From NCBI GenBank assembly GCA_002327255.1, contig DCUM01000063.1, positions 151-64,150 on the forward strand: 64,000 nt of DNA, in the 5' to 3' direction. The position numbers were made by a program, and so were the translations under genes. Source of the DNA: a bacterium UBA2214 (lineage in GTDB: Bacteria; Zhuqueibacterota; Zhuqueibacteria; Residuimicrobiales; Residuimicrobiaceae). How positions within the stretch are numbered: the stretch's first letter is position 1; each line of letters opens with the position of its first letter. The notes under the pieces are model-generated. The model was not told the DNA's origin. It searched no databases and worked only from the letters and a program-made list of their open reading frames with translations. Shown piece by piece: positions 1 to 64,000 of this stretch.

Positions 1-2
1 TT

Positions 3-935
3 TTCCGCTATGAACGGCCGCAGGCCGGGCGCTTTCGCCAGCATACCCAGTTCAACGTCGAAGCCTTTGGTGAACAGGATGCCGCCATCGACCTGGAGGT
101 GATGTCCGTGGCCTGGCAACTCTATGCCGAACTGGGGTTCCAGGGGCTGAAGTTTCAACTCAACAGCACCGGCTGCCCAGTCTGTCGTCCGCAATACATC
201 GATCAATTAAAACACTATTATCAGGGGCATGTGGCTGAAATCTGCCCGGACTGCAACCGCCGCCTCGAACGCAATGCGCTGCGCCTGCTCGATTGCAAGG
301 TACCCTCGTGCCAGCCCATCATCGCCGCGGCACCGGTGATCAGCGAGCACCTGTGCGAGGATTGTGCGACGCATTTCGGCCAGCTGCGTCAGCACCTCGA
401 TCTGCTCGAACGTCCTTATGCCATCAATCACAAACTGGTACGGGGGCTGGATTATTACACCAAGACGGTTTTTGAAGTCTGGGCGCAGGGCATCGGTTCC
501 CAGAACGCCATGTGCGGTGGCGGCCGCTACGACGGACTGATCGAACAACTGGGCGGGGAACCCACCCCCGGCATCGGTTTCGGTTCCGGCATTGAGCGCA
601 TCATCCTCAGCATGAAGGGACAGAACCTGCCGCCGCAAATCCTGCCCGCGCCGCAGATCGTCGTGGCCCATCTCGGCACCGATGCCGAAAAAGTGGCGGT
701 GGAGACGGTCTTCCGTTTGCGCGGCCACAAGATACCCGCGCTGATGTGTTTCGGCGACCGCAGTCTCAAATCCCAGATGCGGGAAGCCAACCGGCTCAAT
801 GCCCGTTTCATCATCATCCTGGCCGATCACGAGGTGGAGACGCACACCGTAACCATTAAAAACCTGCAAGATGGCAGTCAGGTGGAAATTAACCGGGCGG
901 ATGTGGTCGCCCATTTTGCCGCTGAGGCGCCTTGA
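3..935 (+). CDS. hisS: Histidine--tRNA ligase, C-terminal part. The gene is 5'-truncated by the window edge and the reading frame begins at nt 3.
   Basis: The translation contains class-II HisRS motifs: FRQHTQFNVEAFGEQDAAIDLEV (upstream of the listed M), RGLDYYT and GGGRYDGL. The ORF is open to the window start. Confidence 0.9.
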   Translation, partial: FRYERPQAGRFRQHTQFNVEAFGEQDAAIDLEVMSVAWQLYAELGFQGLKFQLNSTGCPVCRPQYIDQLKHYYQGHVAEICPDCNRRLERNALRLLDCKVPSCQPIIAAAPVISEHLCEDCATHFGQLRQHLDLLERPYAINHKLVRGLDYYTKTVFEVWAQGIGSQNAMCGGGRYDGLIEQLGGEPTPGIGFGSGIERIILSMKGQNLPPQILPAPQIVVAHLGTDAEKVAVETVFRLRGHKIPALMCFGDRSLKSQMREANRLNARFIIILADHEVETHTVTIKNLQDGSQVEINRADVVAHFAAEAP

Positions 936-949
936 GGATTTACCCTGTG

Positions 950-1735
950 ATGAATCCCTTATCCCGGCAGCATCTGAAAAATCTGCGGCAGCTGCAATTG
1001 AAAAAGGTCCGCGAAGAGACGCAACGCTTTTTGATCGAAGGCATGCGCCTCTGCGAGGAAGCGGCGGCAGCAGGCGCCTCCATAGAAGAAGCAGTGATCG
1101 ATCCGCAGGCGCTTCGCGGGGCCCGCGCGCAGAGACTGCTGGCGCGTCTTTCCAGTCAGGGGGTGCCCCTGTGGACAACGGATGCCATTGCTTTGCAGGC
1201 GTTGGCGGATACGCAGTCGCCGCAGGGCATCGTCGCCATCGTCCGCAAACAACCCGCAACCGACTTTGAACTGACTTCCTCCGCCGCTTCTTTGCTCCTG
1301 GCCCTGGAAGGCATCTCCGATCCCGGCAACCTCGGCACCATCCTGCGCAGCGCAGCCTGGTTTGGGGTCAACACGGTGCTTCTCAGTCAGAATGCGACGG
1401 AAAGCACCAATCCCAAGGTGCTGCGCAGCACCATGGGCGCGTTCTTTCACCTCGACATTCATGAGCAAATGGATTTCTCCGCACTGATAGCGGCCGCCGC
1501 AAGGGCGGGTTACCGCCTCATCGCCGCCGTGGCACAGGATGGTACACCCGCGCAGCAGTGGCGGCCCGGCAAGCGGGATATCTTGTTCATCGGCAGTGAA
1601 GCGCGCGGCTTGCCCGCCGAATGGATGGAGCAAATGAGTCTGCGCCTCACGATATCACGACACGGCGGCGGCGAATCGCTCAATGCCGCCATCGCCGCCA
1701 GTATTATGATGTATCAATGGTCCGTGGGCCAATAG
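950..1735 (+). CDS. TrmH/SpoU-family RNA 2'-O-methyltransferase
   Basis: SpoU-MTase motifs GNLGTILRSA and IGSEARGLP, with the C-terminal knot region SLNAAIAASI. The track start is TTG at 932; ATG at 950 avoids overlap with the hisS stop at 933-935. Confidence 0.8.
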   Translation: MNPLSRQHLKNLRQLQLKKVREETQRFLIEGMRLCEEAAAAGASIEEAVIDPQALRGARAQRLLARLSSQGVPLWTTDAIALQALADTQSPQGIVAIVRKQPATDFELTSSAASLLLALEGISDPGNLGTILRSAAWFGVNTVLLSQNATESTNPKVLRSTMGAFFHLDIHEQMDFSALIAAAARAGYRLIAAVAQDGTPAQQWRPGKRDILFIGSEARGLPAEWMEQMSLRLTISRHGGGESLNAAIAASIMMYQWSVGQ

Positions 1736-1747
1736 GACAGGAATGAT

Positions 1748-2584
1748 ATGGAACCCGAAAAATCGCTGCCATCGCATGTATTGAACATCAAGGATTTGTC
1801 GCAGGTGCTGCTGTTGACACTGGCGATGTTTGTGGCCAGCATTCTTTTCGGCGCCCTGATGATGTTCATCGCCGGCCCCCAATGGGCTCTCCTGGCCGAG
1901 GCGCTCTTGATCGTTCCCGCCATTCTGGTCGTGCGTCAGCGCCATATGCCCTTCAAACTCTCTTTCCGTTTCAATGCCGTCTCCTGGCCCACCCTCTTTT
2001 ACTCCTTCCTGATCATTTTCCCTGTGCTGGTGCTGGGAGACGAGATGGACCGGCTGCTGAATATCGTGTTTCCGTTGCCCAACTGGTTTGATGTGCGTGA
2101 ACTCCTGGCGATCCGCTCCCTGAGCGATGGCGTGCTGATCGTCGGCAACGGTGTGATCATCGCCGCCCTCGCCGAGGAGATGCTCTTCCGCGGCATGATT
2201 CAACAGACCTTCGAATTTCACCGCGATACCGCGACGGCCATCGTCATATCGGCGATATTGTTCGCGATCCTGCATTTCAATCCCTGGTGGATGATACAAA
2301 TCACCATCCTCGGGCTGGTTCTCGGCTATATGGCGTGGAAGAGCGCCAGCATCTGGCCGACGGTGCTGCTGCATGGCATCAACAATCTGCTGTCAATTAT
2401 CAGTGCCAACACGGCGGAAGCAAAACTGTCGTGGTACGCCTCCGCGGTGCACGTGCACTGGTACTGGCTGGTTTTGGCCGGCCTGGTCGTCATTCCAGCC
2501 TTCAGGGGCTTTAACCACGCCTGCGAAAAAATGCATGCGCGTCAAGAGAGAGAGATTCAGCAAGGAGGTTTTTGTGAAAAATAA
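1748..2584 (+). CDS. CPBP-family (CAAX/Abi) intramembrane metalloprotease
   Basis: Multi-TM protein with the EEMLFRG motif and the FAILHF and HGINN histidine motifs typical of the CPBP family. Confidence 0.75.
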   Translation: MEPEKSLPSHVLNIKDLSQVLLLTLAMFVASILFGALMMFIAGPQWALLAEALLIVPAILVVRQRHMPFKLSFRFNAVSWPTLFYSFLIIFPVLVLGDEMDRLLNIVFPLPNWFDVRELLAIRSLSDGVLIVGNGVIIAALAEEMLFRGMIQQTFEFHRDTATAIVISAILFAILHFNPWWMIQITILGLVLGYMAWKSASIWPTVLLHGINNLLSIISANTAEAKLSWYASAVHVHWYWLVLAGLVVIPAFRGFNHACEKMHARQEREIQQGGFCEK

Positions 2585-4106
2585 CATACCCCGGGTCCGC
2601 ATAGGTATGATTCAATCCGCCGATGAAATCCACTTCGGCTGTGACAGCACCTTCACCGTTTTTTCGCTCGGCGGTGAAAAAGTCGCGACGGGACTCGCCG
2701 GACAAAACTATACCGTGGGGGCTGATCATTGCAAGCCGTCGCAGATATTCTATTGTGTCCGCCTCGCCATTGCCATCACCGAAGCGGAGAAGAAACGCCG
2801 CCAGGAAGAATTGGCGCAGCGGGGCATTGCGACGACGGCGTGGCGCCCGGGCGTCGTGCTTTCCCTGGGCGGTGGCGACATGGACAACCGCGAGTACTGG
2901 ATGGTCACGGAGCCCTTTGCCGATGAAAACGCCGCCCGCGAGTACGCACGTACCTATGAGCCGATTGGCGAGGCGGTGGTCGTCAAGGATATTATCAGAA
3001 AATCTTCGGGCACCCTCCTCTTTGGCCAGCATCGCCTCGAAAACGGTTTGCGGATCGTAGCGGACAAAGCGGAGGCGTTGCTGCAATTACACGACGTCAC
3101 GGTCGGCATCGAATTCCATTGGCAACACAAGCGGACGCAGCTCATCCCCGGCGTGCTGGAAATCAACCTCAATAATGCCGGCCATCTGCAGGCCATCAAT
3201 GAACTGGACATTGAATCCTATTTGATGAGTGTCAACTCTTCGGAGATGACCAAAGACAATCCCATCGAACTGCTCAAAGCGCAGACCATTGCCGCGCGCA
3301 GCACCATCCTCGCCACCATGGGCAAGCACCACTATGATGAAAATTTTCATATCTGCTCCGATGACCACTGCCAGTGTTATCATGGTGTGGGCAATATTTC
3401 GCAGGCTTCGCGCCAGGCCGCCCATGACACCCTGGGCGAGAATCTGCTGCATGACGGCCGCGTCTGCGACGCCCGCTATGCAAAAATTTGCGGCGGCATC
3501 ATGGAAGATTACCGCGACATCTGGGATCATCGCGAAATCCCCTATCTGGTTCCCGGCAGCGACGGCCGCGAAAACATGACGTATCCGCTTCGGGATGAGC
3601 AACAGGTCAAAGACTACATCGACAGCTCCCCGGATGTATGGTGCAATACACAAAAATACGAAATTCCCTCTTCGCTTCCCTACAATACGCGGGAGCTGTT
3701 TCGCTGGAAAGTCAGCTATGAACGCGAGGAGCTGGAAGCGCTTATCAGCCGCCGCCTCGATGAGAACTTTGGCGACCTCATCGACATCATCCCCGGAGAC
3801 CGGGCGCCGGGCGGCCGCCTCATTTACATGGATGTGGTCGGCAGCAAGCGCACCTTGCGCGTGGGAAAAGAGTTGATGATTCGCCGCGCCCTCTCCGAGA
3901 GCCATCTCTATAGCGCCTGTTTCTATATCGAGCGGGCCTATGATGCGGCCGGCAAGATCACCCATTTCCATCTCATCGGCGCCGGGTGGGGGCATGGCGT
4001 GGGCTTGTGCCAGGTCGGGGCCACGGTCATGGCCCAGCAGGGCTTCGATTACAGGGCGATTCTTGCGCACTATTATAAAAACAGCAAACTGGAAAAACTC
4101 TATTAA
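2574..4106 (+). CDS. SpoIID/LytB-domain protein (amidase-enhancer family)
   Basis: C-terminal GWGHGVGLCQVGATVMAQQG motif of SpoIID. GTG at 2574 lies 6 nt after an AAGGAGG Shine-Dalgarno site at 2562-2568. The upstream part of the track ORF (2373-2573) overlaps the CPBP gene and is probably not translated. Confidence 0.8.
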   Translation: MKNNIPRVRIGMIQSADEIHFGCDSTFTVFSLGGEKVATGLAGQNYTVGADHCKPSQIFYCVRLAIAITEAEKKRRQEELAQRGIATTAWRPGVVLSLGGGDMDNREYWMVTEPFADENAAREYARTYEPIGEAVVVKDIIRKSSGTLLFGQHRLENGLRIVADKAEALLQLHDVTVGIEFHWQHKRTQLIPGVLEINLNNAGHLQAINELDIESYLMSVNSSEMTKDNPIELLKAQTIAARSTILATMGKHHYDENFHICSDDHCQCYHGVGNISQASRQAAHDTLGENLLHDGRVCDARYAKICGGIMEDYRDIWDHREIPYLVPGSDGRENMTYPLRDEQQVKDYIDSSPDVWCNTQKYEIPSSLPYNTRELFRWKVSYEREELEALISRRLDENFGDLIDIIPGDRAPGGRLIYMDVVGSKRTLRVGKELMIRRALSESHLYSACFYIERAYDAAGKITHFHLIGAGWGHGVGLCQVGATVMAQQGFDYRAILAHYYKNSKLEKLY

Positions 4107-4188
4107 AAACTTTCCGCACTCTGTGCGTGTTGTTGCTATAATCTCATAGTCAACCACAATCAGATACGACCAGAGGCCGCGGAACTGT

Positions 4189-4548
4189 ATGAAAATAATC
4201 ATTTACAACGACGAACTCCGTTCCGGCATGCAAATGTACCTCGCTCTCAGCAACCATCATGAAGTAACCGTAGCACAAGATGTAGAAGATCTGCTCGAAT
4301 TACTGGATCAAGCTGCGGCCGATATGACGATCATGGGTTTGGCATCCTCTGACCAGGGTGAACGTATATCTGACAGTCTGGACATCGCCCAGCAAATTCA
4401 GAACCAACATCCCCATGTCAAAGTGATCGGAATTTACGACCAGGGCGACAACAGGGTTGCCGAAGAAGCGCGCAGCCATGGCATCGATGAACTCATCACC
4501 CGTCCCATTAAAAACCGGGAGTTGCTCGGACTCATAGAGAGAGAATAG
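4189..4548 (+). CDS. Stand-alone receiver-like (REC-like) domain protein, possibly a pseudo-receiver
   Basis: About 119 aa with a beta1-like MKIIIYNDE and a C-terminal ITRPIKNRELL (KPF-like), but the phospho-acceptor position appears to be Gly (DMTIMG). The gene looks lower in GC than its neighbours and has its own flanking promoter-like and terminator sequences. Confidence 0.5.
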   Translation: MKIIIYNDELRSGMQMYLALSNHHEVTVAQDVEDLLELLDQAAADMTIMGLASSDQGERISDSLDIAQQIQNQHPHVKVIGIYDQGDNRVAEEARSHGIDELITRPIKNRELLGLIERE

Positions 4549-4582
4549 CGTTCTGTTCATTACGGTGGGTTGCAACCCAGGA

Positions 4583-4621
4583 ACAGGCCTAGTTGGATGA
4601 CCAATCGGCCTGTTTTTTTTT
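4583..4621 (+). terminator. Rho-independent terminator
   Basis: ACAGGCC...GGCCTGT stem followed by T9. It is preceded by the perfect palindrome GGGTTGCAACCC at 4566-4577. Confidence 0.65.
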
Positions 4622-4680
4622 ACAAACCTGTTGCATCTGATTCACAGAGGCTGTAATTTAAGTGAAAAAGAGATGGGGAT

Positions 4681-6291
4681 ATGAGCATAGAAGTCGATTA
4701 TTTAATCATTGGCAGCGGCATTGCCGGGCTCTCTGCGGCCCTGAAACTGGCGCCACATGGCACCGTGGCCATCGTCACCAAAAAACATCAATCCGAATCC
4801 AACACCAATTATGCACAGGGCGGCATCGCTTCGGTATTTGATCAGAGCGATTCCTTCGAAAAACACGTTCAGGATACACTGCAAGCGGGCGCGGGGCTCT
4901 GTCATGAAGAGGCCGTCCGTTTGATCGTTGAACAGGGCCCGGCCCGGGTGGAGGAACTCTTTGCATTGGGTGTTCCTTTCACCAAAACCCAAAACGGTCA
5001 GTTTGACCTCGGCCGCGAAGGAGGCCATCGCTTCAATCGCATTGTCCATGTCAAGGATCATACCGGCCGCGATGTCGAAAAGGCTCTTCTGGACGCGGCA
5101 CGCGCCAACGCCAACATCACGATCCATGAACATCACATGGCGGTCGAGTTGATAACCGAACACCACGTCTTCAACGCCCGGCCCGCCACCGATTTCGCGC
5201 CCAACTGCTGGGGTGCCTACGTGCTCGATATCAATGGGCACAAAATAGATCGCTTCCTCGCCAAAGCCACTATCCTGGCAGCCGGTGGCTGCGGGCAGGT
5301 CTATTTGCATACCACCAACCCTTCCATCGCCACCGGGGACGGCATCGCCTTTGCCTATCGCGCCGGCGCCAAAATCGCCAATATGGAATTCATGCAATTC
5401 CACCCCACTACCCTCTATCACGAGAGCGCCAATTCCTTTTTGATCTCGGAAGCGGTGCGCGGTTTCGGCGGCAGGCTGGTGCACAAGGACGGGGAATCGT
5501 TCATGGAGAAATATCACGACATGGCCTCTCTGGCGCCCCGCGACATCGTTGCTCGCGCCATCGATTCCGAATTAAAAAAAAGGGGGGTCCCCTGTGTCTA
5601 TCTCGACATCACCCACAAAAAAGCCGATGACATTATCAACCGCTTCCCGCACATCTATGAAAATTGCCTTAATTACCGCATCGACATCACCCGGGAACCC
5701 ATTCCCGTCGTCCCGGCGGCTCATTATTCCTGCGGCGGCGTCATGACCGATCTCGCCGGCCGGAGTTCGGTGGAAGGCCTGTTCGCCTGCGGGGAAGTGA
5801 CGTGCAGCGGCGTTCACGGCGCCAATCGACTCGCCTCCAACTCGCTGTTGGAAGCCGTTGTCTTTGCCCACACAGCCAGCCTGCAGGCGATCGCGTTTGT
5901 AAAAAATCGCAAAATGACGGCCCCGCCCATTCCGCGCTGGGACGACAGCGGCACCTTCGACCAGGAGGAGTGGGTGCTCATCTCCCATGATAAAATGGAA
6001 ATCAAGAATATCATGTGGGATTATGTCGGGATTGTACGCTCCAACCTGCGGCTCGAAAGGGCACTGAGCCGCATTCGCCTCATCCGTCAGGAAATTGAAA
6101 ACTATTACAAACGCACCCAGATCACCGAGGAGCTGCTGGAATTGCGCAATCTCGCCACAGTGGCGCAACTGATCATCCAGTCGGCCCTGATGCGCAAAGA
6201 GAGCCGGGGACTGCATTATACCACCGATTACCCCAAAACAGATGATGAGAACTATTTGCACGACACGATTCTCCAGCGCATTGACATCTGA
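4681..6291 (+). CDS. nadB: L-aspartate oxidase
   Basis: FAD dinucleotide fold IIGSGIAGLSAAL. 536 aa, with fumarate-reductase/succinate-dehydrogenase flavoprotein family motifs and a length typical of NadB. Confidence 0.8.
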   Translation: MSIEVDYLIIGSGIAGLSAALKLAPHGTVAIVTKKHQSESNTNYAQGGIASVFDQSDSFEKHVQDTLQAGAGLCHEEAVRLIVEQGPARVEELFALGVPFTKTQNGQFDLGREGGHRFNRIVHVKDHTGRDVEKALLDAARANANITIHEHHMAVELITEHHVFNARPATDFAPNCWGAYVLDINGHKIDRFLAKATILAAGGCGQVYLHTTNPSIATGDGIAFAYRAGAKIANMEFMQFHPTTLYHESANSFLISEAVRGFGGRLVHKDGESFMEKYHDMASLAPRDIVARAIDSELKKRGVPCVYLDITHKKADDIINRFPHIYENCLNYRIDITREPIPVVPAAHYSCGGVMTDLAGRSSVEGLFACGEVTCSGVHGANRLASNSLLEAVVFAHTASLQAIAFVKNRKMTAPPIPRWDDSGTFDQEEWVLISHDKMEIKNIMWDYVGIVRSNLRLERALSRIRLIRQEIENYYKRTQITEELLELRNLATVAQLIIQSALMRKESRGLHYTTDYPKTDDENYLHDTILQRIDI

Positions 6292-6322
6292 TGCGCCGGC
6301 TTAATCCTGCTGGAGTCCGACC

Positions 6323-7462
6323 ATGATCATTTCAAAAATTGATGTTCGCGCCTTCAAGTCGATTCTGGAACTCTCATTGTCCCTGGATCCACACATCAAT
6401 GTGCTCATCGGCGCCAATGAGAGCGGTAAAACCAACATCCTCAAGTCCATTGAGGCCTTTCGCGAAAAAATCCACCTGGACGGATCATTGACCTGCCAAT
6501 ATTCCAATCAGTACTACCTGGCCAAAGCACCCGAGTTGACGATGGAATTCAGCGGCTTGTCCAAGGAAAACCGTCGCGTATTGATGCAACTTTCCGAAGC
6601 CTTCAAGGATGTCGAACATTTTCAAATCCGTCGCGATGGGCCAACCCTGAAAGACTATCATCTCACGATCAATGGCAATAAAGTGGAATCCATCGATATA
6701 TCGCGTGTGCTGCATGTGCTGCCTAAAATTCTCTATTTTGCGGATATTCGTCTGCTCAAAAACCGCGTCGATTACGAAAATCTCATCGCCAACCAGCCCG
6801 ACTGCGCCACCGAACGAAACCTGTTGAAAATCGGCGGCATCGACACCTATGAAGTGATCTTTGAGGACACCGCGCGGGGCCGACGCGCCCTCGAAGAGGC
6901 GAGCCGGATCATCACCGAACAGCTGCGCCGCGTCTGGTCGCAGGAACCCTCCATCGAAGTCAAACTCAATGTCAACGGCCGCGCTTTATATATCGATTTC
7001 AGCGACAGCACCACCGTTTTCGACACCCCCGAATCCCGCAGCCTCGGCTTCCGCTGGTATCTCTCTTTTTACGTCAATTTTCTGGCACAGACGTTTGAGG
7101 CGCAAGCCAATGAATTCATCTTTTTGATCGATGAGCCGGGCATCCACCTCCATCCCTCCGGACAGAAAGATCTGGTCAAGGTGCTGGAAGACCTGGCGTT
7201 AAAAAATCAGGTGATCTATACGACACACTCGCCCTTCATGATCGATCGCCAATTCCCGGAACGGGTGGTCTTGGTGAAAAAGGATAAAAATGGAACGCAT
7301 GTCGATCATTCGTCCTACCGGGAGAACTGGAAACCCTTGCGCGACGAGATTGGCCTGCGCGTAGGCGATCTTTTCTTTTTCAGTGACACGAGTCTGATCC
7401 TCGAATTGCCGACCAGAAAATCGGGGTTTTTGGAAAAACTCAAGGGCAAATCGGCCGAATAA
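6323..7462 (+). CDS. AAA15/ABC-type ATPase resembling the OLD-family N-terminal ATPase domain, with no nuclease domain
   Basis: Walker A GANESGKT, an ABC-signature/Q-loop-like SLGFRWYLSFY, and Walker B/D-loop FIFLIDEPGIHLHP. 379 aa with no Toprim or HNH partner nearby. Confidence 0.75.
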   Translation: MIISKIDVRAFKSILELSLSLDPHINVLIGANESGKTNILKSIEAFREKIHLDGSLTCQYSNQYYLAKAPELTMEFSGLSKENRRVLMQLSEAFKDVEHFQIRRDGPTLKDYHLTINGNKVESIDISRVLHVLPKILYFADIRLLKNRVDYENLIANQPDCATERNLLKIGGIDTYEVIFEDTARGRRALEEASRIITEQLRRVWSQEPSIEVKLNVNGRALYIDFSDSTTVFDTPESRSLGFRWYLSFYVNFLAQTFEAQANEFIFLIDEPGIHLHPSGQKDLVKVLEDLALKNQVIYTTHSPFMIDRQFPERVVLVKKDKNGTHVDHSSYRENWKPLRDEIGLRVGDLFFFSDTSLILELPTRKSGFLEKLKGKSAE

Positions 7463-7493
7463 ACCGTTTGAACGCTCAGGGGATTACCCAACC

Positions 7494-8639
7494 ATGAAAA
7501 TTGCACTCATCGGCCCGGCCTATCCCCTGCGCGGCGGCATCGCGCATTTTACGGCCTTGCTGGCGCGCGCGCTGCAGACGCGTGGACATCGCGTCCGGAT
7601 ATTCTCCTTCACGAGGATGTACCCCGGGCTGCTCTTCCCGGGCAAGACGCAATACGATACCAGCCAGGAAACCCTGCCGGTCGAGAGCGTGGCTACCCTG
7701 GATTCGATCAATCCGTTTTCCTGGCGCCGCACCGGCGCCATCGTGAGCGCCTGGAACCCGGATGCGGTGATTTTTAAATACTGGATGCCTTTCTTTGCGC
7801 CAGCCTATGCCTGTGTCGCGCGACAGATACGCAAACGCTGCAACGCCCGCATCATTTTTCTGTGCCACAATATCCTCCCCCACGAAAGACACACCGGGAT
7901 GGCTTTTCTGACCCGTGCCGGACTCGGCACGGCCGACCACTTTATCGTCATGTCCGATGCGGTGCAAGCGCAACTCCTCTCCTTTTTCCCGCAAGCCTCC
8001 TTCGCCAGGGTCCCCCATCCGGTCTATGAATTTTTCACCATTACCACGACCAAAGAAGCGGCACGGACGCAGCTTGGACTGGGCGAAGGCCGCATTGTGC
8101 TCTTTTTCGGCTATGTGCGCAAATACAAAGGTCTCTCGGTTTTGCTCGATGCTTTTGCCCTGGCGAGAACCCGTATGCCCATGAAACTGATTGTCGCGGG
8201 TGAAATCTATGGTGATAAAGCCGAATATGAAGATAAAATCGCGGCCCATCACTTGCAGGAGGATGTGCAACTTCTCGACCAATATATCGCCAACGAACAG
8301 GTCGGCTTGTACTATGCCGCGTCCGATGTGGTTGCTCTGCCCTATCTCTCCGCCACCCAGAGCGGAATCGTGCAGGTCTGCTACCAGTTCAATAAACCGG
8401 TCATCGCCACCGATGTCGGCGGCCTGCCGGAAGTGGTCGAGGATGGCCGCACCGGATTCGTCGTGCCCGCCGGGGACGCACACGCCTTCGCCGATGCCCT
8501 GGTACGGTTTTATGCGGAAAATCGTGAGCGCGATTTTTCGCAACAGATAGAACAGATCAAGGAACGCTATTCCTGGGCGCATCTGGTTGAATCGATCGAA
8601 AAGCTGTTGCGTGAGCGGGCAAATGGCACTGGCGCATAA
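7494..8639 (+). CDS. Glycosyltransferase family 1 (GT4-type)
   Basis: GT-B C-terminal motif EVVEDGRTGFVVP and FGYVRKYKG. Confidence 0.8.
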   Translation: MKIALIGPAYPLRGGIAHFTALLARALQTRGHRVRIFSFTRMYPGLLFPGKTQYDTSQETLPVESVATLDSINPFSWRRTGAIVSAWNPDAVIFKYWMPFFAPAYACVARQIRKRCNARIIFLCHNILPHERHTGMAFLTRAGLGTADHFIVMSDAVQAQLLSFFPQASFARVPHPVYEFFTITTTKEAARTQLGLGEGRIVLFFGYVRKYKGLSVLLDAFALARTRMPMKLIVAGEIYGDKAEYEDKIAAHHLQEDVQLLDQYIANEQVGLYYAASDVVALPYLSATQSGIVQVCYQFNKPVIATDVGGLPEVVEDGRTGFVVPAGDAHAFADALVRFYAENRERDFSQQIEQIKERYSWAHLVESIEKLLRERANGTGA

Positions 8640-9405
8640 AGAAAAATATTGGCAGTATCAATATCAGCTCGGCGCGCAATATCTCGTCCCCCTGTTGCGC
8701 CGCTGGGGCCTGCCGCCACAGGAGATGCGCCTTCTCGACATTGGCTGCGCCGAAGCCGGCGTTCTCCAGGCGCTCTGCGAAGCAGGGGCTGAGGGTGTGG
8801 GGCTGGAAATCAGCCCCAGCCGTTTATTCCTGGCGCAAAAATTCACGGCCGCCTCACCCCGTCCTCCCGCTCTGCTGGCGGGTGATTTTTTTCATCTGCC
8901 GCTCAAAGCGACGCACAAGCCCTTCACGCTGATCATGCTGCGCGATGTCTTTGAACATTTGCCGGATAAAGAGCACGCCTTTGCGGCACTGGCAGGCTTG
9001 ATGGCCGGGGAGACGCATCTGTTGCTCACCTTCCCGCCATTCTATTCGCCGTTCGGCGGCCATCAACAGATGTTGCAAAGCGCCCTGCGCCGGATCCCCT
9101 GGTTTCACGCTCTGCCGAAACCGCTGTGGCGGCTTGTGCAGTGCACGATCAACAAATACGACGCCAATGCCGCTTTTTTACACGAGATGAACAAGCTGCG
9201 CGATAACCGCGTCTCCATCGGCCTCATCAAGCGGCTGGCGCGCCGGCACAACCTGCTCATTGCCGCGGAACAATATTATCTCAGCCGCCCCAGCTACAAA
9301 CTGCGCTACGGCTGGCCGGTCATCCCCGCCCATTTTCTGGGCCGGGTGCCGCTTCTGCGTGAACTCTTCATAACCGGGGCTGCAATCCTGCTGCGAAAAC
9401 CATGA
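8623..9405 (+). CDS. Class I SAM-dependent methyltransferase
   Basis: LLDIGCAEAGVL motif I. ATG at 8623 overlaps the GT1 end by 17 nt; the track start at 8587 is an alternative. Confidence 0.7.
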   Translation: MALAHKEKYWQYQYQLGAQYLVPLLRRWGLPPQEMRLLDIGCAEAGVLQALCEAGAEGVGLEISPSRLFLAQKFTAASPRPPALLAGDFFHLPLKATHKPFTLIMLRDVFEHLPDKEHAFAALAGLMAGETHLLLTFPPFYSPFGGHQQMLQSALRRIPWFHALPKPLWRLVQCTINKYDANAAFLHEMNKLRDNRVSIGLIKRLARRHNLLIAAEQYYLSRPSYKLRYGWPVIPAHFLGRVPLLRELFITGAAILLRKP

Positions 9406-10724
9406 AAAAAGTGCTCATCATCTCCTATTATTTCCCGCCCTCCGGGGGGTCCGGCGTACAGCGCACCCTCAAATTCGTCAAATATCTGCAGGCGTTTGGC
9501 TGGATGCCCGTCGTGCTGACCGCCAGAGATGCGGATTATCCGGCCTACGATGAGACCCTGTGCGCGGAGATACCCGGCACGGTCAAGGTCTACAGGGCGC
9601 CGTTGTTCGAACCCTACCGCCTCTATCGCAAATTCACCGGCCGTTCCGCCGCTGCAGCAACGGACATCGCCACGCTCACCCTCGATGACCGGCACAAAAG
9701 GAGCTGGCCGGAACGCATCTCCGAATTCGTTCGCGCCAGCTTTTTCATACCCGATGCGCGCATCGCCTGGCTCTATCCGGCCTGCCGCCTGGGGAAAAAA
9801 ATTATTGAGGATGAAAATATCCGGCTGATTTTTTCTTCCGCGCCGCCCTATACCTGCCATCTCATCGGCCGCAAACTGCAGCATGCGACCGGCTTGCCCT
9901 GGGTCGCGGATTTTCGCGATTCGTGGATCGGATGGCTCTCGACGCCGCAGTGGCGGCCCAGGCCGGCACGGGCCCTGGAGAAAAGGATGGAACAGGGCGT
10001 GCTTCGCGACGCAAACCGGATTCTTACGGTATCCTGCGGCGTGAAAGAGGATTTGCTCAGCCGTAACCCGGATTGCCTCGATGAGAGATGGGCGCTCTTG
10101 CCCAACGGCTACGATGCGCAAGATTTTATCGGCCTGCCGGTCCTTCCCAAACGGCAAGGTCTCACCATCACCTACACCGGCTCCCTCTATGGCAACCGTA
10201 ATCCCCATTATTTGTTGAAAGCGCTCGAATTTTTACAATCGCAGGGAAATCCGCACGTCGATGCATTGCGGATTCTCCTGGTGGGCCGGGTTGGAGAAGC
10301 CATTCTCGGGGAAATTGCAGATTCAAAAGCGGGGCATTTATTCGAGCATATCCCGTATGTCAAACACCGCGAGAGTCTGGCGTACTTGCAGAACAGTGAC
10401 GCCTCCCTGCTCATCATCGACGACGCTCCGGCCAATCGCGGCATCCTCACCGGAAAGATCTATGAATACATCGGCGCCGGGCATCCCATCATCGCGCTGG
10501 CGCCGGAAGGTGAAGCCGCGAACCTCATCCGCGTAAACCGGCTCGGCTGGGTCGCGCCCCCCAACGATCCCCTCGCCATCGCCCGGGTGCTGGACACCGC
10601 ACTCACCCAGCTGAAGAATAATCCGCAAAGGGGCGCGGCCGCCGCGCCTGAACGCTTCGAACGCCGCGCCCAAACCGGACTGCTTGCACAGCTCTTTGAC
10701 GAGCTCACGCAAGACGCATCATGA
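9402..10724 (+). CDS. Glycosyltransferase with a GT4-like N-terminal domain
   Basis: N-terminal IISYYFPPSGGSGVQR (Glyco_trans_4_4-like), and a C-terminal GT-B domain. ATGA start/stop overlap with the upstream methyltransferase. Confidence 0.75.
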   Translation: MKKVLIISYYFPPSGGSGVQRTLKFVKYLQAFGWMPVVLTARDADYPAYDETLCAEIPGTVKVYRAPLFEPYRLYRKFTGRSAAAATDIATLTLDDRHKRSWPERISEFVRASFFIPDARIAWLYPACRLGKKIIEDENIRLIFSSAPPYTCHLIGRKLQHATGLPWVADFRDSWIGWLSTPQWRPRPARALEKRMEQGVLRDANRILTVSCGVKEDLLSRNPDCLDERWALLPNGYDAQDFIGLPVLPKRQGLTITYTGSLYGNRNPHYLLKALEFLQSQGNPHVDALRILLVGRVGEAILGEIADSKAGHLFEHIPYVKHRESLAYLQNSDASLLIIDDAPANRGILTGKIYEYIGAGHPIIALAPEGEAANLIRVNRLGWVAPPNDPLAIARVLDTALTQLKNNPQRGAAAAPERFERRAQTGLLAQLFDELTQDAS

Positions 10725-11960
10725 GGAGGCCTGGAGCGTCCTTTTGACCAGATAATAATAGAGGAGAAAGCCCAGGCTGGTGGAGAGGACGTTCGCCCAC
10801 GCAGCGCCGTACATGCCCAGGCGCGGGATCAATGCCAGATTGGCGGCCAGATTGACGGAAACCTGTATCAGCGACATGATGAATATTTTCCACTGCAGGT
10901 CGCTGGCGATCAGAAAAGTCACATTGGCATATTGCAGAAAAAAGAAAAAAATGCTGATGGTCAGCACTTGCAAGACGGGAGCTGCGGGCGCAAAGGCTTC
11001 TCCAAAAACGAGCCGCACCGCCCAGGGGCCGAGCCCGTAAACGGCCGCCGCGACCGCTGCGCCGGCGGCAGCCAGGATCCCCAGCGTTTTGTAATAATCG
11101 GCCCTGATCCGGTTCGCATGGTTGACATAGTTCCGGGCAAAACGGGGTACCAGGACGATACTGACCGCTGCCGGCAGAATCAACGTCACGTCCATGATGC
11201 GATGGGCATTGAAATAGTATCCCGCCTGGGCGGCGTCCGTTGCCAGCGCCTTTAATAAAATCTGATCGAGACGCCCATGCATCATTTCCACGGCGCCGAG
11301 CAGCGCGAAGGGAAATGAAAGCAGCAGCAACTGACGCCAGGCGTCGGGCTGAATGCTGCAGCGTATTTTCAAGCCCGCCCGGGAGAGAATCGCACCCAGC
11401 CAGACGACATAAACGATGAACGCAAGGGCCAGGGAGCACAACACGGCGGTCAGGTAGAGCCCGGCCTGAATGATCAACAGCAAAAACGCCAGCTTGCTCA
11501 CTTCAAAAACGACAATGGCCGCCGCCGCGGGGCGCATGCGTTCCCAGGCGCGCAAAATGCCGTCGAACGTCAATCCCAAAGAATAGGGCAGGATGGATAA
11601 CAGGGCGACAGGCGCCAGCTGCAGCACCCGTTCATCCCGGTAGCCGATCAGGGCGATCACGCCCAGCCACACGGCAAAACTGATGGCGGAGAGAATCAAG
11701 CGCAGGGTTACGACGCGATCAAGGAATGCCTGTGCCGAGGTTGGCGCCCGGGCAATATCGCGTACCAGCATGCGATTGATGCCAAAATCGGCGATGACGT
11801 TGCCGAAGCTGATGTAGGCGAACAGCGTGCCGTAAACGCCGATATCGGCGGCGCCCAGATAACGGCTGAGGATGATGATATAGACCAGGGAGATGACCCG
11901 GCTCAGGGCATTGGCGGAGAGGATGGAAGTGAAATTTACCGCTAGTTTCCGCAGCGACAT
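10719..11960 (-). CDS. Wzx-like polysaccharide/O-unit flippase (MOP superfamily)
   Basis: About 12 predicted TM helices with a flippase-like N-terminus LSANALSRVISLVYIIILSRYLG. ATG at 11960 has a GGGAG site about 7 nt upstream; the track start at 11993 is TTG. Confidence 0.75.
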   Translation of the reverse strand: MSLRKLAVNFTSILSANALSRVISLVYIIILSRYLGAADIGVYGTLFAYISFGNVIADFGINRMLVRDIARAPTSAQAFLDRVVTLRLILSAISFAVWLGVIALIGYRDERVLQLAPVALLSILPYSLGLTFDGILRAWERMRPAAAAIVVFEVSKLAFLLLIIQAGLYLTAVLCSLALAFIVYVVWLGAILSRAGLKIRCSIQPDAWRQLLLLSFPFALLGAVEMMHGRLDQILLKALATDAAQAGYYFNAHRIMDVTLILPAAVSIVLVPRFARNYVNHANRIRADYYKTLGILAAAGAAVAAAVYGLGPWAVRLVFGEAFAPAAPVLQVLTISIFFFFLQYANVTFLIASDLQWKIFIMSLIQVSVNLAANLALIPRLGMYGAAWANVLSTSLGFLLYYYLVKRTLQASS

Positions 11961-12067
11961 GGTCCGTGCTCCCGTGACGAGGTGATGGAACAATAGTTAA
12001 CCCTTGTAAATATAGAAAAATGATCGTTAGCATCAAAAAGCTTTATTATAAAAAACACAAAGAATCG

Positions 12068-12096
12068 TTGAATTTTTTAAAAAATTGTCATATAAT
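12068..12096 (+). promoter_or_regulatory. Sigma70-type promoter candidate (TTGAAT-17-TATAAT) upstream of the YfhO-like gene
   Basis: -35 TTGAAT at 12068-12073 and -10 TATAAT at 12091-12096 with a 17-nt spacer and a TG-extended -10 context (TGTCATATAAT), inside an AT-rich divergent intergenic region. Confidence 0.4.
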
Positions 12097-12140
12097 AGAA
12101 AATAAATTTGGCGACTTTCCATCCTTATCATGAGGATTTT

Positions 12141-14684
12141 GTGAAAAAAAAGAAATCAGCACAAATGCAGGCGGTTGAAACGCCCAAAATCGAGCCCGAG
12201 AACTTTGTCACCAGGCACCCGGTAGCGCTCCTGATCGTGATCGCTATGGTGCTCCTGATGATTCTCTATGCTCCCGTGATGCTGGGCGGGAAAACCTTTC
12301 AGGCGCCGGACCAACTCAGTTCCAGGGCCACGGCGCCTTTTGTCAAGGATGCCCTTTCCCGAGGCATCACCCCCCTGTGGTGTCCCTATGTTTTCGGCGG
12401 CATGCCTTCCTTTGGCAGTCTGCTCAGCGCCCCCCGTATCAACTTTGTCGATGAGACGATCAACGGGTTCATGAAAGCGGCGGCCTTGCCCGAGTTCACC
12501 TTCATCCTGCTCAACTATCTGTTGTTTGCCCTGTGCATGTATCTGCTCCTGCGGGCCTTTAAAGTGAGCGCCCTGCCGGCACTGGTCTCTGCCATCGCCG
12601 TCATTTTTTTGCCGCAATTTGTCGCCTTCACCGCATTCGGCCACAACACCAAATTCCTCGCGGTTGCGTTGATTCCGCTCATCCTTTTTTTGACGCATCG
12701 CATGCTGGAAACCAAAAACTGGCTCTATTTCAGTCTCACCGCGCTGGCCATCGGCCTGCAAATGGTGCGCGCACATATACAGGTCAGCTATTACACCTTT
12801 TTGGTGCTGGGCATCTATTTTCTCTACAAGGAGATCGCGGATTTTCGCCGCAATGGCAGCTTTAAATCCCTGCTGCACGCCACCGGATTGCTGGCCGGTG
12901 CTGTTGCGGCCGGCGTCCTGCTTTCGATGATCCTCTACACCTCGGTGCTGGACTACCAGCATTTCTCCATTCGCGGCGGCGGTACGGATGGGGGACTGGA
13001 TTACGATTATGCCTCCAACTGGTCATTTCATCCGCTGGAAATGGTCACCTTCTTCATCCCCTCTTTTATGGGGTTTGGCGGTGAAACGTACTGGGGCAAC
13101 ATGCCTTTCACCGATTATCCGCTCTATTTCAGCATTGTGATCTTTTTCCTGGCGGGGATCGCCTTTGTATTGCGCAGAGACCGGATCACCTGGATTATGG
13201 GGATTGTCGTTCTCTTCGCGCTGCTGGTCTCTTTTGGCAAGCACTTTCCCATACTCTACACCCCTCTGTTCAAATTCCTGCCCTACTTCAACAAGTTTCG
13301 CATCCCCAGTATGATTCATATCGTGCTCGATATCGGCATGGTCGTCCTGGCGGGAATCGGTCTGCAAGCGCTCCTGGAATTCAAGGACAAGGCGCTCAAA
13401 ACCCTGGAAAGAGCCGCCCTGAACAAACAGCTGATGCGCTATATCTCTATTTTCACCGGCCTGGTCGCCATCCTGACCCTGGTGGTGGTTTTGGGCAAAG
13501 GCCTCTATCTGGATATGGCGGGAAGCGGCAACATCCCCCTGAATGATGCCCAACGCAGCCAGGCTTACAACAAGGCGGTGGTGGACAGCTTCAAATCCAT
13601 TCTCCTCCTGGGGGTTGCCCTTACGTTGATCCTGCAATTTCTCAAAAACAAATTCACACGATTGACGCTATCACTGTCCTTGCTGACCCTGATCATCATC
13701 GATCTCTGGATGGTCAATATGCGCATCATCCAGCCGCGGGCCGCGGAGGATGAAAAAGCCTTTTTTGCCCCCACAGCGGTGGTCAACTATCTGAAACAGG
13801 ATAGAGATCTGTTTCGTATTTTTCCCGTATTGGATGATAAAAGCGGCAACTGGTACATGCGCCACTTTGTGCAAAATATTTCCGGATACAGCGCCGCCAA
13901 GCTGCGGATTTATCAGGAATTTCTCGAAGAAACGGGCTACGGCAGCCAGGACCGCTATGGCCTGAACAGCTTCATGTCCAAATACTGGCGCTTCGCCATG
14001 CGCGACAATCGCGTTTCTCCGATGGAGGTTCCGTATGATCAGATTGCGCCGGGACGGCTGGCCTTTGATGCGGCCATGCTCGATATGCTGAATGTCAAAT
14101 ATCTGGTGCTGCAATATTTGCCCCTGAATGACCCCAGATATCAACCGGTTGCCAATCCGGAGCAGTTGCCCATATACCGGAATACGACGGTCCTGCCACG
14201 CGCCTTTTTCGCCGATTCAACCATCCAGCTTTCGGGCCGCAAAACCATATTTGATTATATGAAAAGTGGCCGCTTCAATCCGCGCCGTCTCGCCATTGTC
14301 GAAGAAAAGGCCCCCTTTGCCGTGCAGCCCGCGGGTGACAACAGCGTCCGCGTCACCGAATATGATATTCACACCATCAAACTGTCGGCCAGCGTCCGCA
14401 ATCCGGGTTTTCTCGTGCTCAGCGAAGTCTATTACCCTTCGGGTTGGAAGGCGTTTGTGAACGGCCGTGAAAGCAAAATCTATAAAACCAATTATATTCT
14501 GCGCGGGCTCTTTCTGCCGCCGGGCGATCATGAGATCGTTTTCAAGTTCGCGCCTTCCTCCTACCGGCAGGGCGTCTGGATCAGCACGGTGACGTTGCTG
14601 GGCTTGCTCGCCCTGTTGGCCTATTGCGGCTGGCGCGCCTATCAGAACTATCGGCGCGGCAGAACCGCGGCCAAACCAGCCTGA
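12141..14684 (+). CDS. YfhO-family polytopic membrane protein (glycosyl transfer to envelope polymers)
   Basis: About 850 aa with many N-terminal TM helices, a large extracytoplasmic domain and a C-terminal TM, matching the size and topology of YfhO. GTG at 12141 follows GAGG; the track start at 12108 is an alternative. Confidence 0.65.
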   Translation: MKKKKSAQMQAVETPKIEPENFVTRHPVALLIVIAMVLLMILYAPVMLGGKTFQAPDQLSSRATAPFVKDALSRGITPLWCPYVFGGMPSFGSLLSAPRINFVDETINGFMKAAALPEFTFILLNYLLFALCMYLLLRAFKVSALPALVSAIAVIFLPQFVAFTAFGHNTKFLAVALIPLILFLTHRMLETKNWLYFSLTALAIGLQMVRAHIQVSYYTFLVLGIYFLYKEIADFRRNGSFKSLLHATGLLAGAVAAGVLLSMILYTSVLDYQHFSIRGGGTDGGLDYDYASNWSFHPLEMVTFFIPSFMGFGGETYWGNMPFTDYPLYFSIVIFFLAGIAFVLRRDRITWIMGIVVLFALLVSFGKHFPILYTPLFKFLPYFNKFRIPSMIHIVLDIGMVVLAGIGLQALLEFKDKALKTLERAALNKQLMRYISIFTGLVAILTLVVVLGKGLYLDMAGSGNIPLNDAQRSQAYNKAVVDSFKSILLLGVALTLILQFLKNKFTRLTLSLSLLTLIIIDLWMVNMRIIQPRAAEDEKAFFAPTAVVNYLKQDRDLFRIFPVLDDKSGNWYMRHFVQNISGYSAAKLRIYQEFLEETGYGSQDRYGLNSFMSKYWRFAMRDNRVSPMEVPYDQIAPGRLAFDAAMLDMLNVKYLVLQYLPLNDPRYQPVANPEQLPIYRNTTVLPRAFFADSTIQLSGRKTIFDYMKSGRFNPRRLAIVEEKAPFAVQPAGDNSVRVTEYDIHTIKLSASVRNPGFLVLSEVYYPSGWKAFVNGRESKIYKTNYILRGLFLPPGDHEIVFKFAPSSYRQGVWISTVTLLGLLALLAYCGWRAYQNYRRGRTAAKPA

Positions 14685-14753
14685 TCCGGTTTGTGCCGCT
14701 GCCACCGATCCCGATCCGGAGAAAACAACAACTATCATGAAATCCATCTATCC

Positions 14754-14780
14754 GGGTGAGCGTTCCGCTCACCCTTTTTT
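14754..14780 (+). terminator. Rho-independent terminator
   Basis: GGGTGAGCG-ttcc-GCTCACCC followed by T6, directly after the YfhO-like gene. Confidence 0.65.
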
Positions 14781-14793
14781 ATGAGGCTGCATC

Positions 14794-15984
14794 ATGTCCC
14801 TGCGCAAAACGCTCTATATGTTTTCCGGCACGCTTCGCGGTGTTTTCGTTCTCATGGTCCTTCTATGTATTTTTGCCATCCATTATTACATTCAGGGACT
14901 GGTCGAAGATTTGCGCAAGCAGTCGCGCGATATCGCGACCTTTTATGCGATGATCGTGCAGCGCCTTGGCACCGATGTGGATCAGCCGGAAGTGCTGAAC
15001 TGGTTGTTCGAAAATGTCGTCTTTCGAACGACCTTTCCCCTGGTGGTGACCGATAGCCAGGGGACCCCCAGCTCCTGGCAGGGCCTCAGCGTTCCCGACA
15101 CACTGCGCAGTGAGGAAGCCTTTCAGAAAGTCAAAGAAATCCTTAAAAAAATGCGCCAGGAAAATGAGCCGCTGCCCATCACCTACGAGTCACAGGTCAT
15201 CAGCTATCTCTATTACGGGGATTCCATCCTGATCACCAAGCTGCAGTATTTGCCGTACCTGACGTTGAGCGGATTGGGTCTGCTCATGCTGGTGGCTTTT
15301 CTCAGTTTCAGCAGCATCAAGAGCAGCGAACAGCGCTTCATCTGGGTGGGCATGGCCAAAGAGACGGCCCATCAGTTGGGAACGCCGATTTCCTCCCTGT
15401 TGGGATGGCTCGAGATCATGAAATCCGGGGATATCGACAAGCTCAAAAAAGCGCGTACCCTGGCGGACATGGAAGCGGATGTCAACCGCCTCGAAAAAGT
15501 CGCGGCCCGTTTTTCTCATATCGGTTCGGCCGCTCATTTGACGCCGCAGGATATCCACCAGCCCCTTCACGAAGTGGTGGAATATCTGCGCAAACGGCTG
15601 CCCAAAACCGGCAAAGAAACCCGTCTCGTGGAAAATTTCGGCCAGCTGCCGCCGGTGCCCCTGAATCGTGAGTTGTTTGAATGGGCGATAGAAAATCTCA
15701 TCAAAAATGCCATCGATGCCGCGCAGGGAAAAAAGGGGCTCATCGAAATCAATACCGGCATGCTTTCGGAAAAAAAGTTGTTTGTTGATATCCGGGATAA
15801 CGGCACAGGGATACAGGCCAAAAGACGACGGGACATTTTTAAGGCGGGGTATAGCACGAAAAAGCGCGGCTGGGGACTCGGATTGAATTTCACCAAACGG
15901 ATTATCGAAGAATACCACAATGGCCGCCTCTTCATCAAGGAGACCCACCCGGGAAAAGGAACCACCATGCGGATTATTCTATGA
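14794..15984 (+). CDS. Sensor histidine kinase (two TM helices, HisKA, HATPase_c)
   Basis: H-box HQLGTPISSLLGWLEIM, N-box NLIKNAIDA, and G-boxes DNGTGI and GWGLGLNF. Confidence 0.85.
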   Translation: MSLRKTLYMFSGTLRGVFVLMVLLCIFAIHYYIQGLVEDLRKQSRDIATFYAMIVQRLGTDVDQPEVLNWLFENVVFRTTFPLVVTDSQGTPSSWQGLSVPDTLRSEEAFQKVKEILKKMRQENEPLPITYESQVISYLYYGDSILITKLQYLPYLTLSGLGLLMLVAFLSFSSIKSSEQRFIWVGMAKETAHQLGTPISSLLGWLEIMKSGDIDKLKKARTLADMEADVNRLEKVAARFSHIGSAAHLTPQDIHQPLHEVVEYLRKRLPKTGKETRLVENFGQLPPVPLNRELFEWAIENLIKNAIDAAQGKKGLIEINTGMLSEKKLFVDIRDNGTGIQAKRRRDIFKAGYSTKKRGWGLGLNFTKRIIEEYHNGRLFIKETHPGKGTTMRIIL

Positions 15985-16733
15985 GCCGGACGGACAAATT
16001 GCACGGCCGCCTTGCGGTGGTCACGGGCAGCGCGCGCGGGTTGGGGCGCAGTATGGCCATCACACTCGCCGGAGAGGGCGCCCGCGTGGCCATTCACTAT
16101 AAAACCCGAAAAGAGGAAGCCGCGCTGACGGTTGCACATCTGCGCAACGGCGGAGCGGAAGCCATGGCCTTTCAGGCCGACCTTTGCAGTTGGGATGAAA
16201 CGCAAAACCTGATATCAGCGGTATTGAAACACTTTGGCCGTATCGACATTCTCGTCAACAACGTCGGCCCCTTCGGGGAAAAATCCTTTCTGGAAACGAC
16301 CCCTCTGGAATGGCGCGAGATGCTCGATGGCAATTTGCTGACCACTGTTCATGCCTGCCGCGCGGTGTGGCCCTTCATGCAGGAACAAAAGTACGGCCGG
16401 ATCATCAATCTGGGGCTCGCGAGTGCCGATCGCATCCATGCCTATCAAAACATCATTCCTTACGGCATCGCCAAAACGGGTGTGTTGATCCTGAGCAAAT
16501 CATTGGCAGTAGAGGGCGCTCCTTTTGGCATTACCGTGAATGTGCTGGCACCCGGTTTGATGAACAACGGCGACCTGTCCGAATCGGAATCGGCGCGGCT
16601 CGCCAAAAAAATTCCCGGTGGCCGCACCGGAACGGCCGGGGATCTGGGCGCAGCCCTCCTCTTTCTGGCCGGCGAAGCCTCCGCCTATGTAACCGGCGCA
16701 CAAATTCCCGTCAGCGGAGGATGGGGCTTGTAA
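15981..16733 (+). CDS. SDR-family oxidoreductase (FabG-like)
   Basis: VVTGSARGLGRSMA Rossmann motif, NNVG, and an SDR catalytic Y-x3-K region. ATGA start/stop overlap with the kinase gene. Confidence 0.85.
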   Translation: MSRTDKLHGRLAVVTGSARGLGRSMAITLAGEGARVAIHYKTRKEEAALTVAHLRNGGAEAMAFQADLCSWDETQNLISAVLKHFGRIDILVNNVGPFGEKSFLETTPLEWREMLDGNLLTTVHACRAVWPFMQEQKYGRIINLGLASADRIHAYQNIIPYGIAKTGVLILSKSLAVEGAPFGITVNVLAPGLMNNGDLSESESARLAKKIPGGRTGTAGDLGAALLFLAGEASAYVTGAQIPVSGGWGL

Positions 16734-17498
16734 TCAATGCCGGTACGCTTCCGGCGTGCGCGGATATCGCACGGACGGTGCCACTGCGGGCCTTTCTGAT
16801 GGTGACTGGATGGAAGAGGATGGTTGTGAAGCCGTGCCAATGCGAACCCCCGCCTTCGATATATAAATCTCGACCCCTTCTCCATCTGCAGGCATAAACG
16901 GCTCGCTGCGGACGATGGTGACCACTGTCAGACCCAGCACCCCATTTATACGCTGGATTATTTGCCAGAGGCTGTTTGTAGTCCCCCCGGCCAATCGCTG
17001 TTCTCCCGCCTCTTTTTCATAGGGATCATAGCCGCGCAGGTGCGTCAGCCGGAACATCTGCGGGAAACCACCCTTAGCGAGCACACCTCCCCATTGCAAC
17101 CATTCAGCGTCCACGACAAAGCGCTCTCCCTTGAGCGCATATTCCCGGGATGTGCCCGGTTGTTTCCCTTCATACGGAGTATGCTCTATCCAATAGACGC
17201 CCGCCTGGGTTGACTGCTTTATGAAGGTGAGGCGCGCAGCCAAAACCTCGCCGCGTAACGGGGCATAGTAATAGAAACAGGAACCCCCATAAATTAAAAC
17301 GACCACCAGGAGCATCATCAGGGCCAGCTTTACCAGCGTCCATCGGAAAGAAGCGCTGCTTGCCGCTTTGCCCGCGGGCCTTTTCGCGTTGCCCGTCACT
17401 TTGCCCATGCCAAGCAGCAACTGGGCTGCCACCAGGCTAACCATAAAAAGAATGGCATAGACCACCCATGTATTCGTGTTTGCCATATTTCCCATCAC
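16734..17498 (-). CDS. Hypothetical membrane-anchored protein
   Basis: Two N-terminal TM segments and a low-complexity S/P-rich C-terminus. It abuts the SDR gene stop with no spacer, so the C-terminus is uncertain. Confidence 0.45.
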   Translation of the reverse strand: MMGNMANTNTWVVYAILFMVSLVAAQLLLGMGKVTGNAKRPAGKAASSASFRWTLVKLALMMLLVVVLIYGGSCFYYYAPLRGEVLAARLTFIKQSTQAGVYWIEHTPYEGKQPGTSREYALKGERFVVDAEWLQWGGVLAKGGFPQMFRLTHLRGYDPYEKEAGEQRLAGGTTNSLWQIIQRINGVLGLTVVTIVRSEPFMPADGEGVEIYISKAGVRIGTASQPSSSIQSPSERPAVAPSVRYPRTPEAYRH

Positions 17499-17502
17499 GC
17501 CC

Positions 17503-18231
17503 TCACTGTGCTATAAGGATCACTTCGTCATGACTCATGGCGCCGAACACGCCCAGCGCTCCTTGCAGGCGAAACAGCGGCGGCTGATCCTCGGCGACAC
17601 GCAAATAATCATGGTAATTGGCATCAAGCGCCGCCACCTTCAGAACATAGATGTCCGGTTGCGCCAGCAGGAAGGGATAAAAGGTGGTATGCAAAGAGTC
17701 GGTGCCGACCTCTGCGGAGAAGCCAAACATATTTCCCCGGACGCTGACCTGATAGCGCGGCGCGCGCGCTTTGCTTTCCCACGCGATCTCCACGGCCGTA
17801 TAAGCCGGTACGGGGATGCCGGGTTGTGGCGTCGTGATCCCTGGCGGGTGCGGAATGGTGCATTCGCCCCGCACCTGCCTGCCATCGGAGAGCACAATCT
17901 GCAGCCGGTATTTTTTCCCCGCCATCAACTGCAAGACGTCCGCTGCCTCCACATACAAACCATTCACCAGATGGGAAAATGGCACCGCCTGGTTGTCCGA
18001 TGTGATGGTCACCCTGGCATCGGCGATGCCACGATTTTCAGGAACCACCTCGGTGACCGGATAGCTCTGTTCGATGTGAATGATTTTTTGCTGATTGTTC
18101 AACAGCAAAAGCGCAAAGACATTTATTTCCGGCGCATAGCTGAACTCGGTCACCTGGGGCGTCTCGGCGCAAGCCACCAGCAGAAGCAGCAGGCCGGTTA
18201 TGAACCCTCTAAAACGCAAAGTCCACTCCAA
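17503..18231 (-). CDS. Lipoprotein, DUF4249-like (accessory to a TonB-dependent receptor)
   Basis: Signal peptide with lipobox (LLLVACA) and a C-terminal GALGVFGA motif typical of DUF4249, located immediately downstream of the TonB-dependent receptor gene. Confidence 0.55.
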   Translation of the reverse strand: MEWTLRFRGFITGLLLLLVACAETPQVTEFSYAPEINVFALLLLNNQQKIIHIEQSYPVTEVVPENRGIADARVTITSDNQAVPFSHLVNGLYVEAADVLQLMAGKKYRLQIVLSDGRQVRGECTIPHPPGITTPQPGIPVPAYTAVEIAWESKARAPRYQVSVRGNMFGFSAEVGTDSLHTTFYPFLLAQPDIYVLKVAALDANYHDYLRVAEDQPPLFRLQGALGVFGAMSHDEVILIAQ

Positions 18232-20488
18232 GGGTTGGCAGAAAGGGAAACATCGTAACGGTTGTCAGACGCGAGGGGTTTGATTCGTGATCCCAATAAT
18301 AGAAAAAGACATTCTCGCGGTTGAAGAGATTGATGATTTGCAGATAGGGCATGATCTGCAGCCCGAACAGCCGCCCTTGCCTGCGAATGCTGATGTCCAT
18401 GCGATGATAAGCGGGATAACGGGCGCTGTTTTTATCGCCCCAACGGTCGTACAGTTCGGAGCGCAACACATTCTGATCCTGGTCCCATTCATAATGCATG
18501 TACTTCCCCAGAACCGGCGTATAGGGCAATCCGGAACCAAACGTATACACCGCTCCCAACACCCAACCCGGTGCGAAGGCCCAATTGGTAACGCCATAAA
18601 AGGCATGACGCCGGTCATGTTTGGGAGGATAGTGTTGTCCATCCCGTGTCCTCTGCGTCAGACTGTAACTGTATCCCAACCAGCCCTGTAACTTGCCGGC
18701 CGATTTCTTCACCAGAATCTCCGCACCATACGCTCTGCCGTCGAGCTCGAAAAAATCATCGTCCTCATTCGCAAACTCGCCGTTTTCATTCAACTCGAGC
18801 AGATGACGGAACGACTTGTGATATCCCTCCACCGTCATGATCAAATCGGAGGAGAGCCACCATTCAATGCCTGCAATTACATGGGTCGCGGATTGGGGTT
18901 GATAACGCGCCGTAATGGGCAACCACAGATCCATGATCGAAAAATTCTGATCCGCACTGGCTACCGTGGCGAGATATTGATAATAGTTGCCCACTGCGGC
19001 CTTGAGTGCCACATCAGGACGAAAATGGTATTGCAGTCCCATCCGGGGTGAAAATTGCCAGCGATCGCCCATGCTAAAGTATTCCATCCGCAACCCCGGA
19101 CTGATGCGCAACGTCCTGGTCAGCGCCCATTGATCCTGTATGTAGCCGGCCGCCAGACGAGGTTTTTCCCGGTAGTTGAACAAGGGGTATTGATCCAATG
19201 TAAAGGCGTAGGAGAAATCGAGGCTGGAATAACTGCCACCCCATTTTATGGCGTGGTTCTTCAAGCCCAGATAATGGATATCGGCAGTACCGCTCCAGTC
19301 GGTTATGCGATTAGCCAATTCGACCGCTGCCTGAGCGGACGTTTCCAGTTCGGTCTGCAGGCGATTATCAAAGCGGCTGCGGGTGATCTGGATTTCGCTG
19401 AAGAACTCCGGGTGTGCAATCCATCGCCATGAGGCGCTGGTGGTGCGGTTTCCCCAGACCCAGTTCAGATCAACGCCCACGCTTTCCGCATCGCCTTCTC
19501 TTTCAAAGTCCAGGACGTCATCGCCGTAAAAGCCGCTCAGCGTGATCCGGTGCGCATGTGACAGGTCAAAATGCATCTTGCCCTGGATATCATAAAAATA
19601 ATAGGGAAACTCGAAATCCGTTCCCTTGAAGAGTTGATCGAAATAGGTGCGCCGCAGCGCCAGCAGCACCGATCCTCCGGGAATGGGGCCTTCCAAAACG
19701 CCTCTTGCAGAAAGCAGACTCACGCCACCGCAACCCTGCCAGGAGTGGCTGTTGCCATCGCGATTGAGAATGGACAAGACGGAGGAAAGCCGGCCACCAT
19801 ATTCTACCGGAAATCCGCCGCTGTGAAATTCCAGCGTCTTGATGGCATCGACGTTGAACGTGCTAAAAACCCCGCCCAGATGAAATGGATTATACACGGT
19901 GACGCCGTCCAGCAATACCAGATTCTGGTCGGGCGTACCTCCGCGGACATAGAGCTGACTGGAAAAATCGCTCCTGCCGACAACACCGGGCAGCAACTGC
20001 ACGGTTCGGAACACGTCGGCTTCGGCAAGCGCAGGCGCCGTTTGCAATTGCCGCAGGGAGAGGCCAATTTGTGAAATCTGGACTTCGCGCTCGAATCGCT
20101 CCCGCTCCGCGGTTTTGGTCACACTGCCCATCTCGATGGGCGAACTATGCAGACGTACCTCTCTGATGACATCTCCCCCGGAGAGGGAGATCTCTTCCTC
20201 CCAACTCCCATAACCCAACAACGAAATTTTAATCGTGTAAACGCCATTGGGAATTTTGGGAATGACAAAATATCCGCGCTGATTGGTGAGGCCGCCGCGG
20301 CCACTCTCCTGAAGATAGACATTCGCATAGGGCAAGGGCTCGCCGCTGTCGGCATCGCGGACGAATCCGCTGAGTGAATTCCATCTCTCCTGGAGAACGG
20401 CCGGGTTCGCGCCGGCAAGACAGACCAGGAAGCACAGCAGTCGCGATGGATAGCGTCTTTTCATGAGCACTTTTCGTTTCATCATCAT
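18209..20488 (-). CDS. TonB-dependent receptor with an N-terminal carboxypeptidase-regulatory-like domain
   Basis: PYANVYLQESGRGGLTNQRGYFVI (CarbopepD_reg), a plug, a beta-barrel, and a C-terminal aromatic F. The start may be the internal MKRRY at 20464. Confidence 0.85.
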   Translation of the reverse strand: MMMKRKVLMKRRYPSRLLCFLVCLAGANPAVLQERWNSLSGFVRDADSGEPLPYANVYLQESGRGGLTNQRGYFVIPKIPNGVYTIKISLLGYGSWEEEISLSGGDVIREVRLHSSPIEMGSVTKTAERERFEREVQISQIGLSLRQLQTAPALAEADVFRTVQLLPGVVGRSDFSSQLYVRGGTPDQNLVLLDGVTVYNPFHLGGVFSTFNVDAIKTLEFHSGGFPVEYGGRLSSVLSILNRDGNSHSWQGCGGVSLLSARGVLEGPIPGGSVLLALRRTYFDQLFKGTDFEFPYYFYDIQGKMHFDLSHAHRITLSGFYGDDVLDFEREGDAESVGVDLNWVWGNRTTSASWRWIAHPEFFSEIQITRSRFDNRLQTELETSAQAAVELANRITDWSGTADIHYLGLKNHAIKWGGSYSSLDFSYAFTLDQYPLFNYREKPRLAAGYIQDQWALTRTLRISPGLRMEYFSMGDRWQFSPRMGLQYHFRPDVALKAAVGNYYQYLATVASADQNFSIMDLWLPITARYQPQSATHVIAGIEWWLSSDLIMTVEGYHKSFRHLLELNENGEFANEDDDFFELDGRAYGAEILVKKSAGKLQGWLGYSYSLTQRTRDGQHYPPKHDRRHAFYGVTNWAFAPGWVLGAVYTFGSGLPYTPVLGKYMHYEWDQDQNVLRSELYDRWGDKNSARYPAYHRMDISIRRQGRLFGLQIMPYLQIINLFNRENVFFYYWDHESNPSRLTTVTMFPFLPTLGVDFAF

Positions 20489-21369
20489 GGCATGCGTGCA
20501 AGCAGGGCGTCACACAAGGCCCTGGAATCAGCCTTGTAGACAAGCCACACCTGCGGCCCCTGCCGGCGCCAGGCATAATAGCGCTGGCGATTGTCCTGGA
20601 AATATCCCTTTCCCCCGGGATGAACGTTCAGCACTTTCAGCAAATGTGCCTGTAAAGCTTCTGCCCGCTGCGTTGCGCTGTCGTCATGGGCGTACTGCAG
20701 CACCAGGAGTGCGCCCTCCGTATCATCGATGTGATAGATGCCCGATACAGCGCCACAGAGTCCCGGGCGCAGAGGGTTCTCATCGCCCAGATAGAATTGC
20801 CGGTTCAGCGCCTGGGTGCCTTTGATAAAAATCACGGAACGGCGCTGCAGGCCTGTCGTTGGCAGGCTTTGCAGCAGAAGCGGCGGAGGCGACTGGCGCT
20901 TGATCTGATGGCTGATCAATCCGGCAAAATGGTGCATGGTACGACGGGTGAGGCTGTCGGTGAGATCCGCGAGGATCATGACATAAAAACGATCCTGCCA
21001 GAAGATGAGGTGATAATCGAACTGCGTGGCTTCTGCGCCGATGGCGAGCGCGGGGTGGCGTAAATCGCGGTTGGCAGAATAGATGCCGAAGGCGGCCTCC
21101 GGAGTCTGCATGGCATAGATGTCCACCACCAGGCCTTGCTCGCCATGGATATACTCAAGACTCGCCGCCTGTTCCACTCCGTACTCCAGGAACAACTCGG
21201 CCCCGCCGTTGATATATTCATGGAGTGTATGAGGTTGATACGGCTTGCAGGTGCGGATTTGCCACGGGGCAATCGCGGAGGTGGGAGGATAGGGCATGCC
21301 GCTGTCGTGCGCATCTTGCGACAAGGCCTGCAGCCAGGAAAACAAAAAAATGAGGAAAAATCGTGCCAT
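20485..21369 (-). CDS. Hypothetical secreted protein
   Basis: Signal peptide MARFFLIFLFSWLQALS and coding-like composition; I recognise no family. Confidence 0.5.
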   Translation of the reverse strand: MARFFLIFLFSWLQALSQDAHDSGMPYPPTSAIAPWQIRTCKPYQPHTLHEYINGGAELFLEYGVEQAASLEYIHGEQGLVVDIYAMQTPEAAFGIYSANRDLRHPALAIGAEATQFDYHLIFWQDRFYVMILADLTDSLTRRTMHHFAGLISHQIKRQSPPPLLLQSLPTTGLQRRSVIFIKGTQALNRQFYLGDENPLRPGLCGAVSGIYHIDDTEGALLVLQYAHDDSATQRAEALQAHLLKVLNVHPGGKGYFQDNRQRYYAWRRQGPQVWLVYKADSRALCDALLARMP

Positions 21370-21496
21370 CCCAATGGCTCCCGATGGTGATCCTGCTGAC
21401 ACGCTACCGTTCACAAGTCTCCGGAGACAACCTGCATACTTGTAATGGCCCTGTGGCGATGCGCTCCATCAAAACCCCTGGTATAAGAGATACCAT

Positions 21497-22315
21497 TCAG
21501 GGATTCGCCGCTGTCCGTGGTTTAATGAAGCTTGTTTTGGACAACTCCATGATGACCGAACCCAGGGGCGCTTTGGTGCGCACCTTGACCGGCAGACGCC
21601 GGGAATCGCTGCTCACCCAGATCCACATATCGCCCTTTTTTTCGAACGTGGCGCCCGGGCGCTTGCCAAGCTCCAGCATATAGCATTCAAAATTGCCCGC
21701 CGCAACCTTGATTTTTTCCTTTTTTACCACACTGATCCGCAGCGGATAATTTTTCTTGTCAATATAATTATCGACATCGATCTTCTGGCCGACCGCGAGA
21801 TCGAGGGTCCTCACATAATAGATAATGGAGAGCACGTCCTGGCTGTACGGTGGCACGGCCAGAGTATCCTTGCCTTCGAAGGCGCGCGCATTGACAGGAT
21901 CAAAGACCGCCTTGCGGTAGGCTTTAAATTTCCCTTCGTTGAGCTTGCGTTCATATCGCCAGGGGAAAAGTCCCGCCGAGTCGAGCAGACATTCCATATA
22001 GTCATCAACGCGATAGATGCCGGAAAAGAAATCATTGGTCCACAGCCGCGACACCAGCAGAAAGCAGGGGCGGCCGTCATGCAGTCGTCTTTCCGGAATC
22101 GACATGGCGCCCTTGCCGGCACTGAGTTTGCCAAAATGTACATTGTATTCCAGATATTCACCCGCCACAAACGCGTGGTTCGTCACGGCGCGCAGAAACG
22201 GCTTCTGAGCGGCGACGGTCATGGTGGTATCGGTTTGCGCCGGCAAACCGGCGGCAACCCCTAGCAACACGGCAACAATGGCGGTGACAAATTTTGAGCT
22301 ATGATATGGTTTCAT
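21497..22315 (-). CDS. Secreted protein, possibly DUF3108 family
   Basis: Signal peptide and an N-terminal AVTNHAFVAGEYLEYNV motif resembling DUF3108. The family assignment is from memory. Confidence 0.5.
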   Translation of the reverse strand: MKPYHSSKFVTAIVAVLLGVAAGLPAQTDTTMTVAAQKPFLRAVTNHAFVAGEYLEYNVHFGKLSAGKGAMSIPERRLHDGRPCFLLVSRLWTNDFFSGIYRVDDYMECLLDSAGLFPWRYERKLNEGKFKAYRKAVFDPVNARAFEGKDTLAVPPYSQDVLSIIYYVRTLDLAVGQKIDVDNYIDKKNYPLRISVVKKEKIKVAAGNFECYMLELGKRPGATFEKKGDMWIWVSSDSRRLPVKVRTKAPLGSVIMELSKTSFIKPRTAANP

Positions 22316-23379
22316 GTTCCTGAAAGCGTTTCCTTCACTTTATGATAGACGTCTTCAACCCGGATGGCCTCCATACAGGGGCTGTTGTGATTTTTACGGG
22401 AATCGCAAGTCGTGTTGCAGGGCGACGGCGGCAAGATCACCGCATCCGGCTGATGGTAAGGACCCCAGCGCCGCGGGGAACAAGCCGGTAGAGGACAGTA
22501 CAAACCAACGACTGCAGTTCCCATCGCGACGGCCATATGAAGCGGCCCGGTGCTGTTTGCGACCAAAAGCCGCGCCTGTTTGAGAAGCGCCAATAATTCC
22601 TTGATCTGCAATCGCCCATCCAGGCGAATAATGGGATTTTTCACCATGGCCGCCATTATGTCAACCAGTTGCATCTCTCTTTTGTTCCCGGTGACGACCA
22701 CTGCGCAACCCGATTTCTCCTGGATCATATCCGCTAACGCCGCAAAACCGTGCACCGGCCAATCGCTGGCAGATCCCCCGCTGCCGGGATGGAGCACCAC
22801 AAAGGGGTCTGAAGCGGACAACCCCATCTCCGCCAGCATGCTCCGCGTCTTCTCCATCGCGCTTGCCGGAACGCTGAGCGAAAACGAGATCATCTCTTGT
22901 GAGATGCCCAGCGGCTGCAACAGATCAAAATTCAAATCGAGCTCGTGGCGTCCGCTGCTTTTGCGATGCTGGTAAATTCTGCGGTTGAATAACAAGGAAT
23001 ATCCGCGGTAGCCCGTCCCGATGCGAACCGGGATTCGCGCCAGGCGGCACGCCAATGCCAGGCGAAAGGTCGGATGCAGAAGAATGGCAATGTCGAAACC
23101 ATGGCGACGTATCTCGCGAATGAGGCGTATCAAGCCCTTCAAGGAGCGGTGCTTGCCATCACGGTCGTCGCTCAAAATCAAATCAACGTCCGGATGCCCC
23201 TCCACCAGTTCGACGGTATAGGGGCGAAGCAGCACAGCGAGACAGCCCAGCGGAAAGCGCCGCCGCAACGCGGAAAAAACCGGCGTCGACAAAACAACAT
23301 CCCCGAGACGGTCGGTTCTGACGACCAGGATGCGCCGGGCCCCTTCCTGTGGGGATAAATTTGCGGAGGCCGTGTTCAA
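22312..23379 (-). CDS. Glycosyltransferase family 9 (LPS heptosyltransferase-like)
   Basis: N-terminal ILVVRTDRLGDVVLSTPV GT9 motif, and a C-terminal GPLHMAVAMGTAVVGLY motif. Confidence 0.8.
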   Translation of the reverse strand: MNTASANLSPQEGARRILVVRTDRLGDVVLSTPVFSALRRRFPLGCLAVLLRPYTVELVEGHPDVDLILSDDRDGKHRSLKGLIRLIREIRRHGFDIAILLHPTFRLALACRLARIPVRIGTGYRGYSLLFNRRIYQHRKSSGRHELDLNFDLLQPLGISQEMISFSLSVPASAMEKTRSMLAEMGLSASDPFVVLHPGSGGSASDWPVHGFAALADMIQEKSGCAVVVTGNKREMQLVDIMAAMVKNPIIRLDGRLQIKELLALLKQARLLVANSTGPLHMAVAMGTAVVGLYCPLPACSPRRWGPYHQPDAVILPPSPCNTTCDSRKNHNSPCMEAIRVEDVYHKVKETLSGT

Positions 23380-24014
23380 ATCGATTCCAGTACGGTATTG
23401 ATCTCCAGGCGCGAAATGCCGCCCTCGCGGAGTATCCGCACCGGAGTCCGTGTCACGTCGACAACGGTAGACGGGGTGCTGGAAGGCGTTTCCCCGCCAT
23501 CCACAATCAAATCCAACTGATCCCCAAAAATTTCCGCCACCTGGCGCGCGGTTGTCGCCGGCGCTTCGCCACTATGATTGGCACTGGTGGAAATGATGGG
23601 AAATCCGCAGGTCTTTAACAGGGAGAGGCATATGGAACAGTCCGGGATACGAATCGCAATGGTCTGCGAGCGGCGAAAGGCGGAAGATTGCAGGGTCACG
23701 GAAGACTTGAAAACCAGGGTGAGTGGCCCCGGCCAGAAATTTTCCATCAGTTTTTCTGCCGCTTCGGGAATGTCGCTCACCAGATCCCCGATTTGAATCG
23801 TATCGGCGGCAATGACGATGAGTGCTTTGCTCTGATCGCGGTTCTTGAGTTTATAGATGCGTTCCACCGCCGCAGTGGCAAACACATTGGAGCCAATGCC
23901 ATACACGGTTTCCGTCGGATAACCGATTACACCCTGGTTTTGCAAGACCCTTGCAGCGCGAAGAATCAGGTCTGTTTCGGGATGTTTGGGATTAATTTTG
24001 ATGATTTCGCTCAT
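23376..24014 (-). CDS. tsaC: L-threonylcarbamoyladenylate synthase (YrdC/TsaC type)
   Basis: YPTETVYGIG signature. 212 aa from the ATG at 24014. Confidence 0.85.
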   Translation of the reverse strand: MSEIIKINPKHPETDLILRAARVLQNQGVIGYPTETVYGIGSNVFATAAVERIYKLKNRDQSKALIVIAADTIQIGDLVSDIPEAAEKLMENFWPGPLTLVFKSSVTLQSSAFRRSQTIAIRIPDCSICLSLLKTCGFPIISTSANHSGEAPATTARQVAEIFGDQLDLIVDGGETPSSTPSTVVDVTRTPVRILREGGISRLEINTVLESI

Positions 24015-25056
24015 AATCCTTCTTTTGGTTGATGATATTAAGCGTTTCCTGGTACACTTCATCTACACGCAAGTGTATCATGCAGGCGTGTGTGCCGATC
24101 GGACAGCGTTCTCCGCCATGAATGCCACACGGCCGGCAGGGCAATTCGGTTTCGACCACGACAAAATGGTCGCTGTATGGCGCAAAGCCGAAACCGGGTA
24201 TGGTGGGTCCAAACAGCGCCACCATCGGCACATTGGCCGCGGATCCCAGGTGTAAAGGGGCACTGTCGTTGGCCACCAGAGCAGCTGCCCGGCTTAAAAG
24301 CCATGCCGCCTGCCTCAGGGTGAGCACGCCGGCGCTGTTGATCACCAGGCCCGGCACCGCGGCGGCGATGGCTTCGCATAATTCCCGGTCTTGGGAGCCC
24401 CCCAGCAATACGATGGCATAGCCGGCGCCACTCAACTTTTTAAGCAGTTTGTGATAATAGTCCGCGGGCCATCTTTTGGTCTTCCAAACCGATCCCGGTG
24501 CCACCGCGATAAATGACATGCCCGCCCTGTCAAGCGGCGCCAACAGGTGCACGACGAATTGCTGATCCTGTTCCGTCGCAAAGAGTTCCGGAAGGATTCT
24601 TCCGGCCGGACACGCCACACTCGCCAGCAGCGACAAATTGCGATCGATCTCATGTTGTGACCGAATATATCGCACCCGGTGTGAAAAGAGAAAGGCCCCG
24701 GCGCTGTTGCTGAATCCCACACGGACGCGTGCGCCGGAGCACCAGGCGATTAACGCGCTGCGCAGAGATCGGTGCGGAACCAGGACCAGGCCGTATTTTT
24801 CCCTGCGAACACGAGAACACATGCGAAAAAACCCGCGCCAGCCGGATTGTGACCCGCGCTTGTCATAGACAAGGACCTCATTCAGCGCGGGATTGTTTTC
24901 GACGATGTTTTGGGCGGCCGGAATCACCATGACATGAAGCGTGGCCTCTGCCGCACAGCGACGCACCGCTCTGATCAGGGGGGTGACCAGCACGACATCT
25001 CCGATAAATGCCGTCTGGATGATCAGGATTTTATGATGGGGCAGCTGTCGGATCAT
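23992..25056 (-). CDS. Glycosyltransferase family 9 (second heptosyltransferase-like)
   Basis: ILIIQTAFIGDVVLVTPL and GPLHLGSAANVPMVALFG motifs. Confidence 0.8.
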   Translation of the reverse strand: MIRQLPHHKILIIQTAFIGDVVLVTPLIRAVRRCAAEATLHVMVIPAAQNIVENNPALNEVLVYDKRGSQSGWRGFFRMCSRVRREKYGLVLVPHRSLRSALIAWCSGARVRVGFSNSAGAFLFSHRVRYIRSQHEIDRNLSLLASVACPAGRILPELFATEQDQQFVVHLLAPLDRAGMSFIAVAPGSVWKTKRWPADYYHKLLKKLSGAGYAIVLLGGSQDRELCEAIAAAVPGLVINSAGVLTLRQAAWLLSRAAALVANDSAPLHLGSAANVPMVALFGPTIPGFGFAPYSDHFVVVETELPCRPCGIHGGERCPIGTHACMIHLRVDEVYQETLNIINQKKDYERNHQN

Positions 25057-25961
25057 GGCGACTCTTTTCTGGACGCCAGCGGCGGGCTGGTTTTCCAGCG
25101 TTTATGCATCCAAAACCAGTGATCAGGATACGCACGGACCATGCGCTCCAGGGCACGGGCATGCCGTTGTGTTAATTCATGAAGATTCTCTGCCGTGGCG
25201 CCCTGCAGGTCAGCGTGTTCGATCGTTTCCAGATAGACCGTATGAAAACCCCGTGGATTTCTCACCGTCGCACAAAAAACAAGGGGCGCGCCGGTTTTCA
25301 GGGCGAACATCGCAGGACCCGCGGCTGTCGATGACGGCCGCCCCAAAAAATCCGCAAAAATGCCCTCTTTGTGTGCGTCCTGATCCGCCAATAAAAGAAT
25401 GAATTTATTCTCTTTCAAGGCTCGCAACACACCGCGCACCGCCACTCCCGGGGTGACCAGTTCCATGCCCATGCTGCTACGCGTCGTATGGATGTATTCA
25501 TTCACCAAAGGATTGCGCTGATCTCTCGCGATCGCCACCAGCGGCCCCCCATAACTGGGAATGGAGGCTGCCAGCGTCTCCCAATTGCCAAAATGCGCGC
25601 TGAGACAGATGACACCGCGCCCCTGCTGGCGCGCTTTTTGTAACAAATCCTCCGGAACGAAACGGACGCGTTCTCTGATTCCCCCGGCGCCCAATCGCGG
25701 CATCAAAATAAATTCGATGATATTTTGACCAAAATTTCGGTACGTGGCCCGTGCGATCTGCCGGATCTCTTTGATTCCTTTTTCGGGAAAGGCCCGGGTC
25801 AAATTGTCCAACACAACGCGTTTGCGGATGGGCACACAATAGTAAACAAATCTTCCCAGGCCCCGGCCAAATCCCAGGGCCCATCGATACGGCAACCACC
25901 CGATCATGCCGACCATCGTGCGGGCCAGATAATATTCCAGATAATTCTGAATTTTTTTCAT
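25053..25961 (-). CDS. Lipid A biosynthesis late acyltransferase (LpxL/HtrB family)
   Basis: AHFGNWE acyltransferase motif and an N-terminal membrane anchor, lying within the LPS operon. Confidence 0.8.
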   Translation of the reverse strand: MKKIQNYLEYYLARTMVGMIGWLPYRWALGFGRGLGRFVYYCVPIRKRVVLDNLTRAFPEKGIKEIRQIARATYRNFGQNIIEFILMPRLGAGGIRERVRFVPEDLLQKARQQGRGVICLSAHFGNWETLAASIPSYGGPLVAIARDQRNPLVNEYIHTTRSSMGMELVTPGVAVRGVLRALKENKFILLLADQDAHKEGIFADFLGRPSSTAAGPAMFALKTGAPLVFCATVRNPRGFHTVYLETIEHADLQGATAENLHELTQRHARALERMVRAYPDHWFWMHKRWKTSPPLASRKESP

Positions 25962-25991
25962 GGCTAAAGGTAAACAAATATTGGCAATTTT

Positions 25992-26969
25992 TCAATAGCT
26001 GTTTGCAGACGATGTATCTTCCTCCGGGGCGTCAGGCGGGTGCTCTTCTAACGCTTCGAGCGTTGCCGCGATGGCCTCTTCCGCTTGCCATTGCGCCAGT
26101 CTGCGGCGGTTACGGCGGCGCAGAGCGAAAACAGCCAACAGGAACAGCACCGGGATGCCCAGCCAGATCAATTCATCGCTCTCCGTCAACCAGTACCACT
26201 TTTGCGTCTCTTCAAGGTGGTTCAGCCACTCCTGTTCAAATCCGGACATCGTGCTGCCGGTGGCCTGCAAAAACAGGGCGTCCATATCTTCGCCGGCCTG
26301 ATAACCCGCGATGATATGTCTCATGGCATCGATGTCGTAGGTCGCCAACAGATAGCGCACCGCCGAATAGCTTTGTTGATAGGCCAAATCCGCTGATGAG
26401 CGCGCAAATTGCAGGACGTTGTCGATATCCTGCAAAGGAATGAGCGAGCCGGTCGCCAGGGCTTTTGAAAGGAGCGTCCGGTTTTCCCATTGCAGCTGTT
26501 CTGCATAAAAGAGGGCCAATCCTTCGTCGATCCACCGCGGCAATGCGCGTCCACCGCGCTGCTGGTAAAGAACCAGGTGTATCAACTCGTGCACCAGCGC
26601 CTGCCGGAAGGAGGCTTCCGGCCGATCCCATCGTGGCGAACGCACGACCATGGTGCGCATCCCGGGAAGGGCAAAAGCATGGGCCCACTCGGGCAAGCCT
26701 TGTTCGATGTGCCGGCGAAACGCCAGCCGGGAGGAGGCAATCACCACATGAACCGTGTCCCGGCAGACGATGCGGAAATCCGCACAGATTTCAATTCGTG
26801 CCGTTGCCAGGATGCGCAACGCCTGCCGCGCATGCGTGGAATCAACCGGACTGTAATGGATGCAGATGGTGGAATCACAGAGTATTTGACGGGAGATAGC
26901 GGGTGATGGCCGGCTCAGTACGGAAGAAAACAGACAAAGAAGAAGAAAAACAGAATAGCGATGAATCAT
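25992..26969 (-). CDS. Putative zincin (HExxH) metallopeptidase-like protein with a C-terminal TM and basic tail
   Basis: VHELIHLV (HExxH) plus a downstream IDEGLALFYAE glutamate, a signal peptide, and a C-terminal TM followed by RRRNRRR. Confidence 0.55.
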   Translation of the reverse strand: MIHRYSVFLLLCLFSSVLSRPSPAISRQILCDSTICIHYSPVDSTHARQALRILATARIEICADFRIVCRDTVHVVIASSRLAFRRHIEQGLPEWAHAFALPGMRTMVVRSPRWDRPEASFRQALVHELIHLVLYQQRGGRALPRWIDEGLALFYAEQLQWENRTLLSKALATGSLIPLQDIDNVLQFARSSADLAYQQSYSAVRYLLATYDIDAMRHIIAGYQAGEDMDALFLQATGSTMSGFEQEWLNHLEETQKWYWLTESDELIWLGIPVLFLLAVFALRRRNRRRLAQWQAEEAIAATLEALEEHPPDAPEEDTSSANSY

Positions 26970-26978
26970 CTGAAGTGC

Positions 26979-27338
26979 TCACTGAATGATGAGAAATTCC
27001 TGTACCGCAGAGCCCATCGCCTCAATTTGTTGTAAAGCCATCGCCCGCATGCAACCGGGCTGTTGCATATAGCACTCTTGCAGTTGACAATTTTTCAATT
27101 TAGCCGGGCATCCCCGGCTGAATTGCGCCTGGGACAACGAACGTAATCGCGCCTGGATTTCATCTTGCGGGAAGTGTCTTCCTTGCATCTTGATGCCAAA
27201 TTCCAGGGTCTTTTCCCAAACAAAACGGTGCACCAGCAAAAGATCGGTCGGCGGCAGCGGCTCAAGCACCGGTGTCAACGCTGTGCCGGTTAAAAGGGCG
27301 CGAAGGAGTTCCATTTTCAGGCTGATGGATAATAGCAT
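26979..27338 (-). CDS. Hypothetical small protein with a C-x6-C-x4-C-x6-C cluster
   Basis: 119 aa from ATG at 27338. GCPAKLKNCQLQECYMQQPGC lies downstream of the MglA-like gene. The longer track ORF (to 27521) would overlap that gene. Confidence 0.35.
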   Translation of the reverse strand: MLLSISLKMELLRALLTGTALTPVLEPLPPTDLLLVHRFVWEKTLEFGIKMQGRHFPQDEIQARLRSLSQAQFSRGCPAKLKNCQLQECYMQQPGCMRAMALQQIEAMGSAVQEFLIIQ

Positions 27339-27391
27339 TTTTATACCATTCCGGTTTGGCTGCGCCGTCGGGGGTATCCGGGGCAGCACGA

Positions 27392-27964
27392 CTATTCCAG
27401 TTTTTCGATGAGCAGATCCAGCAGCGTCACGACGACCTTGCGGACGCTGTCGGGTTTGTTGCTGCGGCAAAACATGAATTTGGTCATCGCGGACAAGCCG
27501 ATATGGGGGCGTATGGCGCATTCCGGGACTGGCAGGACACGATCTCCGATATCGGCGGCGATGATGAAGGGTGCATTGAAATAGCTGGAAGTAAACTCTA
27601 TGATCTCTTTGCTGCCGGCAAATGATTGATCATCAAACCAGTCAAAAATAACAATATAACCCAGCATCTTGCGGCCGACCAGGTCCCAGGCAAAGCCCTG
27701 GCCATAGCTGATCCCATAGCAGTACACCATCAGTTCCTCATGGATGGGCAAAGAGCCCAGAATGATATCCTGATTGGCTATTTCAACGCGCGGACAAAGG
27801 GCACTCAGAAAGGGTTGTTTCGCCGCGCCCGGGGGCCCGACGACCACGAGTTCTCCGACGCGCTGAACACCGCTCTCTTCTCGTAAACGATTCATATTGA
27901 TCTGGTTTCGGTCCTGTGACACATAGCCAGGCATCGTCTCTGGCCATGAGGGGCTGTGATTCAA
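27392..27964 (-). CDS. MglA/Ras-like small GTPase-fold protein with a degenerate P-loop
   Basis: G1-like VVVGPPGAAKQP (no S/T after the Lys), an intact G4 NKPD, and DW/FD beta-strand patterns. The start is uncertain (27964 or the ATG at 27895). Confidence 0.55.
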   Translation of the reverse strand: MNHSPSWPETMPGYVSQDRNQINMNRLREESGVQRVGELVVVGPPGAAKQPFLSALCPRVEIANQDIILGSLPIHEELMVYCYGISYGQGFAWDLVGRKMLGYIVIFDWFDDQSFAGSKEIIEFTSSYFNAPFIIAADIGDRVLPVPECAIRPHIGLSAMTKFMFCRSNKPDSVRKVVVTLLDLLIEKLE

Positions 27965-27968
27965 GCGA

Positions 27969-29168
27969 TTACTGGGCGAGAAGCCTCTGCCGGATTAATA
28001 ACAGGTCGCCGCGCTGTAAAAATATTTTATGGGTAATCACAGCCGGCGCGATCAGCTGCTGCTGTGCCGGAGATGTTTCATTCATCAGGAGAGACTTTTT
28101 TTTTTCGCCATTGCCCCGCTTAAAAAAGGATGCAATTCTTGAATAGGGGTCTTTATGCATCTCCCGCGCATGGGCAACACGCATCATGATATTTTGAGCC
28201 ATTATATCCTGAGAAGTGATGGCGGCGGCGTGCGCGGTGATCACGCCGCGCTCCAGCAGATTTTGCAGTGCTTCCAGTACGCGCAATTCATCATTTCTGC
28301 TGGCAGATATCAGCAGACGCAACGGTTGTGGCTTTCTCAGCAAGGCCAAAATCTGCCGCTCCAGGTCGCTCAGTGCTTCGGTTGCGATGTCGCTTTTACG
28401 GCTGAGTATGCTGTCCATCGGCGGCATTTGATTGGCACGCTCCTTATAGGCATGTATTCGCTGCGAACCGGAAACCAGCAATTCCCGGGTCGAGCGGTTA
28501 ATCTGGCGCGCCCGTTGAAAAGTTGAAATCTCCAAATCAAAATATCCGTGCAGCCACATCATCAAATTTTGCAAAGCCTCCTCGGCGCTTAAATCATGCA
28601 GTGCCGCGTCCACCACTTCGCCCTGCTGGATGTAGACATATCCCTCCTCCGGATCACGAAACAGGTGTATGATTGCCGACTTGTTGCCAAGCTCCAGCGT
28701 CTGGATGAGGTCCATGAGATTCATATCTTCCAAACTGCCGGTAAATCCATGCGTGCGTTGCAAGCCGCCCGTCTGACGTTCGAGCTCCTGAAGGATGGCA
28801 TCGACCCGAACCGCGACTTCTTCAGGATAATAAGGCTTTGCGATATAGTCATCAATGTCAAATTGCAATATTTTCAGCCTGTCTTCCAACTCGTTGACGC
28901 GCGCCAGCAAAATAAAGGGAATGTTTTTGCCCATGGGGTGTTCCCGGAGCTTGTGAAACAGGGAGATGCCATCGATGTTTTCCTGCGTGACCTCACTTAA
29001 AATCAATGCCGGCGGATGTTGAATGCAGAGATGGTAGGCGTGTTCACTATCCGAAACGAGCTCGGCATTTATCTGATAGTCCCCCAGCACCTTGATCAGC
29101 TGGGCCGTCTCAGAAGAAGCGAGATCGAGCAGGAGGAGCTTCGGGTGTTTTGTACTTCCATTGTTCAT
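27969..29168 (-). CDS. Response regulator receiver plus DUF4388 domain protein
   Basis: REC (KLLLLDLAS...DDYIAKPY) followed by DUF4388 (GSLEDMNLMDLIQTLELGNKSAIIHL). ATG at 29168 (MNNGSTK) avoids overlap with the upstream gene. Confidence 0.7.
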   Translation of the reverse strand: MNNGSTKHPKLLLLDLASSETAQLIKVLGDYQINAELVSDSEHAYHLCIQHPPALILSEVTQENIDGISLFHKLREHPMGKNIPFILLARVNELEDRLKILQFDIDDYIAKPYYPEEVAVRVDAILQELERQTGGLQRTHGFTGSLEDMNLMDLIQTLELGNKSAIIHLFRDPEEGYVYIQQGEVVDAALHDLSAEEALQNLMMWLHGYFDLEISTFQRARQINRSTRELLVSGSQRIHAYKERANQMPPMDSILSRKSDIATEALSDLERQILALLRKPQPLRLLISASRNDELRVLEALQNLLERGVITAHAAAITSQDIMAQNIMMRVAHAREMHKDPYSRIASFFKRGNGEKKKSLLMNETSPAQQQLIAPAVITHKIFLQRGDLLLIRQRLLAQ

Positions 29169-29184
29169 CCAATCACCCTCAGTT

Positions 29185-31341
29185 TCAGCGCGACGGCTTT
29201 GCAGTTTGTGCTGCAGACATGTTTTTGGTGCGTGGTTTGTTGGACCCTGTATCGAATAGACGAAAGACAATTCGCCGGGTGGTTTCAATCGACAGTTCAT
29301 GTACAAAATGCAGCTTATCCCTCTCCCGCAGATGCAGTTTTTGGCGGATACTCCCCTCATCCTGAGGATGCTGCAAATAATCGTTATAGGCGAATACGAT
29401 CATGGAGGGTGTAGATATCTTTTCGTTGAGTACCTGCAACAGATATCGGTAGTACCCCCAATCCACGCGCCGGCCATCGATCAGGAGAATATATCCCAAC
29501 AATGATTTTGAAAAATAATCGATGATGGGTGCGAATTCGTGCCTGAGCGATAACGCGACCAGATTGAGAAGATGCCCCCCCTTGAATTCCGCTGTTCCCA
29601 GACTCAGATCAGAAACCTGGGGCATGAAGGCAGCCTTTTGCAAAAGCTGCCCGGCCGTCAGACTCGATACCATCTGCCGGCGTAGATCCGAGTTGTTGCT
29701 GAGCACCAGAATAATGCCATGGGCGCGCTTGAAACGCTCCTGCAGGTATGTCTCCTCTTCAAGCGCATGAATTTCTGAATCGTCCGCCACTGCTTCGTAT
29801 AGACCGGGCGCCGATGGCGCATCCTTGCGCGGCGTTGGCTCAGCGTACGCCGGTTCCGGGAAATCGGGTGATGGGGGTTCCTCCTCCTCTGGCTCTTCGC
29901 TGTTGACATGCAATAGCGCATCGGCCGGATGCCGGGTTTCGAGCACCTGTAAATTGGGGAAAAGCGCGCCGCCATCCACATCCCGGCTTTCGTTAAAGAG
30001 ATCACGCCCTTCTTCGTCTGCATGGCGGAGATCGTAAAAGAGGTCCTTTTCCAACCCGGTGTCTCCCGTGAGAGTCGATAAATCGGGCGCGATCAGGTCG
30101 AACTCTTCCATTTCCATGACCGGGGGTTGGGAGGGATGCGGCACTCCGCTTTCCTGCAAAGGCTCAACCGCAAGCGGCTCTTCCGGTTCAATATCTTCCT
30201 CAACGGGGGAAAGCAACTGTTCTACACTTTCAGCCGTCCATTTGGTTTCAAAGGGAATGGCCGTTTCATCTGCGTCCGACCCCGGTGCGGGCTGCGGGAT
30301 TTCTCTCTTCGGGGGGGGGGCCGGCGGCACACGATGCAGCACAGGCTGTTCGCTCGCTTCCTCCTCTTCCTCCTCGGTCGCAGAAGCGGTGGATGAAAAA
30401 TCGCGCAAGGTGTGTAAAAATCCCAGCTCATAGAGTTTGCGGATGCGTTGCAGGGAGGTAATTTCGTCGTATTTGCTCTCGTCAATAATCCGCCCCAGCG
30501 TGCGCTCACCATCGAATAAAGAGACAAAATACTCGAGGTCTGCGGCAAGTGCCTTCCTGGCAATGATCTTTTTAAAATTGGCGGTGGTAACCAGGACGGC
30601 TTCCAGTGAGGGGAGGTATTTTAATACTTGTTCACGCTGTTCCATTCTCTTGGCTCCCTGCAATAACAACCCCATGTTACTGACGCCGATCTCGTCCGTT
30701 GTCTCTACCGGAGAAAAAAGCATGGAAAAACGGCCTTTCCTCCACGATATCATTTTGTAAACGGCTTCTTCGTTATGATGGAGACCTGTTGCGGCTTCGA
30801 CGACGGCGCCTTCGCGAAAAAAAACCCGTCCGGAGGCGCCGTTTTCACTGTACAGGCTCAGAACGCCCGTTTTCCGTTCCGCGCCAAAAGCTTCAATCAG
30901 TTCGACCAGCCCCAAATCCGCCAACGTTCCCATAAAATGAGAACGGGGTTTTATCTCATGGTGACGGTTGACGCGCGCAAGGATCATCTTCACCCGTGCG
31001 ATAATTTCGCGCACATGAATGGGTTTGATGATATAATCCTTTGCCCCCAGCTTAAAAGCCTTGACCCGGTTCCAAACATCACTCTTCTGCGTGAGAAAGA
31101 TGACGGTGCTGTCGCGGTTGAGCGTTGTTTTGAGGGATTGTTCGAGGATTCGATAACCATCGATGCCGGGGGCAGCAATTTCGGTAAGAATGGCAGAAAA
31201 TGCTTCTTGGCTGATTTTTTCCAACGCTTCGGCATCTGTGACTGACGCATCGACCTCGAAACCCGCTTCCATCAGATTGTTGCGCAGGATGCGAATGTTT
31301 TTAGGGTCTTGATCGATGAGAAGTATCTTTTGCGAAGCCAT
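29185..31341 (-). CDS. Response regulator receiver plus DUF4388, with an acidic/Pro-rich linker and a C-terminal degenerate GTPase-like domain
   Basis: REC (ILLIDQDP...DYIIKPI), DUF4388 (GTLADLGLVELIEAFGAERKTGVLSL), a roughly 200-aa E/P-rich low-complexity region, and a C-terminus with ILVLSNNSD, LLIDG and FAYND G-motif-like strands. ATG at 31341. Confidence 0.7.
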   Translation of the reverse strand: MASQKILLIDQDPKNIRILRNNLMEAGFEVDASVTDAEALEKISQEAFSAILTEIAAPGIDGYRILEQSLKTTLNRDSTVIFLTQKSDVWNRVKAFKLGAKDYIIKPIHVREIIARVKMILARVNRHHEIKPRSHFMGTLADLGLVELIEAFGAERKTGVLSLYSENGASGRVFFREGAVVEAATGLHHNEEAVYKMISWRKGRFSMLFSPVETTDEIGVSNMGLLLQGAKRMEQREQVLKYLPSLEAVLVTTANFKKIIARKALAADLEYFVSLFDGERTLGRIIDESKYDEITSLQRIRKLYELGFLHTLRDFSSTASATEEEEEEASEQPVLHRVPPAPPPKREIPQPAPGSDADETAIPFETKWTAESVEQLLSPVEEDIEPEEPLAVEPLQESGVPHPSQPPVMEMEEFDLIAPDLSTLTGDTGLEKDLFYDLRHADEEGRDLFNESRDVDGGALFPNLQVLETRHPADALLHVNSEEPEEEEPPSPDFPEPAYAEPTPRKDAPSAPGLYEAVADDSEIHALEEETYLQERFKRAHGIILVLSNNSDLRRQMVSSLTAGQLLQKAAFMPQVSDLSLGTAEFKGGHLLNLVALSLRHEFAPIIDYFSKSLLGYILLIDGRRVDWGYYRYLLQVLNEKISTPSMIVFAYNDYLQHPQDEGSIRQKLHLRERDKLHFVHELSIETTRRIVFRLFDTGSNKPRTKNMSAAQTAKPSR

Positions 31342-31695
31342 AGGTTGCTTTTCCGGGTTGCCGATCGCCAAAATATATATTAAACCGATAAAAATGTATT
31401 CAAAAAATTGCCCTATGTCAAGCGTTTTCTAAATAAAAAAGAGACAGCCTGGCGACCGCCGGCTATCTCACCAACACGATATCCCTGTTCACGCCATGCG
31501 ATCCGGATGCCCCCGCAAACCGCAAACAGCGCCAGGCACACCTCTGCCAGGCAAATGACAAACAACTCCAGGCTTGCAGCGGCTATCATCATGAAGCGCA
31601 CAGAGCGGAGAGGCGCAAGACATTAAATTAATTATACTTAATAGATGGTTTCGCTTTGTGTGATACGCAGTCGAGGGGTTTTTGAATTTTTCCGG

Positions 31696-32340
31696 TTAGA
31701 CAATCAGGGCCTGGATTTTATCCATGACGCGCTGAGGCTTCTTCTTTTTACTCGCCACCGCCAAATAACAAAGTTGATTATGCAAATTCTCAAAATGGGT
31801 CAATGGAATTTTCGCAAAACCATAGCCGTTAAAAACCGGTTGTTGTCCAATCACCGGGAAAAATAGGGTCCATTGATCACAATTTTTATGACGTGGTGAC
31901 TGCAAAAAAAGCAAAAGTTCCTTGCGCTGGGGATCTGAATAGAGCATGATGCCGAAACCATCGCCGGGCAGATCAAAATCAATCAACTGACTTTTACTGC
32001 CATCGCCATTGGCTGCAAATGCCAGCGTCGCCAGAAAAGCATTTCCTGCGAATCCGCTATGGTTGGGTTGGGGGATGCATATCAACAGGCCATACTTGAC
32101 CTGCCGCGAGGCTCGATGTTTGGCATATTCTATCAGTTGGGGGGGGAAGGAGTTGTCGAGCTCCCGTGATAGCGTGGCATAGAATGCTCTGAAATGGCGG
32201 TATTTGCGCTGACAGCGCGGACAACGCGGAAGATGGTCTCTGATGATCGCTCTGGTTTTGTCCGCGGCCATCTCATCCAGAGTAAATAATTCGAGCTCTC
32301 GATTGCTGGGGCAGCCGCGTTTGAAATCATGCTCGCTCAT
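31696..32340 (-). CDS. Anti-sigma factor-like protein (zf-HC2 N-terminal domain)
   Basis: CPSNRELELFTLDEMAADKTRAIIRDHLPRCPRCQ matches the zf-HC2 putative zinc-finger of anti-sigma factors. Confidence 0.6.
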   Translation of the reverse strand: MSEHDFKRGCPSNRELELFTLDEMAADKTRAIIRDHLPRCPRCQRKYRHFRAFYATLSRELDNSFPPQLIEYAKHRASRQVKYGLLICIPQPNHSGFAGNAFLATLAFAANGDGSKSQLIDFDLPGDGFGIMLYSDPQRKELLLFLQSPRHKNCDQWTLFFPVIGQQPVFNGYGFAKIPLTHFENLHNQLCYLAVASKKKKPQRVMDKIQALIV

Positions 32341-32438
32341 TATCTGTTCTCATCCAGGCTAGGCCCGGCTCCCTGTTTGTTACACCCTCCTATTACTAAT
32401 ATGTAACATACAGACAATGGCGAGTTTTCACGGAAAAT

Positions 32439-33521
32439 TTACAACATTTCACACAAATATTTTCTAAATTCTTTTTTGGCCAGCTTGGCCAGATACTCAA
32501 AGACAGATCTTTCCTGCTGCCGGTACTCCTTTTGCGTCAGGCCGCTGATATAAAATTTGAGATTTTTATAATAGGAGGATGTGTCGCGTTTTTGAATCAG
32601 ATCGTAAAGCACATCGCGCAGGGCCTGATGATAGATGACGGCTTTGTCAGTATTCAATTTACGCGTGCGTAAATACTGCAAATCGAGCCGGGCCCAGATA
32701 CTTGCCATCACGACATCAATATATTCTTCCATCTCTTTGGTTTCCAGATGGTCCGCGGGGGTGGGCACATTTTCGTTGATGGTGATCTTTTCCCGGCAGG
32801 CATCAAATTTTGCATAACGTACCAGCTTGACCAGTGTCTCCAGAGAGACAAAATTTTGATACCCCTGCAGGGATGCCATGGAGAGCAAAAGTTTGCGAAT
32901 CGAGGCGGAAACAGAGTCGCTGGAATGAAAATTATCGAGAAACACTTTATAGATCAGCTCATCCTGCATGGGCGGCGCGCTGCGACGCAACTGCCGCTGC
33001 ATGGCGGCCGTCAATGAAAAAGATTCTTCCCATTTGGGAAACGTTCCCTGAAAGACAAACTCCTTGCCAAGCTCCCGGAAGATGTGCAAATCCGCCGCTG
33101 TGCGAATGGCCACTTTGATATTGCGGACAATCTTGGCGCCTTCCGGATCACGTTCGCGAAAAATGCGTGAAAGTTCCTGCTTGGTTTTTCTGACGATCAA
33201 TCTCCGCGTCAGAATCAGCACTTCCGCATCATCAATGACCGGCATTTCTGCAAACTTGCCCTCATAATACTTTTTCAGCTGGGTAAATTGTCCTCCCTGG
33301 TCGCGGCCGAAAAGCTCGGCGATGCAATCCATCGCCAAATCCGCCAGTTCCAGATCGGCCGCAAAGGAATGGCCACTGATTCGCTTGCCCAGCATCTCCT
33401 GGTACTTGAGGTAGCTCAGCGAGATCTTTTGCGCCAAATGTATATACTGAATCAGTTCCGCCTGGCTGTAGTTGCCCGAGCAAATACCGGTTACCAATTT
33501 CGTCAAGTTCGCAGTTTTCAT
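32439..33521 (-). CDS. Hypothetical 360-aa protein in the position expected for the cognate sigma factor; no family recognised
   Basis: Coding-like composition and synteny directly upstream of the anti-sigma-like gene. An N-terminal AADLELADLAMDCIAELF stretch is only faintly reminiscent of sigma region 2. Confidence 0.5.
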   Translation of the reverse strand: MKTANLTKLVTGICSGNYSQAELIQYIHLAQKISLSYLKYQEMLGKRISGHSFAADLELADLAMDCIAELFGRDQGGQFTQLKKYYEGKFAEMPVIDDAEVLILTRRLIVRKTKQELSRIFRERDPEGAKIVRNIKVAIRTAADLHIFRELGKEFVFQGTFPKWEESFSLTAAMQRQLRRSAPPMQDELIYKVFLDNFHSSDSVSASIRKLLLSMASLQGYQNFVSLETLVKLVRYAKFDACREKITINENVPTPADHLETKEMEEYIDVVMASIWARLDLQYLRTRKLNTDKAVIYHQALRDVLYDLIQKRDTSSYYKNLKFYISGLTQKEYRQQERSVFEYLAKLAKKEFRKYLCEML

Positions 33522-33837
33522 ACCCGTACGTCACAATCCCTTTTACTTCAATAACCACCCTCTGCCCACCCGCAAGCCCCTCCCCTGTGACGTTCTTTCC
33601 CGGCGCTTCATCTCATCACAGACCATTGCAGGGCATTCCGCCCGGTTTGTACGAAAAAAACCATCCTTCCCGAATGCGTTCTGACGTCGCACACTCCGGC
33701 GTTCACATACTCTGCGCAAATCATGTACCAAGAATTATAAAAACAGGGTTTTTCTAAGTATTTGAATTTATTGGGGAGAATTGTGAGGTAGATCAAAATT
33801 TCTGGCTATTACTGTTTTTGGGTGAGACACTGTATCG

Positions 33838-33873
33838 CAATAAAACAAAAAAGCCGGATGGAATCCATCCGGC
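33838..33873 (-). terminator. Rho-independent terminator downstream of the NtrC-family gene
   Basis: On the minus strand, GCCGGATGG-att-CCATCCGGC followed by TTTTTTGTTTTATT. Confidence 0.6.
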
Positions 33874-33899
33874 GATATCATGTCGCGCAATTTTTCTGA

Positions 33900-35288
33900 T
33901 TACCCCTTGATCATCGGCAGGCCATATTTCTTCGCTTTGCGATAAATCGTGGCGCGGCCGATACCCAGTTTTTTGGCGGTTTGCGAAATATTCCCTTCGC
34001 ATTCCAGCAGGGCCTGCCGCAGCGCCTCTTCCTCCAGTTTTTCAATCCAGCTGGCCAGTGTGTTATCGGATTCGTAAATGCGCTTTTCACCCAGAGAACG
34101 AACCGCGACGGGCAAATCCTTGGCGCTGATTTCATGGGTTACGGCCAGCACGACGGCTCTCTCCATGGCATTTTCCAGTTCCCGGACATTTCCGGGCCAA
34201 TTATAGGCCATCATCAGATCCAGCGCATCCGAGGAGATGCCTTCGATGGGTTTGCCTTCCTGCTTGCTGAACTTTTGCAGAAAATGCGCCGCCAGCAGGG
34301 GAATATCTTCCTTGCGTTCCCGCAGGGGCGGCAATTTGATGGGAAACACGGCAATCCGATAATAGAGGTCTTCGCGAAAATCACCGCGTTTCATCTCCTC
34401 TTCCAGATCCTTGTTGGTCGCGGAGATCACCCGTACATCCACTTTCACCAGTTCGTTTCCCCCGACGCGCTCGAACTCCCGTTCCTGAAGCACCCGCAGC
34501 AACTTGGATTGCGTCGCCGGCGTCATCAGGCCGATTTCATCGAGAAAAATCGTGCCGCCATTGGCCTGCTCAAACTTGCCCACACGCCGGCCCAGCGCGC
34601 CGGTGAAGGCGCCTTTTTCATGACCAAAAAGCTCGCTCTCCAGCAGCGATTCGGGAAGGGCGGAACAGTTCACCGCGACAAACGGATTTCCCGCCCGCGC
34701 AGAGGAATGATAATGAATGGCGCGCGCGATCAGTTCCTTGCCCGTACCGCTCTCACCATTGATCAGAACCGTCACATTGCTGTTGATCACTTTTTCGACC
34801 GAACGAAAGACTTCCTGCATGACGCCGCTCTGACCAATGATATTGTCAAACGTATATTTGCTGCGCAATTCCGAACGCAGCTCATCCACCTCGCGGCGCA
34901 GAGAACTGTTCACCAGGGCGTTGTTGACCGTGACGATCAGACGTTCCCGCGCAAATGGTTTGGTGAGAAAATCATACGCGCCCAATTTCATGCTGGTCAC
35001 CGCGCGCTCGATCGTCCCGTGCGCGGTCATCATGATCACCGGCAAGTGGGGATTGTCCTCTCTGATCTTTTGCAAGGTCTCGATGCCATCGATCCCCGGC
35101 ATCTGAATATCCAGTAAAACCAGATCGGGCGGCGTTTCCTTGATGGTTTTCAGGCAGGATTCCCCACTCAACGCGCTGTCTGTTTCGTAACGTTTTTCTT
35201 TACGAAGACTCGCCTCTATCATTTTGCAGATATTCTTATCGTCATCGACAATAAGAATGGTAGCTCTGTTCATGTTTTCATCAACCAT
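33900..35288 (-). CDS. Sigma54-dependent transcriptional response regulator (NtrC family: REC, AAA+, HTH)
   Basis: ILIVDDD REC, GESGTGKE Walker A, the GAFTGA sigma54-contact motif, and a C-terminal Fis-type HTH. ATG at 35288 has GGAG 6 nt upstream. Confidence 0.9.
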   Translation of the reverse strand: MVDENMNRATILIVDDDKNICKMIEASLRKEKRYETDSALSGESCLKTIKETPPDLVLLDIQMPGIDGIETLQKIREDNPHLPVIMMTAHGTIERAVTSMKLGAYDFLTKPFARERLIVTVNNALVNSSLRREVDELRSELRSKYTFDNIIGQSGVMQEVFRSVEKVINSNVTVLINGESGTGKELIARAIHYHSSARAGNPFVAVNCSALPESLLESELFGHEKGAFTGALGRRVGKFEQANGGTIFLDEIGLMTPATQSKLLRVLQEREFERVGGNELVKVDVRVISATNKDLEEEMKRGDFREDLYYRIAVFPIKLPPLRERKEDIPLLAAHFLQKFSKQEGKPIEGISSDALDLMMAYNWPGNVRELENAMERAVVLAVTHEISAKDLPVAVRSLGEKRIYESDNTLASWIEKLEEEALRQALLECEGNISQTAKKLGIGRATIYRKAKKYGLPMIKG

Positions 35289-35400
35289 GCAACGCTCCAA
35301 ACTTGACGGGGAGGTATCGATGCTTAACATAAGGCTGCTAAACTAATCATACCAAAATTTTCACAAAATAGCAAGCGTTTTTTGTCTTACTTTGATACAC

Positions 35401-36423
35401 TCATAAAATGCCGCTGCAAAGGTTGCTCAAAAGGGTGTCGGCGCTACGGACGTCTTCAGGTTGGATGGTGATTTCGAGGCAGTACCAATACGGGGGCAGA
35501 TCAAACACGGGGGCGATCTTGACCCAATCTTTTAAGGTGGTGATAATCATATCCGCCCGATAATGCGTTTTCACCGATTCCAGTTCCTCTATGTCCCGCT
35601 GCCTGTATCTATGATGATCCTTGAATGACCGCCAATGACGGACATCGATGCCCTGCGACTGAACTGTTTGCACAAAACCATACGGATGTGCCAATCCGCA
35701 AAAAACGATCGCGCGACGCGATCCCGCTTTCCCGGATGCCGGCGCTGTTTCATTCCGTAAACCTTGCGCTACTATCCGGGCTTCGATCGATGGCCTGACA
35801 AATCCGATTTTCAAATCAGCGGCTCTGACCTCATTGAACCAGAACAAATCGGCGCGGGCCAGGTTGTGCAAAGGCTCGCGCAAAGGCCCTGCCGGGAGCA
35901 GCCAGCCGTTGCCGAAGGTCTCCTTGCCCTTGAAAGTGACAACATCCACATCCCGATGCAACTGGCGGTGCTGGAAGCCATCATCCAGAAGAATGACCTC
36001 CGCATGCAACTGGCGGCACGCCCACGCACCGCCGCGGTGGCGGTTGGCGTCGACCACCACGGCGACTCCGGGCGCTTGCCGCGCCATCATCACGGGCTCG
36101 TCACCGCCTTCCTGCGCATTGGCGTGAATACGTTCGCCGTCGGAAACCAGCACCGTCCCGCTGCTCGTACGGCCATAGCCGCGACTGAGAATACAGACTT
36201 TTTTAGCGCGCGCCTGCAGCCAGTGTGCCAGATAGAGGGTGGTCGGGGTTTTGCCCGTGCCGCCCACGGTGATATTGCCGATGCTGATCACCGGCACATC
36301 AAGCCGGTTGATGCGACCCTTTCCCCGTTCGTAGGCCCGATTGCGATGTTGCACCACCGCACCGTAGATTTGTGAAAGCGGCCACAGCAGAACAGCGGGC
36401 CACTTATGCTGAAAATAGCGCAT
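35401..36423 (-). CDS. lpxK: Tetraacyldisaccharide 4'-kinase
   Basis: GNITVGGTGKTP P-loop characteristic of LpxK. Confidence 0.85.
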   Translation of the reverse strand: MRYFQHKWPAVLLWPLSQIYGAVVQHRNRAYERGKGRINRLDVPVISIGNITVGGTGKTPTTLYLAHWLQARAKKVCILSRGYGRTSSGTVLVSDGERIHANAQEGGDEPVMMARQAPGVAVVVDANRHRGGAWACRQLHAEVILLDDGFQHRQLHRDVDVVTFKGKETFGNGWLLPAGPLREPLHNLARADLFWFNEVRAADLKIGFVRPSIEARIVAQGLRNETAPASGKAGSRRAIVFCGLAHPYGFVQTVQSQGIDVRHWRSFKDHHRYRQRDIEELESVKTHYRADMIITTLKDWVKIAPVFDLPPYWYCLEITIQPEDVRSADTLLSNLCSGIL

Positions 36424-37066
36424 CCGCCTCCCTCTCCAGCGCCTCGAGGCGCTGCTGGACGTGCTGCCGGAAGGTTTCCAACTCCTCCGTCTTCAAGTCC
36501 GCGGGCACTTTGAACGGCTCGCCGTAAATCAGACACAGCCGCGAGAACGGCCACCACAGGGTAAAACGGTCCCAGCTTTTCAATACAATGGGCCGGCTGG
36601 CGGCAAAGGTCATGGGAAGCAGATAACAGTTGGCGCGCATCGCCAACAGTAACGCCCCCATCTTGAATTCATGACAAGGACCTTTGGGACCATCCGGCAG
36701 GATGGCACAAATCTTCTTCTGCCGCAATGCGGCCATCATACCCCGGAAGGCCTGGCGTCCCCCACGCGTGCTCGAACCACGCACCGTGACATAACCGAGA
36801 CGATGTACCGTCTGTGCGATCATCTCACCATCCTGATGTTCGCTCACCATGGCCACAACCCCGAGGTTGCGGTGCAGGTAGATGGGCAGCAGCATCTTCC
36901 CGTGCCAGATAGGCGCCAGAAATCCCTCGCCACTGGCCACGACCCGTTTCCAGTGATGCCGGTTTTTTAGGGTGATGCGGCCGATTTTGCCAAGGAACAG
37001 AATGAACAGCCAGGCCACGCGCGTTGCCAGGTAAAAGTACCACTTGTGCGGTTTTTGTTCAGTCAT
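36404..37066 (-). CDS. DUF374-type lysophospholipid acyltransferase-like protein
   Basis: DUF374/LPLAT-like sequence (ILPDGPKGP) that is often linked to Kdo-transferase/lipid A genes. Start at the MTEQK ATG. Confidence 0.6.
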   Translation of the reverse strand: MTEQKPHKWYFYLATRVAWLFILFLGKIGRITLKNRHHWKRVVASGEGFLAPIWHGKMLLPIYLHRNLGVVAMVSEHQDGEMIAQTVHRLGYVTVRGSSTRGGRQAFRGMMAALRQKKICAILPDGPKGPCHEFKMGALLLAMRANCYLLPMTFAASRPIVLKSWDRFTLWWPFSRLCLIYGEPFKVPADLKTEELETFRQHVQQRLEALEREADALFSA

Positions 37067-37117
37067 GACAGTATACGGATAAAAGTGAGTATCCCCTGTG
37101 CCTGGAATCACAGAAGC

Positions 37118-38269
37118 CTAAATTGTTTCAAGTTGATGCATTTTAACCTGTTCCAGAATCAACCGCGCCGTCTTTGCGGAGGCGCCGGGCGCTCCGAGTT
37201 GGTTGCGAACCCTGCGCAGTTCGCGCATCAGGCCCTCGCGTCTTTTTTCGTCAAACAGGAGAGATTCGATTTCGGGCAGCAAATGATCCGGATGCGCACG
37301 CTCCTGCAGGTACTCTTTGACAATGCCCGCACCGGCGATGATATTCACCAGACCGATGAAAGGAATCTTGACCAGTCGCTTGCCAAGGGCAAAAGAGAGG
37401 GGCGATACTTTATAGACCAGGGCAAAAGGCAGTCCTGCGCAGGCCGTTTCCAGCGTCGCGGTCCCGGACGCCACAATGCCCGCCTGACTGTAAGCCAAAA
37501 GTTCGTAATAGTCACTGGGGATGCCGCGCACGTGGGGATGTTGCGCCAGCACCGTTTGCAGCTTCTCCGGTTGCACCGACGAAGCCTGGCTGAGCGCAAT
37601 CTGCAAGGCCGGGTGTTTGTGGCGCAAACGGGCGGCCGTTTCCAGCATCACGGGGAGAAGGTGTGTAATCTCCTGATTTCTCGATCCGGGCAGCAGGGCG
37701 AGCAGCGGGGCATCGGGATTGAGGCGATGATCGCTGAAAAAGGTGTTGCGATCCTTTTTGATCTCCATGCCTTCCAGCAAGGGATGCCCGACAAAAACGG
37801 TGTGGAGGCCAAACCGGGAGAAAAAGGGCACTTCGAAATCAAAAAGGACGGCCATCTCGTCGATGAAGGCGGCCATTTTCTTTGCGCGCCCCTGGCCCCA
37901 GGCCCAGACCTGCGGGGCGATATAATAAAACGTGCGCACATTCAATTTCTTGACCGCCCGGGCAAAGCGGAGGTTGAATCCCGGATAATCGATGAGCACC
38001 ACCACGTCCGGTTTACGCGTCTTGACTTCGTGCAGCAAACGATTGAAAACCCGGCGGAAGAAAAAATAGTGGCGCGCCACTTCGACAAAACCGATGTAGG
38101 CGAGCTGTTCGACATGATAGAAAAGCTGCATCCCTTCCGCCGCCATCCTGTTGCCGCCAACGCCGAATATCTCGAGGCCGGGGTCGTGTCGTTTTAGCGC
38201 GGCGACGAGGCGGCCGCCGTGCAGATCGCCGGAGGCTTCCCCGGCTATGATCATCACGCGTCCTGTCAT
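37118..38269 (-). CDS. lpxB: Lipid-A-disaccharide synthase
   Basis: N-terminal VMIIAGEASGDLHGGRLVAALK typical of LpxB (GT19). Confidence 0.9.
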   Translation of the reverse strand: MTGRVMIIAGEASGDLHGGRLVAALKRHDPGLEIFGVGGNRMAAEGMQLFYHVEQLAYIGFVEVARHYFFFRRVFNRLLHEVKTRKPDVVVLIDYPGFNLRFARAVKKLNVRTFYYIAPQVWAWGQGRAKKMAAFIDEMAVLFDFEVPFFSRFGLHTVFVGHPLLEGMEIKKDRNTFFSDHRLNPDAPLLALLPGSRNQEITHLLPVMLETAARLRHKHPALQIALSQASSVQPEKLQTVLAQHPHVRGIPSDYYELLAYSQAGIVASGTATLETACAGLPFALVYKVSPLSFALGKRLVKIPFIGLVNIIAGAGIVKEYLQERAHPDHLLPEIESLLFDEKRREGLMRELRRVRNQLGAPGASAKTARLILEQVKMHQLETI

Positions 38270-38276
38270 GACGACC

Positions 38277-38849
38277 TCAGACCAGGAGCCAACGGAGCAG
38301 GATCAGAACCGTAACCAGCGTAAAGCTCTGCAGGGAGTTTTTTTCGGTGCGCAGCGCTTTCCGCAACGTCGTCGGCACGCGATCCCCCCGGCCCCACGCG
38401 GAGAGCCGCGGCAGGATGCTGGGCACATGATTCATGTATTCCTGATAGACCGCGGCGAACTTGCTCAGCAAAAACGCTTCCTCGAGGGAAATAATCGCAT
38501 GATATTGGAGCAAAAAAAGAATCAGGAAGAGGAGCATCATCCATGGCATCCACGGCCACGCCATGATGAGAATGCCGAAGCTGAGCAGAAAGTTGCCCAG
38601 ATAGAGCGGGTTGCGCAGATGACCATAAGGGCCATTGGTGACCAGGGCATCGGCGCCGACTTCACCGGTGGTGCGCGTCGCACTGCCGGCATAACGCACC
38701 GACCAGATGCGCAACGTTTCACCGCTCAGCGCGATGCAAAATCCGATGATGAACGATAGAAGGCTGGTCTCCGCCAGCACCAGCGCCGCGATGATGAGCG
38801 GAACCGGCGTAAAGCTGCGGTATTTGAAAAAAAATTGCCGGAAGGTCAT
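38277..38849 (-). CDS. Isoprenylcysteine carboxyl methyltransferase (ICMT)/phospholipid methyltransferase family membrane protein
   Basis: GPYGHLRNPLYLGNFL motif. ATG at 38849 has GAGGAA upstream. Confidence 0.65.
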   Translation of the reverse strand: MTFRQFFFKYRSFTPVPLIIAALVLAETSLLSFIIGFCIALSGETLRIWSVRYAGSATRTTGEVGADALVTNGPYGHLRNPLYLGNFLLSFGILIMAWPWMPWMMLLFLILFLLQYHAIISLEEAFLLSKFAAVYQEYMNHVPSILPRLSAWGRGDRVPTTLRKALRTEKNSLQSFTLVTVLILLRWLLV

Positions 38850-38957
38850 GCTGTTTTCCTCATATTGTTCGCATGGGAAACGACTGATTGGCTGTTCATG
38901 AGCATCTGGCGTCGCCGCGAAGCAGCCGCCAGCGGATAAAAGAGGGCCTGGCACGCC

Positions 38958-39944
38958 TCAACCCGGCTGCCCCTTGGCGATGATCCGGGTGATCTCCTCC
39001 GCCACGCGCAGTGCCTGCAATCCATCCTCGCCGCTGACGATCGGCCGGGATTTATGGTTGACCGCCGCGATGAAGGCGAGCCATTCGGCGCGCATGGCAT
39101 CCCCCTCCGGCGGCTGGGGTTGTTCGTAGATGATGTGACGCTTGCGCGTCCCTTTGTCGATCTGTCCCAGCACGACCGTGCTCTCCTGCCCCTCCTCGGG
39201 ATCGATGATGCGAAACACTTCGGATATTCGCTGCAGAAAATCGATGGAAACATAGGAATCGCGCTGGAACAGGCGCATCTTGCGCATCTTGCGCTGCGAG
39301 ATGCGGCTTGCCGTCACATTGGCGACACAGCCATTGGCGAACTGCAGGCGGGCGTTGGCGATATCGACTTCCTCGGAGACCACCGCCACGCCGCTGGCAT
39401 CGATGCGCGTGACTTCGCTCTGCACCAGACTGAGAATGATATCGATGTCATGGATCATCAAATCCAGAACCACAGCCACATCCGTGCCGCGCGGGTCGAA
39501 TGGCGCCAGCCGGTGCGATTCGACGAACATCGGCTGCAACAAAAGATGCTCCAGGGCGCGAATCGCTGGATTGAAGCGCTCGATATGTCCGACCTGGATC
39601 GGCACCTTCTTGCGCAATCCCAGCGCTACCATCTCCTCGGCTTCGGCAATGGACGCCGCGATCGGTTTTTCGACAAAGACCGCCTTGCCCGCCTCGAGCG
39701 CTGCCGTTGCAAAATCGCGATGCAGCGTTGTCGGCACGGCGATGCCCACGGCATCGACCTGGCTCAACAGTTCCGAATAATTGGAAAAATGGACGCAGTG
39801 GAAGCGTTCGGCCGCCTCCCGGGCGCGGACGGCGTCCACATCATAGACGCCCGCCAACGCGGCTTGCGGAATTTGATTGAGCGTGTTGCCGTGAAACGTC
39901 CCCAACTTGCCGACGCCGGCGATGCCGATTTTAAGACGGGTCAT
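38958..39944 (-). CDS. Gfo/Idh/MocA-family NAD(P)-dependent oxidoreductase
   Basis: KIGIAGVGKLGTFH Rossmann N-terminus and an EKP motif. ATG at 39944 has GAGG upstream. Confidence 0.8.
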   Translation of the reverse strand: MTRLKIGIAGVGKLGTFHGNTLNQIPQAALAGVYDVDAVRAREAAERFHCVHFSNYSELLSQVDAVGIAVPTTLHRDFATAALEAGKAVFVEKPIAASIAEAEEMVALGLRKKVPIQVGHIERFNPAIRALEHLLLQPMFVESHRLAPFDPRGTDVAVVLDLMIHDIDIILSLVQSEVTRIDASGVAVVSEEVDIANARLQFANGCVANVTASRISQRKMRKMRLFQRDSYVSIDFLQRISEVFRIIDPEEGQESTVVLGQIDKGTRKRHIIYEQPQPPEGDAMRAEWLAFIAAVNHKSRPIVSGEDGLQALRVAEEITRIIAKGQPG

Positions 39945-40280
39945 GATCACCTCTGCCGCAATTTGTTAGAAACTGAACAGAAAAATATACCCCGATAAAA
40001 CGAGATTAAAAGCGCTTTAGCCTGAACGATTCACATACTGCCTATTGCCAGATATTAAGTTTTCCAAATAAAATATTAAACCACCGTGTTCATCAAAACT
40101 GTATTTTACCACACAGGGCGCCAGGCACACAAAGGATGTTTCCTGGGTTTTTGTCTTTTAATGTCATGGAGATTTTTGTCCCTTTGTGTTCTTCGTGTGC
40201 TTCGTGGCTATGCGTTTTAAAGGTCCGTGACGCCGCTCCGGCTACTTCGGAGTCCTGGCGCAATGCGTTCCGGTTCAAAA

Positions 40281-42221
40281 TCACGCAATTTTTCGGATCT
40301 TGATGGTCTCGGTAATGTGCCGCATCAGTTCCAGCACATGTCCGGATATGTGGTGATCCACATCCACGACCAGATAGCCGATATGTTCATTGGTCTGCAG
40401 CATCTGGCCGGCGACGTTGATGCCGCGGCGCGCAAAAACGCTGTTGATTTTGGCCAGCACGCCCGGAACATTTTTGTGAATGTGCAAAATGCGGTGCGTT
40501 CCCGGCATGCGCGGCATGTCCACCTCGGGAAAATTGACCGCGCCCCGGGTATTGCCGGTACGCAGGAAGTGCACCAACTTATCGCTGACATAGAGGGCGA
40601 TATTCTCCTGCGCCTCCTCGGTGCTGCCCCCGATGTGCGGCGTGAGGATCACATTTTCCAATCCCTGCAGCGGACACGTAAATACCTCCACGGTATGGTT
40701 GGGCTCCTGCGGAAAAACATCGATCGCCGCACCCGCCAGACGCCCCGACTGGAGCGCCACCTGCAACGCCTCCATATCCACCACCCTGCCACGGCTGGAG
40801 TTGATCAGAAACGCGCCCGGCTTCATCCGTTGCAGTGCCGCAGCTCCGATCATGCCGCGGGTTTCCGGCGTATCCGGAACATGAAGCGTGACCACATCCA
40901 CCTGTTCGAGAAGGGCCGGGAGGTCTTTGGCGCGCCGGGCATTGCCCAGCGGTAATTTGTCGACGACATCGTGAAATACCACGGACATGCCGAGGTTTTC
41001 GAACAAGATCGATACCTGCGATCCGATGTGACCATAGCCGATGATGCCGACGCGCTTGCCACGCACCTCAGAACATCCGGCCGCCGCTTTGAGCCATTTT
41101 CCCTGATGCGCCGCCGCGCTCTTTTCAAAAATGCGCCGCATCAACATGATCGTCTCTCCCACCACCAGTTCGGCCACACTGCGCGTGTTGCTGTAGGGCG
41201 CATTGAAAACCGGAATCCCGGCTTTGGCTGCAGCCTCGAGATCGACCTGATTGATGCCAATGCAGAAGGCCCCAACCGCCCACAAGTCCGGCAGAGCGGC
41301 GATGACCCCGGCCGTTACGCGGCTTTGCGAGCGGATGCCGAGGAGGTGCGCCCCCTGTGCCGATTTAATCAGCCCGGACTCCTCCCAGCCGCCTTTGTGC
41401 GTCTCCAGCTCTACGCCGGATTCGCGCAGCAACGCCACCGCCTTGTCGTGAATATTTTCCAGGAGAATGGCCCGGGGCGTGGGCGCATCGGATTTTTCTT
41501 CCGCCTCATCCGTTTCAGCTTGTTGATGAGAATACTCGGCTTCCGAGAAAAAGAGCGGCAATAACTGGTTGAAACGTTCGATGGCAAAATCGGCCTGCTG
41601 GCGGATTTCCTCCAGCACCTGCGTGCCGGAAAAATAGACGAAAATCTGTGCGATATTGTTTTTACGCAACGAGAGATCGGTCGAACCATCCCCGACAACT
41701 GCGGTCCGTCCCGGCAGCCGGCCTTCGTTCTTGAGCTGCTCCGCCAGAAAGCCCTTGCCGACGCTGAAAAAGAGCGGATTGTTTTCATTGATGCCCATGA
41801 CCCGGCCGGTAAAATCGTAAATGAGCTGGTTTGAAAAAACGTGATCCCTGGGCACCAGCAGGGCATCGGTGACCGGACGGACGATCTCATCGAAACTGGT
41901 GCTGAAGATAAATATCTGCCTTCCCGCGCGTCGCAGGGCCTCGATGGTCTCCGCCACCATGGGGGTGATGGAATTCAGGATCAACGCGGCCGCTTTTTCG
42001 ACATCTGCACGCATGACGGGCGCCAATTGAAATCGCGTTCTCAAGGCCTCACCGAGCGGCATCTCGCCGTTGGTCGCCTTGAGGGTCAAATCGTGCAGTT
42101 GCGTCCGCAAGGCACCGGCTTGTTCCTCGCCCACCCTGGCCAGGGCATTTTCTATAATCAGCTCAACGCCCTCTGCGTTGATGATCGTAGAATCAAAATC
42201 GAATATCACATTGTTGATCAT
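40281..42221 (-). CDS. Bifunctional phosphoserine phosphatase (HAD) / D-3-phosphoglycerate dehydrogenase with C-terminal ACT (serB-serA fusion)
   Basis: N-terminal HAD motifs DFDST and GDGSTD, followed by a 2-hydroxyacid dehydrogenase domain (GIIGYGHIGSQV) and a C-terminal ACT. Confidence 0.8.
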   Translation of the reverse strand: MINNVIFDFDSTIINAEGVELIIENALARVGEEQAGALRTQLHDLTLKATNGEMPLGEALRTRFQLAPVMRADVEKAAALILNSITPMVAETIEALRRAGRQIFIFSTSFDEIVRPVTDALLVPRDHVFSNQLIYDFTGRVMGINENNPLFFSVGKGFLAEQLKNEGRLPGRTAVVGDGSTDLSLRKNNIAQIFVYFSGTQVLEEIRQQADFAIERFNQLLPLFFSEAEYSHQQAETDEAEEKSDAPTPRAILLENIHDKAVALLRESGVELETHKGGWEESGLIKSAQGAHLLGIRSQSRVTAGVIAALPDLWAVGAFCIGINQVDLEAAAKAGIPVFNAPYSNTRSVAELVVGETIMLMRRIFEKSAAAHQGKWLKAAAGCSEVRGKRVGIIGYGHIGSQVSILFENLGMSVVFHDVVDKLPLGNARRAKDLPALLEQVDVVTLHVPDTPETRGMIGAAALQRMKPGAFLINSSRGRVVDMEALQVALQSGRLAGAAIDVFPQEPNHTVEVFTCPLQGLENVILTPHIGGSTEEAQENIALYVSDKLVHFLRTGNTRGAVNFPEVDMPRMPGTHRILHIHKNVPGVLAKINSVFARRGINVAGQMLQTNEHIGYLVVDVDHHISGHVLELMRHITETIKIRKIA

Positions 42222-42508
42222 GCGCGCCTTCCCTGTACCCGGGTAACCCGCTCACGCAAAAAAAGCCATCGCAGCGTTTGCATCCCTTGTTGTCTTGACG
42301 GCCGGATGAAATGGAGACCGCTCGCCACGGCGGTATCCGCCTGGCCTTTGCCGTGCCACATCCGGACAGGATGTCCAGCCGTCACGGGGTGTTCGACGAT
42401 TGTCGCAACACCCCTGCCCCCACCTCGTAAATGCGCAATTTCGCCGCTTTCGCAGCGGCCGGAGACCTCCACGCTATCCACGATTGATAACCTGATCAAC
42501 ACCGCGGA

Positions 42509-43513
42509 TTAAAGCGTCCGGATAAAGTCACCTGAACCGGGTTTCTGGAGCTTTTCTCCACATCCCAGGCAGCGCTTTACGAGAAAAGCATCGGTATCTT
42601 TGCGCAGAGAGGTGATCATTTCTCCGAGGAGACCGATGGAAAAAAACTGCACGCCGACGATGATGAGCAACACGCCCAAAAAAAGCATGGGCCGGTTGCT
42701 GAGATATTTATTGGCAAAGAGACGCTCATAGGCCAGAAACAGGGAGATGAAAAATCCGCCCATGAAGGACAAAACACCGAGGACGCCGAAGAGATGCAGG
42801 GGCCGCATTTTATAGCGGGTGAGAAAGGAGATGGTGAGGAGATCAAACGCGCCCCTGGCAAACCGGGCGACGCCGAATTTGGAATGTCCATATTTGCGGG
42901 CGTGATGACGAACCGGCAATTCGGTGACGCGAAAGCCATTGCGAAAGGCGATGACGGGCAAATAACGGTGCATCTCGCCATAGACGCGCAGCGTCTTCAC
43001 GACTTCGCGGCGATAGATTTTCAATCCACAATTGAAATCGTGCAGGCGGATGCCGCTGAAAATGGATGTGAAATAATTGTAAACCTTTGATGCCAGCCGC
43101 TTGGACAGGGGATCATGACGGACTTTTTTCCAACCCGATACCAGGTCATACCCGCGCTCCAGGGTTTCCAGCAAACGCGGGATCTCTTCGGGGTCGTCCT
43201 GGAGATCCGCATCCAGAGTCACCACATATCGGCCCGCGGCAACGGTGAATCCGGCGGAGAGTGCCGCTGACTTGCCATAATTATGTAAAAACTGGATGAG
43301 CTTGACGCGCTCATCCTTTTCATGCAAACCCTCGATGATCCGGGCGGACGCATCGGTGGAGCCGTCATCGATGAAGATCATCTCACAGGACGCCTTGAGG
43401 GCGTCCATCACTTCGGAAATTTTTGTATGGAGCTCCGCCAGCGATTCCTCTTCGTTATAGCAGGCAATGACCAGCGAAAAATCGACCGGTTTTTTTTCAA
43501 TGTCCGTTTTCAT
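42509..43513 (-). CDS. GT2 polyprenyl-phosphate glycosyltransferase (ArnC/GtrB/DPM1-like)
   Basis: FSLVIACYNEEESL...IFIDDGSTD GT-A motifs plus two C-terminal TM helices. Confidence 0.8.
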   Translation of the reverse strand: MKTDIEKKPVDFSLVIACYNEEESLAELHTKISEVMDALKASCEMIFIDDGSTDASARIIEGLHEKDERVKLIQFLHNYGKSAALSAGFTVAAGRYVVTLDADLQDDPEEIPRLLETLERGYDLVSGWKKVRHDPLSKRLASKVYNYFTSIFSGIRLHDFNCGLKIYRREVVKTLRVYGEMHRYLPVIAFRNGFRVTELPVRHHARKYGHSKFGVARFARGAFDLLTISFLTRYKMRPLHLFGVLGVLSFMGGFFISLFLAYERLFANKYLSNRPMLFLGVLLIIVGVQFFSIGLLGEMITSLRKDTDAFLVKRCLGCGEKLQKPGSGDFIRTL

Positions 43514-43566
43514 TCACCATCAGCACGAGTGCGCGGCACAGGATATGCCGCACGCCGTTGCTTCCT

Positions 43567-44379
43567 TTATAAATCGATTCTGCGGGCGTTTGCGGGTATC
43601 TTTAACTTGAAATCTTTTGCGGACAGTGCCTCGTTGATTTGCAATTGTTGATAAAAAATGGTTATACTCTGATTTTCAGGCGGCCGCTTCAGGCGGATGG
43701 TGCGCGGCACCTGGACACCATTGATGCGGCTGAATCGCTCATAGGCGGCCTGGAGCAGAACCGCGCCTGTGGAATCATAACTCTCGGAGCGGACGACGAC
43801 GCCGCGGCTGCGGTCCATCCAGTGTTTTTGCCGCCCCAGGGCCGTCAGGCCCTCGACTGCCAGCCCATCTTCATCCCGGGACATTTGAAGGTCATGCATG
43901 TTCCGGGCTGATTCCAGACCGGTGAGAGAACCGAGGAAGTGACTGACATCGACCTCAAAGCCTGGCAATGCTCCCCCCGGCAGGGAGTCGATCGCGCCGG
44001 AGGCATAGGTGTTCTGCATGGCATTAAAAAGGGTATAGCGCTCCTTGTCGACAAAGAGCCAGCCGACATCCAGACCGAACAAAGCCTCCAAACGTATGTA
44101 TAACGTGTCCGGCCGGTTCATGATGATGTGGGCGTCGAGCGTCATGGATCGACCGGACATCTCGAGGGTCATCCGGCCGCGTCCTTTTAAATGATCCAGT
44201 TTTTCAGCATTGGCGTTAATGATTGCCAGTACGCGGGCGGCTGAGCGTTCCTCCATGGGAATGACCGGTCGGGTTTTCCACACGGTACACCCACAGGGTA
44301 ACAACGCCAGAAAGCCGGCGCATACGAGCCCATAGACCAGGCGTCTGCCCGGATATTCCAGCCGAGAAGCGCGGTTCAT
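43567..44379 (-). CDS. Lipoprotein, LolB/DUF4292-like (tentative)
   Basis: Signal peptide with a lipobox cysteine (LLPCGC) and a size and composition consistent with LolB-like outer-membrane lipoproteins. Confidence 0.45.
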   Translation of the reverse strand: MNRASRLEYPGRRLVYGLVCAGFLALLPCGCTVWKTRPVIPMEERSAARVLAIINANAEKLDHLKGRGRMTLEMSGRSMTLDAHIIMNRPDTLYIRLEALFGLDVGWLFVDKERYTLFNAMQNTYASGAIDSLPGGALPGFEVDVSHFLGSLTGLESARNMHDLQMSRDEDGLAVEGLTALGRQKHWMDRSRGVVVRSESYDSTGAVLLQAAYERFSRINGVQVPRTIRLKRPPENQSITIFYQQLQINEALSAKDFKLKIPANARRIDL

Positions 44380-46388
44380 GGTTTTTCCGGGGTAAACCCC
44401 TGCCCGTTATCAAGTTGCTGCAATTTTACTTTCACCTGTCGCCGGGACGGATCCAGATCGAGGGCCTGGCGATAGTACTTTTGCGCCCGTTCCGGGTCAC
44501 CCACTTGCCGGTATACATCTCCCAGATGCTCCAGCACTTCGGCTGAATCAGCACTCAATTCGATCGATTTGAGAATATTTTCCCGCGCACCTTCATAATC
44601 TTTCATCTGGAAAAGCACCCAACCCAACGTGTCCCAGTAGGCGGCATTGTCGGGATCGAGCGCCAGCGCCTCTATGACCATCTCCCTGGCCTGAGGCAAA
44701 TTCTGACCTGTCACGGCCAGATGATAGGCGTAGTTATTGAGGATGACGGGGTTCTCCGGAGTGGCCTGATAAAGCGTTTGATACAGTGCCAGTGATTTGC
44801 CGTACTCGCCCGCTTCGTCATAAAGTGTGGCCAAGGTCAGCAGCGTTTGCAGATTGTTTGCATCCAGTTCGCGGGCTTTTTCCAGATAGGCGATCGCCTC
44901 GCTGTTTTGCTTGAGCCGTGTCGATATAATGCCAAGATAATAGTTCACTTCAGGGTCCTGGGCGAAAAGGGGCCGCGCGCTCAGGAAATTTTGTTTGGCG
45001 GCTTCCAGACTGTCGAGCTGTATGAGGTTGACGCCGCGGAGCACCCATATCAGGGAGAGGTCATTGCGCAATTGCAGCGCACGGTCAAATCTGGGGTGGG
45101 CCGCTGCAGGCTGATCGTTGACCATGAGCAGGCGGCCGAGTGTGACCGGGACGCGCCAGTCATCGCCATTTGATTTTTCGAGCTCTTCGCATAAGGAGAT
45201 GGCCTGGAGGGTGTCCCCTTTTTGCATGAGCAGATTGGCTATTTCCAGATGCGCGCCGACATAGGTGGAATCGTTCTCTTTCAACGGATCATAGAGGGCA
45301 ATGGCGGCATCCCAACGTCCCTGGGCGGCATAGAGATCGCGCAGACGGCGCCGGGAATCGAGGAACATGGGATTGATGGCAATGGCTGCTTCATAGGTCT
45401 GCATGGCGCCCGCGCTGTCGCGTTGCGCGCGTTGCACCGCCCCCAGTGCCAGGTAACCCCGTTCGCTCTGTGGATGGGCCGCAATAACCGACTTGAAACA
45501 GCCGACAGCGGCCAGGGTGTCGCCTTTAAGAAAATGGTATTGTCCCACCTGCAATTTGTCGCCCAAATTGGTAGAATCGCGTTCGACAAGTTTTTTAAAT
45601 ACCAGGATCGCCTCATCGAAGCGCTTGCTGCGTTCGAGCAGAATACGCAATTCGGCTTTGACTTCTTCAAAATGGGCCTGCTTTTCCAGCGCGGCCTGAT
45701 AGATGCGGATGGCCCCGGTGGTATCCTTCTGCGCCTTGCTCAGGGCGGCCAACGCCAGATAGGCGGCCTCAAAATCGGGATTGCTTTTGCTCACGTCCTG
45801 GTATACCACGCCGGCCTGAGAGAACGCGCGATTCTGAAAAAAAAGATGGCCGATGCGAAGGCGGTATTCCGGATCTTCCAACCCCGATCTGACCAACTGG
45901 CGATAGGTCGTCACCGCTTTATCAAATTCCTTGATGATGATCTGGATGGAGGTCAGGCTGTAAAGAATCTCGACGTCTTCCGGATCGAGTTTTATCATCT
46001 GTTCATAGGCCCGCGCGGCATTCTGAAACTGGCGCAGTTTTTCATAGGAGGCCGCCAGCAATTCAAGCGCCTGGATGTTCTGCGCATCGCGCAACAGGGC
46101 CTTGCGCGCCATGCGAATGCTGGAATTATACTCTTCCAAAAAATAATAATTTTCTGCCAGCGCCAGGTAGATCCCTGACGAGGAAGAATCGATCTCGGCG
46201 GCCTGATGGTATTCGACGAGGGCGTTCTTGGGCTCTCCAATGAGATCTTCAATCGTTCCATTGATCATGTGACGCATGGCTTCACGATTGTAGGTGCGCC
46301 GGGGAGGTGGTTCTGTGAGTTTCTGGTTGGATGCGCACGCCAGGCCGATCACCAGCAACCACACCAGCAGGTGTAGGCGATTCATCAT
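44376..46388 (-). CDS. Tetratricopeptide-repeat protein (secreted or periplasmic)
   Basis: Signal peptide followed by at least 15 TPR-like repeats (W-LG-Y-A-F-A-P patterns). Confidence 0.8.
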   Translation of the reverse strand: MMNRLHLLVWLLVIGLACASNQKLTEPPPRRTYNREAMRHMINGTIEDLIGEPKNALVEYHQAAEIDSSSSGIYLALAENYYFLEEYNSSIRMARKALLRDAQNIQALELLAASYEKLRQFQNAARAYEQMIKLDPEDVEILYSLTSIQIIIKEFDKAVTTYRQLVRSGLEDPEYRLRIGHLFFQNRAFSQAGVVYQDVSKSNPDFEAAYLALAALSKAQKDTTGAIRIYQAALEKQAHFEEVKAELRILLERSKRFDEAILVFKKLVERDSTNLGDKLQVGQYHFLKGDTLAAVGCFKSVIAAHPQSERGYLALGAVQRAQRDSAGAMQTYEAAIAINPMFLDSRRRLRDLYAAQGRWDAAIALYDPLKENDSTYVGAHLEIANLLMQKGDTLQAISLCEELEKSNGDDWRVPVTLGRLLMVNDQPAAAHPRFDRALQLRNDLSLIWVLRGVNLIQLDSLEAAKQNFLSARPLFAQDPEVNYYLGIISTRLKQNSEAIAYLEKARELDANNLQTLLTLATLYDEAGEYGKSLALYQTLYQATPENPVILNNYAYHLAVTGQNLPQAREMVIEALALDPDNAAYWDTLGWVLFQMKDYEGARENILKSIELSADSAEVLEHLGDVYRQVGDPERAQKYYRQALDLDPSRRQVKVKLQQLDNGQGFTPEKP

Positions 46389-46586
46389 ACTTTCTGTCGT
46401 TAGTTGTTAGTAACCTGTAAATTATGACTTATTTGGCAGATACACAAGTAAAAAATCCGCTCCGGCCAGGTTGCGCGCCCAATCATCCCGACCCGCCTGT
46501 TTCACCAGGATGCCTGCCGGACGGCATGGTTTTCCCTTCAGGGTTAACGGGCGCGGCGTGAACGTCAAACACGCCCTTCTCGGGGG

Positions 46587-47525
46587 TCACCTGCTCTGGC
46601 TGCCCGCCTGCTCCTTGCCCCGCTCGCCCCATATCGTCAAGGCAACACCGCATAGAATCAGCAGTCCCGCAAAAATCTTGGCGCTCGTCATGGACTCGTG
46701 CAAAATCCACACCGCCAGCACGGATGCCCCCAGCGGTTCCGCCAGCGTAAATATCGATACGGTCGTCGCAGAAAAATATTTAAGCGCCCAGTTCAAGCTG
46801 GTGTGACCGATAACCTGCGGGATCATGGCAATGGCCACAAGATACCAGTAGGTCTCAAAAGAAAATCCGACCAACGGCTGACGGATGAAAAGCGCCGCAC
46901 TGATGGTGATGAGGGCCGCTGCCGCGTAAACCATGCTCACATAGCGCAGCGTATCGATTTCAGCGCGCAGTTTCCGCCCGGCGAGAAAATAGCCGGCCGC
47001 ACCCAAAGCCCCGAGCACGGCGAGCAGATTCCCGAGGGCGCGGGAGTCACCACCGCCACTATCATAGGCGCTGATGACGAGGCTTCCGGTCAACGCGAAA
47101 AAAATGCCGGCCATGGTGGTGCGGTTTGGTTTTTCGCCGAGAATCAGCCAGCTCCCCAGCGCCACGAAGACGGGGAAGGTCTGCACCAGTACGACCGAAC
47201 TCGCCACAGAGGTGAACGAGAGCGAGGTAATCCAGGCCATAAAATGAATCGAGAGAAAGAGCCCCGATACCAACGCCCAGCGCCGCTGCGAGGGGCTAAA
47301 GGCACGCCAAAGCGGTTTGCGGCGAATCCTGCCAATGAAAAGATAGAAGAGTGCTGCCAGGCCGAGACGATAGGCACTGATCACCAGTGGCGGCGCCGGA
47401 CACAGTTTGATGAGGATAGACGCCATTGAAATGGATATCACACCGGCGCCGATGATAAAAAATGGCGTGATCACCACCCGCTCCTGACTCACAAGTCCCT
47501 TTCGCGCAAACGGGGTACCTCCCAA
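46587..47525 (-). CDS. DMT-superfamily (EamA) transporter
   Basis: Ten TM helices in two EamA repeats. The start may be the internal MASIL at 47426, which avoids overlap with the MBL remnant. Confidence 0.75.
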   Translation of the reverse strand: MGGTPFARKGLVSQERVVITPFFIIGAGVISISMASILIKLCPAPPLVISAYRLGLAALFYLFIGRIRRKPLWRAFSPSQRRWALVSGLFLSIHFMAWITSLSFTSVASSVVLVQTFPVFVALGSWLILGEKPNRTTMAGIFFALTGSLVISAYDSGGGDSRALGNLLAVLGALGAAGYFLAGRKLRAEIDTLRYVSMVYAAAALITISAALFIRQPLVGFSFETYWYLVAIAMIPQVIGHTSLNWALKYFSATTVSIFTLAEPLGASVLAVWILHESMTSAKIFAGLLILCGVALTIWGERGKEQAGSQSR

Positions 47526-47854
47526 ACGAGAAAATCCCGGGAAAGAAACGTCATGGGGAAGAGCGCACGGGCTTTTTGAAACATAAGCGCTTCGTTGGCT
47601 TCGTCATGACGATTGCTGATAGGCCACCCCCAAAGTGCCCTTGCGCCCGATTCCGTGGCAACGTGTGCCGCCTCCACCGCGGTGGCGTGCGTGGTCGATA
47701 TCGCGCCCGCCTGCAAGGCGTGCGAAAAGGTACTGTCATGCACGAGAACCTCCACCTCTCGCGCCAGCAGGAGCGATCCCTCGCAGGGTCGCGTATCGGT
47801 GCAATAAGCGAGGCTTCTGCCGGGCCGCGCCGGTTCCCCCAAAAACGATTTCAA
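47489..47854 (-). pseudogene. C-terminal remnant of an MBL-fold (RNase Z/PhnP-like) hydrolase gene
   Basis: VLVHDSTF...HATAVEAAHVA...ISNRH matches the C-terminal beta-lactamase-fold motifs. The reading frame is closed three codons upstream by the plsY stop (in frame), the first start is TTG, and it overlaps the EamA gene. Confidence 0.5.
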
Positions 47855-47863
47855 ACCGTGTGC

Positions 47864-48514
47864 TCATGAGCGATCAATGCTTCGCGTTTTTTTCGGCCGG
47901 CCAAAACGGTTTTCGGTGCCCTTAAGGAGGCGTTGGATATTGGTGCGGTGGGTGAAGACGATGAGGGCGGCCGCCAGAAAACTGAAGAGGTACAGGGGCA
48001 TCGGCACCGGTTTGTCCAGGGCATATTTAAACAGAGACAGGACCATCGGCAAGGTGATCGCTCCGGTCATGGAACTGACGGAGACCATGCGCGTTGCGGC
48101 CAGCACGATGATAAAAACCGCCAGACAATAGAGCAGCGCCTCGGGAAACAGGGCCAGCAGCATGCCCGCGGCGGTACCGACGCCTTTGCCGCCGCGAAAG
48201 CCGGCAAACACCGTCCAAATATGTCCGACAACCGCAGCGCACCCCGCCACCAGCTGCAGAAGTGGCAGCTGCGCCGACCCTGGCGCCAACAGTTGGGGAA
48301 GCCAACAGGTCGCAGCAAATCCCTTGAGCACATCCACCAGCATGACCACAACACCCGGTTTCCATCCCAAAACGCGGAATACGTTGGTCCCGCCGGCATT
48401 TCCTGATCCATGTTCGCGTATATCGAGGTTTCGTAACAGCTTTCCGGCGATGATACTGGTTGGAAAGGAACCGATCAAATACGCAATCACAACAATACCT
48501 GCAAAGCTGAGCAT
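47864..48514 (-). CDS. plsY: Acyl-phosphate:glycerol-3-phosphate acyltransferase
   Basis: MLSFAGIVVIAYLIGSFPTSIIAGK...HGSGNAGGTN and GGKGVGTAAG PlsY motifs. The true start is the ATG at 48514, not the long track ORF. Confidence 0.8.
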   Translation of the reverse strand: MLSFAGIVVIAYLIGSFPTSIIAGKLLRNLDIREHGSGNAGGTNVFRVLGWKPGVVVMLVDVLKGFAATCWLPQLLAPGSAQLPLLQLVAGCAAVVGHIWTVFAGFRGGKGVGTAAGMLLALFPEALLYCLAVFIIVLAATRMVSVSSMTGAITLPMVLSLFKYALDKPVPMPLYLFSFLAAALIVFTHRTNIQRLLKGTENRFGRPKKTRSIDRS

Positions 48515-48537
48515 GGCACTATTACCTTTCTCGACCA

Positions 48538-50352
48538 TCAAACGGCGACGGGTTCGCCGAGGACGGCGATGGCCGCGGCACCCACCCCCGCGTGTAATCC
48601 CAGCGCGGGAGAAGCCTCCAGCACCGGAATATCCTGTTGACTGTATTCGGCCGCTATGAAGCGGCGAAATTTCTCGGCTTGCTCCTGTGCCATCATATGC
48701 ACGATGATGAATTTGGGCCGCATCAGTTGTCGAGCATAGGCCAACGCCAATTCCAGCGTTTTCTCCGCCACCCGTTTTTTTCCGATGACTTTTGCCAACT
48801 CGACCGCCTTGCCTTCGGCATCCAAACCGATGACCGGCTTGATCTGCAGGAGCGTGGCCAGAAAGCCTTTGGGCTTGCGCACTCTGCCGCTGCGAATCAT
48901 GTACTTTAGCGTGGGAATACTGACAAAAATACGAACACTTTGTACGCACGCACCGATTTTATCCTTGAGCTCTGCAAAAGACCATCCTGCTTCAATCAAT
49001 TGCGCGGCTTCATGTACGATCAACCCCAGGCCGGCGGAAGTGCTCCTGCTGTTAATGACTTCGATATTCATTTTATCGGCATATTCCCGGGCCGCAATTC
49101 GGGCGCCGTTGATGGTCCCGCTCAATGCTTCGGAGATATGAATCGAGATCACTGATTCATACTGCTCGACCAGGCGGCTGTAGACCTTTAGAAAGCTTGC
49201 CACGGGGGGTTGTGACGTGGTGAGGCGCTGGCTGTCCGTTTCCAGTATCCTGTAAAAATCCTGCGCGCTGATTTCGACGCGATCCTGGTAACTCTTTTCG
49301 CCGATTTGAATGACAACCGGGACGACGTGAATATTATATTTGTCAAACAATTCCTGCGGCATGTCACAGGTCGAATCGGTTACCAGCGCAATGCCCTTCC
49401 TGGGGGCCTGGTCGAGGGCTTCGTCATGCTGCTTTTGCATATCCTCGATTTTGGTCTGCAACACGGTTCCCATGGTGGCCGCCAGATCGAAGAGGGCCTG
49501 CGGTTCATTGGTGTGGATATGGACACGCACTTTGCGCGCATTGCCGACAATGATCAGGGAATCCCCCAACAGACTCAATTTCTGCTGCAATTCCTTTTTA
49601 TCAATGCCCTCTCCTTGCAGCAGGCATTCGCTACAATATCTGAAGTGGATGACATCATCCACTTTATTAAAATGAAAGTGACGGATTTTATCGAACATGT
49701 GGGATTTTGCCCGATAGGCCGCAATTTTGCCCGAATTGATGAAATCGGACAAACCCTCCAGCAAATGCACAAAACCCTGGGCGCCGGCATCCACGACGCC
49801 GGCCCTGGAGAGGACTTTCAATTTATTGGGCGTATCCGCCAGCGACTCGCGGGCTCGTCTCAGGGCATCTCCGAAAAGTTCGGTAAAATCTTCCTTGCCA
49901 ATGGCTTGTTCCTTGAGAGAATCGGCCCAATCCTGCATCACCGTCAGGATGGTTCCCTCGCGCGGATTGGCAAGGGCTTCCCGGGCTCGCTTGGCGGCCA
50001 AAGCGACGGCATCCGCAAACTCCTCTGGTGAGAGCCGTTCGCGTCCCCCCGCTCCTTCGGAAAGACCCTGAAAAAATTGCGCCAATATGGCCCCCGAATT
50101 GCCGCGCGCGCCGGTTAGCGCGCCATCGGATATACAGGCGCACACATCCGACAGCGTCGAATAGGGACACGCCTGGGCACTTTCGACGATGCTCTGCATG
50201 GTCATCGCCATATTGGTGCCCGTATCAGCATCCGCAACAGGAAAAACATTGATGTCGTTGAGCATTTCCTGCATTTCACTGATGCGCCCGGCGGATGCGA
50301 GGATGGAGCGTTTCAAGCGCGCGCCATCAATATAGCGTATTTTAATGCGCAT
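48538..50352 (-). CDS. Dak2-domain (FakA-like) - DegV (FakB-like) fusion protein
   Basis: N-terminal NVFPVADADTGTNMAMTM (Dak2/YloV signature), and a C-terminal DegV domain (IALVTDSTCDMP, TSQPP, LSGTI, NSRSTSAGLG). Confidence 0.7.
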   Translation of the reverse strand: MRIKIRYIDGARLKRSILASAGRISEMQEMLNDINVFPVADADTGTNMAMTMQSIVESAQACPYSTLSDVCACISDGALTGARGNSGAILAQFFQGLSEGAGGRERLSPEEFADAVALAAKRAREALANPREGTILTVMQDWADSLKEQAIGKEDFTELFGDALRRARESLADTPNKLKVLSRAGVVDAGAQGFVHLLEGLSDFINSGKIAAYRAKSHMFDKIRHFHFNKVDDVIHFRYCSECLLQGEGIDKKELQQKLSLLGDSLIIVGNARKVRVHIHTNEPQALFDLAATMGTVLQTKIEDMQKQHDEALDQAPRKGIALVTDSTCDMPQELFDKYNIHVVPVVIQIGEKSYQDRVEISAQDFYRILETDSQRLTTSQPPVASFLKVYSRLVEQYESVISIHISEALSGTINGARIAAREYADKMNIEVINSRSTSAGLGLIVHEAAQLIEAGWSFAELKDKIGACVQSVRIFVSIPTLKYMIRSGRVRKPKGFLATLLQIKPVIGLDAEGKAVELAKVIGKKRVAEKTLELALAYARQLMRPKFIIVHMMAQEQAEKFRRFIAAEYSQQDIPVLEASPALGLHAGVGAAAIAVLGEPVAV

Positions 50353-50405
50353 GGTTCGTCTGCCCTCTCATGCCTCTTTCCCATAAAGAAACCAAAGCCC
50401 GTATC

Positions 50406-51797
50406 TTATGCAAAGGCTGTGGTTACGATTCCGCCCACCAAAGCGCCTGCCGAGCTGCCGGTCAACAGACTGGCCGGCCGGTCAAAGCGATCTTGATAGC
50501 GCGAAAGAAGATTTTGCAACACATCATTGGAGTGGGCCGTCGCCAATATGCCGACGGTACACCCCCCCCCGGCCATGGCGCGCGCCCCGAAGATGCCGCG
50601 CTCAGGCCCCCCTGCTCTTAATTCATCCATCAGCCAGGCGGACTCTTCACAAACCGTTGCGCTGGTTTTGATGAAACGTTCATGCGATACGAAGAGCAAC
50701 TGGCCCGCATCGATCCACAGGGGACTTCCCGCGTCTCCGGCCGCCTCTTTACAGAGCGCGACAAATTCCCGGGCGCGTTCATTGTCTTCTATCATAAATT
50801 CTGTGGCGGAACGCGGCATGTATTTTTTTTGCGGGTCTATGTCAATTCCTGCTTGTTCTGTTGAAATGTTTTTTTGCAAAAATTCCTGTCCGGTCATTCG
50901 ATAAGGCATGCGTTTTTTGTATCGGCTCTGCCAATCCCGGACGGAAATTCCGGTCCATGCCATCGCCGGCCCATTTGCCCCGCCATCAGACCGCAGCATT
51001 TCCCCCTGAAGCGCATGCCCGATATGAAGCGCCGTTTGAAACTCCTCCTGCTTTTGCCGGTCAGCCTGTTTTCGTATTCCCAGATCCACGGCGACACATC
51101 TGATCCCGTCAGGCAGGGGTATGAATTGGAAAGAATCTTCTCCGGGCGCTTGCACAACGATCAGATTCTCTTTTTGCCCGTGTAAAATGGAAATATATTC
51201 TGCGGCATGCGCCGGCCGGTGCATTACTTCCGTTTCACTCGCGGCCGCGAGCGTGGCAATCTGTGCGGTCTCGAGCGGCAGCTTCACCACATCCCGCAGC
51301 GCCAGCAGGAGCCCGGTTTGCAGGGCGGCTGAAGACGCGAGTCCGGCGCCTGCAGGAAGTGACGTGCTGATGGCAATATTAAAACCCGTCCAGCCATGTA
51401 CCGGAGAATGCCCCGTCATGAGCAGGCCCAGAGCACCACAGATATGTCCGCTCCAGCCTTTATCCGCTGCCGTAAAGACATTCTGGAACTTGGCCCAATC
51501 GCGTTCTTGTGCGGCGCGCTGGATATCTTCGAGGCGAAATTCAAGCGTGATGACGCGCTCCCTGATCATGTTCAGATTTCGAATCAGGATTCGTTGATCC
51601 ATGCGCCGTTGCACCGCCACAATGATCCCCTCCGCGACTTGCGTTTGCACAATCGTTCCTCCGCAAGTCACGCAATGGCCGCCTATAATGTCGATACGGC
51701 CGGGAACGCGCGCAATTGAGATGCTGCGTTGTGGCGCAAAAAGCCCGCCCAGATTTTTATGAATCTCCTGGATAAACAGTCTCATGTCTGCTGTCAT
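50406..51797 (-). CDS. GHMP-family sugar kinase (galactokinase-like)
   Basis: PGRIDIIGGH N-terminal motif and the PAGAGLASSAAL GHMP ATP-binding motif. 463 aa. Confidence 0.7.
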   Translation of the reverse strand: MTADMRLFIQEIHKNLGGLFAPQRSISIARVPGRIDIIGGHCVTCGGTIVQTQVAEGIIVAVQRRMDQRILIRNLNMIRERVITLEFRLEDIQRAAQERDWAKFQNVFTAADKGWSGHICGALGLLMTGHSPVHGWTGFNIAISTSLPAGAGLASSAALQTGLLLALRDVVKLPLETAQIATLAAASETEVMHRPAHAAEYISILHGQKENLIVVQAPGEDSFQFIPLPDGIRCVAVDLGIRKQADRQKQEEFQTALHIGHALQGEMLRSDGGANGPAMAWTGISVRDWQSRYKKRMPYRMTGQEFLQKNISTEQAGIDIDPQKKYMPRSATEFMIEDNERAREFVALCKEAAGDAGSPLWIDAGQLLFVSHERFIKTSATVCEESAWLMDELRAGGPERGIFGARAMAGGGCTVGILATAHSNDVLQNLLSRYQDRFDRPASLLTGSSAGALVGGIVTTAFA

Positions 51798-51828
51798 GAA
51801 AGCCTCGAGTGCGTAAAGAATTTATTCA

Positions 51829-53118
51829 TCAGATCGTCGTGCCGTCTGCAACCACCGCATCCTTGGTGATGATGACGATTCCTTTGCTGATCCATATACC
51901 CTCGTCTTTCCGGGAAGCATCCTGTATTTGTTCGCGATTGATGATCGTGACATTTTTTCCGATGCGTGCATTTTTGTCGACGATGGCCCGTTTGATGCGG
52001 CAACCGGCGCCAATACCGACGAATGGCCTGTGCGCCGTTATATCCGACTCGACTTCTTCCATGGTCTGGTAATAATCTGCACCCATGACCAGACAATCCT
52101 CGAGGAACCCCCCCCTGTCGATCCGACTGCGGATGCCGATAATCGAGTGTTGAATGTCCGCGCCGGTGATGATGCAGCCATCACAGATCATGGATTGCAC
52201 AACATGGCAATCACTGATCATGCTCGGGGGTAAAAACCGCGGTCTGGTGTAAACCGGAAAATCAACATCGAAAAAAGTAAAGGTCGGCGCCGGCAGATTC
52301 AATAATTGCATATTCGCGTTATAGAAGGACTCTATCGTCCCGATGTCTTCCCAGTATGCTTTGTGCAAATAGGCCTTGATGCGCAGATCATGGACTGCGG
52401 AGGGTATGATCTCCTTGCTGAAATCTTTGTACCGGGATTTTTCCTGCAACAGTCGCGTCAAGACTTCCTTCCTGAAAACATAAATGCCCATGGAGGCTAT
52501 GAACGGCTTGCTCTGCAGCAGGGTCTCGTCCAGACCCAAAATCCCAGGCTGTGCCGCCATTTCCAGCAATTGCGCCTCTTTGGGCTTTTCGCGAAACGCC
52601 TGGACATCCCCATGTCGATTGATTTTTAGAATGCCAAAATCCGACGCAGACGCCTGCGAAACGGGGACGACGGAAATGGTCACATCGGCACCGGATTCGC
52701 GATGGTAGTGAATGAACGGCCGATAATCCATGCGATAGAGATGATCTCCGGAGAGAATCAAAAACTCATCGATCTTGTGTTCTGCGAAGGTGGCGACATA
52801 TTGACGAACCGCATCCGCTGTTCCCTGAAACCAGTCCGAGTTCTCATGGGTCTGCTGTGCGGCCAGTATCTCCACAAAACCTTCGCTCAATGGAGAGAAA
52901 GAATAGGTGCGGGCAATGTGACGGTTCAGCGAAGCGGAGTTGAATTGGGTCAACACATACATCTTTTGAATGCCCGAATTGATGCAATTGCTGACGGGGA
53001 TATCGATAAGACGATACTTCCCGGCGAGAGGAACTGCGGGTTTGGCCCGCAGTCTTGTGAGCGGGTATAGTCGCGTACCCCGTCCGCCACCCAATATGAT
53101 GGCAAGGACTTTTCGCAT
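51829..53118 (-). CDS. glgC: Glucose-1-phosphate adenylyltransferase
   Basis: [23 protein letters not shown] and [13 protein letters not shown] GlgC motifs. Start at the ATG at 53118. Confidence 0.85.
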
Positions 53119-53238
53119 AACAGGCCCTTTGGTTTCCAAGATGCATGCGCATACCGTGTGGATTTGTGCCAAAATAATTATTTACAATCACAAAGTCAAT
53201 AACAAGTTATGTCCGTTGCACGCGCGGTACGCGTGGCG

Positions 53239-54927
53239 CTAAAATCCCACCATTTGCGCCAGCTCGGGAGGAATCGGCATGTTTCTGTCCTGCAGCATGC
53301 GCAGGCACGCTCTGGCCGATTCAAGCCGGTTATTCTCGTAGAACAACACGATCAAATTGTAGTAAGCAGAAGCGAAATTGCCGTCGAGCTGGATGGTCTT
53401 CTCCCAGGCGTTCGCCGCGTTGTCGATGCAGCCCTTTTTATAGTTCAAAATACCCAGATTGAAATATACATTGGCATAAAACGGATTAATGGTCGCTTCC
53501 CGGACGAAAAGGGACTCCGCCGCCGCCAGCTGGTTGTTATCCATGGCGATGAGCCCCAAATTCATATTCGCCATGGGCTCCTCCGGATTCAGGGCCAGGG
53601 CCCTGCGAAAATAGTGCGCGGCACGCTCGTGATCACCTTCCAGATAGAGCATGGCGCCGAGGTTGCGCTGCGCCAGCGGGGAATGCGGAGAATGCAAAGC
53701 GGCATTGTTCCAGAAGACGAGCCGGTTCTTAAAGTGCGGCACATGACGGATCGTCAGGATGGACATGGTCAAAAGGATGATCACACCCGTCATGATGATC
53801 CGCTTCGTGGAGAGGTCGAGCCCTTTGAGCAACCCACTGATGATGAGAAAGATCCCGATGATGGGAAGATAGGTGCGGTGCTCCAAAAAGTTCCCCAAAA
53901 TATCCGCATTGGGTCTTATAAATGAGGGTATGATGAAGAGTAAAAACCAGACCGCCCCAAAAGCAATCATCATCCAATCCGCGGTTGCCCTCCGCCACCA
54001 CGCGCCCAGAATCAATAGCGCCATGGCGGCAACACCATAGAGACAGGTCGTATCCAGCATCGTTGGCAATACGGAGAGATTGAACGGGAAAAAAATCTTG
54101 CCCAAAAATTGCAATAAAACCGGAAGGCTTATCCAGGTGGAATATATCATTTGCATAAAACTGTATGAGACAGGATGAACCATGGCTGCAGAACGCATGA
54201 CCAGGTAGAGCAGCGCGACCAGACTCCATCCCAATCCCAACGGCAGCAAGAACGCCTTTGGCTTTTCCGGGCGTACGATTAAATAGAGATACACGATGCA
54301 CACCACAACAAAGAGCAGGACGGTCTCCTTGGTGAACAGCGCCAGTGCAAAAAAGAACACGTGCAGCGCATAAAAGGACCATCGCGGCCTGCCCAGATAA
54401 TGGAGCAGCATTAAAAAAGAGAGCAGGACAAACAATGTCAACAGGGAATCGTTTCTCCCGGGAACCCAGGCCACCGCTTGACTCAACACCGGGTGGAGGG
54501 TGAAGAGCAGGGCAAAAAATACGGCCATGCCGCGAGCGATTGTCAGCCTGCGCAATACAATAAAGATCAACCAGGCGCAGAGGATATGGATGATGAGATT
54601 GGTAGCATGGAAAGGAAAAAGAGACGCCACCCCAAATTGGCCATCGAGGATGAAGGAGGTCGTCAACAGCGGCCGGTAGTAGGCATCGTGATAACCAAAA
54701 AATACATCTTCCTTGAACGCGTAGACAATGTTGCTGAAATGGCGCAAGATGTGCTGATTTTTCAGGATGAGTTCGTTGTCATCCAGAAAGGTATAATCAT
54801 AATAGAGCGTTCTGCCATACAAGAGGAGCGTCGCCAGGATAATGAGCGCCAAAATCAACAGCGGCATCCAATCGCGCCGCCGGGCGCCGGGCTTGGCACT
54901 CCTCTCTTTTTTTCGATTTTTCTTCAT
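53239..54927 (-). CDS. TMTC/PMT-like polytopic membrane protein with C-terminal TPR repeats (DUF1736-like)
   Basis: About 11 TM helices followed by TPR repeats ([19 protein letters not shown]). GGAGG Shine-Dalgarno upstream of the start. Confidence 0.65.
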
Positions 54928-54968
54928 CCCAAAGACCTCCGTACCTGAACATAAAATTTAACGAATAA

Positions 54969-54985
54969 TTGCAATTTTTGCACCA
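54969..54985 (-). promoter_or_regulatory. Sigma54 (-24/-12) promoter candidate upstream of the TMTC-like gene
   Basis: The minus strand reads TGGTGCAAAAATTGCAA, compared with the consensus TGGCACG-N4-TTGCA: GG and GC correctly spaced, with one mismatch in the -24 element. It lies about 40 nt upstream of the ATG. Confidence 0.4.
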
Positions 54986-55188
54986 CTTTGCTGCGGCACC
55001 CCCCAATGGATAACCGGCAACAGGCCCGCCTTACCCCTGAACACTTCGATCACCGGAAAATGCCAAACCAAGACCAATAATAACAAAACGATAAATTGTT
55101 CGCTGCTTGACAGCTTTGCCGCGCGGCAAAAACCGGGAAAACGCGGTTACAAAATCTATAAACTGTTAATAGTTATTAAGTTAAATCA

Positions 55189-55220
55189 CCCCAAAGGGCG
55201 GCTGGCCTTTGGGGTTTTGT
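55189..55220 (+). promoter_or_regulatory. Intrinsic-terminator-like hairpin in a divergent intergenic region (possible sRNA 3' end or attenuator)
   Basis: CCCCAAAGG-gcggctgg-CCTTTGGGG followed by TTTTGTGCCTTTT, with no upstream protein-coding gene on this strand. A TTGACA lies at 55108-55113. Confidence 0.3.
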
Positions 55221-55466
55221 GCCTTTTGCCGATTTCAGGAAACACCTCCCTCGGGCATGACGACGCACGGCAAACCGGGGCATACTCCTTTGACGCTGTT
55301 TCCCGGCTGCCCCACATGCTGCCGCCGTCGCGGCGGGATGAGATGCGACGCTTCAGCCCCTTGCGAAAATTCTCTTTTGTTCAAAAAAAGATTGAAAGAT
55401 TATTCCCAGTTGGCTATATTAACGTATTGAATAAACAGATGCAACGCCAAAATCCGGGAGATCAAG

Positions 55467-57050
55467 ATGAACCCTGTCCGTCTATCCATGATATTTTATG
55501 CGCCAGCACAATTACCCTTTTCCGAAGCGTCGCTGCAAAACATGGTGGCGTCCCTGCAAAACCAGTATAGCCAAAATTTTGAAATTATCTTTGCAGGCGA
55601 AAACCCCGCCATGGAAAATTTAGCCCTAAAAAATCAGTTTACCTATGTCCCGGCAAGCCTGGACCATAAGGCCAAAGCCCTCAATGCGGCCTTGCAACAC
55701 GCCCACGGTGATTACATTCTCTTGTGCAACAATCTGGCCCATGCGCTGGAATTTAAAAGATCGGCCAGCAAATTTTATATCATGGCCATGGATCGGCATC
55801 CCGAAACCGCGCTGTTGTACACCGATTATGATCTCATGGACAACGGCGTTCGCAAGGAGCGCAAACTGCTGGAGTGGCACAATGGCCGCCTCACCGACAG
55901 CTGGGATATGGGTTACTGTCTCCTCTTCAGCAGGGCCTTTCTGCAATCGGTTGGCAACTGCGACGAGGCTTTCGCCTTCAATCCTGTCTATGATTTGCGC
56001 CTCAAGGCGTTTGAGACCGGAAAGATCATGCACATTTCCAACCGCTTCAACGGGGTCCCCTATCTGGCCCATGCCGCGGCAAAAGGGCTGGATGTTTTTG
56101 CCTATTTGAAGGCCGGAAAGGAAGTGCAAATCGAAGCGGAAAAAGTGGTCACCGGACACCTGCGGCGCATCAAAGCCTATCTGGCGCCCGGACAGAATTA
56201 TCACAAGGTCACCTATTCCGCGGAGGAGGAGAAATCCTTCGCAAAATGCATCGCCGCTGTGGTCATTCCCGTTTTTAACCGTCCCGAGTTCATCTGCTCC
56301 GCCATCGAATCGGTGCAGGCGCAGACGGTGCAGAACATCGAAATCGTCGTGGCCTGCAATGGCGGCGATGAGGATCCCACGGTTGCCGCCGTGCAGCGCT
56401 ACCTGCCGGGTGGTGATCGCTACCGGGCCGAAAAACCATCCGTCCGGCTGATGGTCCATGACATGAACGTTCTCGGTCTCTGTTTCAACGATGCCTTGCA
56501 GACTTCCAGCGCCAAGTATTATATTCAACTCGATTCCGATGATCTGCTTTTCCCGGATGCGGTGGAGAAAATACTCAAGGTGTACGAAGAAGATGATCAA
56601 ATCGGCATGGTGATCGGATCCTATCAGGTCTTTGAGAAAACGGCCGCTGGAGAGGTGATCCCGGTTCTCGTTGATGGCAAACCCTTTATCGTCACCCATG
56701 ATGAATGGAGCGAGGAGAACGGCCGCAACAATCTCTTGCGCATCGGCGGCGCGGGCGCGCCCCGTTCCATCAAAATCAAGGTTCTCGGGGAACTCGGCTG
56801 GTTCGGCATGAACGATGCCCCCTACTCGCGTAATTATGGCGAAGATTATGAACTGGTGAACAAATGCGCGGAAAGATACCGCATCGGCCGCGTCTGGGAG
56901 CCCATCTACAAGGTAGTCCGGCACGCCGGCGGCACCGATCATATGATCGATCAGGTCACCATTGATGTCAACGATAACGCCAAAGATCATATGCGCCTTT
57001 ACGCCCTGCGGCGGCGGCAAATCATCAATGGCATCTCCCCAACCGTATAA
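55467..57050 (+). CDS. Glycosyltransferase family 2 protein (two GT-A-like modules)
   Basis: AAVVIPVFNRPEFICSAIESV...QLDSDD GT2 motifs in the second module, and an N-terminal degenerate GT-A-like module. Confidence 0.75.
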   Translation: MNPVRLSMIFYAPAQLPFSEASLQNMVASLQNQYSQNFEIIFAGENPAMENLALKNQFTYVPASLDHKAKALNAALQHAHGDYILLCNNLAHALEFKRSASKFYIMAMDRHPETALLYTDYDLMDNGVRKERKLLEWHNGRLTDSWDMGYCLLFSRAFLQSVGNCDEAFAFNPVYDLRLKAFETGKIMHISNRFNGVPYLAHAAAKGLDVFAYLKAGKEVQIEAEKVVTGHLRRIKAYLAPGQNYHKVTYSAEEEKSFAKCIAAVVIPVFNRPEFICSAIESVQAQTVQNIEIVVACNGGDEDPTVAAVQRYLPGGDRYRAEKPSVRLMVHDMNVLGLCFNDALQTSSAKYYIQLDSDDLLFPDAVEKILKVYEEDDQIGMVIGSYQVFEKTAAGEVIPVLVDGKPFIVTHDEWSEENGRNNLLRIGGAGAPRSIKIKVLGELGWFGMNDAPYSRNYGEDYELVNKCAERYRIGRVWEPIYKVVRHAGGTDHMIDQVTIDVNDNAKDHMRLYALRRRQIINGISPTV

Positions 57051-57076
57051 ACAATTCCCAATGGCAGAGGAGTCCT

Positions 57077-58447
57077 GTGGCAGAACTGAAAAATCTCATG
57101 ATATCCGTCTCCGGCGTGCGTGGAATCGTCGGGGATGGCTTCACCCCGGATGTCGCGTTGCGATTCGCCCAGGCGTATGGCAGTCACTTCGGGCCGGGAC
57201 GGATCGTGGTCGGGCGCGATTCGCGCGTGACCGGCGACCTGATCAAATACGCTGTCTGGTCCGGACTCCTGGCGACCGGGTGCGATGTCGTCGATATTGG
57301 CATGACGACGACGCCCACCACCGCGATGGCTACGGAAAGAGCGGAAAACAGCGGCGGCATCATCATCACCGCCAGCCACAATCCGCGGGAGTGGAATGCC
57401 TTGAAATTGCTCGCGCCGGACGGACTTTTTCTCAATCCCGAGGAAGGCGCCCGCATTCTCGAACGCGTCCGCCAGGAAGATTTCCGCTTCGCGGCCTGGC
57501 ATGAGGTTGGCACGGTGCGCCCTTATGCCAGGGCTGCCGAGGATCATATCGCCAGCGTCATAAACTTGCCGCTCATCGATGTCACCGCCATCCGCAAGCG
57601 GGGTTTCAAAATCGTCGCCGACCCCTGCAACGGCGCCGGCGGCACGATTCTGCCCGAGTTTCTCCAGGAGCTGGGCTGTGAGGTCATCTACCTCAATCTG
57701 GAACCCAGCGGCCATTTTCCCCGCAGCCCGGAACCCGTTCCGGAAAATCTCGGGGATCTCTGCGCAGCGGTCGTCAAACACCGCGCGGATCTGGGCATCG
57801 CCGTCGATCCGGACGTGGATCGCCTGGCATTGGTCTCCGAGAAAGGCGTCCCTTTGGGTGAGGAGTACACCCTGGCGCTGGCGGTTGAATTTGTCCTCGC
57901 GCACACACCCGGCGATGTCGTCGTCAATGCTTCGACTTCCCTGGTCATCGATGACCTTGCACGCCAATACGGCGTCCGCGTGCATCGTACCCCTGTCGGC
58001 GAAATTCATGTCGCCAGCAAAGCGCGACAAAGCGGCGCGGTGATAGCCGGCGAAGGGAACGGCGGTGTGATCCTCCCGGCCCTCCATCTCGGCCGCGACG
58101 CCATCGCCGGCATTGCCCTGATACTCCAGCATCTGGTGGAAAAATCAAAACCCCTCTCGCAAGTCCATGCCGACCTGCCACAGTACGTAATCGTGAAAGA
58201 CAAGATCACGCTGCCCTTCGGCGTGGACGCCAGGCGCCTGGTTGCGCGTCTGACCGAAGCGCACCGCTCCGGTCCTATTGATTTGACCGATGGACTCAAG
58301 TTGCTGTATGACGCGTCATGGGTGCATATCCGCGCCTCCAATACGGAACCCATCGTTCGCGTCATGGCCGAAGCGCCCAGCGCGGAAGAGGCGCAAAATC
58401 GTGTTGCCGCCCTCAAGGCGGAATTCGCTCGATTAACAATGAATTAG
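57077..58447 (+). CDS. alpha-D-phosphohexomutase (phosphoglucosamine mutase/phosphomannomutase family)
   Basis: Active-site TASHNP, the N-terminal GVRGIVG motif, and a length typical of GlmM. Confidence 0.8.
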   Translation: MAELKNLMISVSGVRGIVGDGFTPDVALRFAQAYGSHFGPGRIVVGRDSRVTGDLIKYAVWSGLLATGCDVVDIGMTTTPTTAMATERAENSGGIIITASHNPREWNALKLLAPDGLFLNPEEGARILERVRQEDFRFAAWHEVGTVRPYARAAEDHIASVINLPLIDVTAIRKRGFKIVADPCNGAGGTILPEFLQELGCEVIYLNLEPSGHFPRSPEPVPENLGDLCAAVVKHRADLGIAVDPDVDRLALVSEKGVPLGEEYTLALAVEFVLAHTPGDVVVNASTSLVIDDLARQYGVRVHRTPVGEIHVASKARQSGAVIAGEGNGGVILPALHLGRDAIAGIALILQHLVEKSKPLSQVHADLPQYVIVKDKITLPFGVDARRLVARLTEAHRSGPIDLTDGLKLLYDASWVHIRASNTEPIVRVMAEAPSAEEAQNRVAALKAEFARLTMN

Positions 58448-58470
58448 TCGTTTATAATAAAGGGCTTGTT

Positions 58471-60858
58471 ATGGCTGATTATGAAAAACTGGGACTGTTT
58501 TATCTGGGAAAAACATACGATACCGCCAAAAAACAACTTCTCGATGATCTGCTGCTCTACGATTCCAAAGATCTGGTGACCCATGGCGTCTGCATCGGCA
58601 TGACGGGCAGTGGCAAAACCGGATTGTGTATCGGTCTGCTGGAAGAAGCCGCCATCGACAATATCCCGGCTTTGATCATCGATCCCAAGGGGGATATGAC
58701 CAATCTCATGCTCTCGTTTCCGGGCCTCTCCGCGGCCGAATTTGCCCCGTGGATCAATGTGGATGATGCCCGGCAGCAGGGACAGAGTCCGGAGGCCTTC
58801 GCAGCCGCACAAGCGGAAATATGGAAAAATGGTCTGGCGCAATGGGGACAAGATGGCGCACGCATTCAAAAATTGCGCGATGCGGCGGATTTTACCATTT
58901 TTACCCCGGGCAGCACCTCCGGCGTTCCCGTCTCCATTCTCAACAGTTTCGTGTGTCCCGGGGAAGAAATCGTCCAGGATCGCGAAGCCGTCGGCGATCT
59001 GATCTCGACCACCGTAACGGGACTGCTGGGCCTGATCGGCGTAAATGCCGATCCCATCAAAAGCCGTGAACATATCCTGGTTTCCAATATTTTCTATCAT
59101 TTCTGGCAAAATGGACAGAATCTCGATCTCGCCTTGCTCATCAATGCCATCCAGACGCCGCCTTTCGAACGCGTCGGCGCCTTTGCGGTCGATTCCTTTT
59201 ACCCGGCCAGGGAGCGTTTTGAACTGGCACTTGCATTCAACAATCTTCTCGCCGCGCCGGGATTCTCCACCTGGCTGACGGGAGAAGCGCTGGACATTGG
59301 CACGCTCCTCTATGGAAAAAGCGGCAAACCGCGCATGTCCATCTTTTATATCGCCCATCTCAGCGATTCCGAGCGGATGTTTTTTGTCACCCTGCTTCTC
59401 AATCAGATCGTTTCCTGGATGCGCGCCCAACCGGGCACCACCAGTCTGCGCGCGATTTTATATATGGATGAGGTCGCGGGCTATCTGCCTCCCGTGGCCG
59501 CGCCGCCATCCAAAAAACCCCTCATGATCATGCTCAAACAAGCCCGTGCGTTTGGCGTCGGCGTGATGCTGGCCACCCAGAATCCCGTCGATCTCGACTA
59601 CAAGGCGCTCTCCAATACCGGGACCTGGTTCATCGGCCGGCTGCAGACGCAACAGGACATCGACAAGGTGCTCAGCGGCCTGCGCTCCAGCGCCGGAGAC
59701 CTCGATCCCAACCTGAGCAAATCCATCGCCTCTCTGGGAAAACGCGTTTTTCTCATGAAAAACATCCACGAGAAGGAGCCGGTCATTTTTCAAACCCGCT
59801 GGGCCCTCTCCTATCTGCGCGGCCCGTTGACGCTGGCGCAAATCAAGCAATTGACCAAAGCGGCACACGTATCGTCCCCGGCCCAGGCAGGTGAACGGGC
59901 CGTGACGGCCCCGGGGCCGCAATTACGGCCGGCCATCCCGCCGCAGATCAAGGAGTTTTTTGCCCCGGTGCGCGGCGCCAAAGCGGCCCAGGCCAGGCTC
60001 CTGTACCGGCCGGTCCTCTTTGGCATCGCCGATGTCCATTTCGGCGCCTCAACGAACCGGCGTTATACGCAATGGACACCCGTCCTGGAGGGTGCCGTCC
60101 CGGTGGACTGGGACCAGGCACGGGACACCGTTCTCACAGATGCCGATCTGGAGAAAAATCCACTGCAGGGCGCGCACTTTGATAAACTGCCCGCCAGCGC
60201 GGCCCGGCCTGAAAGTTACAAGCGTTGGGCCGCGGAGTTTGCCGATGCCCTCTTCAGGAATGCGCAACTGGAATCCTATAAAAGCAGCTCCCTGAAAATA
60301 GCCTCCCATCCCGGGGAAAACGAGAGAGACTTTCGTGTCCGCATCTCCCACATTGCCCGGGAAAAAAGAGATGCTGCCGTGGAGACGCTGCGCAAGCGCT
60401 ATGCGACCAAAGAAGCAACCCTGGAGGATCGCATCCAGCGCGCCCAGCAAAAGCTGCAAAAAGAGAAATCCGATTTCCGTACGCAGAATGTGCAAACAGC
60501 GGTTTCCCTCGGCACCACGCTGCTCGGCGCCCTGTTGGGTCGAAAAACCATATCCACCACGACGCTGAATCGGGCGGGAACCGCCATGCGCAGCGGCATG
60601 CGTTCGGCCAAGGAGCGCGGCGATATCGGCAGTGCGGAAGAGAGCCTGGATGTCCTGCTGCAGCGGCGCGCCGACTTGCAGACGGAACTGGCGCAGGAAA
60701 TCGCCCTGATCGAAGAGCAGACCGATCCCATGCAGCAGCGCCTGGAAGTGACGGCGGTGCGCCCGAGGAAAAGTGATATCGATATCCGCTTCACCACCTT
60801 GCTGTGGCTTCCTTTCTGGCAAACGGATGGCGGGGATCCGCAACAGGCCTTTGAATGA
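58471..60858 (+). CDS. HerA/FtsK-superfamily NTPase, DUF853 (YjgR-like), with a C-terminal coiled-coil extension
   Basis: N-terminal THGVCIGMTGSGKTGL Walker A and IIDPKGD (YjgR/HerA-like), Walker B LYMDEVAGY, and an ATQNP motif. ATG at 58471 lies 23 nt after the mutase stop; the track ORF upstream of that is not coding. Confidence 0.7.
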   Translation: MADYEKLGLFYLGKTYDTAKKQLLDDLLLYDSKDLVTHGVCIGMTGSGKTGLCIGLLEEAAIDNIPALIIDPKGDMTNLMLSFPGLSAAEFAPWINVDDARQQGQSPEAFAAAQAEIWKNGLAQWGQDGARIQKLRDAADFTIFTPGSTSGVPVSILNSFVCPGEEIVQDREAVGDLISTTVTGLLGLIGVNADPIKSREHILVSNIFYHFWQNGQNLDLALLINAIQTPPFERVGAFAVDSFYPARERFELALAFNNLLAAPGFSTWLTGEALDIGTLLYGKSGKPRMSIFYIAHLSDSERMFFVTLLLNQIVSWMRAQPGTTSLRAILYMDEVAGYLPPVAAPPSKKPLMIMLKQARAFGVGVMLATQNPVDLDYKALSNTGTWFIGRLQTQQDIDKVLSGLRSSAGDLDPNLSKSIASLGKRVFLMKNIHEKEPVIFQTRWALSYLRGPLTLAQIKQLTKAAHVSSPAQAGERAVTAPGPQLRPAIPPQIKEFFAPVRGAKAAQARLLYRPVLFGIADVHFGASTNRRYTQWTPVLEGAVPVDWDQARDTVLTDADLEKNPLQGAHFDKLPASAARPESYKRWAAEFADALFRNAQLESYKSSSLKIASHPGENERDFRVRISHIAREKRDAAVETLRKRYATKEATLEDRIQRAQQKLQKEKSDFRTQNVQTAVSLGTTLLGALLGRKTISTTTLNRAGTAMRSGMRSAKERGDIGSAEESLDVLLQRRADLQTELAQEIALIEEQTDPMQQRLEVTAVRPRKSDIDIRFTTLLWLPFWQTDGGDPQQAFE

Positions 60859-60864
60859 GTGGAT

Positions 60865-61284
60865 ATGGGGCACTTCACGCTCATAGAACATACCGCAGAT
60901 GCCGGGATTCAGGTGGAGGCCTGTTCGCTTAAGGACCTCTTCCACACCGCCGCCCAGGGCATGATTCATCTTGTCTGTCCGCATGGAAGGACAGCTCAAA
61001 CTGAAATTCATTCCATCACCGTTTGTGGCGAAGATCCCGCCGAATTATTGGTGAATTGGCTCTCTGAATTGAATTATCTGTTTCAAGTCGAACAATTCCT
61101 TTTCGCTGAATTGCATCATTTTGAAATAATCAGTAACCGCTTGTCAACAACCGTGGGGGGAGAGCGCATCGACCCCCTGCGGCATCCACTGCGTGCTGAA
61201 ATCAAAGGTGTCACCTATCATAAAATGAACGTGGAGCAAATAACCCCGGGGAAATGGCACGCTTTGCTCTATTTTGACCTGTAA
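60865..61284 (+). CDS. Archease (RtcB activator/chaperone)
   Basis: N-terminal FTLIEHTADAGIQVEA and C-terminal EIKGVTYHKMNVEQ archease signatures. It starts 7 nt after the NTPase stop. Confidence 0.85.
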   Translation: MGHFTLIEHTADAGIQVEACSLKDLFHTAAQGMIHLVCPHGRTAQTEIHSITVCGEDPAELLVNWLSELNYLFQVEQFLFAELHHFEIISNRLSTTVGGERIDPLRHPLRAEIKGVTYHKMNVEQITPGKWHALLYFDL

Positions 61285-61307
61285 CCCGAGAGAAGGAACG
61301 CTCGACC

Positions 61308-61760
61308 GTGGGTCAACCGCGTATTCGCCCTGTCGCATTATGCGTGCTGAGCCGCAGCAACCGCATCCTGGTTGAGAAAAGTTACGACCACGTCAAACAA
61401 CAGATCTTCTTTCGTCCAACCGGTGGTGGTATCGAGTTTGGCGAGCCGGGTGCGAATGCCGCGATACGCGAAGTTGCCGAAGAGCTGGGCATACCCATCG
61501 GCCAGCCACATTATCTCGGTACGCTGGAGAATATCTTCGTCTGCCGCGGCAAAGCCGGGCATGAACTGGCGCAAATCTATCATTTGGAATTGTCCGAAAA
61601 TGACTGGGCAAACCAGGCGACCCTTGTCGTCGTGGAATCTCCCTCGCAAACACATATCCTGGAATGGCATGATCTGGCATTTTTTCATAGGGAGACCACG
61701 CCGCTCTATCCCCATGGACTTCTTGACCTTCTCCGCGGCCTGTCCATCCTCTCCTCATAA
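61308..61760 (+). CDS. NUDIX hydrolase
   Basis: Nudix box GGGIEFGEPGANAAIREVAEELGI. Confidence 0.8.
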   Translation: MGQPRIRPVALCVLSRSNRILVEKSYDHVKQQIFFRPTGGGIEFGEPGANAAIREVAEELGIPIGQPHYLGTLENIFVCRGKAGHELAQIYHLELSENDWANQATLVVVESPSQTHILEWHDLAFFHRETTPLYPHGLLDLLRGLSILSS

Positions 61761-61774
61761 CCGGTGAGGCAACC

Positions 61775-63214
61775 ATGCAAGAAAAGATGCAGCAAATTCA
61801 TGATTATCTTTTTGAAATACCCCGGACAGGCAAAATGCGCGTCCCGGCTCGTATTTATGCCTCTGCCGGCATGCTCAAAGATATCCTGAACGACAATGCC
61901 GCGGAACAAGCCGCTCATGTAGCCTGGCTGCCGGGCATCACAGGCTATTCCTATGCCATGCCGGACATTCACTGGGGTTATGGCTTTCCCATCGGCGGCG
62001 TCGCTGCCTTTGATATGGAGGAAGGCATCGTCTCGCCCGGTGGCGTGGGTTACGACATCAACTGCGGCGTCCGTCTACTGAGAACGGATCTCGATTATGA
62101 CACCGTAAAACCCAGATTGCCGCTCCTCGTGGAGGCCCTGTTTCGCGCAGTCCCGAGCGGGGTTGGTTCCACCGGAGCGATCAAGTTGAGTCTGAATGAA
62201 GAAAAACGCGTCCTGCAGCAGGGCGCGACATGGGCAATTGAAAACGGTTTCGGCCGCGGCGAAGACCTTGACAAGATCGAGGAAAACGGCGTCATGTCCT
62301 CTGCAGATCCGGAGATGGTGAGCCAGCACGCCCTGGAGCGGGGGCGGGCGCAATTGGGAACATTGGGGTCGGGCAATCATTTCGTCGAAGTGGGCGTCGT
62401 CAGGGAGGTTTTTGACGCCGGCGCCGCCGCTGTGCTGGGCTTGCGAAAAAACCAGGTCACGGTCACGATTCACACCGGTTCGCGCGGCCTGGGGCATCAG
62501 GTCTGCGATGATGCCATCAAAGTGATGTTGCGCGCGAGTCAAAAATATGGCATCGAACTGCCGGACCGCCAACTCTGCTGTGCCCCGATCCAGTCGCCTG
62601 AGGGGAGACAATACCTCGCGGCCATGGCCAGCGCCGTCAATTTCGCCTTTGCCAACCGGCAGATGATCACCCATTGGGTGCACGAGGCCATCCTGCGAAC
62701 CCTCGGCATCAGCGCCCGGGATCTGAACATGCAAGTGGTCTATGAGGTGGCGCATAATATTGCCAAGATCGAGACCCATACGTTCGCAGGCATAAAGCGG
62801 CAGTTATGTGTACACCGTAAAGGCGCCACCCGGGCCTTTGGACCCCATCACCCGGAAATCCCCGCAGCCTATCGCGAGATCGGCCAACCGGTGCTCATTC
62901 CCGGCGATATGGGCCGTTATTCCTATGTGCTCACCGGCACGGAGAGAGCCATGCAGGAGACGTTTGGATCGACTTGCCATGGCGCGGGGCGGCTGATGAG
63001 TCGCACCCAGGCGATCAAAAAAGGCCGGGGACGCTCCCTGACGCAAGAACTCGCAGCACGCGGCATCATCGTCCGCGCTTCCAGCCGCGCGACTCTGGCG
63101 GAAGAAGCCCCGGAAGCCTATAAAGATGTCTCCCAGGTTGTGGACGCTGTTGTCGGCGCAGGCCTTGCGAAGAAGATCGTCAAACTCCATCCCATTGGCG
63201 TCGTCAAAGGGTGA
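61775..63214 (+). CDS. rtcB: RNA-splicing ligase RtcB (3'-phosphate/5'-hydroxyl RNA ligase)
   Basis: GYGFPIGGVAAFD, NCGVRLL, HTGSRGLGHQV and STCHGAGR RtcB motifs. Confidence 0.9.
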   Translation: MQEKMQQIHDYLFEIPRTGKMRVPARIYASAGMLKDILNDNAAEQAAHVAWLPGITGYSYAMPDIHWGYGFPIGGVAAFDMEEGIVSPGGVGYDINCGVRLLRTDLDYDTVKPRLPLLVEALFRAVPSGVGSTGAIKLSLNEEKRVLQQGATWAIENGFGRGEDLDKIEENGVMSSADPEMVSQHALERGRAQLGTLGSGNHFVEVGVVREVFDAGAAAVLGLRKNQVTVTIHTGSRGLGHQVCDDAIKVMLRASQKYGIELPDRQLCCAPIQSPEGRQYLAAMASAVNFAFANRQMITHWVHEAILRTLGISARDLNMQVVYEVAHNIAKIETHTFAGIKRQLCVHRKGATRAFGPHHPEIPAAYREIGQPVLIPGDMGRYSYVLTGTERAMQETFGSTCHGAGRLMSRTQAIKKGRGRSLTQELAARGIIVRASSRATLAEEAPEAYKDVSQVVDAVVGAGLAKKIVKLHPIGVVKG

Positions 63215-63525
63215 GTTGCGTCACGAAACCCATTCCGTCCCATTAAAAATTTGTTGACTTTTTCTCGGCATAATTCTATATTTATATACCATCCTATCAA
63301 TCAGCCGTGGCCTGGTAATGGCCATTTATATTCATATTGCGGCTTGCGGCCGATTCTTTATAATATCTACGTACTGACAACTGCCGCCCCATGGACGGCC
63401 CACAAATCCTCGAAACGCCTTTGGCCTGAACCATATAATCCATATCGTTGCGATAGTGTTTTTCGTCCAATTCACCCGGGTGACCATCTGCGTGCGCACG
63501 TGTGTGATTTCATTTCATTTTTAAG

Positions 63526-64000
63526 GAGTGACCAGGATGGGCTTGCCATCATCATCCTCTTCTTTGCCGATAAAATTGGCACAAATCATCCCTGATTACG
63601 ATGGGTACGACGACCGCACCCTGCGAAAGCATTCGGACCAGAAAATCCGCCTTTGCATGATCGGCAAAATAGAAAATATACTGCGTCATTTGAGCGGCTT
63701 GCCTGCGGCGCCACACGAAGAAGACAAGCGGCGGCTTTCTGATTTGTCACAAAGCACACATCGCAAGCTGATCACCATCAGCGAAAGTCTCAGAGACCCG
63801 ACCTATGCCGGAAATCCTTTTTTCGCCCTCGACCGGATTCCGGAAAAACGCCTGGAGAACATCTACAACCATGAAGCCAGTATGCTGGCCGGTCTGGGCG
63901 GCATTGAAGAAGAGATCGCGGCCATGATGCAACAAAAAATGGAGAAAGTGTTGTTTGAAGATCACTTTCTCCATATCACCGACTTTATCGATAATTTTAA
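63526..64000 (+). CDS. Hypothetical protein, 3'-truncated by the window end
   Basis: ATG at 63526 lies 8 nt after a TAAGGAG Shine-Dalgarno site. The frame is open to the window end (at least 158 aa, MGLPSSSSSLPIKLAQIIPDYDGYDD...). It is absent from the ORF track because there is no in-window stop. I recognise no family. Confidence 0.4.

Follow-up and report, generated by a model that had tools for sequence, protein, structure and literature searches.

Both PATAN domains and the MglA-family proteins of prokaryotes occur widely, but to our knowledge the few model systems in which they are understood all concern motility. Genes of the MglA family adjoin PATAN genes (Wuichet & Sogaard-Andersen 2015, PMC4316618), an association that a passage of the same article credits to Makarova et al. 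2006. In cyanobacteria, PATAN acts as a protein-interaction domain binding PilB1 and PilC (bioRxiv 10.1101/2021.06.11.447907). The cyanobacterial PatA-type proteins PatA, PixG, PilG, PixE, and LsiR combine PATAN and a receiver (REC) in one polypeptide. The receiver fold can also be kept for interaction after the phosphorylation residues have been lost, as in the pseudo-receiver FrzS of Myxococcus and in the plant pseudo-response regulators (PRRs), which also have Glu at the position of the phospho-acceptor Asp. The pG domains of p190RhoGAP and CENP-M are eukaryotic pseudo-GTPases, in which a G-domain fold with degenerate G motifs is used as a scaffold. In the actinobacterial conservon (CvnA-D), an MglA-family protein is found together with signalling partners.

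The locus described here lies in a window of 64,000 nucleotides, the whole stretch of DNA that was analysed, and is best read as a variation on the PATAN/MglA-family gene pairing that is already known. It belongs to an operon of the candidate division KSB1 and includes four genes, named g1 to g4. As with the MglA/MglB module, a gene for a small Ras-superfamily protein adjoins PATAN genes. Unlike that module, the KSB1 operon encodes pseudo-GTPases without G1, G3, and G4, lacks an MglB/Roadblock gene, and carries the fold a second time as part of a REC-PATAN protein. Its fixed partners are a helical four-cysteine (Cys4) protein and a membrane zincin, and there is no motility context. In comparison with the PatA-type proteins, g1 and g2 show the reversed order, REC and then PATAN (residues 6-118 and 138-236 in g1), the acceptor Asp of the window's proteins is replaced by Glu, and no chemotaxis-like operon or pilus genes occur near g1-g4. 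The receivers resemble FrzS and the plant PRRs, but they are fused to PATAN, occur as two paralogues per operon, and are combined with pseudo-GTPases. The g3 protein differs from the eukaryotic pseudo-GTPases in being bacterial, operon-borne, and of probable MglA-family descent. The active GTPase, histidine kinase, Roadblock protein, and DUF742 of the conservon are all missing from the KSB1 operon. A literature search found no described bacterial pseudo-GTPase counterpart and nothing relevant on KSB1 regulators.

Gene organization

An earlier sequence-only reading had described four consecutive minus-strand genes, and the list of open reading frames bears this out. The first, g1 (29185..31341, minus strand), encodes 718 aa, as does the public gene call. 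It is followed by g2 (27969..29168, minus strand), which starts at the ATG at 29168 and encodes 399 aa, not 400 aa as first read; the sizes given for the other proteins (718, 119, and, from a TTG start, 190 aa) stand. The free-standing pseudo-GTPase g3 (27392..27964, minus strand, 167-190 aa) has three candidate starts, namely TTG at 27964 (190 aa), ATG at 27934 (180 aa, the public gene call), and ATG at 27895 (~167 aa), where the family consensus begins. The last of the four, g4 (26979..27338, minus strand), encodes 119 aa. The intergenic gaps are 16 nt between g1 and g2, 4-73 nt between g2 and g3, according to which g3 start is taken, and 53 nt between g3 and g4.

Four more genes lie 3' of g4 on the same minus strand, with gaps of 9-30 nt or overlaps. 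These are a Peptidase_MA_2 zincin (25992..26969, 325 aa, PF13485) and, as assigned by Pfam, an LpxL-like acyltransferase (25053-25961, PF03279), a GT9 heptosyltransferase (23992-25056), and Sua5/TsaC (23376-24062). The LpxL-like and GT9 ORFs share a 4 nt overlap. Upstream of g1, pattern matches point to a terminator-like hairpin (31460-31443, minus strand) and, after it, to the best sigma70-like match of the region by consensus scan, TTGACA-17-TACATT (31421-31393, minus strand), ~50 nt 5' of the g1 ATG. Rfam and tRNA scans of the whole window gave no matches. The PADLOC models detected no defence system, their sole match being the g1 REC domain to one model.

Conservation of the five-gene core

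The stable core across 22 distinct related loci consists of g1, g2, g3, g4, and the Peptidase_MA_2 zincin. The order g1-g2-g3-g4-zincin, with the zincin gene directly 3' of g4, was found in 20 of them, and the module is conserved across KSB1; the other two, L005 and L019, were unscored, and L019 shows g1-g4 alone because its contig ends. Gene order persists at g3/g4 identities as low as 24-30%. In L019-L021 and L026, whose flanking genes are different, g4 and zincin are still neighbours wherever the contig extends. In L001 and L020-L022 the 3' end of g4 runs 4-49 nt into the zincin gene, which points to co-translation of the two genes. Lipid A genes follow the core in most loci, but in L012 and L026 the intact core has no LpxL-like gene behind it. 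The co-orientation of g1-g4 with the zincin, lpxL-like, and heptosyltransferase genes had been correctly noted from the window, but L012 and L026 speak against the LPS genes as the partner. The steady neighbour of g1-g4 is the zincin, not the LPS genes. A physical and evolutionary linkage of g1-g4 to envelope genes is supported.

The genes upstream of g1 are not part of the core, since BLASTP showed no relationship between those of L019, L020, and L021 and the window's upstream genes for a 360-aa protein and an anti-sigma-like protein. The 360-aa protein was considered as a divergent sigma factor paired with the zf-HC2 anti-sigma-like protein, and this was rejected when a 12-sequence profile, of which one member (L019:2815-3888) was later found unrelated, matched nothing in PDB or Pfam.

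All phylum-named members in the protein searches belong to KSB1, and part of the synteny could therefore be inheritance. Among 14 metagenome-assembled genomes (MAGs) in the genome scan, six were labelled KSB1, four just 'bacterium', and four carried other labels, which are taken to be binning or naming noise. Neighbouring housekeeping genes are syntenic too.

The REC-PATAN proteins

The g1 protein comprises, in order, a pseudo-receiver REC (30988..31326, from Pfam and a MAFFT alignment), PATAN, also called DUF4388 or PatA_N (30634..30930, from Pfam), a winged-helix-like segment, a low-complexity acidic/Pro-rich linker defined by composition (residues 326-540, 29722..30366), and a C-terminal pseudo-GTPase domain placed by hhalign and BLASTP (residues 541-718, 29188..29721), all on the minus strand. 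In g2, the pseudo-receiver and PATAN are followed by a helical or winged-helix-like C-terminal region. The presence of REC and DUF4388 in both proteins, as proposed earlier, was confirmed by matches above the Pfam cut-offs to PF00072 (E 1.6e-18 in g1 and 1.8e-11 in g2) and PF14332 (E 2.8e-17 and 6.2e-17). The g1 linker is indeed rich in Glu and Pro (18% Glu, 14% Pro, 8% Asp), and its length varies among orthologues of 527-768 aa. The segment after PATAN is short and helical in both g1 and g2 and resembles a winged helix by eye. No DNA-binding Pfam domain was detected in the operon proteins.

The receivers were aligned by MAFFT with CheY and a sigma54 response regulator from the window itself, and their key residues were read off. 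The position of the CheY phospho-acceptor D57 is occupied by Glu in both g1 and g2 of the window. Of the 18 g1 orthologues, 17 carry Glu there and one carries Ala. The g2 proteins of the window's clade likewise have Glu, and those of a deep KSB1 clade have Asp, so that phosphorylation may survive in the latter. CheY D13 corresponds to Gln in window g1 and Leu in window g2. Among the 34 g1 and g2 sequences with a residue at this site, 33 have a different one (Q, L, P, K, and others) instead of the Asp; D12 is mostly kept. K109 is invariant, and T/S87 is kept in g1 and is Ala in window g2. No histidine kinase is encoded in the operon. The phospho-relay control suggested from the window is therefore unsupported, given Glu at the acceptor position and the missing second acidic residue in both proteins.

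The pseudo-GTPase fold

Direct Pfam and NCBIfam scans gave no match for g3 or g4, and a phmmer search of g3 against PDB returned only noise. The predicted small-GTPase fold of g3 was nevertheless recovered in its AlphaFold2 (AF2) model (pLDDT 82.6), a Ras-like G domain for which the top 50 Foldseek matches were all Rab, Ras, Rho, or Rheb (probability 1.00, TM ~0.6, E ~1e-8 for the leading matches). The g3 family profile aligns to the profile of true prokaryotic GTPases with an hhalign probability of 99.86% (E 3e-31). The best PDB match of these true-GTPase relatives is MglA 3T12 (E 2.4e-13), with Arf-like proteins close behind, and they carry the MglA-type G3 (T-P-G-Q, Asp absent). Descent of g3 from MglA-type GTPases is thus probable, as judged by profile-profile alignment and the PDB profile match rather than from a tree. 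No PATAN gene was found near the true-GTPase relative P0085, whose context is uninformative on the origin of the module.

The motifs for nucleotide binding have been lost throughout the family. The P-loop of g3 reads GPPGAAKQ, without the Ser/Thr after the Lys, as had been observed, and G1 is not intact. The Walker A pattern GxxxxGK[ST] occurs in none of 67 family members, against 30 of 53 more distant relatives. The Walker lysine persists in 14 of 16 members of the window's clade, but 33 of 51 sequences of the wider family lack it; the Ser/Thr after it is missing in all. In the alignment to true GTPases, the TPGQ of G3, which holds the catalytic Gln, has become ISYG, and the Pro-Gly of this motif is found in one of 72 members and in 53 of 90 more distant relatives. 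The stretch 'WDLVG' is no DxxG G3 motif, as it aligns to the MWEIL segment after G3. The NKPD of g3 had been taken for an intact G4, but in the profile-profile alignment the NKxD position falls on 'ADIGD', and NKPD sits in the G5 region, is unique to this sequence, and is replaced by SKPA or HKPA in other members. NKxD itself occurs in one of 67 members, compared with 38 of 86 more distant relatives. With G1, G3, and G4 degenerate family-wide, GTP/GDP switching is unlikely, and the degenerate but working GTPase switch of the earlier proposal does not hold. Weak nucleotide binding may persist, in view of the Walker lysine in the window's clade and of g1 in L026, which reads 'GSESAGRS', close to Walker A.

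The C-terminus of g1 is homologous to g3 (BLASTP E 5e-5; hhalign 96.5%, E 8.3e-10, 151 columns) and gives weak Sar1/Rab matches in PDB. It has no Walker A, the corresponding stretch being 'ILVLSNNSDLRRQ'. By its sequence, this domain is a second copy of the small-GTPase fold, tethered by the long acidic/Pro-rich linker. It had been described as GTPase-like with no P-loop, which is correct. Conservation on the pseudo-GTPase surface is highest in the stretch that corresponds to switch II, 'FAWDLVGRKMLGY', suggesting a permanent protein-binding face.

The four-cysteine protein and the zincin

The C-x6-C-x4-C-x6-C cluster of g4 (Cys77/84/89/96, 27051..27110, minus strand) is present as first reported and invariant in an alignment of 46 homologues at 21-73% identity. 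All 69 homologues collected are 118-134 aa long, and none has a Pfam domain. The four cysteines are found in 14 of 15 locus-derived orthologues. The cluster has been cleanly deleted in a single lineage, L008/L009, and is thus not required in every lineage. The AF2 model of g4 (pLDDT 87) consists of helices only, five to six in number, and a fold search with it against PDB gave nothing with E<1. A Roadblock/LC7 (MglB) identity was rejected, as the model is all-helical, not alpha/beta, and there is no Pfam match. The lack of a Roadblock/MglB partner, already remarked upon, extends to the seven proteins of the operon region, none of which matches Robl_LC7 at E<=0.1. The zinc ribbon that had been suggested does not agree with the cysteine spacing or the all-helical model, which has no CxxC knuckles on beta hairpins. 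A metal or redox role for g4 would be a guess from the four conserved cysteines.

The zincin matches PF13485 with E 4.7e-21 (75.9 bits, cut-off 32.4) and carries the HExxH motif as HELIH. Its predicted features are an N-terminal signal-like segment, a C-terminal membrane helix, and an acidic tail. A basic motif predicted to be cytoplasmic, R-x-R-N-R-[RK]-x4-W-E, is shared by every lineage, L026 (30% identity) among them.

Proposed role and alternative explanations

Because the switching residues have been lost in both the receiver-like and the GTPase-like proteins, a fixed envelope scaffold is favoured over a motility switch driven by phosphorylation or GTP. The reading preferred here, with a probability of roughly 0.45, is that the cassette is a scaffold linked to an envelope protease and works independently of phosphorylation and nucleotide. 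The cytoplasmic g1-g4 proteins would no longer switch by phosphorylation or GTP/GDP exchange, and we infer that the former switch proteins may form a constitutive adaptor or scaffold, with the conserved switch II-aligned segment as its permanent binding face. The complex would then dock on the zincin's cytoplasmic tail and steer the placement or activity of this protease. Such docking would tie it to outer-membrane/LPS assembly, the genes for which are probably co-transcribed downstream as a rule. The Cys4 site of g4, proposed as the only obviously signal-sensitive element remaining, might bind a metal or sense the redox state and so gate the assembly. A more elaborate version, in which a new MglA-derived pseudo-GTPase family is used twice with two pseudo-receiver PATAN proteins, a new helical Cys4 protein that senses metal or redox state gates the cassette, and the membrane zincin under its control remodels the outer envelope, is doubtful.

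Some eukaryotic pseudo-GTPases bind nucleotide without hydrolysing it, and the KSB1 proteins might likewise bind GTP, ATP, or another ligand, with occupancy as the signal. The Walker lysine in the window's clade, the near-Walker A stretch of L026 g1, and the well-preserved G-domain fold of the model would agree with this, but the uniform absence of Ser/Thr after the lysine, the loss of the lysine itself in much of the wider family, and the loss of G3 and of the guanine-specificity NKxD make it unlikely. The original proposal, that a phospho-relay acts through two response regulators on a degenerate yet switching MglA-like GTPase to set polarity or surface motility, is quite unlikely. MglA and MglB genes are known near PATAN genes (PMC4316618), Synechocystis PATAN-REC regulators bind the type IV pilus motor (bioRxiv 10.1101/2021.06.11.447907), the receivers keep K109 and, except in window g2, T87, and the Walker lysine has survived in the window's clade. 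This is outweighed by the exchange of the acceptor Asp for Glu, the loss of the D13 equivalent and of G1, G3, and G4, the missing kinase, and the all-helical g4 in an operon where Pfam detects no Roadblock/MglB protein. Nor was any pilus, gliding, or flagellar gene seen among the ~50 window ORFs scanned.

It is very improbable that g1 and g2 are DNA-binding transcription regulators of the downstream envelope operon, with the pseudo-GTPases and g4 as cofactors. The location of g1-g4 at the head of that operon and the winged-helix-like segment after PATAN would fit, and the original description of PATAN, as cited in a later study (bioRxiv 10.1101/2021.06.11.447907), predicted DNA binding. That Synechocystis study itself disfavours DNA binding by PatA-type proteins, the Pfam scans detected no such domain, and the linkage to the zincin in L026, where LPS genes are lacking, would be left unexplained. 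Just as improbable is a functionally meaningless adjacency to the zincin and LPS genes, with gene order inherited within one phylum and an unlinked target for g1-g4. The restriction of phylum-named members to KSB1 and the syntenic housekeeping genes nearby are consistent with inherited order, but g4 and zincin stay adjacent where the flanks change (L019-L021 and L026), and their start and stop codons overlap in L001 and L020-L022.

Significance

In the preferred scaffold reading, a compact and deeply conserved operon has abandoned Asp phosphorylation as well as GTP hydrolysis, the two classic switch chemistries of bacteria, while selection has maintained the folds. If true, this would be a clear bacterial example of pseudo-enzyme scaffolding. 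The impact is limited by the fact that KSB1 is an uncultured phylum and the function is deduced. The locus is also an annotation trap, as the labels 'response regulator' or 'GTPase' imply activities that g1-g3 probably do not have. The KSB1 module would offer tractable proteins with which to look for the binding partners of PATAN domains, and, if the reading of a gated cassette is true, PATAN function would extend beyond pilus motors.

Organization and conservation of the module

Four minus-strand genes occupy positions 26979-31341 of the window. The first, g1 (29185-31341), encodes 718 aa; g2 (27969-29168, with an ATG at 29168) encodes 399 aa; g3 (27392-27964) encodes 190 aa counted from a TTG; and g4 (26979-27338) encodes 119 aa. 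Public gene calls place the g3 start at the ATG at 27934, which gives 180 aa, and the consensus start of the family is the ATG at 27895. Four further genes follow on this strand, spaced by 9-30 nt or overlapping: those for the Peptidase_MA_2 zincin (25992-26969), LpxL-like acyltransferase (25053-25961), GT9 heptosyltransferase (23992-25056) and Sua5/TsaC (23376-24062). A gap of 354 nt lies 5' of g1. It includes, on the minus strand, a terminator-like hairpin (31460-31443) followed by the best sigma70-like promoter match of the region (TTGACA-17-TACATT, 31421-31393). Both are consensus matches only, and they would fit g1 as the first gene of a transcript.

Related loci were recovered at 22 distinct places, a count that omits two duplicates (L003 of L002, and L027 of the window) and L025, a 936-bp piece with g3 and g4 only. 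By tblastn, most loci share the order sigma54 regulator, 360-aa protein, anti-sigma-like protein, g1, g2, g3, g4, zincin, LpxL-like gene, and this order persists even where g3 identity is only 28%. Of the 22 loci, 20 show the succession g1-g2-g3-g4-zincin. The L019 contig stops past g4, so that only g1-g4 are visible, and in L005 g4 and the zincin were not detected by tblastn. L001 and L020-L022 have 4-49 nt of overlap between the g4 stop and the zincin start. The flanks of the module vary among loci. ExbB/ExbD and unrelated genes lie upstream in L019, a FGGY kinase and an unrelated protein of about 390 aa in L020 and L021, and IMP dehydrogenase and S20 in L026. Downstream of the module, L026 has an AMP-binding enzyme and EF-G and no LpxL-like gene, and tblastn gave no LpxL match after the zincin of L012. 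The conserved unit is a five-gene core, g1-g4 plus the zincin.

Where the protein searches name the phylum of a member, it is candidate division KSB1, except for one g4 homologue labelled Calditrichaeota. Among 14 MAG titles in the genome scan, six read KSB1 and four "bacterium" alone; the remaining labels, Cytophagia (two), Actinomycetota (one) and Calditrichota (one), are read as artefacts of binning or naming.

Elsewhere, the window is a super-locus for envelope and lipid functions, which includes LpxB, DUF374, LpxK, two GT9 genes, DUF3108, TonB-dependent receptor-like and LolA-like genes, PlsY, a FakA-DegV fusion and glycosyltransferases. A 604-aa ORF (48538-50352, minus strand) comprises Dak2, the FakA middle domain and DegV, and looks like a fusion of two fatty-acid kinase subunits; the PlsY ORF (47864-48949) adjoins it and overlaps it at its listed start. 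Another composite ORF of 646 aa (40281-42221, minus strand), with HAD phosphatase, D-2-hydroxyacid dehydrogenase and ACT domains, resembles a SerB-SerA fusion. The ORFs at 58318-60858 (plus strand, 846 aa) and 16734-17498 (minus strand, 254 aa) gave no hit in Pfam at E<=1e-5.

A canonical sigma54-dependent response regulator (33900-35330, minus strand), with D12, D13, D57, T87 and K109 intact and 82-93% identity across KSB1 loci, lies between the module and the lipid A genes LpxK/LpxB. About 18 kb away from it is a gene resembling a histidine kinase (HATPase_c; 14794-15984, plus strand), and the locus in L002 likewise has a similar kinase gene nearby. The 360-aa protein (32439-33521, minus strand) is more conserved than g1-g4, at 56-82% identity among KSB1 loci, and its sequence matches nothing in Pfam, NCBIfam or the PDB. 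Next comes a 214-aa protein (31696-32340, minus strand) with a weak zf-HC2/anti-sigma-factor signature (NCBIfam, E 2.5e-5). The two are absent from L019-L021 and L026. A divergent sigma/anti-sigma pair was suspected here and is unsupported, given the lack of such matches for the 360-aa protein.

A pseudo-GTPase and its fused second copy

g3 has no match in Pfam or NCBIfam, and the 16 relatives recovered from 5.8 billion proteins (161-180 aa) all lack a Pfam domain. The AlphaFold2 model built from their alignment, A1, is confident (pLDDT 82.6, pTM 0.77), and its 50 best Foldseek matches in the PDB are all Rab, Ras, Rho or Rheb proteins (E about 1e-8, probability 1.00, TM about 0.6); the A1 profile itself gave a weak Rab match (E 0.005). 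An exhaustive HMMER search of 1.84 billion representatives retrieved 349 proteins at E<=0.001. The nearest 57 or so (ranks 17-73) are mostly 160-170 aa long, and none of the 51 among them with an aligned P-loop position has a Walker A motif. Distant relatives are true GTPases, with GPxxxGKTTFI, GTPGQxRFxFMWEIL and AANKQD motifs and matches to Pfam ATP_bind_1, Arf and Ras. For 23 of them (alignment A7), the best solved relative is Thermus MglA (3T12, E 2.4e-13), with Arf-like proteins narrowly behind.

A7 aligns to A1 with an hhalign probability of 99.86% (E 3e-31). In this alignment GKT of the true GTPases becomes AKQ, TPGQ becomes ISYG, and NKQD becomes D-I-G-D within "AADIGD". Walker A is found in 0/67 members of the pseudo family, the G3 Pro-Gly in 1/72 and NKxD in 1/67, and among farther relatives in 30/53, 53/90 and 38/86, respectively. 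Because of this alignment and the loss of motifs, g3 is classed, on its sequence, as a pseudo-GTPase of MglA-type ancestry. The sequence-only reading had described the four genes largely correctly, except for an intact G4 and an implied G3. Its "NKPD" sits in the G5 region and is SKPA or HKPA in other family members, and "WDLVG" pairs with MWEIL, the segment following G3, and is no DxxG motif. The name MglA-like is fair for descent and fails for function, as G1, G3 and G4 are gone. The most conserved stretch of the family, FAWDLVGRKMLGY, aligns to the switch II region and may be a retained binding face.

The final 185 or so residues of g1 from 14 loci (alignment A3) match A1 over 151 columns (hhalign probability 96.5%, E 8.3e-10) and weakly match Sar1 and Rab in the PDB. 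In the window this domain has no P-loop (ILVLSNNSDLRRQ). Where the P-loop would be, the most divergent g1 orthologue (L026, 4294-5877) reads "VVGSESAGRS", nearly an intact Walker A in which Arg takes the place of Lys. Such a motif hints at the ancestral state and suggests that the fused domain lost its nucleotide site after fusion.

Altered receivers, the four-cysteine protein and the zincin

Both g1 and g2 match the receiver domain (REC, PF00072) and PF14332 above Pfam's thresholds. PF14332, formerly DUF4388, is now named PatA_N, the PATAN domain. In cyanobacterial PatA-type regulators the domain order is the opposite, whereas g1 and g2 run from REC to PATAN. The Glu/Pro-rich linker reported for g1 is indeed there, residues 326-540 being 18% Glu, 14% Pro and 8% Asp.

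The receivers of 34 g1 and g2 orthologues were aligned with CheY and the canonical sigma54 regulator of the window. Glu replaces the phospho-acceptor Asp in g1 and g2 of the window. Among g1 sequences this position is Glu in 17/18 and Ala in 1/18; in g2 it is Glu in the clade of the window and Asp in deep-branching sequences. Another residue (Q, L, P, K, etc.) takes the CheY D13 position in almost all 34; K109 never varies, and T/S87 is retained in most. Asp-to-Glu at the acceptor and CheY D13K are classic substitutions that prevent phosphorylation and sometimes activate the protein, and plant pseudo-response regulators likewise have Glu at the phospho-acceptor position. By these residues g1 and g2 are pseudo-receivers, and the phospho-relay proposed earlier is therefore unsupported for the proteins of the window.

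The C-x6-C-x4-C-x6-C motif noted in g4 was recovered in 14 of 15 locus-derived orthologues, and its four Cys do not vary across 46 aligned sequences (21-73% identity). The L008/L009 lineage has the entire four-cysteine segment cleanly deleted, with the remaining protein and the operon intact. The 69 homologues from a profile search are 118-134 aa long, and none has a Pfam domain. The AlphaFold2 model is confident (pLDDT 87) and all-helical, the Cys loop scoring lower (67-68), and has no PDB fold match at E<1; as modelled, g4 has neither a Roadblock/MglB fold nor that of a zinc ribbon.

The zincin has an N-terminal signal-like segment, a HELIH motif and a C-terminal hydrophobic helix. Directly after this helix comes a conserved R-x-R-N-R-[RK]-x4-W-E motif, retained even in an orthologue of 30% overall identity, and then an acidic tail of very variable length; in the window, helix, motif and tail lie in the C-terminal 60 residues. 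The protease probably faces the periplasm and would have a short docking tail in the cytoplasm.

Proposed function and alternatives

Alongside the observed domain content, switch-residue loss, five-gene core and tail motif, it is proposed that the cytoplasmic proteins would form a constitutive adaptor, independent of phosphorylation and GTP. This adaptor would engage the zincin tail and thereby link to envelope assembly, with g4 as the sole remaining candidate sensor. The descriptive part of this model is very probably right, and the docking and sensing steps are doubtful; the explanation as a whole is given a probability of about 0.45.

A residual phospho- or GTP-dependent switch governing motility would draw on the retained K109 and on Synechocystis PATAN-REC regulators, whose binding partners are PilB1 and PilC of the pilus motor; the altered acceptor and GTPase motifs speak against it, and motility is unsupported, with no pilus, gliding or flagellar gene among about 50 ORFs scanned in the window. 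The sequence-only reading was right on ancestry and on the envelope link. The pseudo-GTPases might still be ligand-occupied, a reading for which the L026 P-loop and the absent Walker A motifs pull in opposite directions. g1 and g2 might also be transcription factors. Finally, the synteny may be inherited without meaning, as a near-restriction to KSB1 would allow; the core order holds at low identity and amid changing flanks.

PATAN genes are known to be associated with MglA-family and MglB genes (PMC4316618), and pseudo-receivers have been described, e.g., FrzS. The module differs from the known association in the joint loss of both switch chemistries, in a second copy of the pseudo-GTPase fold that is part of a REC-PATAN protein by fusion, in a helical Cys4 protein that is unrelated to MglB and stands in its place, and in a fixed link to a membrane zincin. 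Neither such a module nor an MglA-derived bacterial pseudo-GTPase was found described in an incomplete collection of papers. Within the limits of an uncultured phylum and of function inferred from sequence, the module represents clean, testable biology.

Follow-up and report, generated by a model that had tools for sequence, protein, structure and literature searches.

Does a HerA/FtsK-type NTPase gene that stands in a tight string with genes for archease, a Nudix hydrolase and RtcB belong to a dedicated, NTPase-assisted RNA-repair module, as an initial annotation of this locus proposed, or does it share an operon with a known ligase pair? In the window (the whole 64,000-nucleotide stretch analysed), positions 58471–63214 carry four co-directional genes on the + strand with gaps of 6, 23 and 14 nt, a layout that had been annotated correctly from the ORF listing and that is reproduced when genes are called independently on the source contig. 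The genes encode a HerA-clade P-loop NTPase of 795 amino acids with an ATG start (58471..60858), archease (139 amino acids, 60865..61284), a Nudix hydrolase with a GTG start (150 amino acids, 61308..61760) and an RtcB of the archaeal/Thermus type (479 amino acids, 61775..63214).

The co-directional string begins further upstream. Its first gene encodes a 527-residue family 2 glycosyltransferase with two GT2 stretches (55467..57050, + strand; Pfam PF00535, 3e-24) and its second a 456-residue phosphohexomutase (57077..58447, + strand) that matches Pfam PGM_PMM I–IV and the archaeal-type GlmM model of NCBIfam, TIGR03990 (527 bits, cut-off 439). The gaps that follow these two genes measure 26 and 23 nt, matching the 23–26 nt annotated before. 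The only + strand promoter match before 63254, a sigma-70-like TTGAAA-17-TATATT at 55392..55420, lies upstream of the GT2 gene; as a hit of a consensus scan (8 sites versus 5.3 expected) it is weak evidence. A terminator-like hairpin with a T-rich tail (63307..63325, + strand), found by pattern scan only (17 sites versus 10.7 expected), follows 93 nt past the RtcB stop codon. From spacing and strand, we infer that GT2, phosphohexomutase, ATPase, archease, Nudix and RtcB form a single transcription unit, functionally mixed because sugar-metabolism genes stand at its start.

Two of the proteins belong to well-described families. Archease matches Pfam PF01951 over its full length (5e-36, residues 4–138), with P. 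horikoshii archease as the nearest solved structure (4n2p, 4e-16), and RtcB matches PF01139 over residues 45–479 (8e-176). The ligase scored 594 bits against T. thermophilus TTHA1785 and 580 bits against P. horikoshii RtcB (PH1602), and the metal-binding and guanylylation motifs GYDINCG, GSGNHF, HTGSRGLGH and CHGAGR are kept in the alignment with both; against the bacterial RtcB model of NCBIfam, PRK09588, it reached 183 bits, below the cut-off of 407. Enzymes of this family ligate RNA that ends in a 2',3'-cyclic phosphate or a 3'-phosphate to 5'-OH ends, with RtcB-GMP and RNA(3')pp(5')G as intermediates, and archease speeds the guanylylation (PMC3973293, PMC4604427). The domain and structure matches, together with this literature, bear out the initial view of an established ligase–activator pair, and by homology the two proteins of the window would act as an ordinary pair of this kind.

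Compared with the archease–RtcB operons of Pyrococcus horikoshii, Thermus, Pelobacter and Syntrophus (Desai et al. 2014, PMC3973293; 2015, PMC4604427), the locus has the same two full-length proteins, catalytic motifs, strand and gene order, and the two genes are directly adjacent in most relatives of the clade described below. It differs in the Nudix gene, the only gene between the pair in the window, in the sugar-metabolism genes of the string and in a HerA-clade ATPase gene that directly precedes the pair in all members of one clade. With E. coli rtcBA and its sigma-54 activator RtcR (PMC7790460), the locus shares an RtcB-family ligase, whereas its own RtcB belongs to the longer archaeal/Thermus type, the partner of archease. 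Neither the RtcA cyclase nor a CARF-domain RtcR was found next to RtcB in the window or its relatives; the sigma-54 response regulator encoded downstream in two of them (L002 and L003) carries a receiver domain instead of CARF.

The ATPase, first labelled DUF853/YjgR-like, has a Walker A motif (GMTGSGKTG) and a Walker B motif (LYMDE) that are invariant in an alignment of 24 orthologues, and it just passes the Pfam models HerA_C (25.2 bits, cut-off 22, residues 354–438) and DUF87 (23.4 bits, cut-off 23.2). Although these scores are marginal, kinship with HerA is confirmed by a profile search of PDB sequences, which matched the HerA central-domain protein 8wiv (2e-8), and by a Foldseek search with an AlphaFold model of the monomer (pLDDT 74.5). 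HerA hexamer protomers headed that search (E ~1e-11, roughly 470–560 aligned columns), and the best 50 PDB matches were all HerA or HerA-like (E of 1e-11 to 1e-8). The protomer is predicted to adopt a HerA-like fold of the HerA/FtsK superfamily. The label appears too specific, because the E. coli-type YjgR structure 11kk scored only E = 0.033 over 82 residues. In the model, a beta domain at ~490–610 precedes two helices (618–689 and 697–751) that form an antiparallel coiled-coil hairpin with a conserved Gly/Ala-rich tip, and the long C-terminal coiled-coil noted earlier is real. At the N terminus, two beta strands (residues 9–31) lie before the P-loop (43–50), which is short for a full HAS barrel.

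A RecA-like P-loop core with Walker A and B motifs is what the protein shares with the HerA translocases of HerA–NurA, Sir2–HerA, DUF4297–HerA and TdpAB and with the C-domain of DndH. Since Sir2–HerA and DUF4297–HerA, named in the Foldseek match descriptions, are defence systems, the locus could be read as an anti-phage or conflict system that couples a HerA-type motor with RNA repair to counter ribotoxins. PADLOC HerA models do match the ATPase core (E of 1e-8 to 1e-5), and the mad8 model matches residues 12–99 (7e-11), but these partial matches do not reach beyond the shared core. No effector gene adjoins the ATPase gene in the window or at ~150 orthologue loci, and the family shows no phage match and only three weak, partial plasmid matches. 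Its strong conservation and vertical pattern of distribution across phyla also contrast with the patchiness of defence genes, and the neighbourhood is one of housekeeping genes (PlsY, FakA, GHMP kinase, NTP-transferase, transketolase and iPGM) without mobile elements. The conflict framing of the initial annotation therefore lacks support, and we regard this reading, already disfavoured, as extremely improbable.

Structurally, the ATPase is closest to the DNA-translocating HerA of HerA–NurA and related complexes, which raises a second alternative, that the translocase and RtcB act on DNA breaks with 3'-phosphate and 5'-OH ends, RtcB capping or sealing the 3'-phosphate ends and the Nudix enzyme removing the 3'-ppG caps. 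RtcB transfers guanylate to 3'-phosphate ends of DNA, and the resulting caps have to be taken off by a de-capping enzyme (PMC4381079, PMC4499129); an OGG glycosylase is encoded between RtcB and the ATPase orthologue at L167/L120. However, neither NurA nor Mre11/Rad50 was found beside the ATPase in ~150 loci, a physiological DNA role for RtcB was not found in the cited RtcB literature, and the single origin and lineage restriction of the linkage also count against a role at DNA ends, which we judge very unlikely.

To what extent is the linkage conserved? The ATPase–archease–RtcB triad recurs in at least nine non-redundant relatives, with ATPases 60–83% identical. A tree built from 159 orthologues unites the 15 full-length NTPases with a linked triad in one monophyletic clade, next to an unlinked sister group; the clade represents a single uncultured lineage with kinship to candidate division KSB1. 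As all triad-bearing NTPases fall in this single clade, the linkage appears to have arisen once and then descended vertically. All clade members, including those whose NTPase identity falls to 60%, retain the NTPase–archease junction, with gaps of −17 to 95 nt. The triad is intact despite both flanks differing between sub-clade A (GT2 and phosphohexomutase before it, a 170-residue hypothetical protein and YjbQ after it) and sub-clade B (iPGM/metalloenzyme and rubrerythrin/Fer4, respectively), and it survived one flank rearrangement; GT2 is conserved upstream only in clade A relatives. The 170-residue gene, called at the window's own locus (L001) and at L002, L003 and L168, follows RtcB and precedes YjbQ in the clade A relatives and has no family match in Pfam or NCBIfam; only its start lies in the window (63537..64000, + strand), whose end cuts the gene. 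Other adjoining pairs, such as iPGM–metalloenzyme, are likewise retained across the clade, which weakens the argument from triad synteny, though it still stands. The gene order first proposed as a module is thus partly upheld: ATPase, archease and RtcB are syntenic elsewhere, but in one clade only, and with the Nudix gene as a sporadic member.

Outside this clade, the ATPase family is large (~800 amino acids, 47–60% identical, at least 13 phyla) and normally stands alone. Using tblastn and custom HMMs, we found archease near none of the 129 non-redundant orthologues, which span at least 13 phyla. The downstream flank was 1 kb or longer for 104 of them and 3 kb or longer for 86; this unlinked set includes another KSB1 genome (L018). 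Across all loci searched in this way, archease occurred only in the clade and at L175, and RtcB only in the clade, at L175 and at L120/L167. One outside lineage alone has RtcB within 2 kb of the ATPase gene, in a separate operon with two opposite-strand genes between. Neighbour clustering found no conserved partner of the family, and when 82 downstream neighbours on the same strand were assigned to Pfam families, none was RNA-related, the commonest being POR (5 of 82) and sensor kinases (4 of 82). The ATPases of the clade have the same length and architecture as the unlinked orthologues, with no clade-specific domain.

We therefore favour, with a probability of roughly 55%, the reading that a known archease–RtcB pair sits in a lineage-specific mixed operon and that the ATPase is co-expressed with it, not a dedicated subunit. 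The pair would have become fixed, once, directly downstream of the gene for a widely conserved HerA-clade ATPase and, in the sub-lineage of the window, also behind two sugar-metabolism genes. The ATPase would most likely still do what its orthologues do in the many phyla in which their genes stand alone, and would presumably be a ring translocase.

The main competitor, which we consider somewhat unlikely, retains the idea of NTPase-assisted RNA repair: the HerA-like ATPase was recruited as an NTP-driven accessory of RtcB and archease, and the Nudix enzyme trims nucleotide-linked RNA ends. By analogy with DDX1, the helicase with which eukaryotic RtcB works (PMC8668186), such an ATPase might act on damaged RNA or ribonucleoproteins by remodelling or threading them, or might recycle the ligase. 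The triad, with its overlapping to closely spaced genes in at least nine non-redundant lineages and its retention as a block through flank rearrangement, speaks for this idea, as does the cooperation of metazoan RTCB with DDX1 and archease (PMC8668186, PMC10944509). That tRNA ligase complex likewise combines ligase, archease and an NTP-dependent motor, but there physical association has been demonstrated, whereas the association here is known from gene adjacency, and the motors differ: an SF2 DEAD-box helicase in metazoa and a HerA/FtsK-type ATPase here. The single origin of the linkage, the lack of archease at all 129 unlinked loci and of RNA-related neighbours anywhere in the family, the unchanged domain content of the clade ATPases, the unrelated sugar-metabolism genes in the same operon and the description of HerA-type rings among the Foldseek matches as DNA translocases all argue against a dedicated accessory. 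A new ATPase-driven RNA-repair machine is, on this balance, possible.

A third motor type appears in the sister lineage L175, where an SNF2 helicase is encoded between archease and RtcB, inside the pair, with the gene for a P-loop protein after RtcB. The arrangement is a hint in favour of NTPase-assisted repair and may reflect repeated recruitment of NTP-driven partners to the RtcB ligase. A bolder version, which we think distinctly doubtful, holds that the RtcB–archease ligase of KSB1-related bacteria repeatedly recruited motors (a HerA-clade ring ATPase in one case, SNF2 plus P-loop in the other) as bacterial counterparts of DDX1, with the Nudix enzyme de-capping abortive RNA(3')pp(5')G as a proofreading step. 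If true, it would offer a first way into the function of a large and uncharacterised family of HerA-like ATPases found throughout bacteria.

The Nudix protein has an intact Nudix box as read from the translation, GGIEFGEPGANAAIREVAEELGI (by element, G-GIEFG-E-PGANAAI-RE-V-A-EE-L-G-I), which fits GX5EX7REUXEEXGU. It matches Pfam PF00293 (1e-9), and its best PDB match is an ADP-ribose pyrophosphatase/MutT protein (4kyx, 2e-6). No NCBIfam model reached its own cut-off, including those of the RNA-acting subfamilies NudC (29 bits, cut-off 158) and RppH (19.5 bits, cut-off 116) and that of YtkD (20.6 bits, cut-off 154). We know of no 3'pp5'G de-capping activity for this protein. If it acts on the RtcB pathway at all, it might hydrolyse abortive 3'-pp-G caps or sanitise GTP, the roles that would make chemical sense. 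A conceptual precedent for de-capping is aprataxin, which removes 3'pp5'G ends made by RtcB (PMC4499129); aprataxin is of the HIT family, whereas the window protein is a Nudix enzyme, which may by analogy cleave the pyrophosphate link. Action on 5' caps, as first suggested, is a poor match for the chemistry of RtcB, which requires 5'-OH and not 5'-phosphate ends (PMC3973293).

The distribution of the Nudix gene points to a sporadic insertion into the archease–RtcB pair, and to a gene that is dispensable there. At L002, L003, L088–L097 and L172 the gene is absent and archease directly adjoins RtcB. Only two of ~11 clade lineages carry it, the window together with its 99%-identical twin (L169), and L168; the two versions are 56–58% identical, and their hosts lie on different sub-branches of the RtcB tree. 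A 45%-identical Nudix homologue from outside the clade is found in an unrelated gene context.

The string under study comprises six co-directional genes on the + strand: a GT2 glycosyltransferase (55467-57050, 527 aa), a phosphohexomutase (57077-58447, 456 aa), a P-loop NTPase (58471-60858, 795 aa), an archease (60865-61284, 139 aa; Pfam 5e-36), a Nudix hydrolase (61308-61760, 150 aa; Pfam NUDIX 1e-9) and RtcB (61775-63214, 479 aa; Pfam 8e-176), with successive gaps of 26, 23, 6, 23 and 14 nt. Genes called independently on the source contig (ENA ERZ27315072 k141_453637) were the same and, together with the open reading frames and Pfam matches, confirm the tight packing of the last four genes described in the initial annotation. 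A pattern scan weakly indicates a promoter-like site 5' of the GT2 gene and a terminator-like hairpin 3' of RtcB, the interval between the two containing no + strand promoter match, and all six genes may be co-transcribed.

RtcB is of the archaeal/Thermus type (594 bits against TTHA1785 and 580 bits against P. horikoshii RtcB) with intact catalytic motifs, and the archease most resembles its P. horikoshii counterpart. The reaction by which RtcB joins 2',3'-cyclic-phosphate or 3'-phosphate ends to 5'-OH ends passes through RtcB-GMP and RNA3'pp5'G, and archease speeds its guanylylation step (PMC3973293, PMC4604427, PMC10944509). The core of the locus belongs to the known archease-RtcB operon class, of which it is a lineage-specific variant arrangement; as first proposed, it does not belong to the rtcBA/rtcR type. 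No RNA gene, for example a Y RNA near RtcB, turned up when the window was scanned with Rfam and for tRNAs.

Pfam alone places the NTPase only marginally (HerA_C 25.2 bits, cut-off 22; DUF87 23.4 bits, cut-off 23.2). Its proposed relationship to HerA is settled by three further lines of evidence: a 24-sequence profile matched the HerA central-domain protein 8wiv in the PDB at 2e-8; all top Foldseek matches of its AlphaFold model (pLDDT 74.5) were HerA hexamer protomers (E about 1e-11), including those of Sir2-HerA, HerA-NurA, Deinococcus radiodurans HerA, TdpAB and the DndH C-domain; and its Walker A (GMTGSGKTG) and Walker B (LYMDE) motifs are invariant. From about residue 480 onward no Pfam family matched, and the model predicts a beta domain together with a coiled-coil hairpin whose Gly/Ala-rich tip is invariant (A677, G681, L685, A687, G690, R691, K692). 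A search for this C-terminal domain among 1.84 billion representative proteins returned 2504 matches (representative clusters), all of them full-length proteins of ~800 aa or apparent C-terminal fragments, with no new architecture. The PADLOC model mad8, of the MADS system, matches residues 12-99 (window 58504-58767, E 7e-11), spanning the N-terminal strands and the P-loop; it outscores every HerA model over that segment, the match being limited to positions 6-85 of the 314 in the profile.

The NTPase family has more than 8000 database matches, many of them full-length at 54-60% identity. Orthologues at 47-56% identity occur in at least 13 phyla (Nitrospirota, Acidobacteriota, Chloroflexota, Planctomycetota, Gemmatimonadota, Verrucomicrobiota, Bacteroidota/Ignavibacteriota, Myxococcota, Desulfobacterota, Pseudomonadota, Actinomycetota, Bacillota and KSB1). 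Family members (window 58471-60858; L004-L167 among the collected loci) are ~800 aa long, 47-60% identical across these phyla and mostly stand-alone. This strongly conserved orphan ATPase family is worth study in its own right, and is one of the two most useful leads from the locus. The 4.7-kb contig L035 (JACXTO010000086.1), binned as a Methanomassiliicoccaceae archaeon, carries a 51%-identical orthologue, which reflects either horizontal transfer or a binning error. In a KSB1 genome (L018) the NTPase is present and unlinked.

The initial annotation had suggested a possible conflict or defence setting for the string, with the NTPase as a HerA-type motor. That setting was rejected after a PADLOC scan and searches of plasmids and phages, the latter yielding no phage match and only three weak partial plasmid matches. 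The NTPase lacks both an effector partner and a mobile context and is distributed vertically; we therefore do not place it among the HerA-based defence systems, and a defence function is very improbable. Repair of DNA ends, a second minor reading of the locus, is hardly more credible.

To assess how widely the gene order is conserved, we collected 172 orthologue-bearing loci and searched them by tblastn and with purpose-built HMMs of archease, RtcB and this Nudix family. The triad NTPase-archease-RtcB, in this order, was present in L001-L003 (L001 being the window's own locus), L088-L093, L095, L097, L168, L169, L172 and L173, that is, with redundancy removed at 90% identity, in nine lineages, to which L091, L095 and L168 are added; two further contigs (L112 and L174) stop inside archease, so that RtcB cannot be scored. 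The NTPases of the triad loci are 60-83% identical to that of the window and form a single clade in a neighbour-joining tree of 159 full-length orthologues, in which the sister group (L004, L007, L094, L096, L098-L103 and L161) is unlinked. Thus, the linkage of the NTPase to archease and RtcB arose once.

Outside the clade, archease was found near none of 129 non-redundant orthologues (downstream flank of at least 1 kb in 104 and at least 3 kb in 86). RtcB was found near the NTPase only in L120 and L167, a distant lineage of one genome type, in which RtcB lies 1.9 kb upstream of a 43%-identical NTPase (L167:4652-10499, L120:1-4867). Between the two lie opposite-strand genes for an 8-oxoguanine glycosylase (OGG) and a metallo-beta-lactamase, for which reason we did not count this proximity as an independent linkage in an operon. 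All-against-all clustering of neighbours across 167 loci revealed no conserved NTPase neighbour of any kind, and a Pfam census of 82 co-directional downstream genes contained no RNA-related family, the commonest being POR (5), sensor-kinase domains (4) and MgtE (3-4). The gene order is conserved in one clade and was found at none of the 129 non-redundant loci outside it. We favour, with a probability of roughly 0.55, the reading that the NTPase is only co-expressed with the ligase pair and functionally independent of it; it would then be a ring translocase keeping the function that it has elsewhere.

The alternative, that the NTPase has been recruited as an accessory of the RtcB-archease ligase, draws on the structure of the clade itself. 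In sub-clade A the order is GT2-phosphohexomutase-NTPase-archease-(Nudix)-RtcB-170-aa gene-YjbQ, and in sub-clade B iPGM(-)/metalloenzyme(+)-NTPase-archease-RtcB, then a rubrerythrin or ferredoxin-like gene. Both flanks therefore changed while the triad was retained as a block, with NTPase-to-archease gaps of -17 to 95 nt, and this retention is the best evidence that it is a real unit. The argument is tempered because the clade keeps further gene pairs too, iPGM-metalloenzyme for example, and because the archease-RtcB part is already constrained (PMC3973293). Weighing against recruitment are the single origin of the linkage, the 129 outside orthologues with no archease nearby and the visible mixture in the string, which combines genes of sugar metabolism and of RNA ligation with an orphan ATPase. 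Given that mixture, adjacency in one lineage is no evidence of a shared pathway, and the locus cautions that tight, clade-conserved strings can originate once and persist by descent.

The idea of NTPase-assisted RNA repair is nevertheless not dismissed, mainly because of a sister lineage. The nearest named homologues of the window RtcB come from candidate division KSB1 (64-73% identity), and in the RtcB tree the 73%-identical protein at L175 (KSB1 GCA_003854975.1, RQOH01000300.1) is the sister of the triad clade. No HerA-like gene is present at this archease-RtcB locus, where archease, a 1046-aa SNF2 helicase (SNF2_assoc, SNF2-rel and Helicase_C domains), RtcB and a 590-aa protein follow one another (L175:4416-11218). 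The 590-aa protein, which has no Pfam, NCBIfam or PDB match, carries an HprK-like Walker A, GDTGAGKSE, assigned by eye. Archease-SNF2-RtcB is apparently a different, undescribed expansion of the archease-RtcB operon and is the other of the two most useful leads. A different motor ATPase inside the operon of the nearest relative is suggestive of ATPase-ligase coupling, and with the retained triad it keeps recruitment of the NTPase as a tentative second choice. Were the NTPase such an accessory, it would be the first motor ATPase seen to assist RtcB in bacteria, and a HerA-like family of at least 13 phyla would gain a role. We found no report of a HerA-like or SNF2 gene adjoining archease-RtcB in the literature searched, which excluded Burroughs and Aravind (2016, NAR 44:8525) and Iyer et al. 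(2004); RtcB, archease and HerA appeared together only for the human tRNA ligase complex, and RtcB, SNF2 and archease not at all.

A Nudix gene separates archease from RtcB only in the window, in its 99%-identical twin L169 and in L168 (56-58% identical). The window and its twin fall on a different sub-branch of the RtcB tree from L168, so that the gene is sporadic, having been either gained twice or lost more than once. Its Nudix box is intact and no Nudix subfamily model reaches its cut-off; outside the clade, a 45%-identical homologue has an unrelated gene context. The action on 5' caps first suggested for this enzyme fits poorly, because RtcB requires 5'-OH ends. If involved at all, it would more plausibly hydrolyse abortive 3'-ppG caps, as aprataxin does with RtcB-made caps (PMC4499129, PMC4381079), or sanitise GTP. 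At L168 gene calling splits the NTPase orthologue in two (5108-7502; 541 and 245 aa). The split reflects a frameshift or pseudogene, or else a mistake in the assembly, which to judge by the contig name was made from long reads; the archease, Nudix and RtcB genes that follow are undamaged.

The string begins within a sugar-nucleotide and lipid housekeeping cluster (window 51829-58447, with a called gene at 51829-53118 on the - strand; L001:1-9977) that comprises divergent genes for an NTP-transferase, a GHMP kinase, FakA and PlsY, then a PMT_2/TPR protein and the GT2 gene, which has two GT2 stretches. A 170-aa hypothetical gene without a Pfam or NCBIfam match follows RtcB (window 63537-64000, where the window truncates it; L001:15067-15579); this gene and then YjbQ occur in all sub-clade A relatives, and sub-clade B lacks the 170-aa gene. 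Against the archaeal-type GlmM model the phosphohexomutase scores 527 bits, above the cut-off of 439. Directly 5' of the NTPase in sub-clade B is a 233-aa 'Metalloenzyme' superfamily protein of phosphomutase type (L097:7269-7970, L172:7270-7971, L174:7280-7981); the sub-clade A upstream gene is likewise a phosphomutase, but of the unrelated PGM/PMM family, and the recurrence is probably a coincidence.
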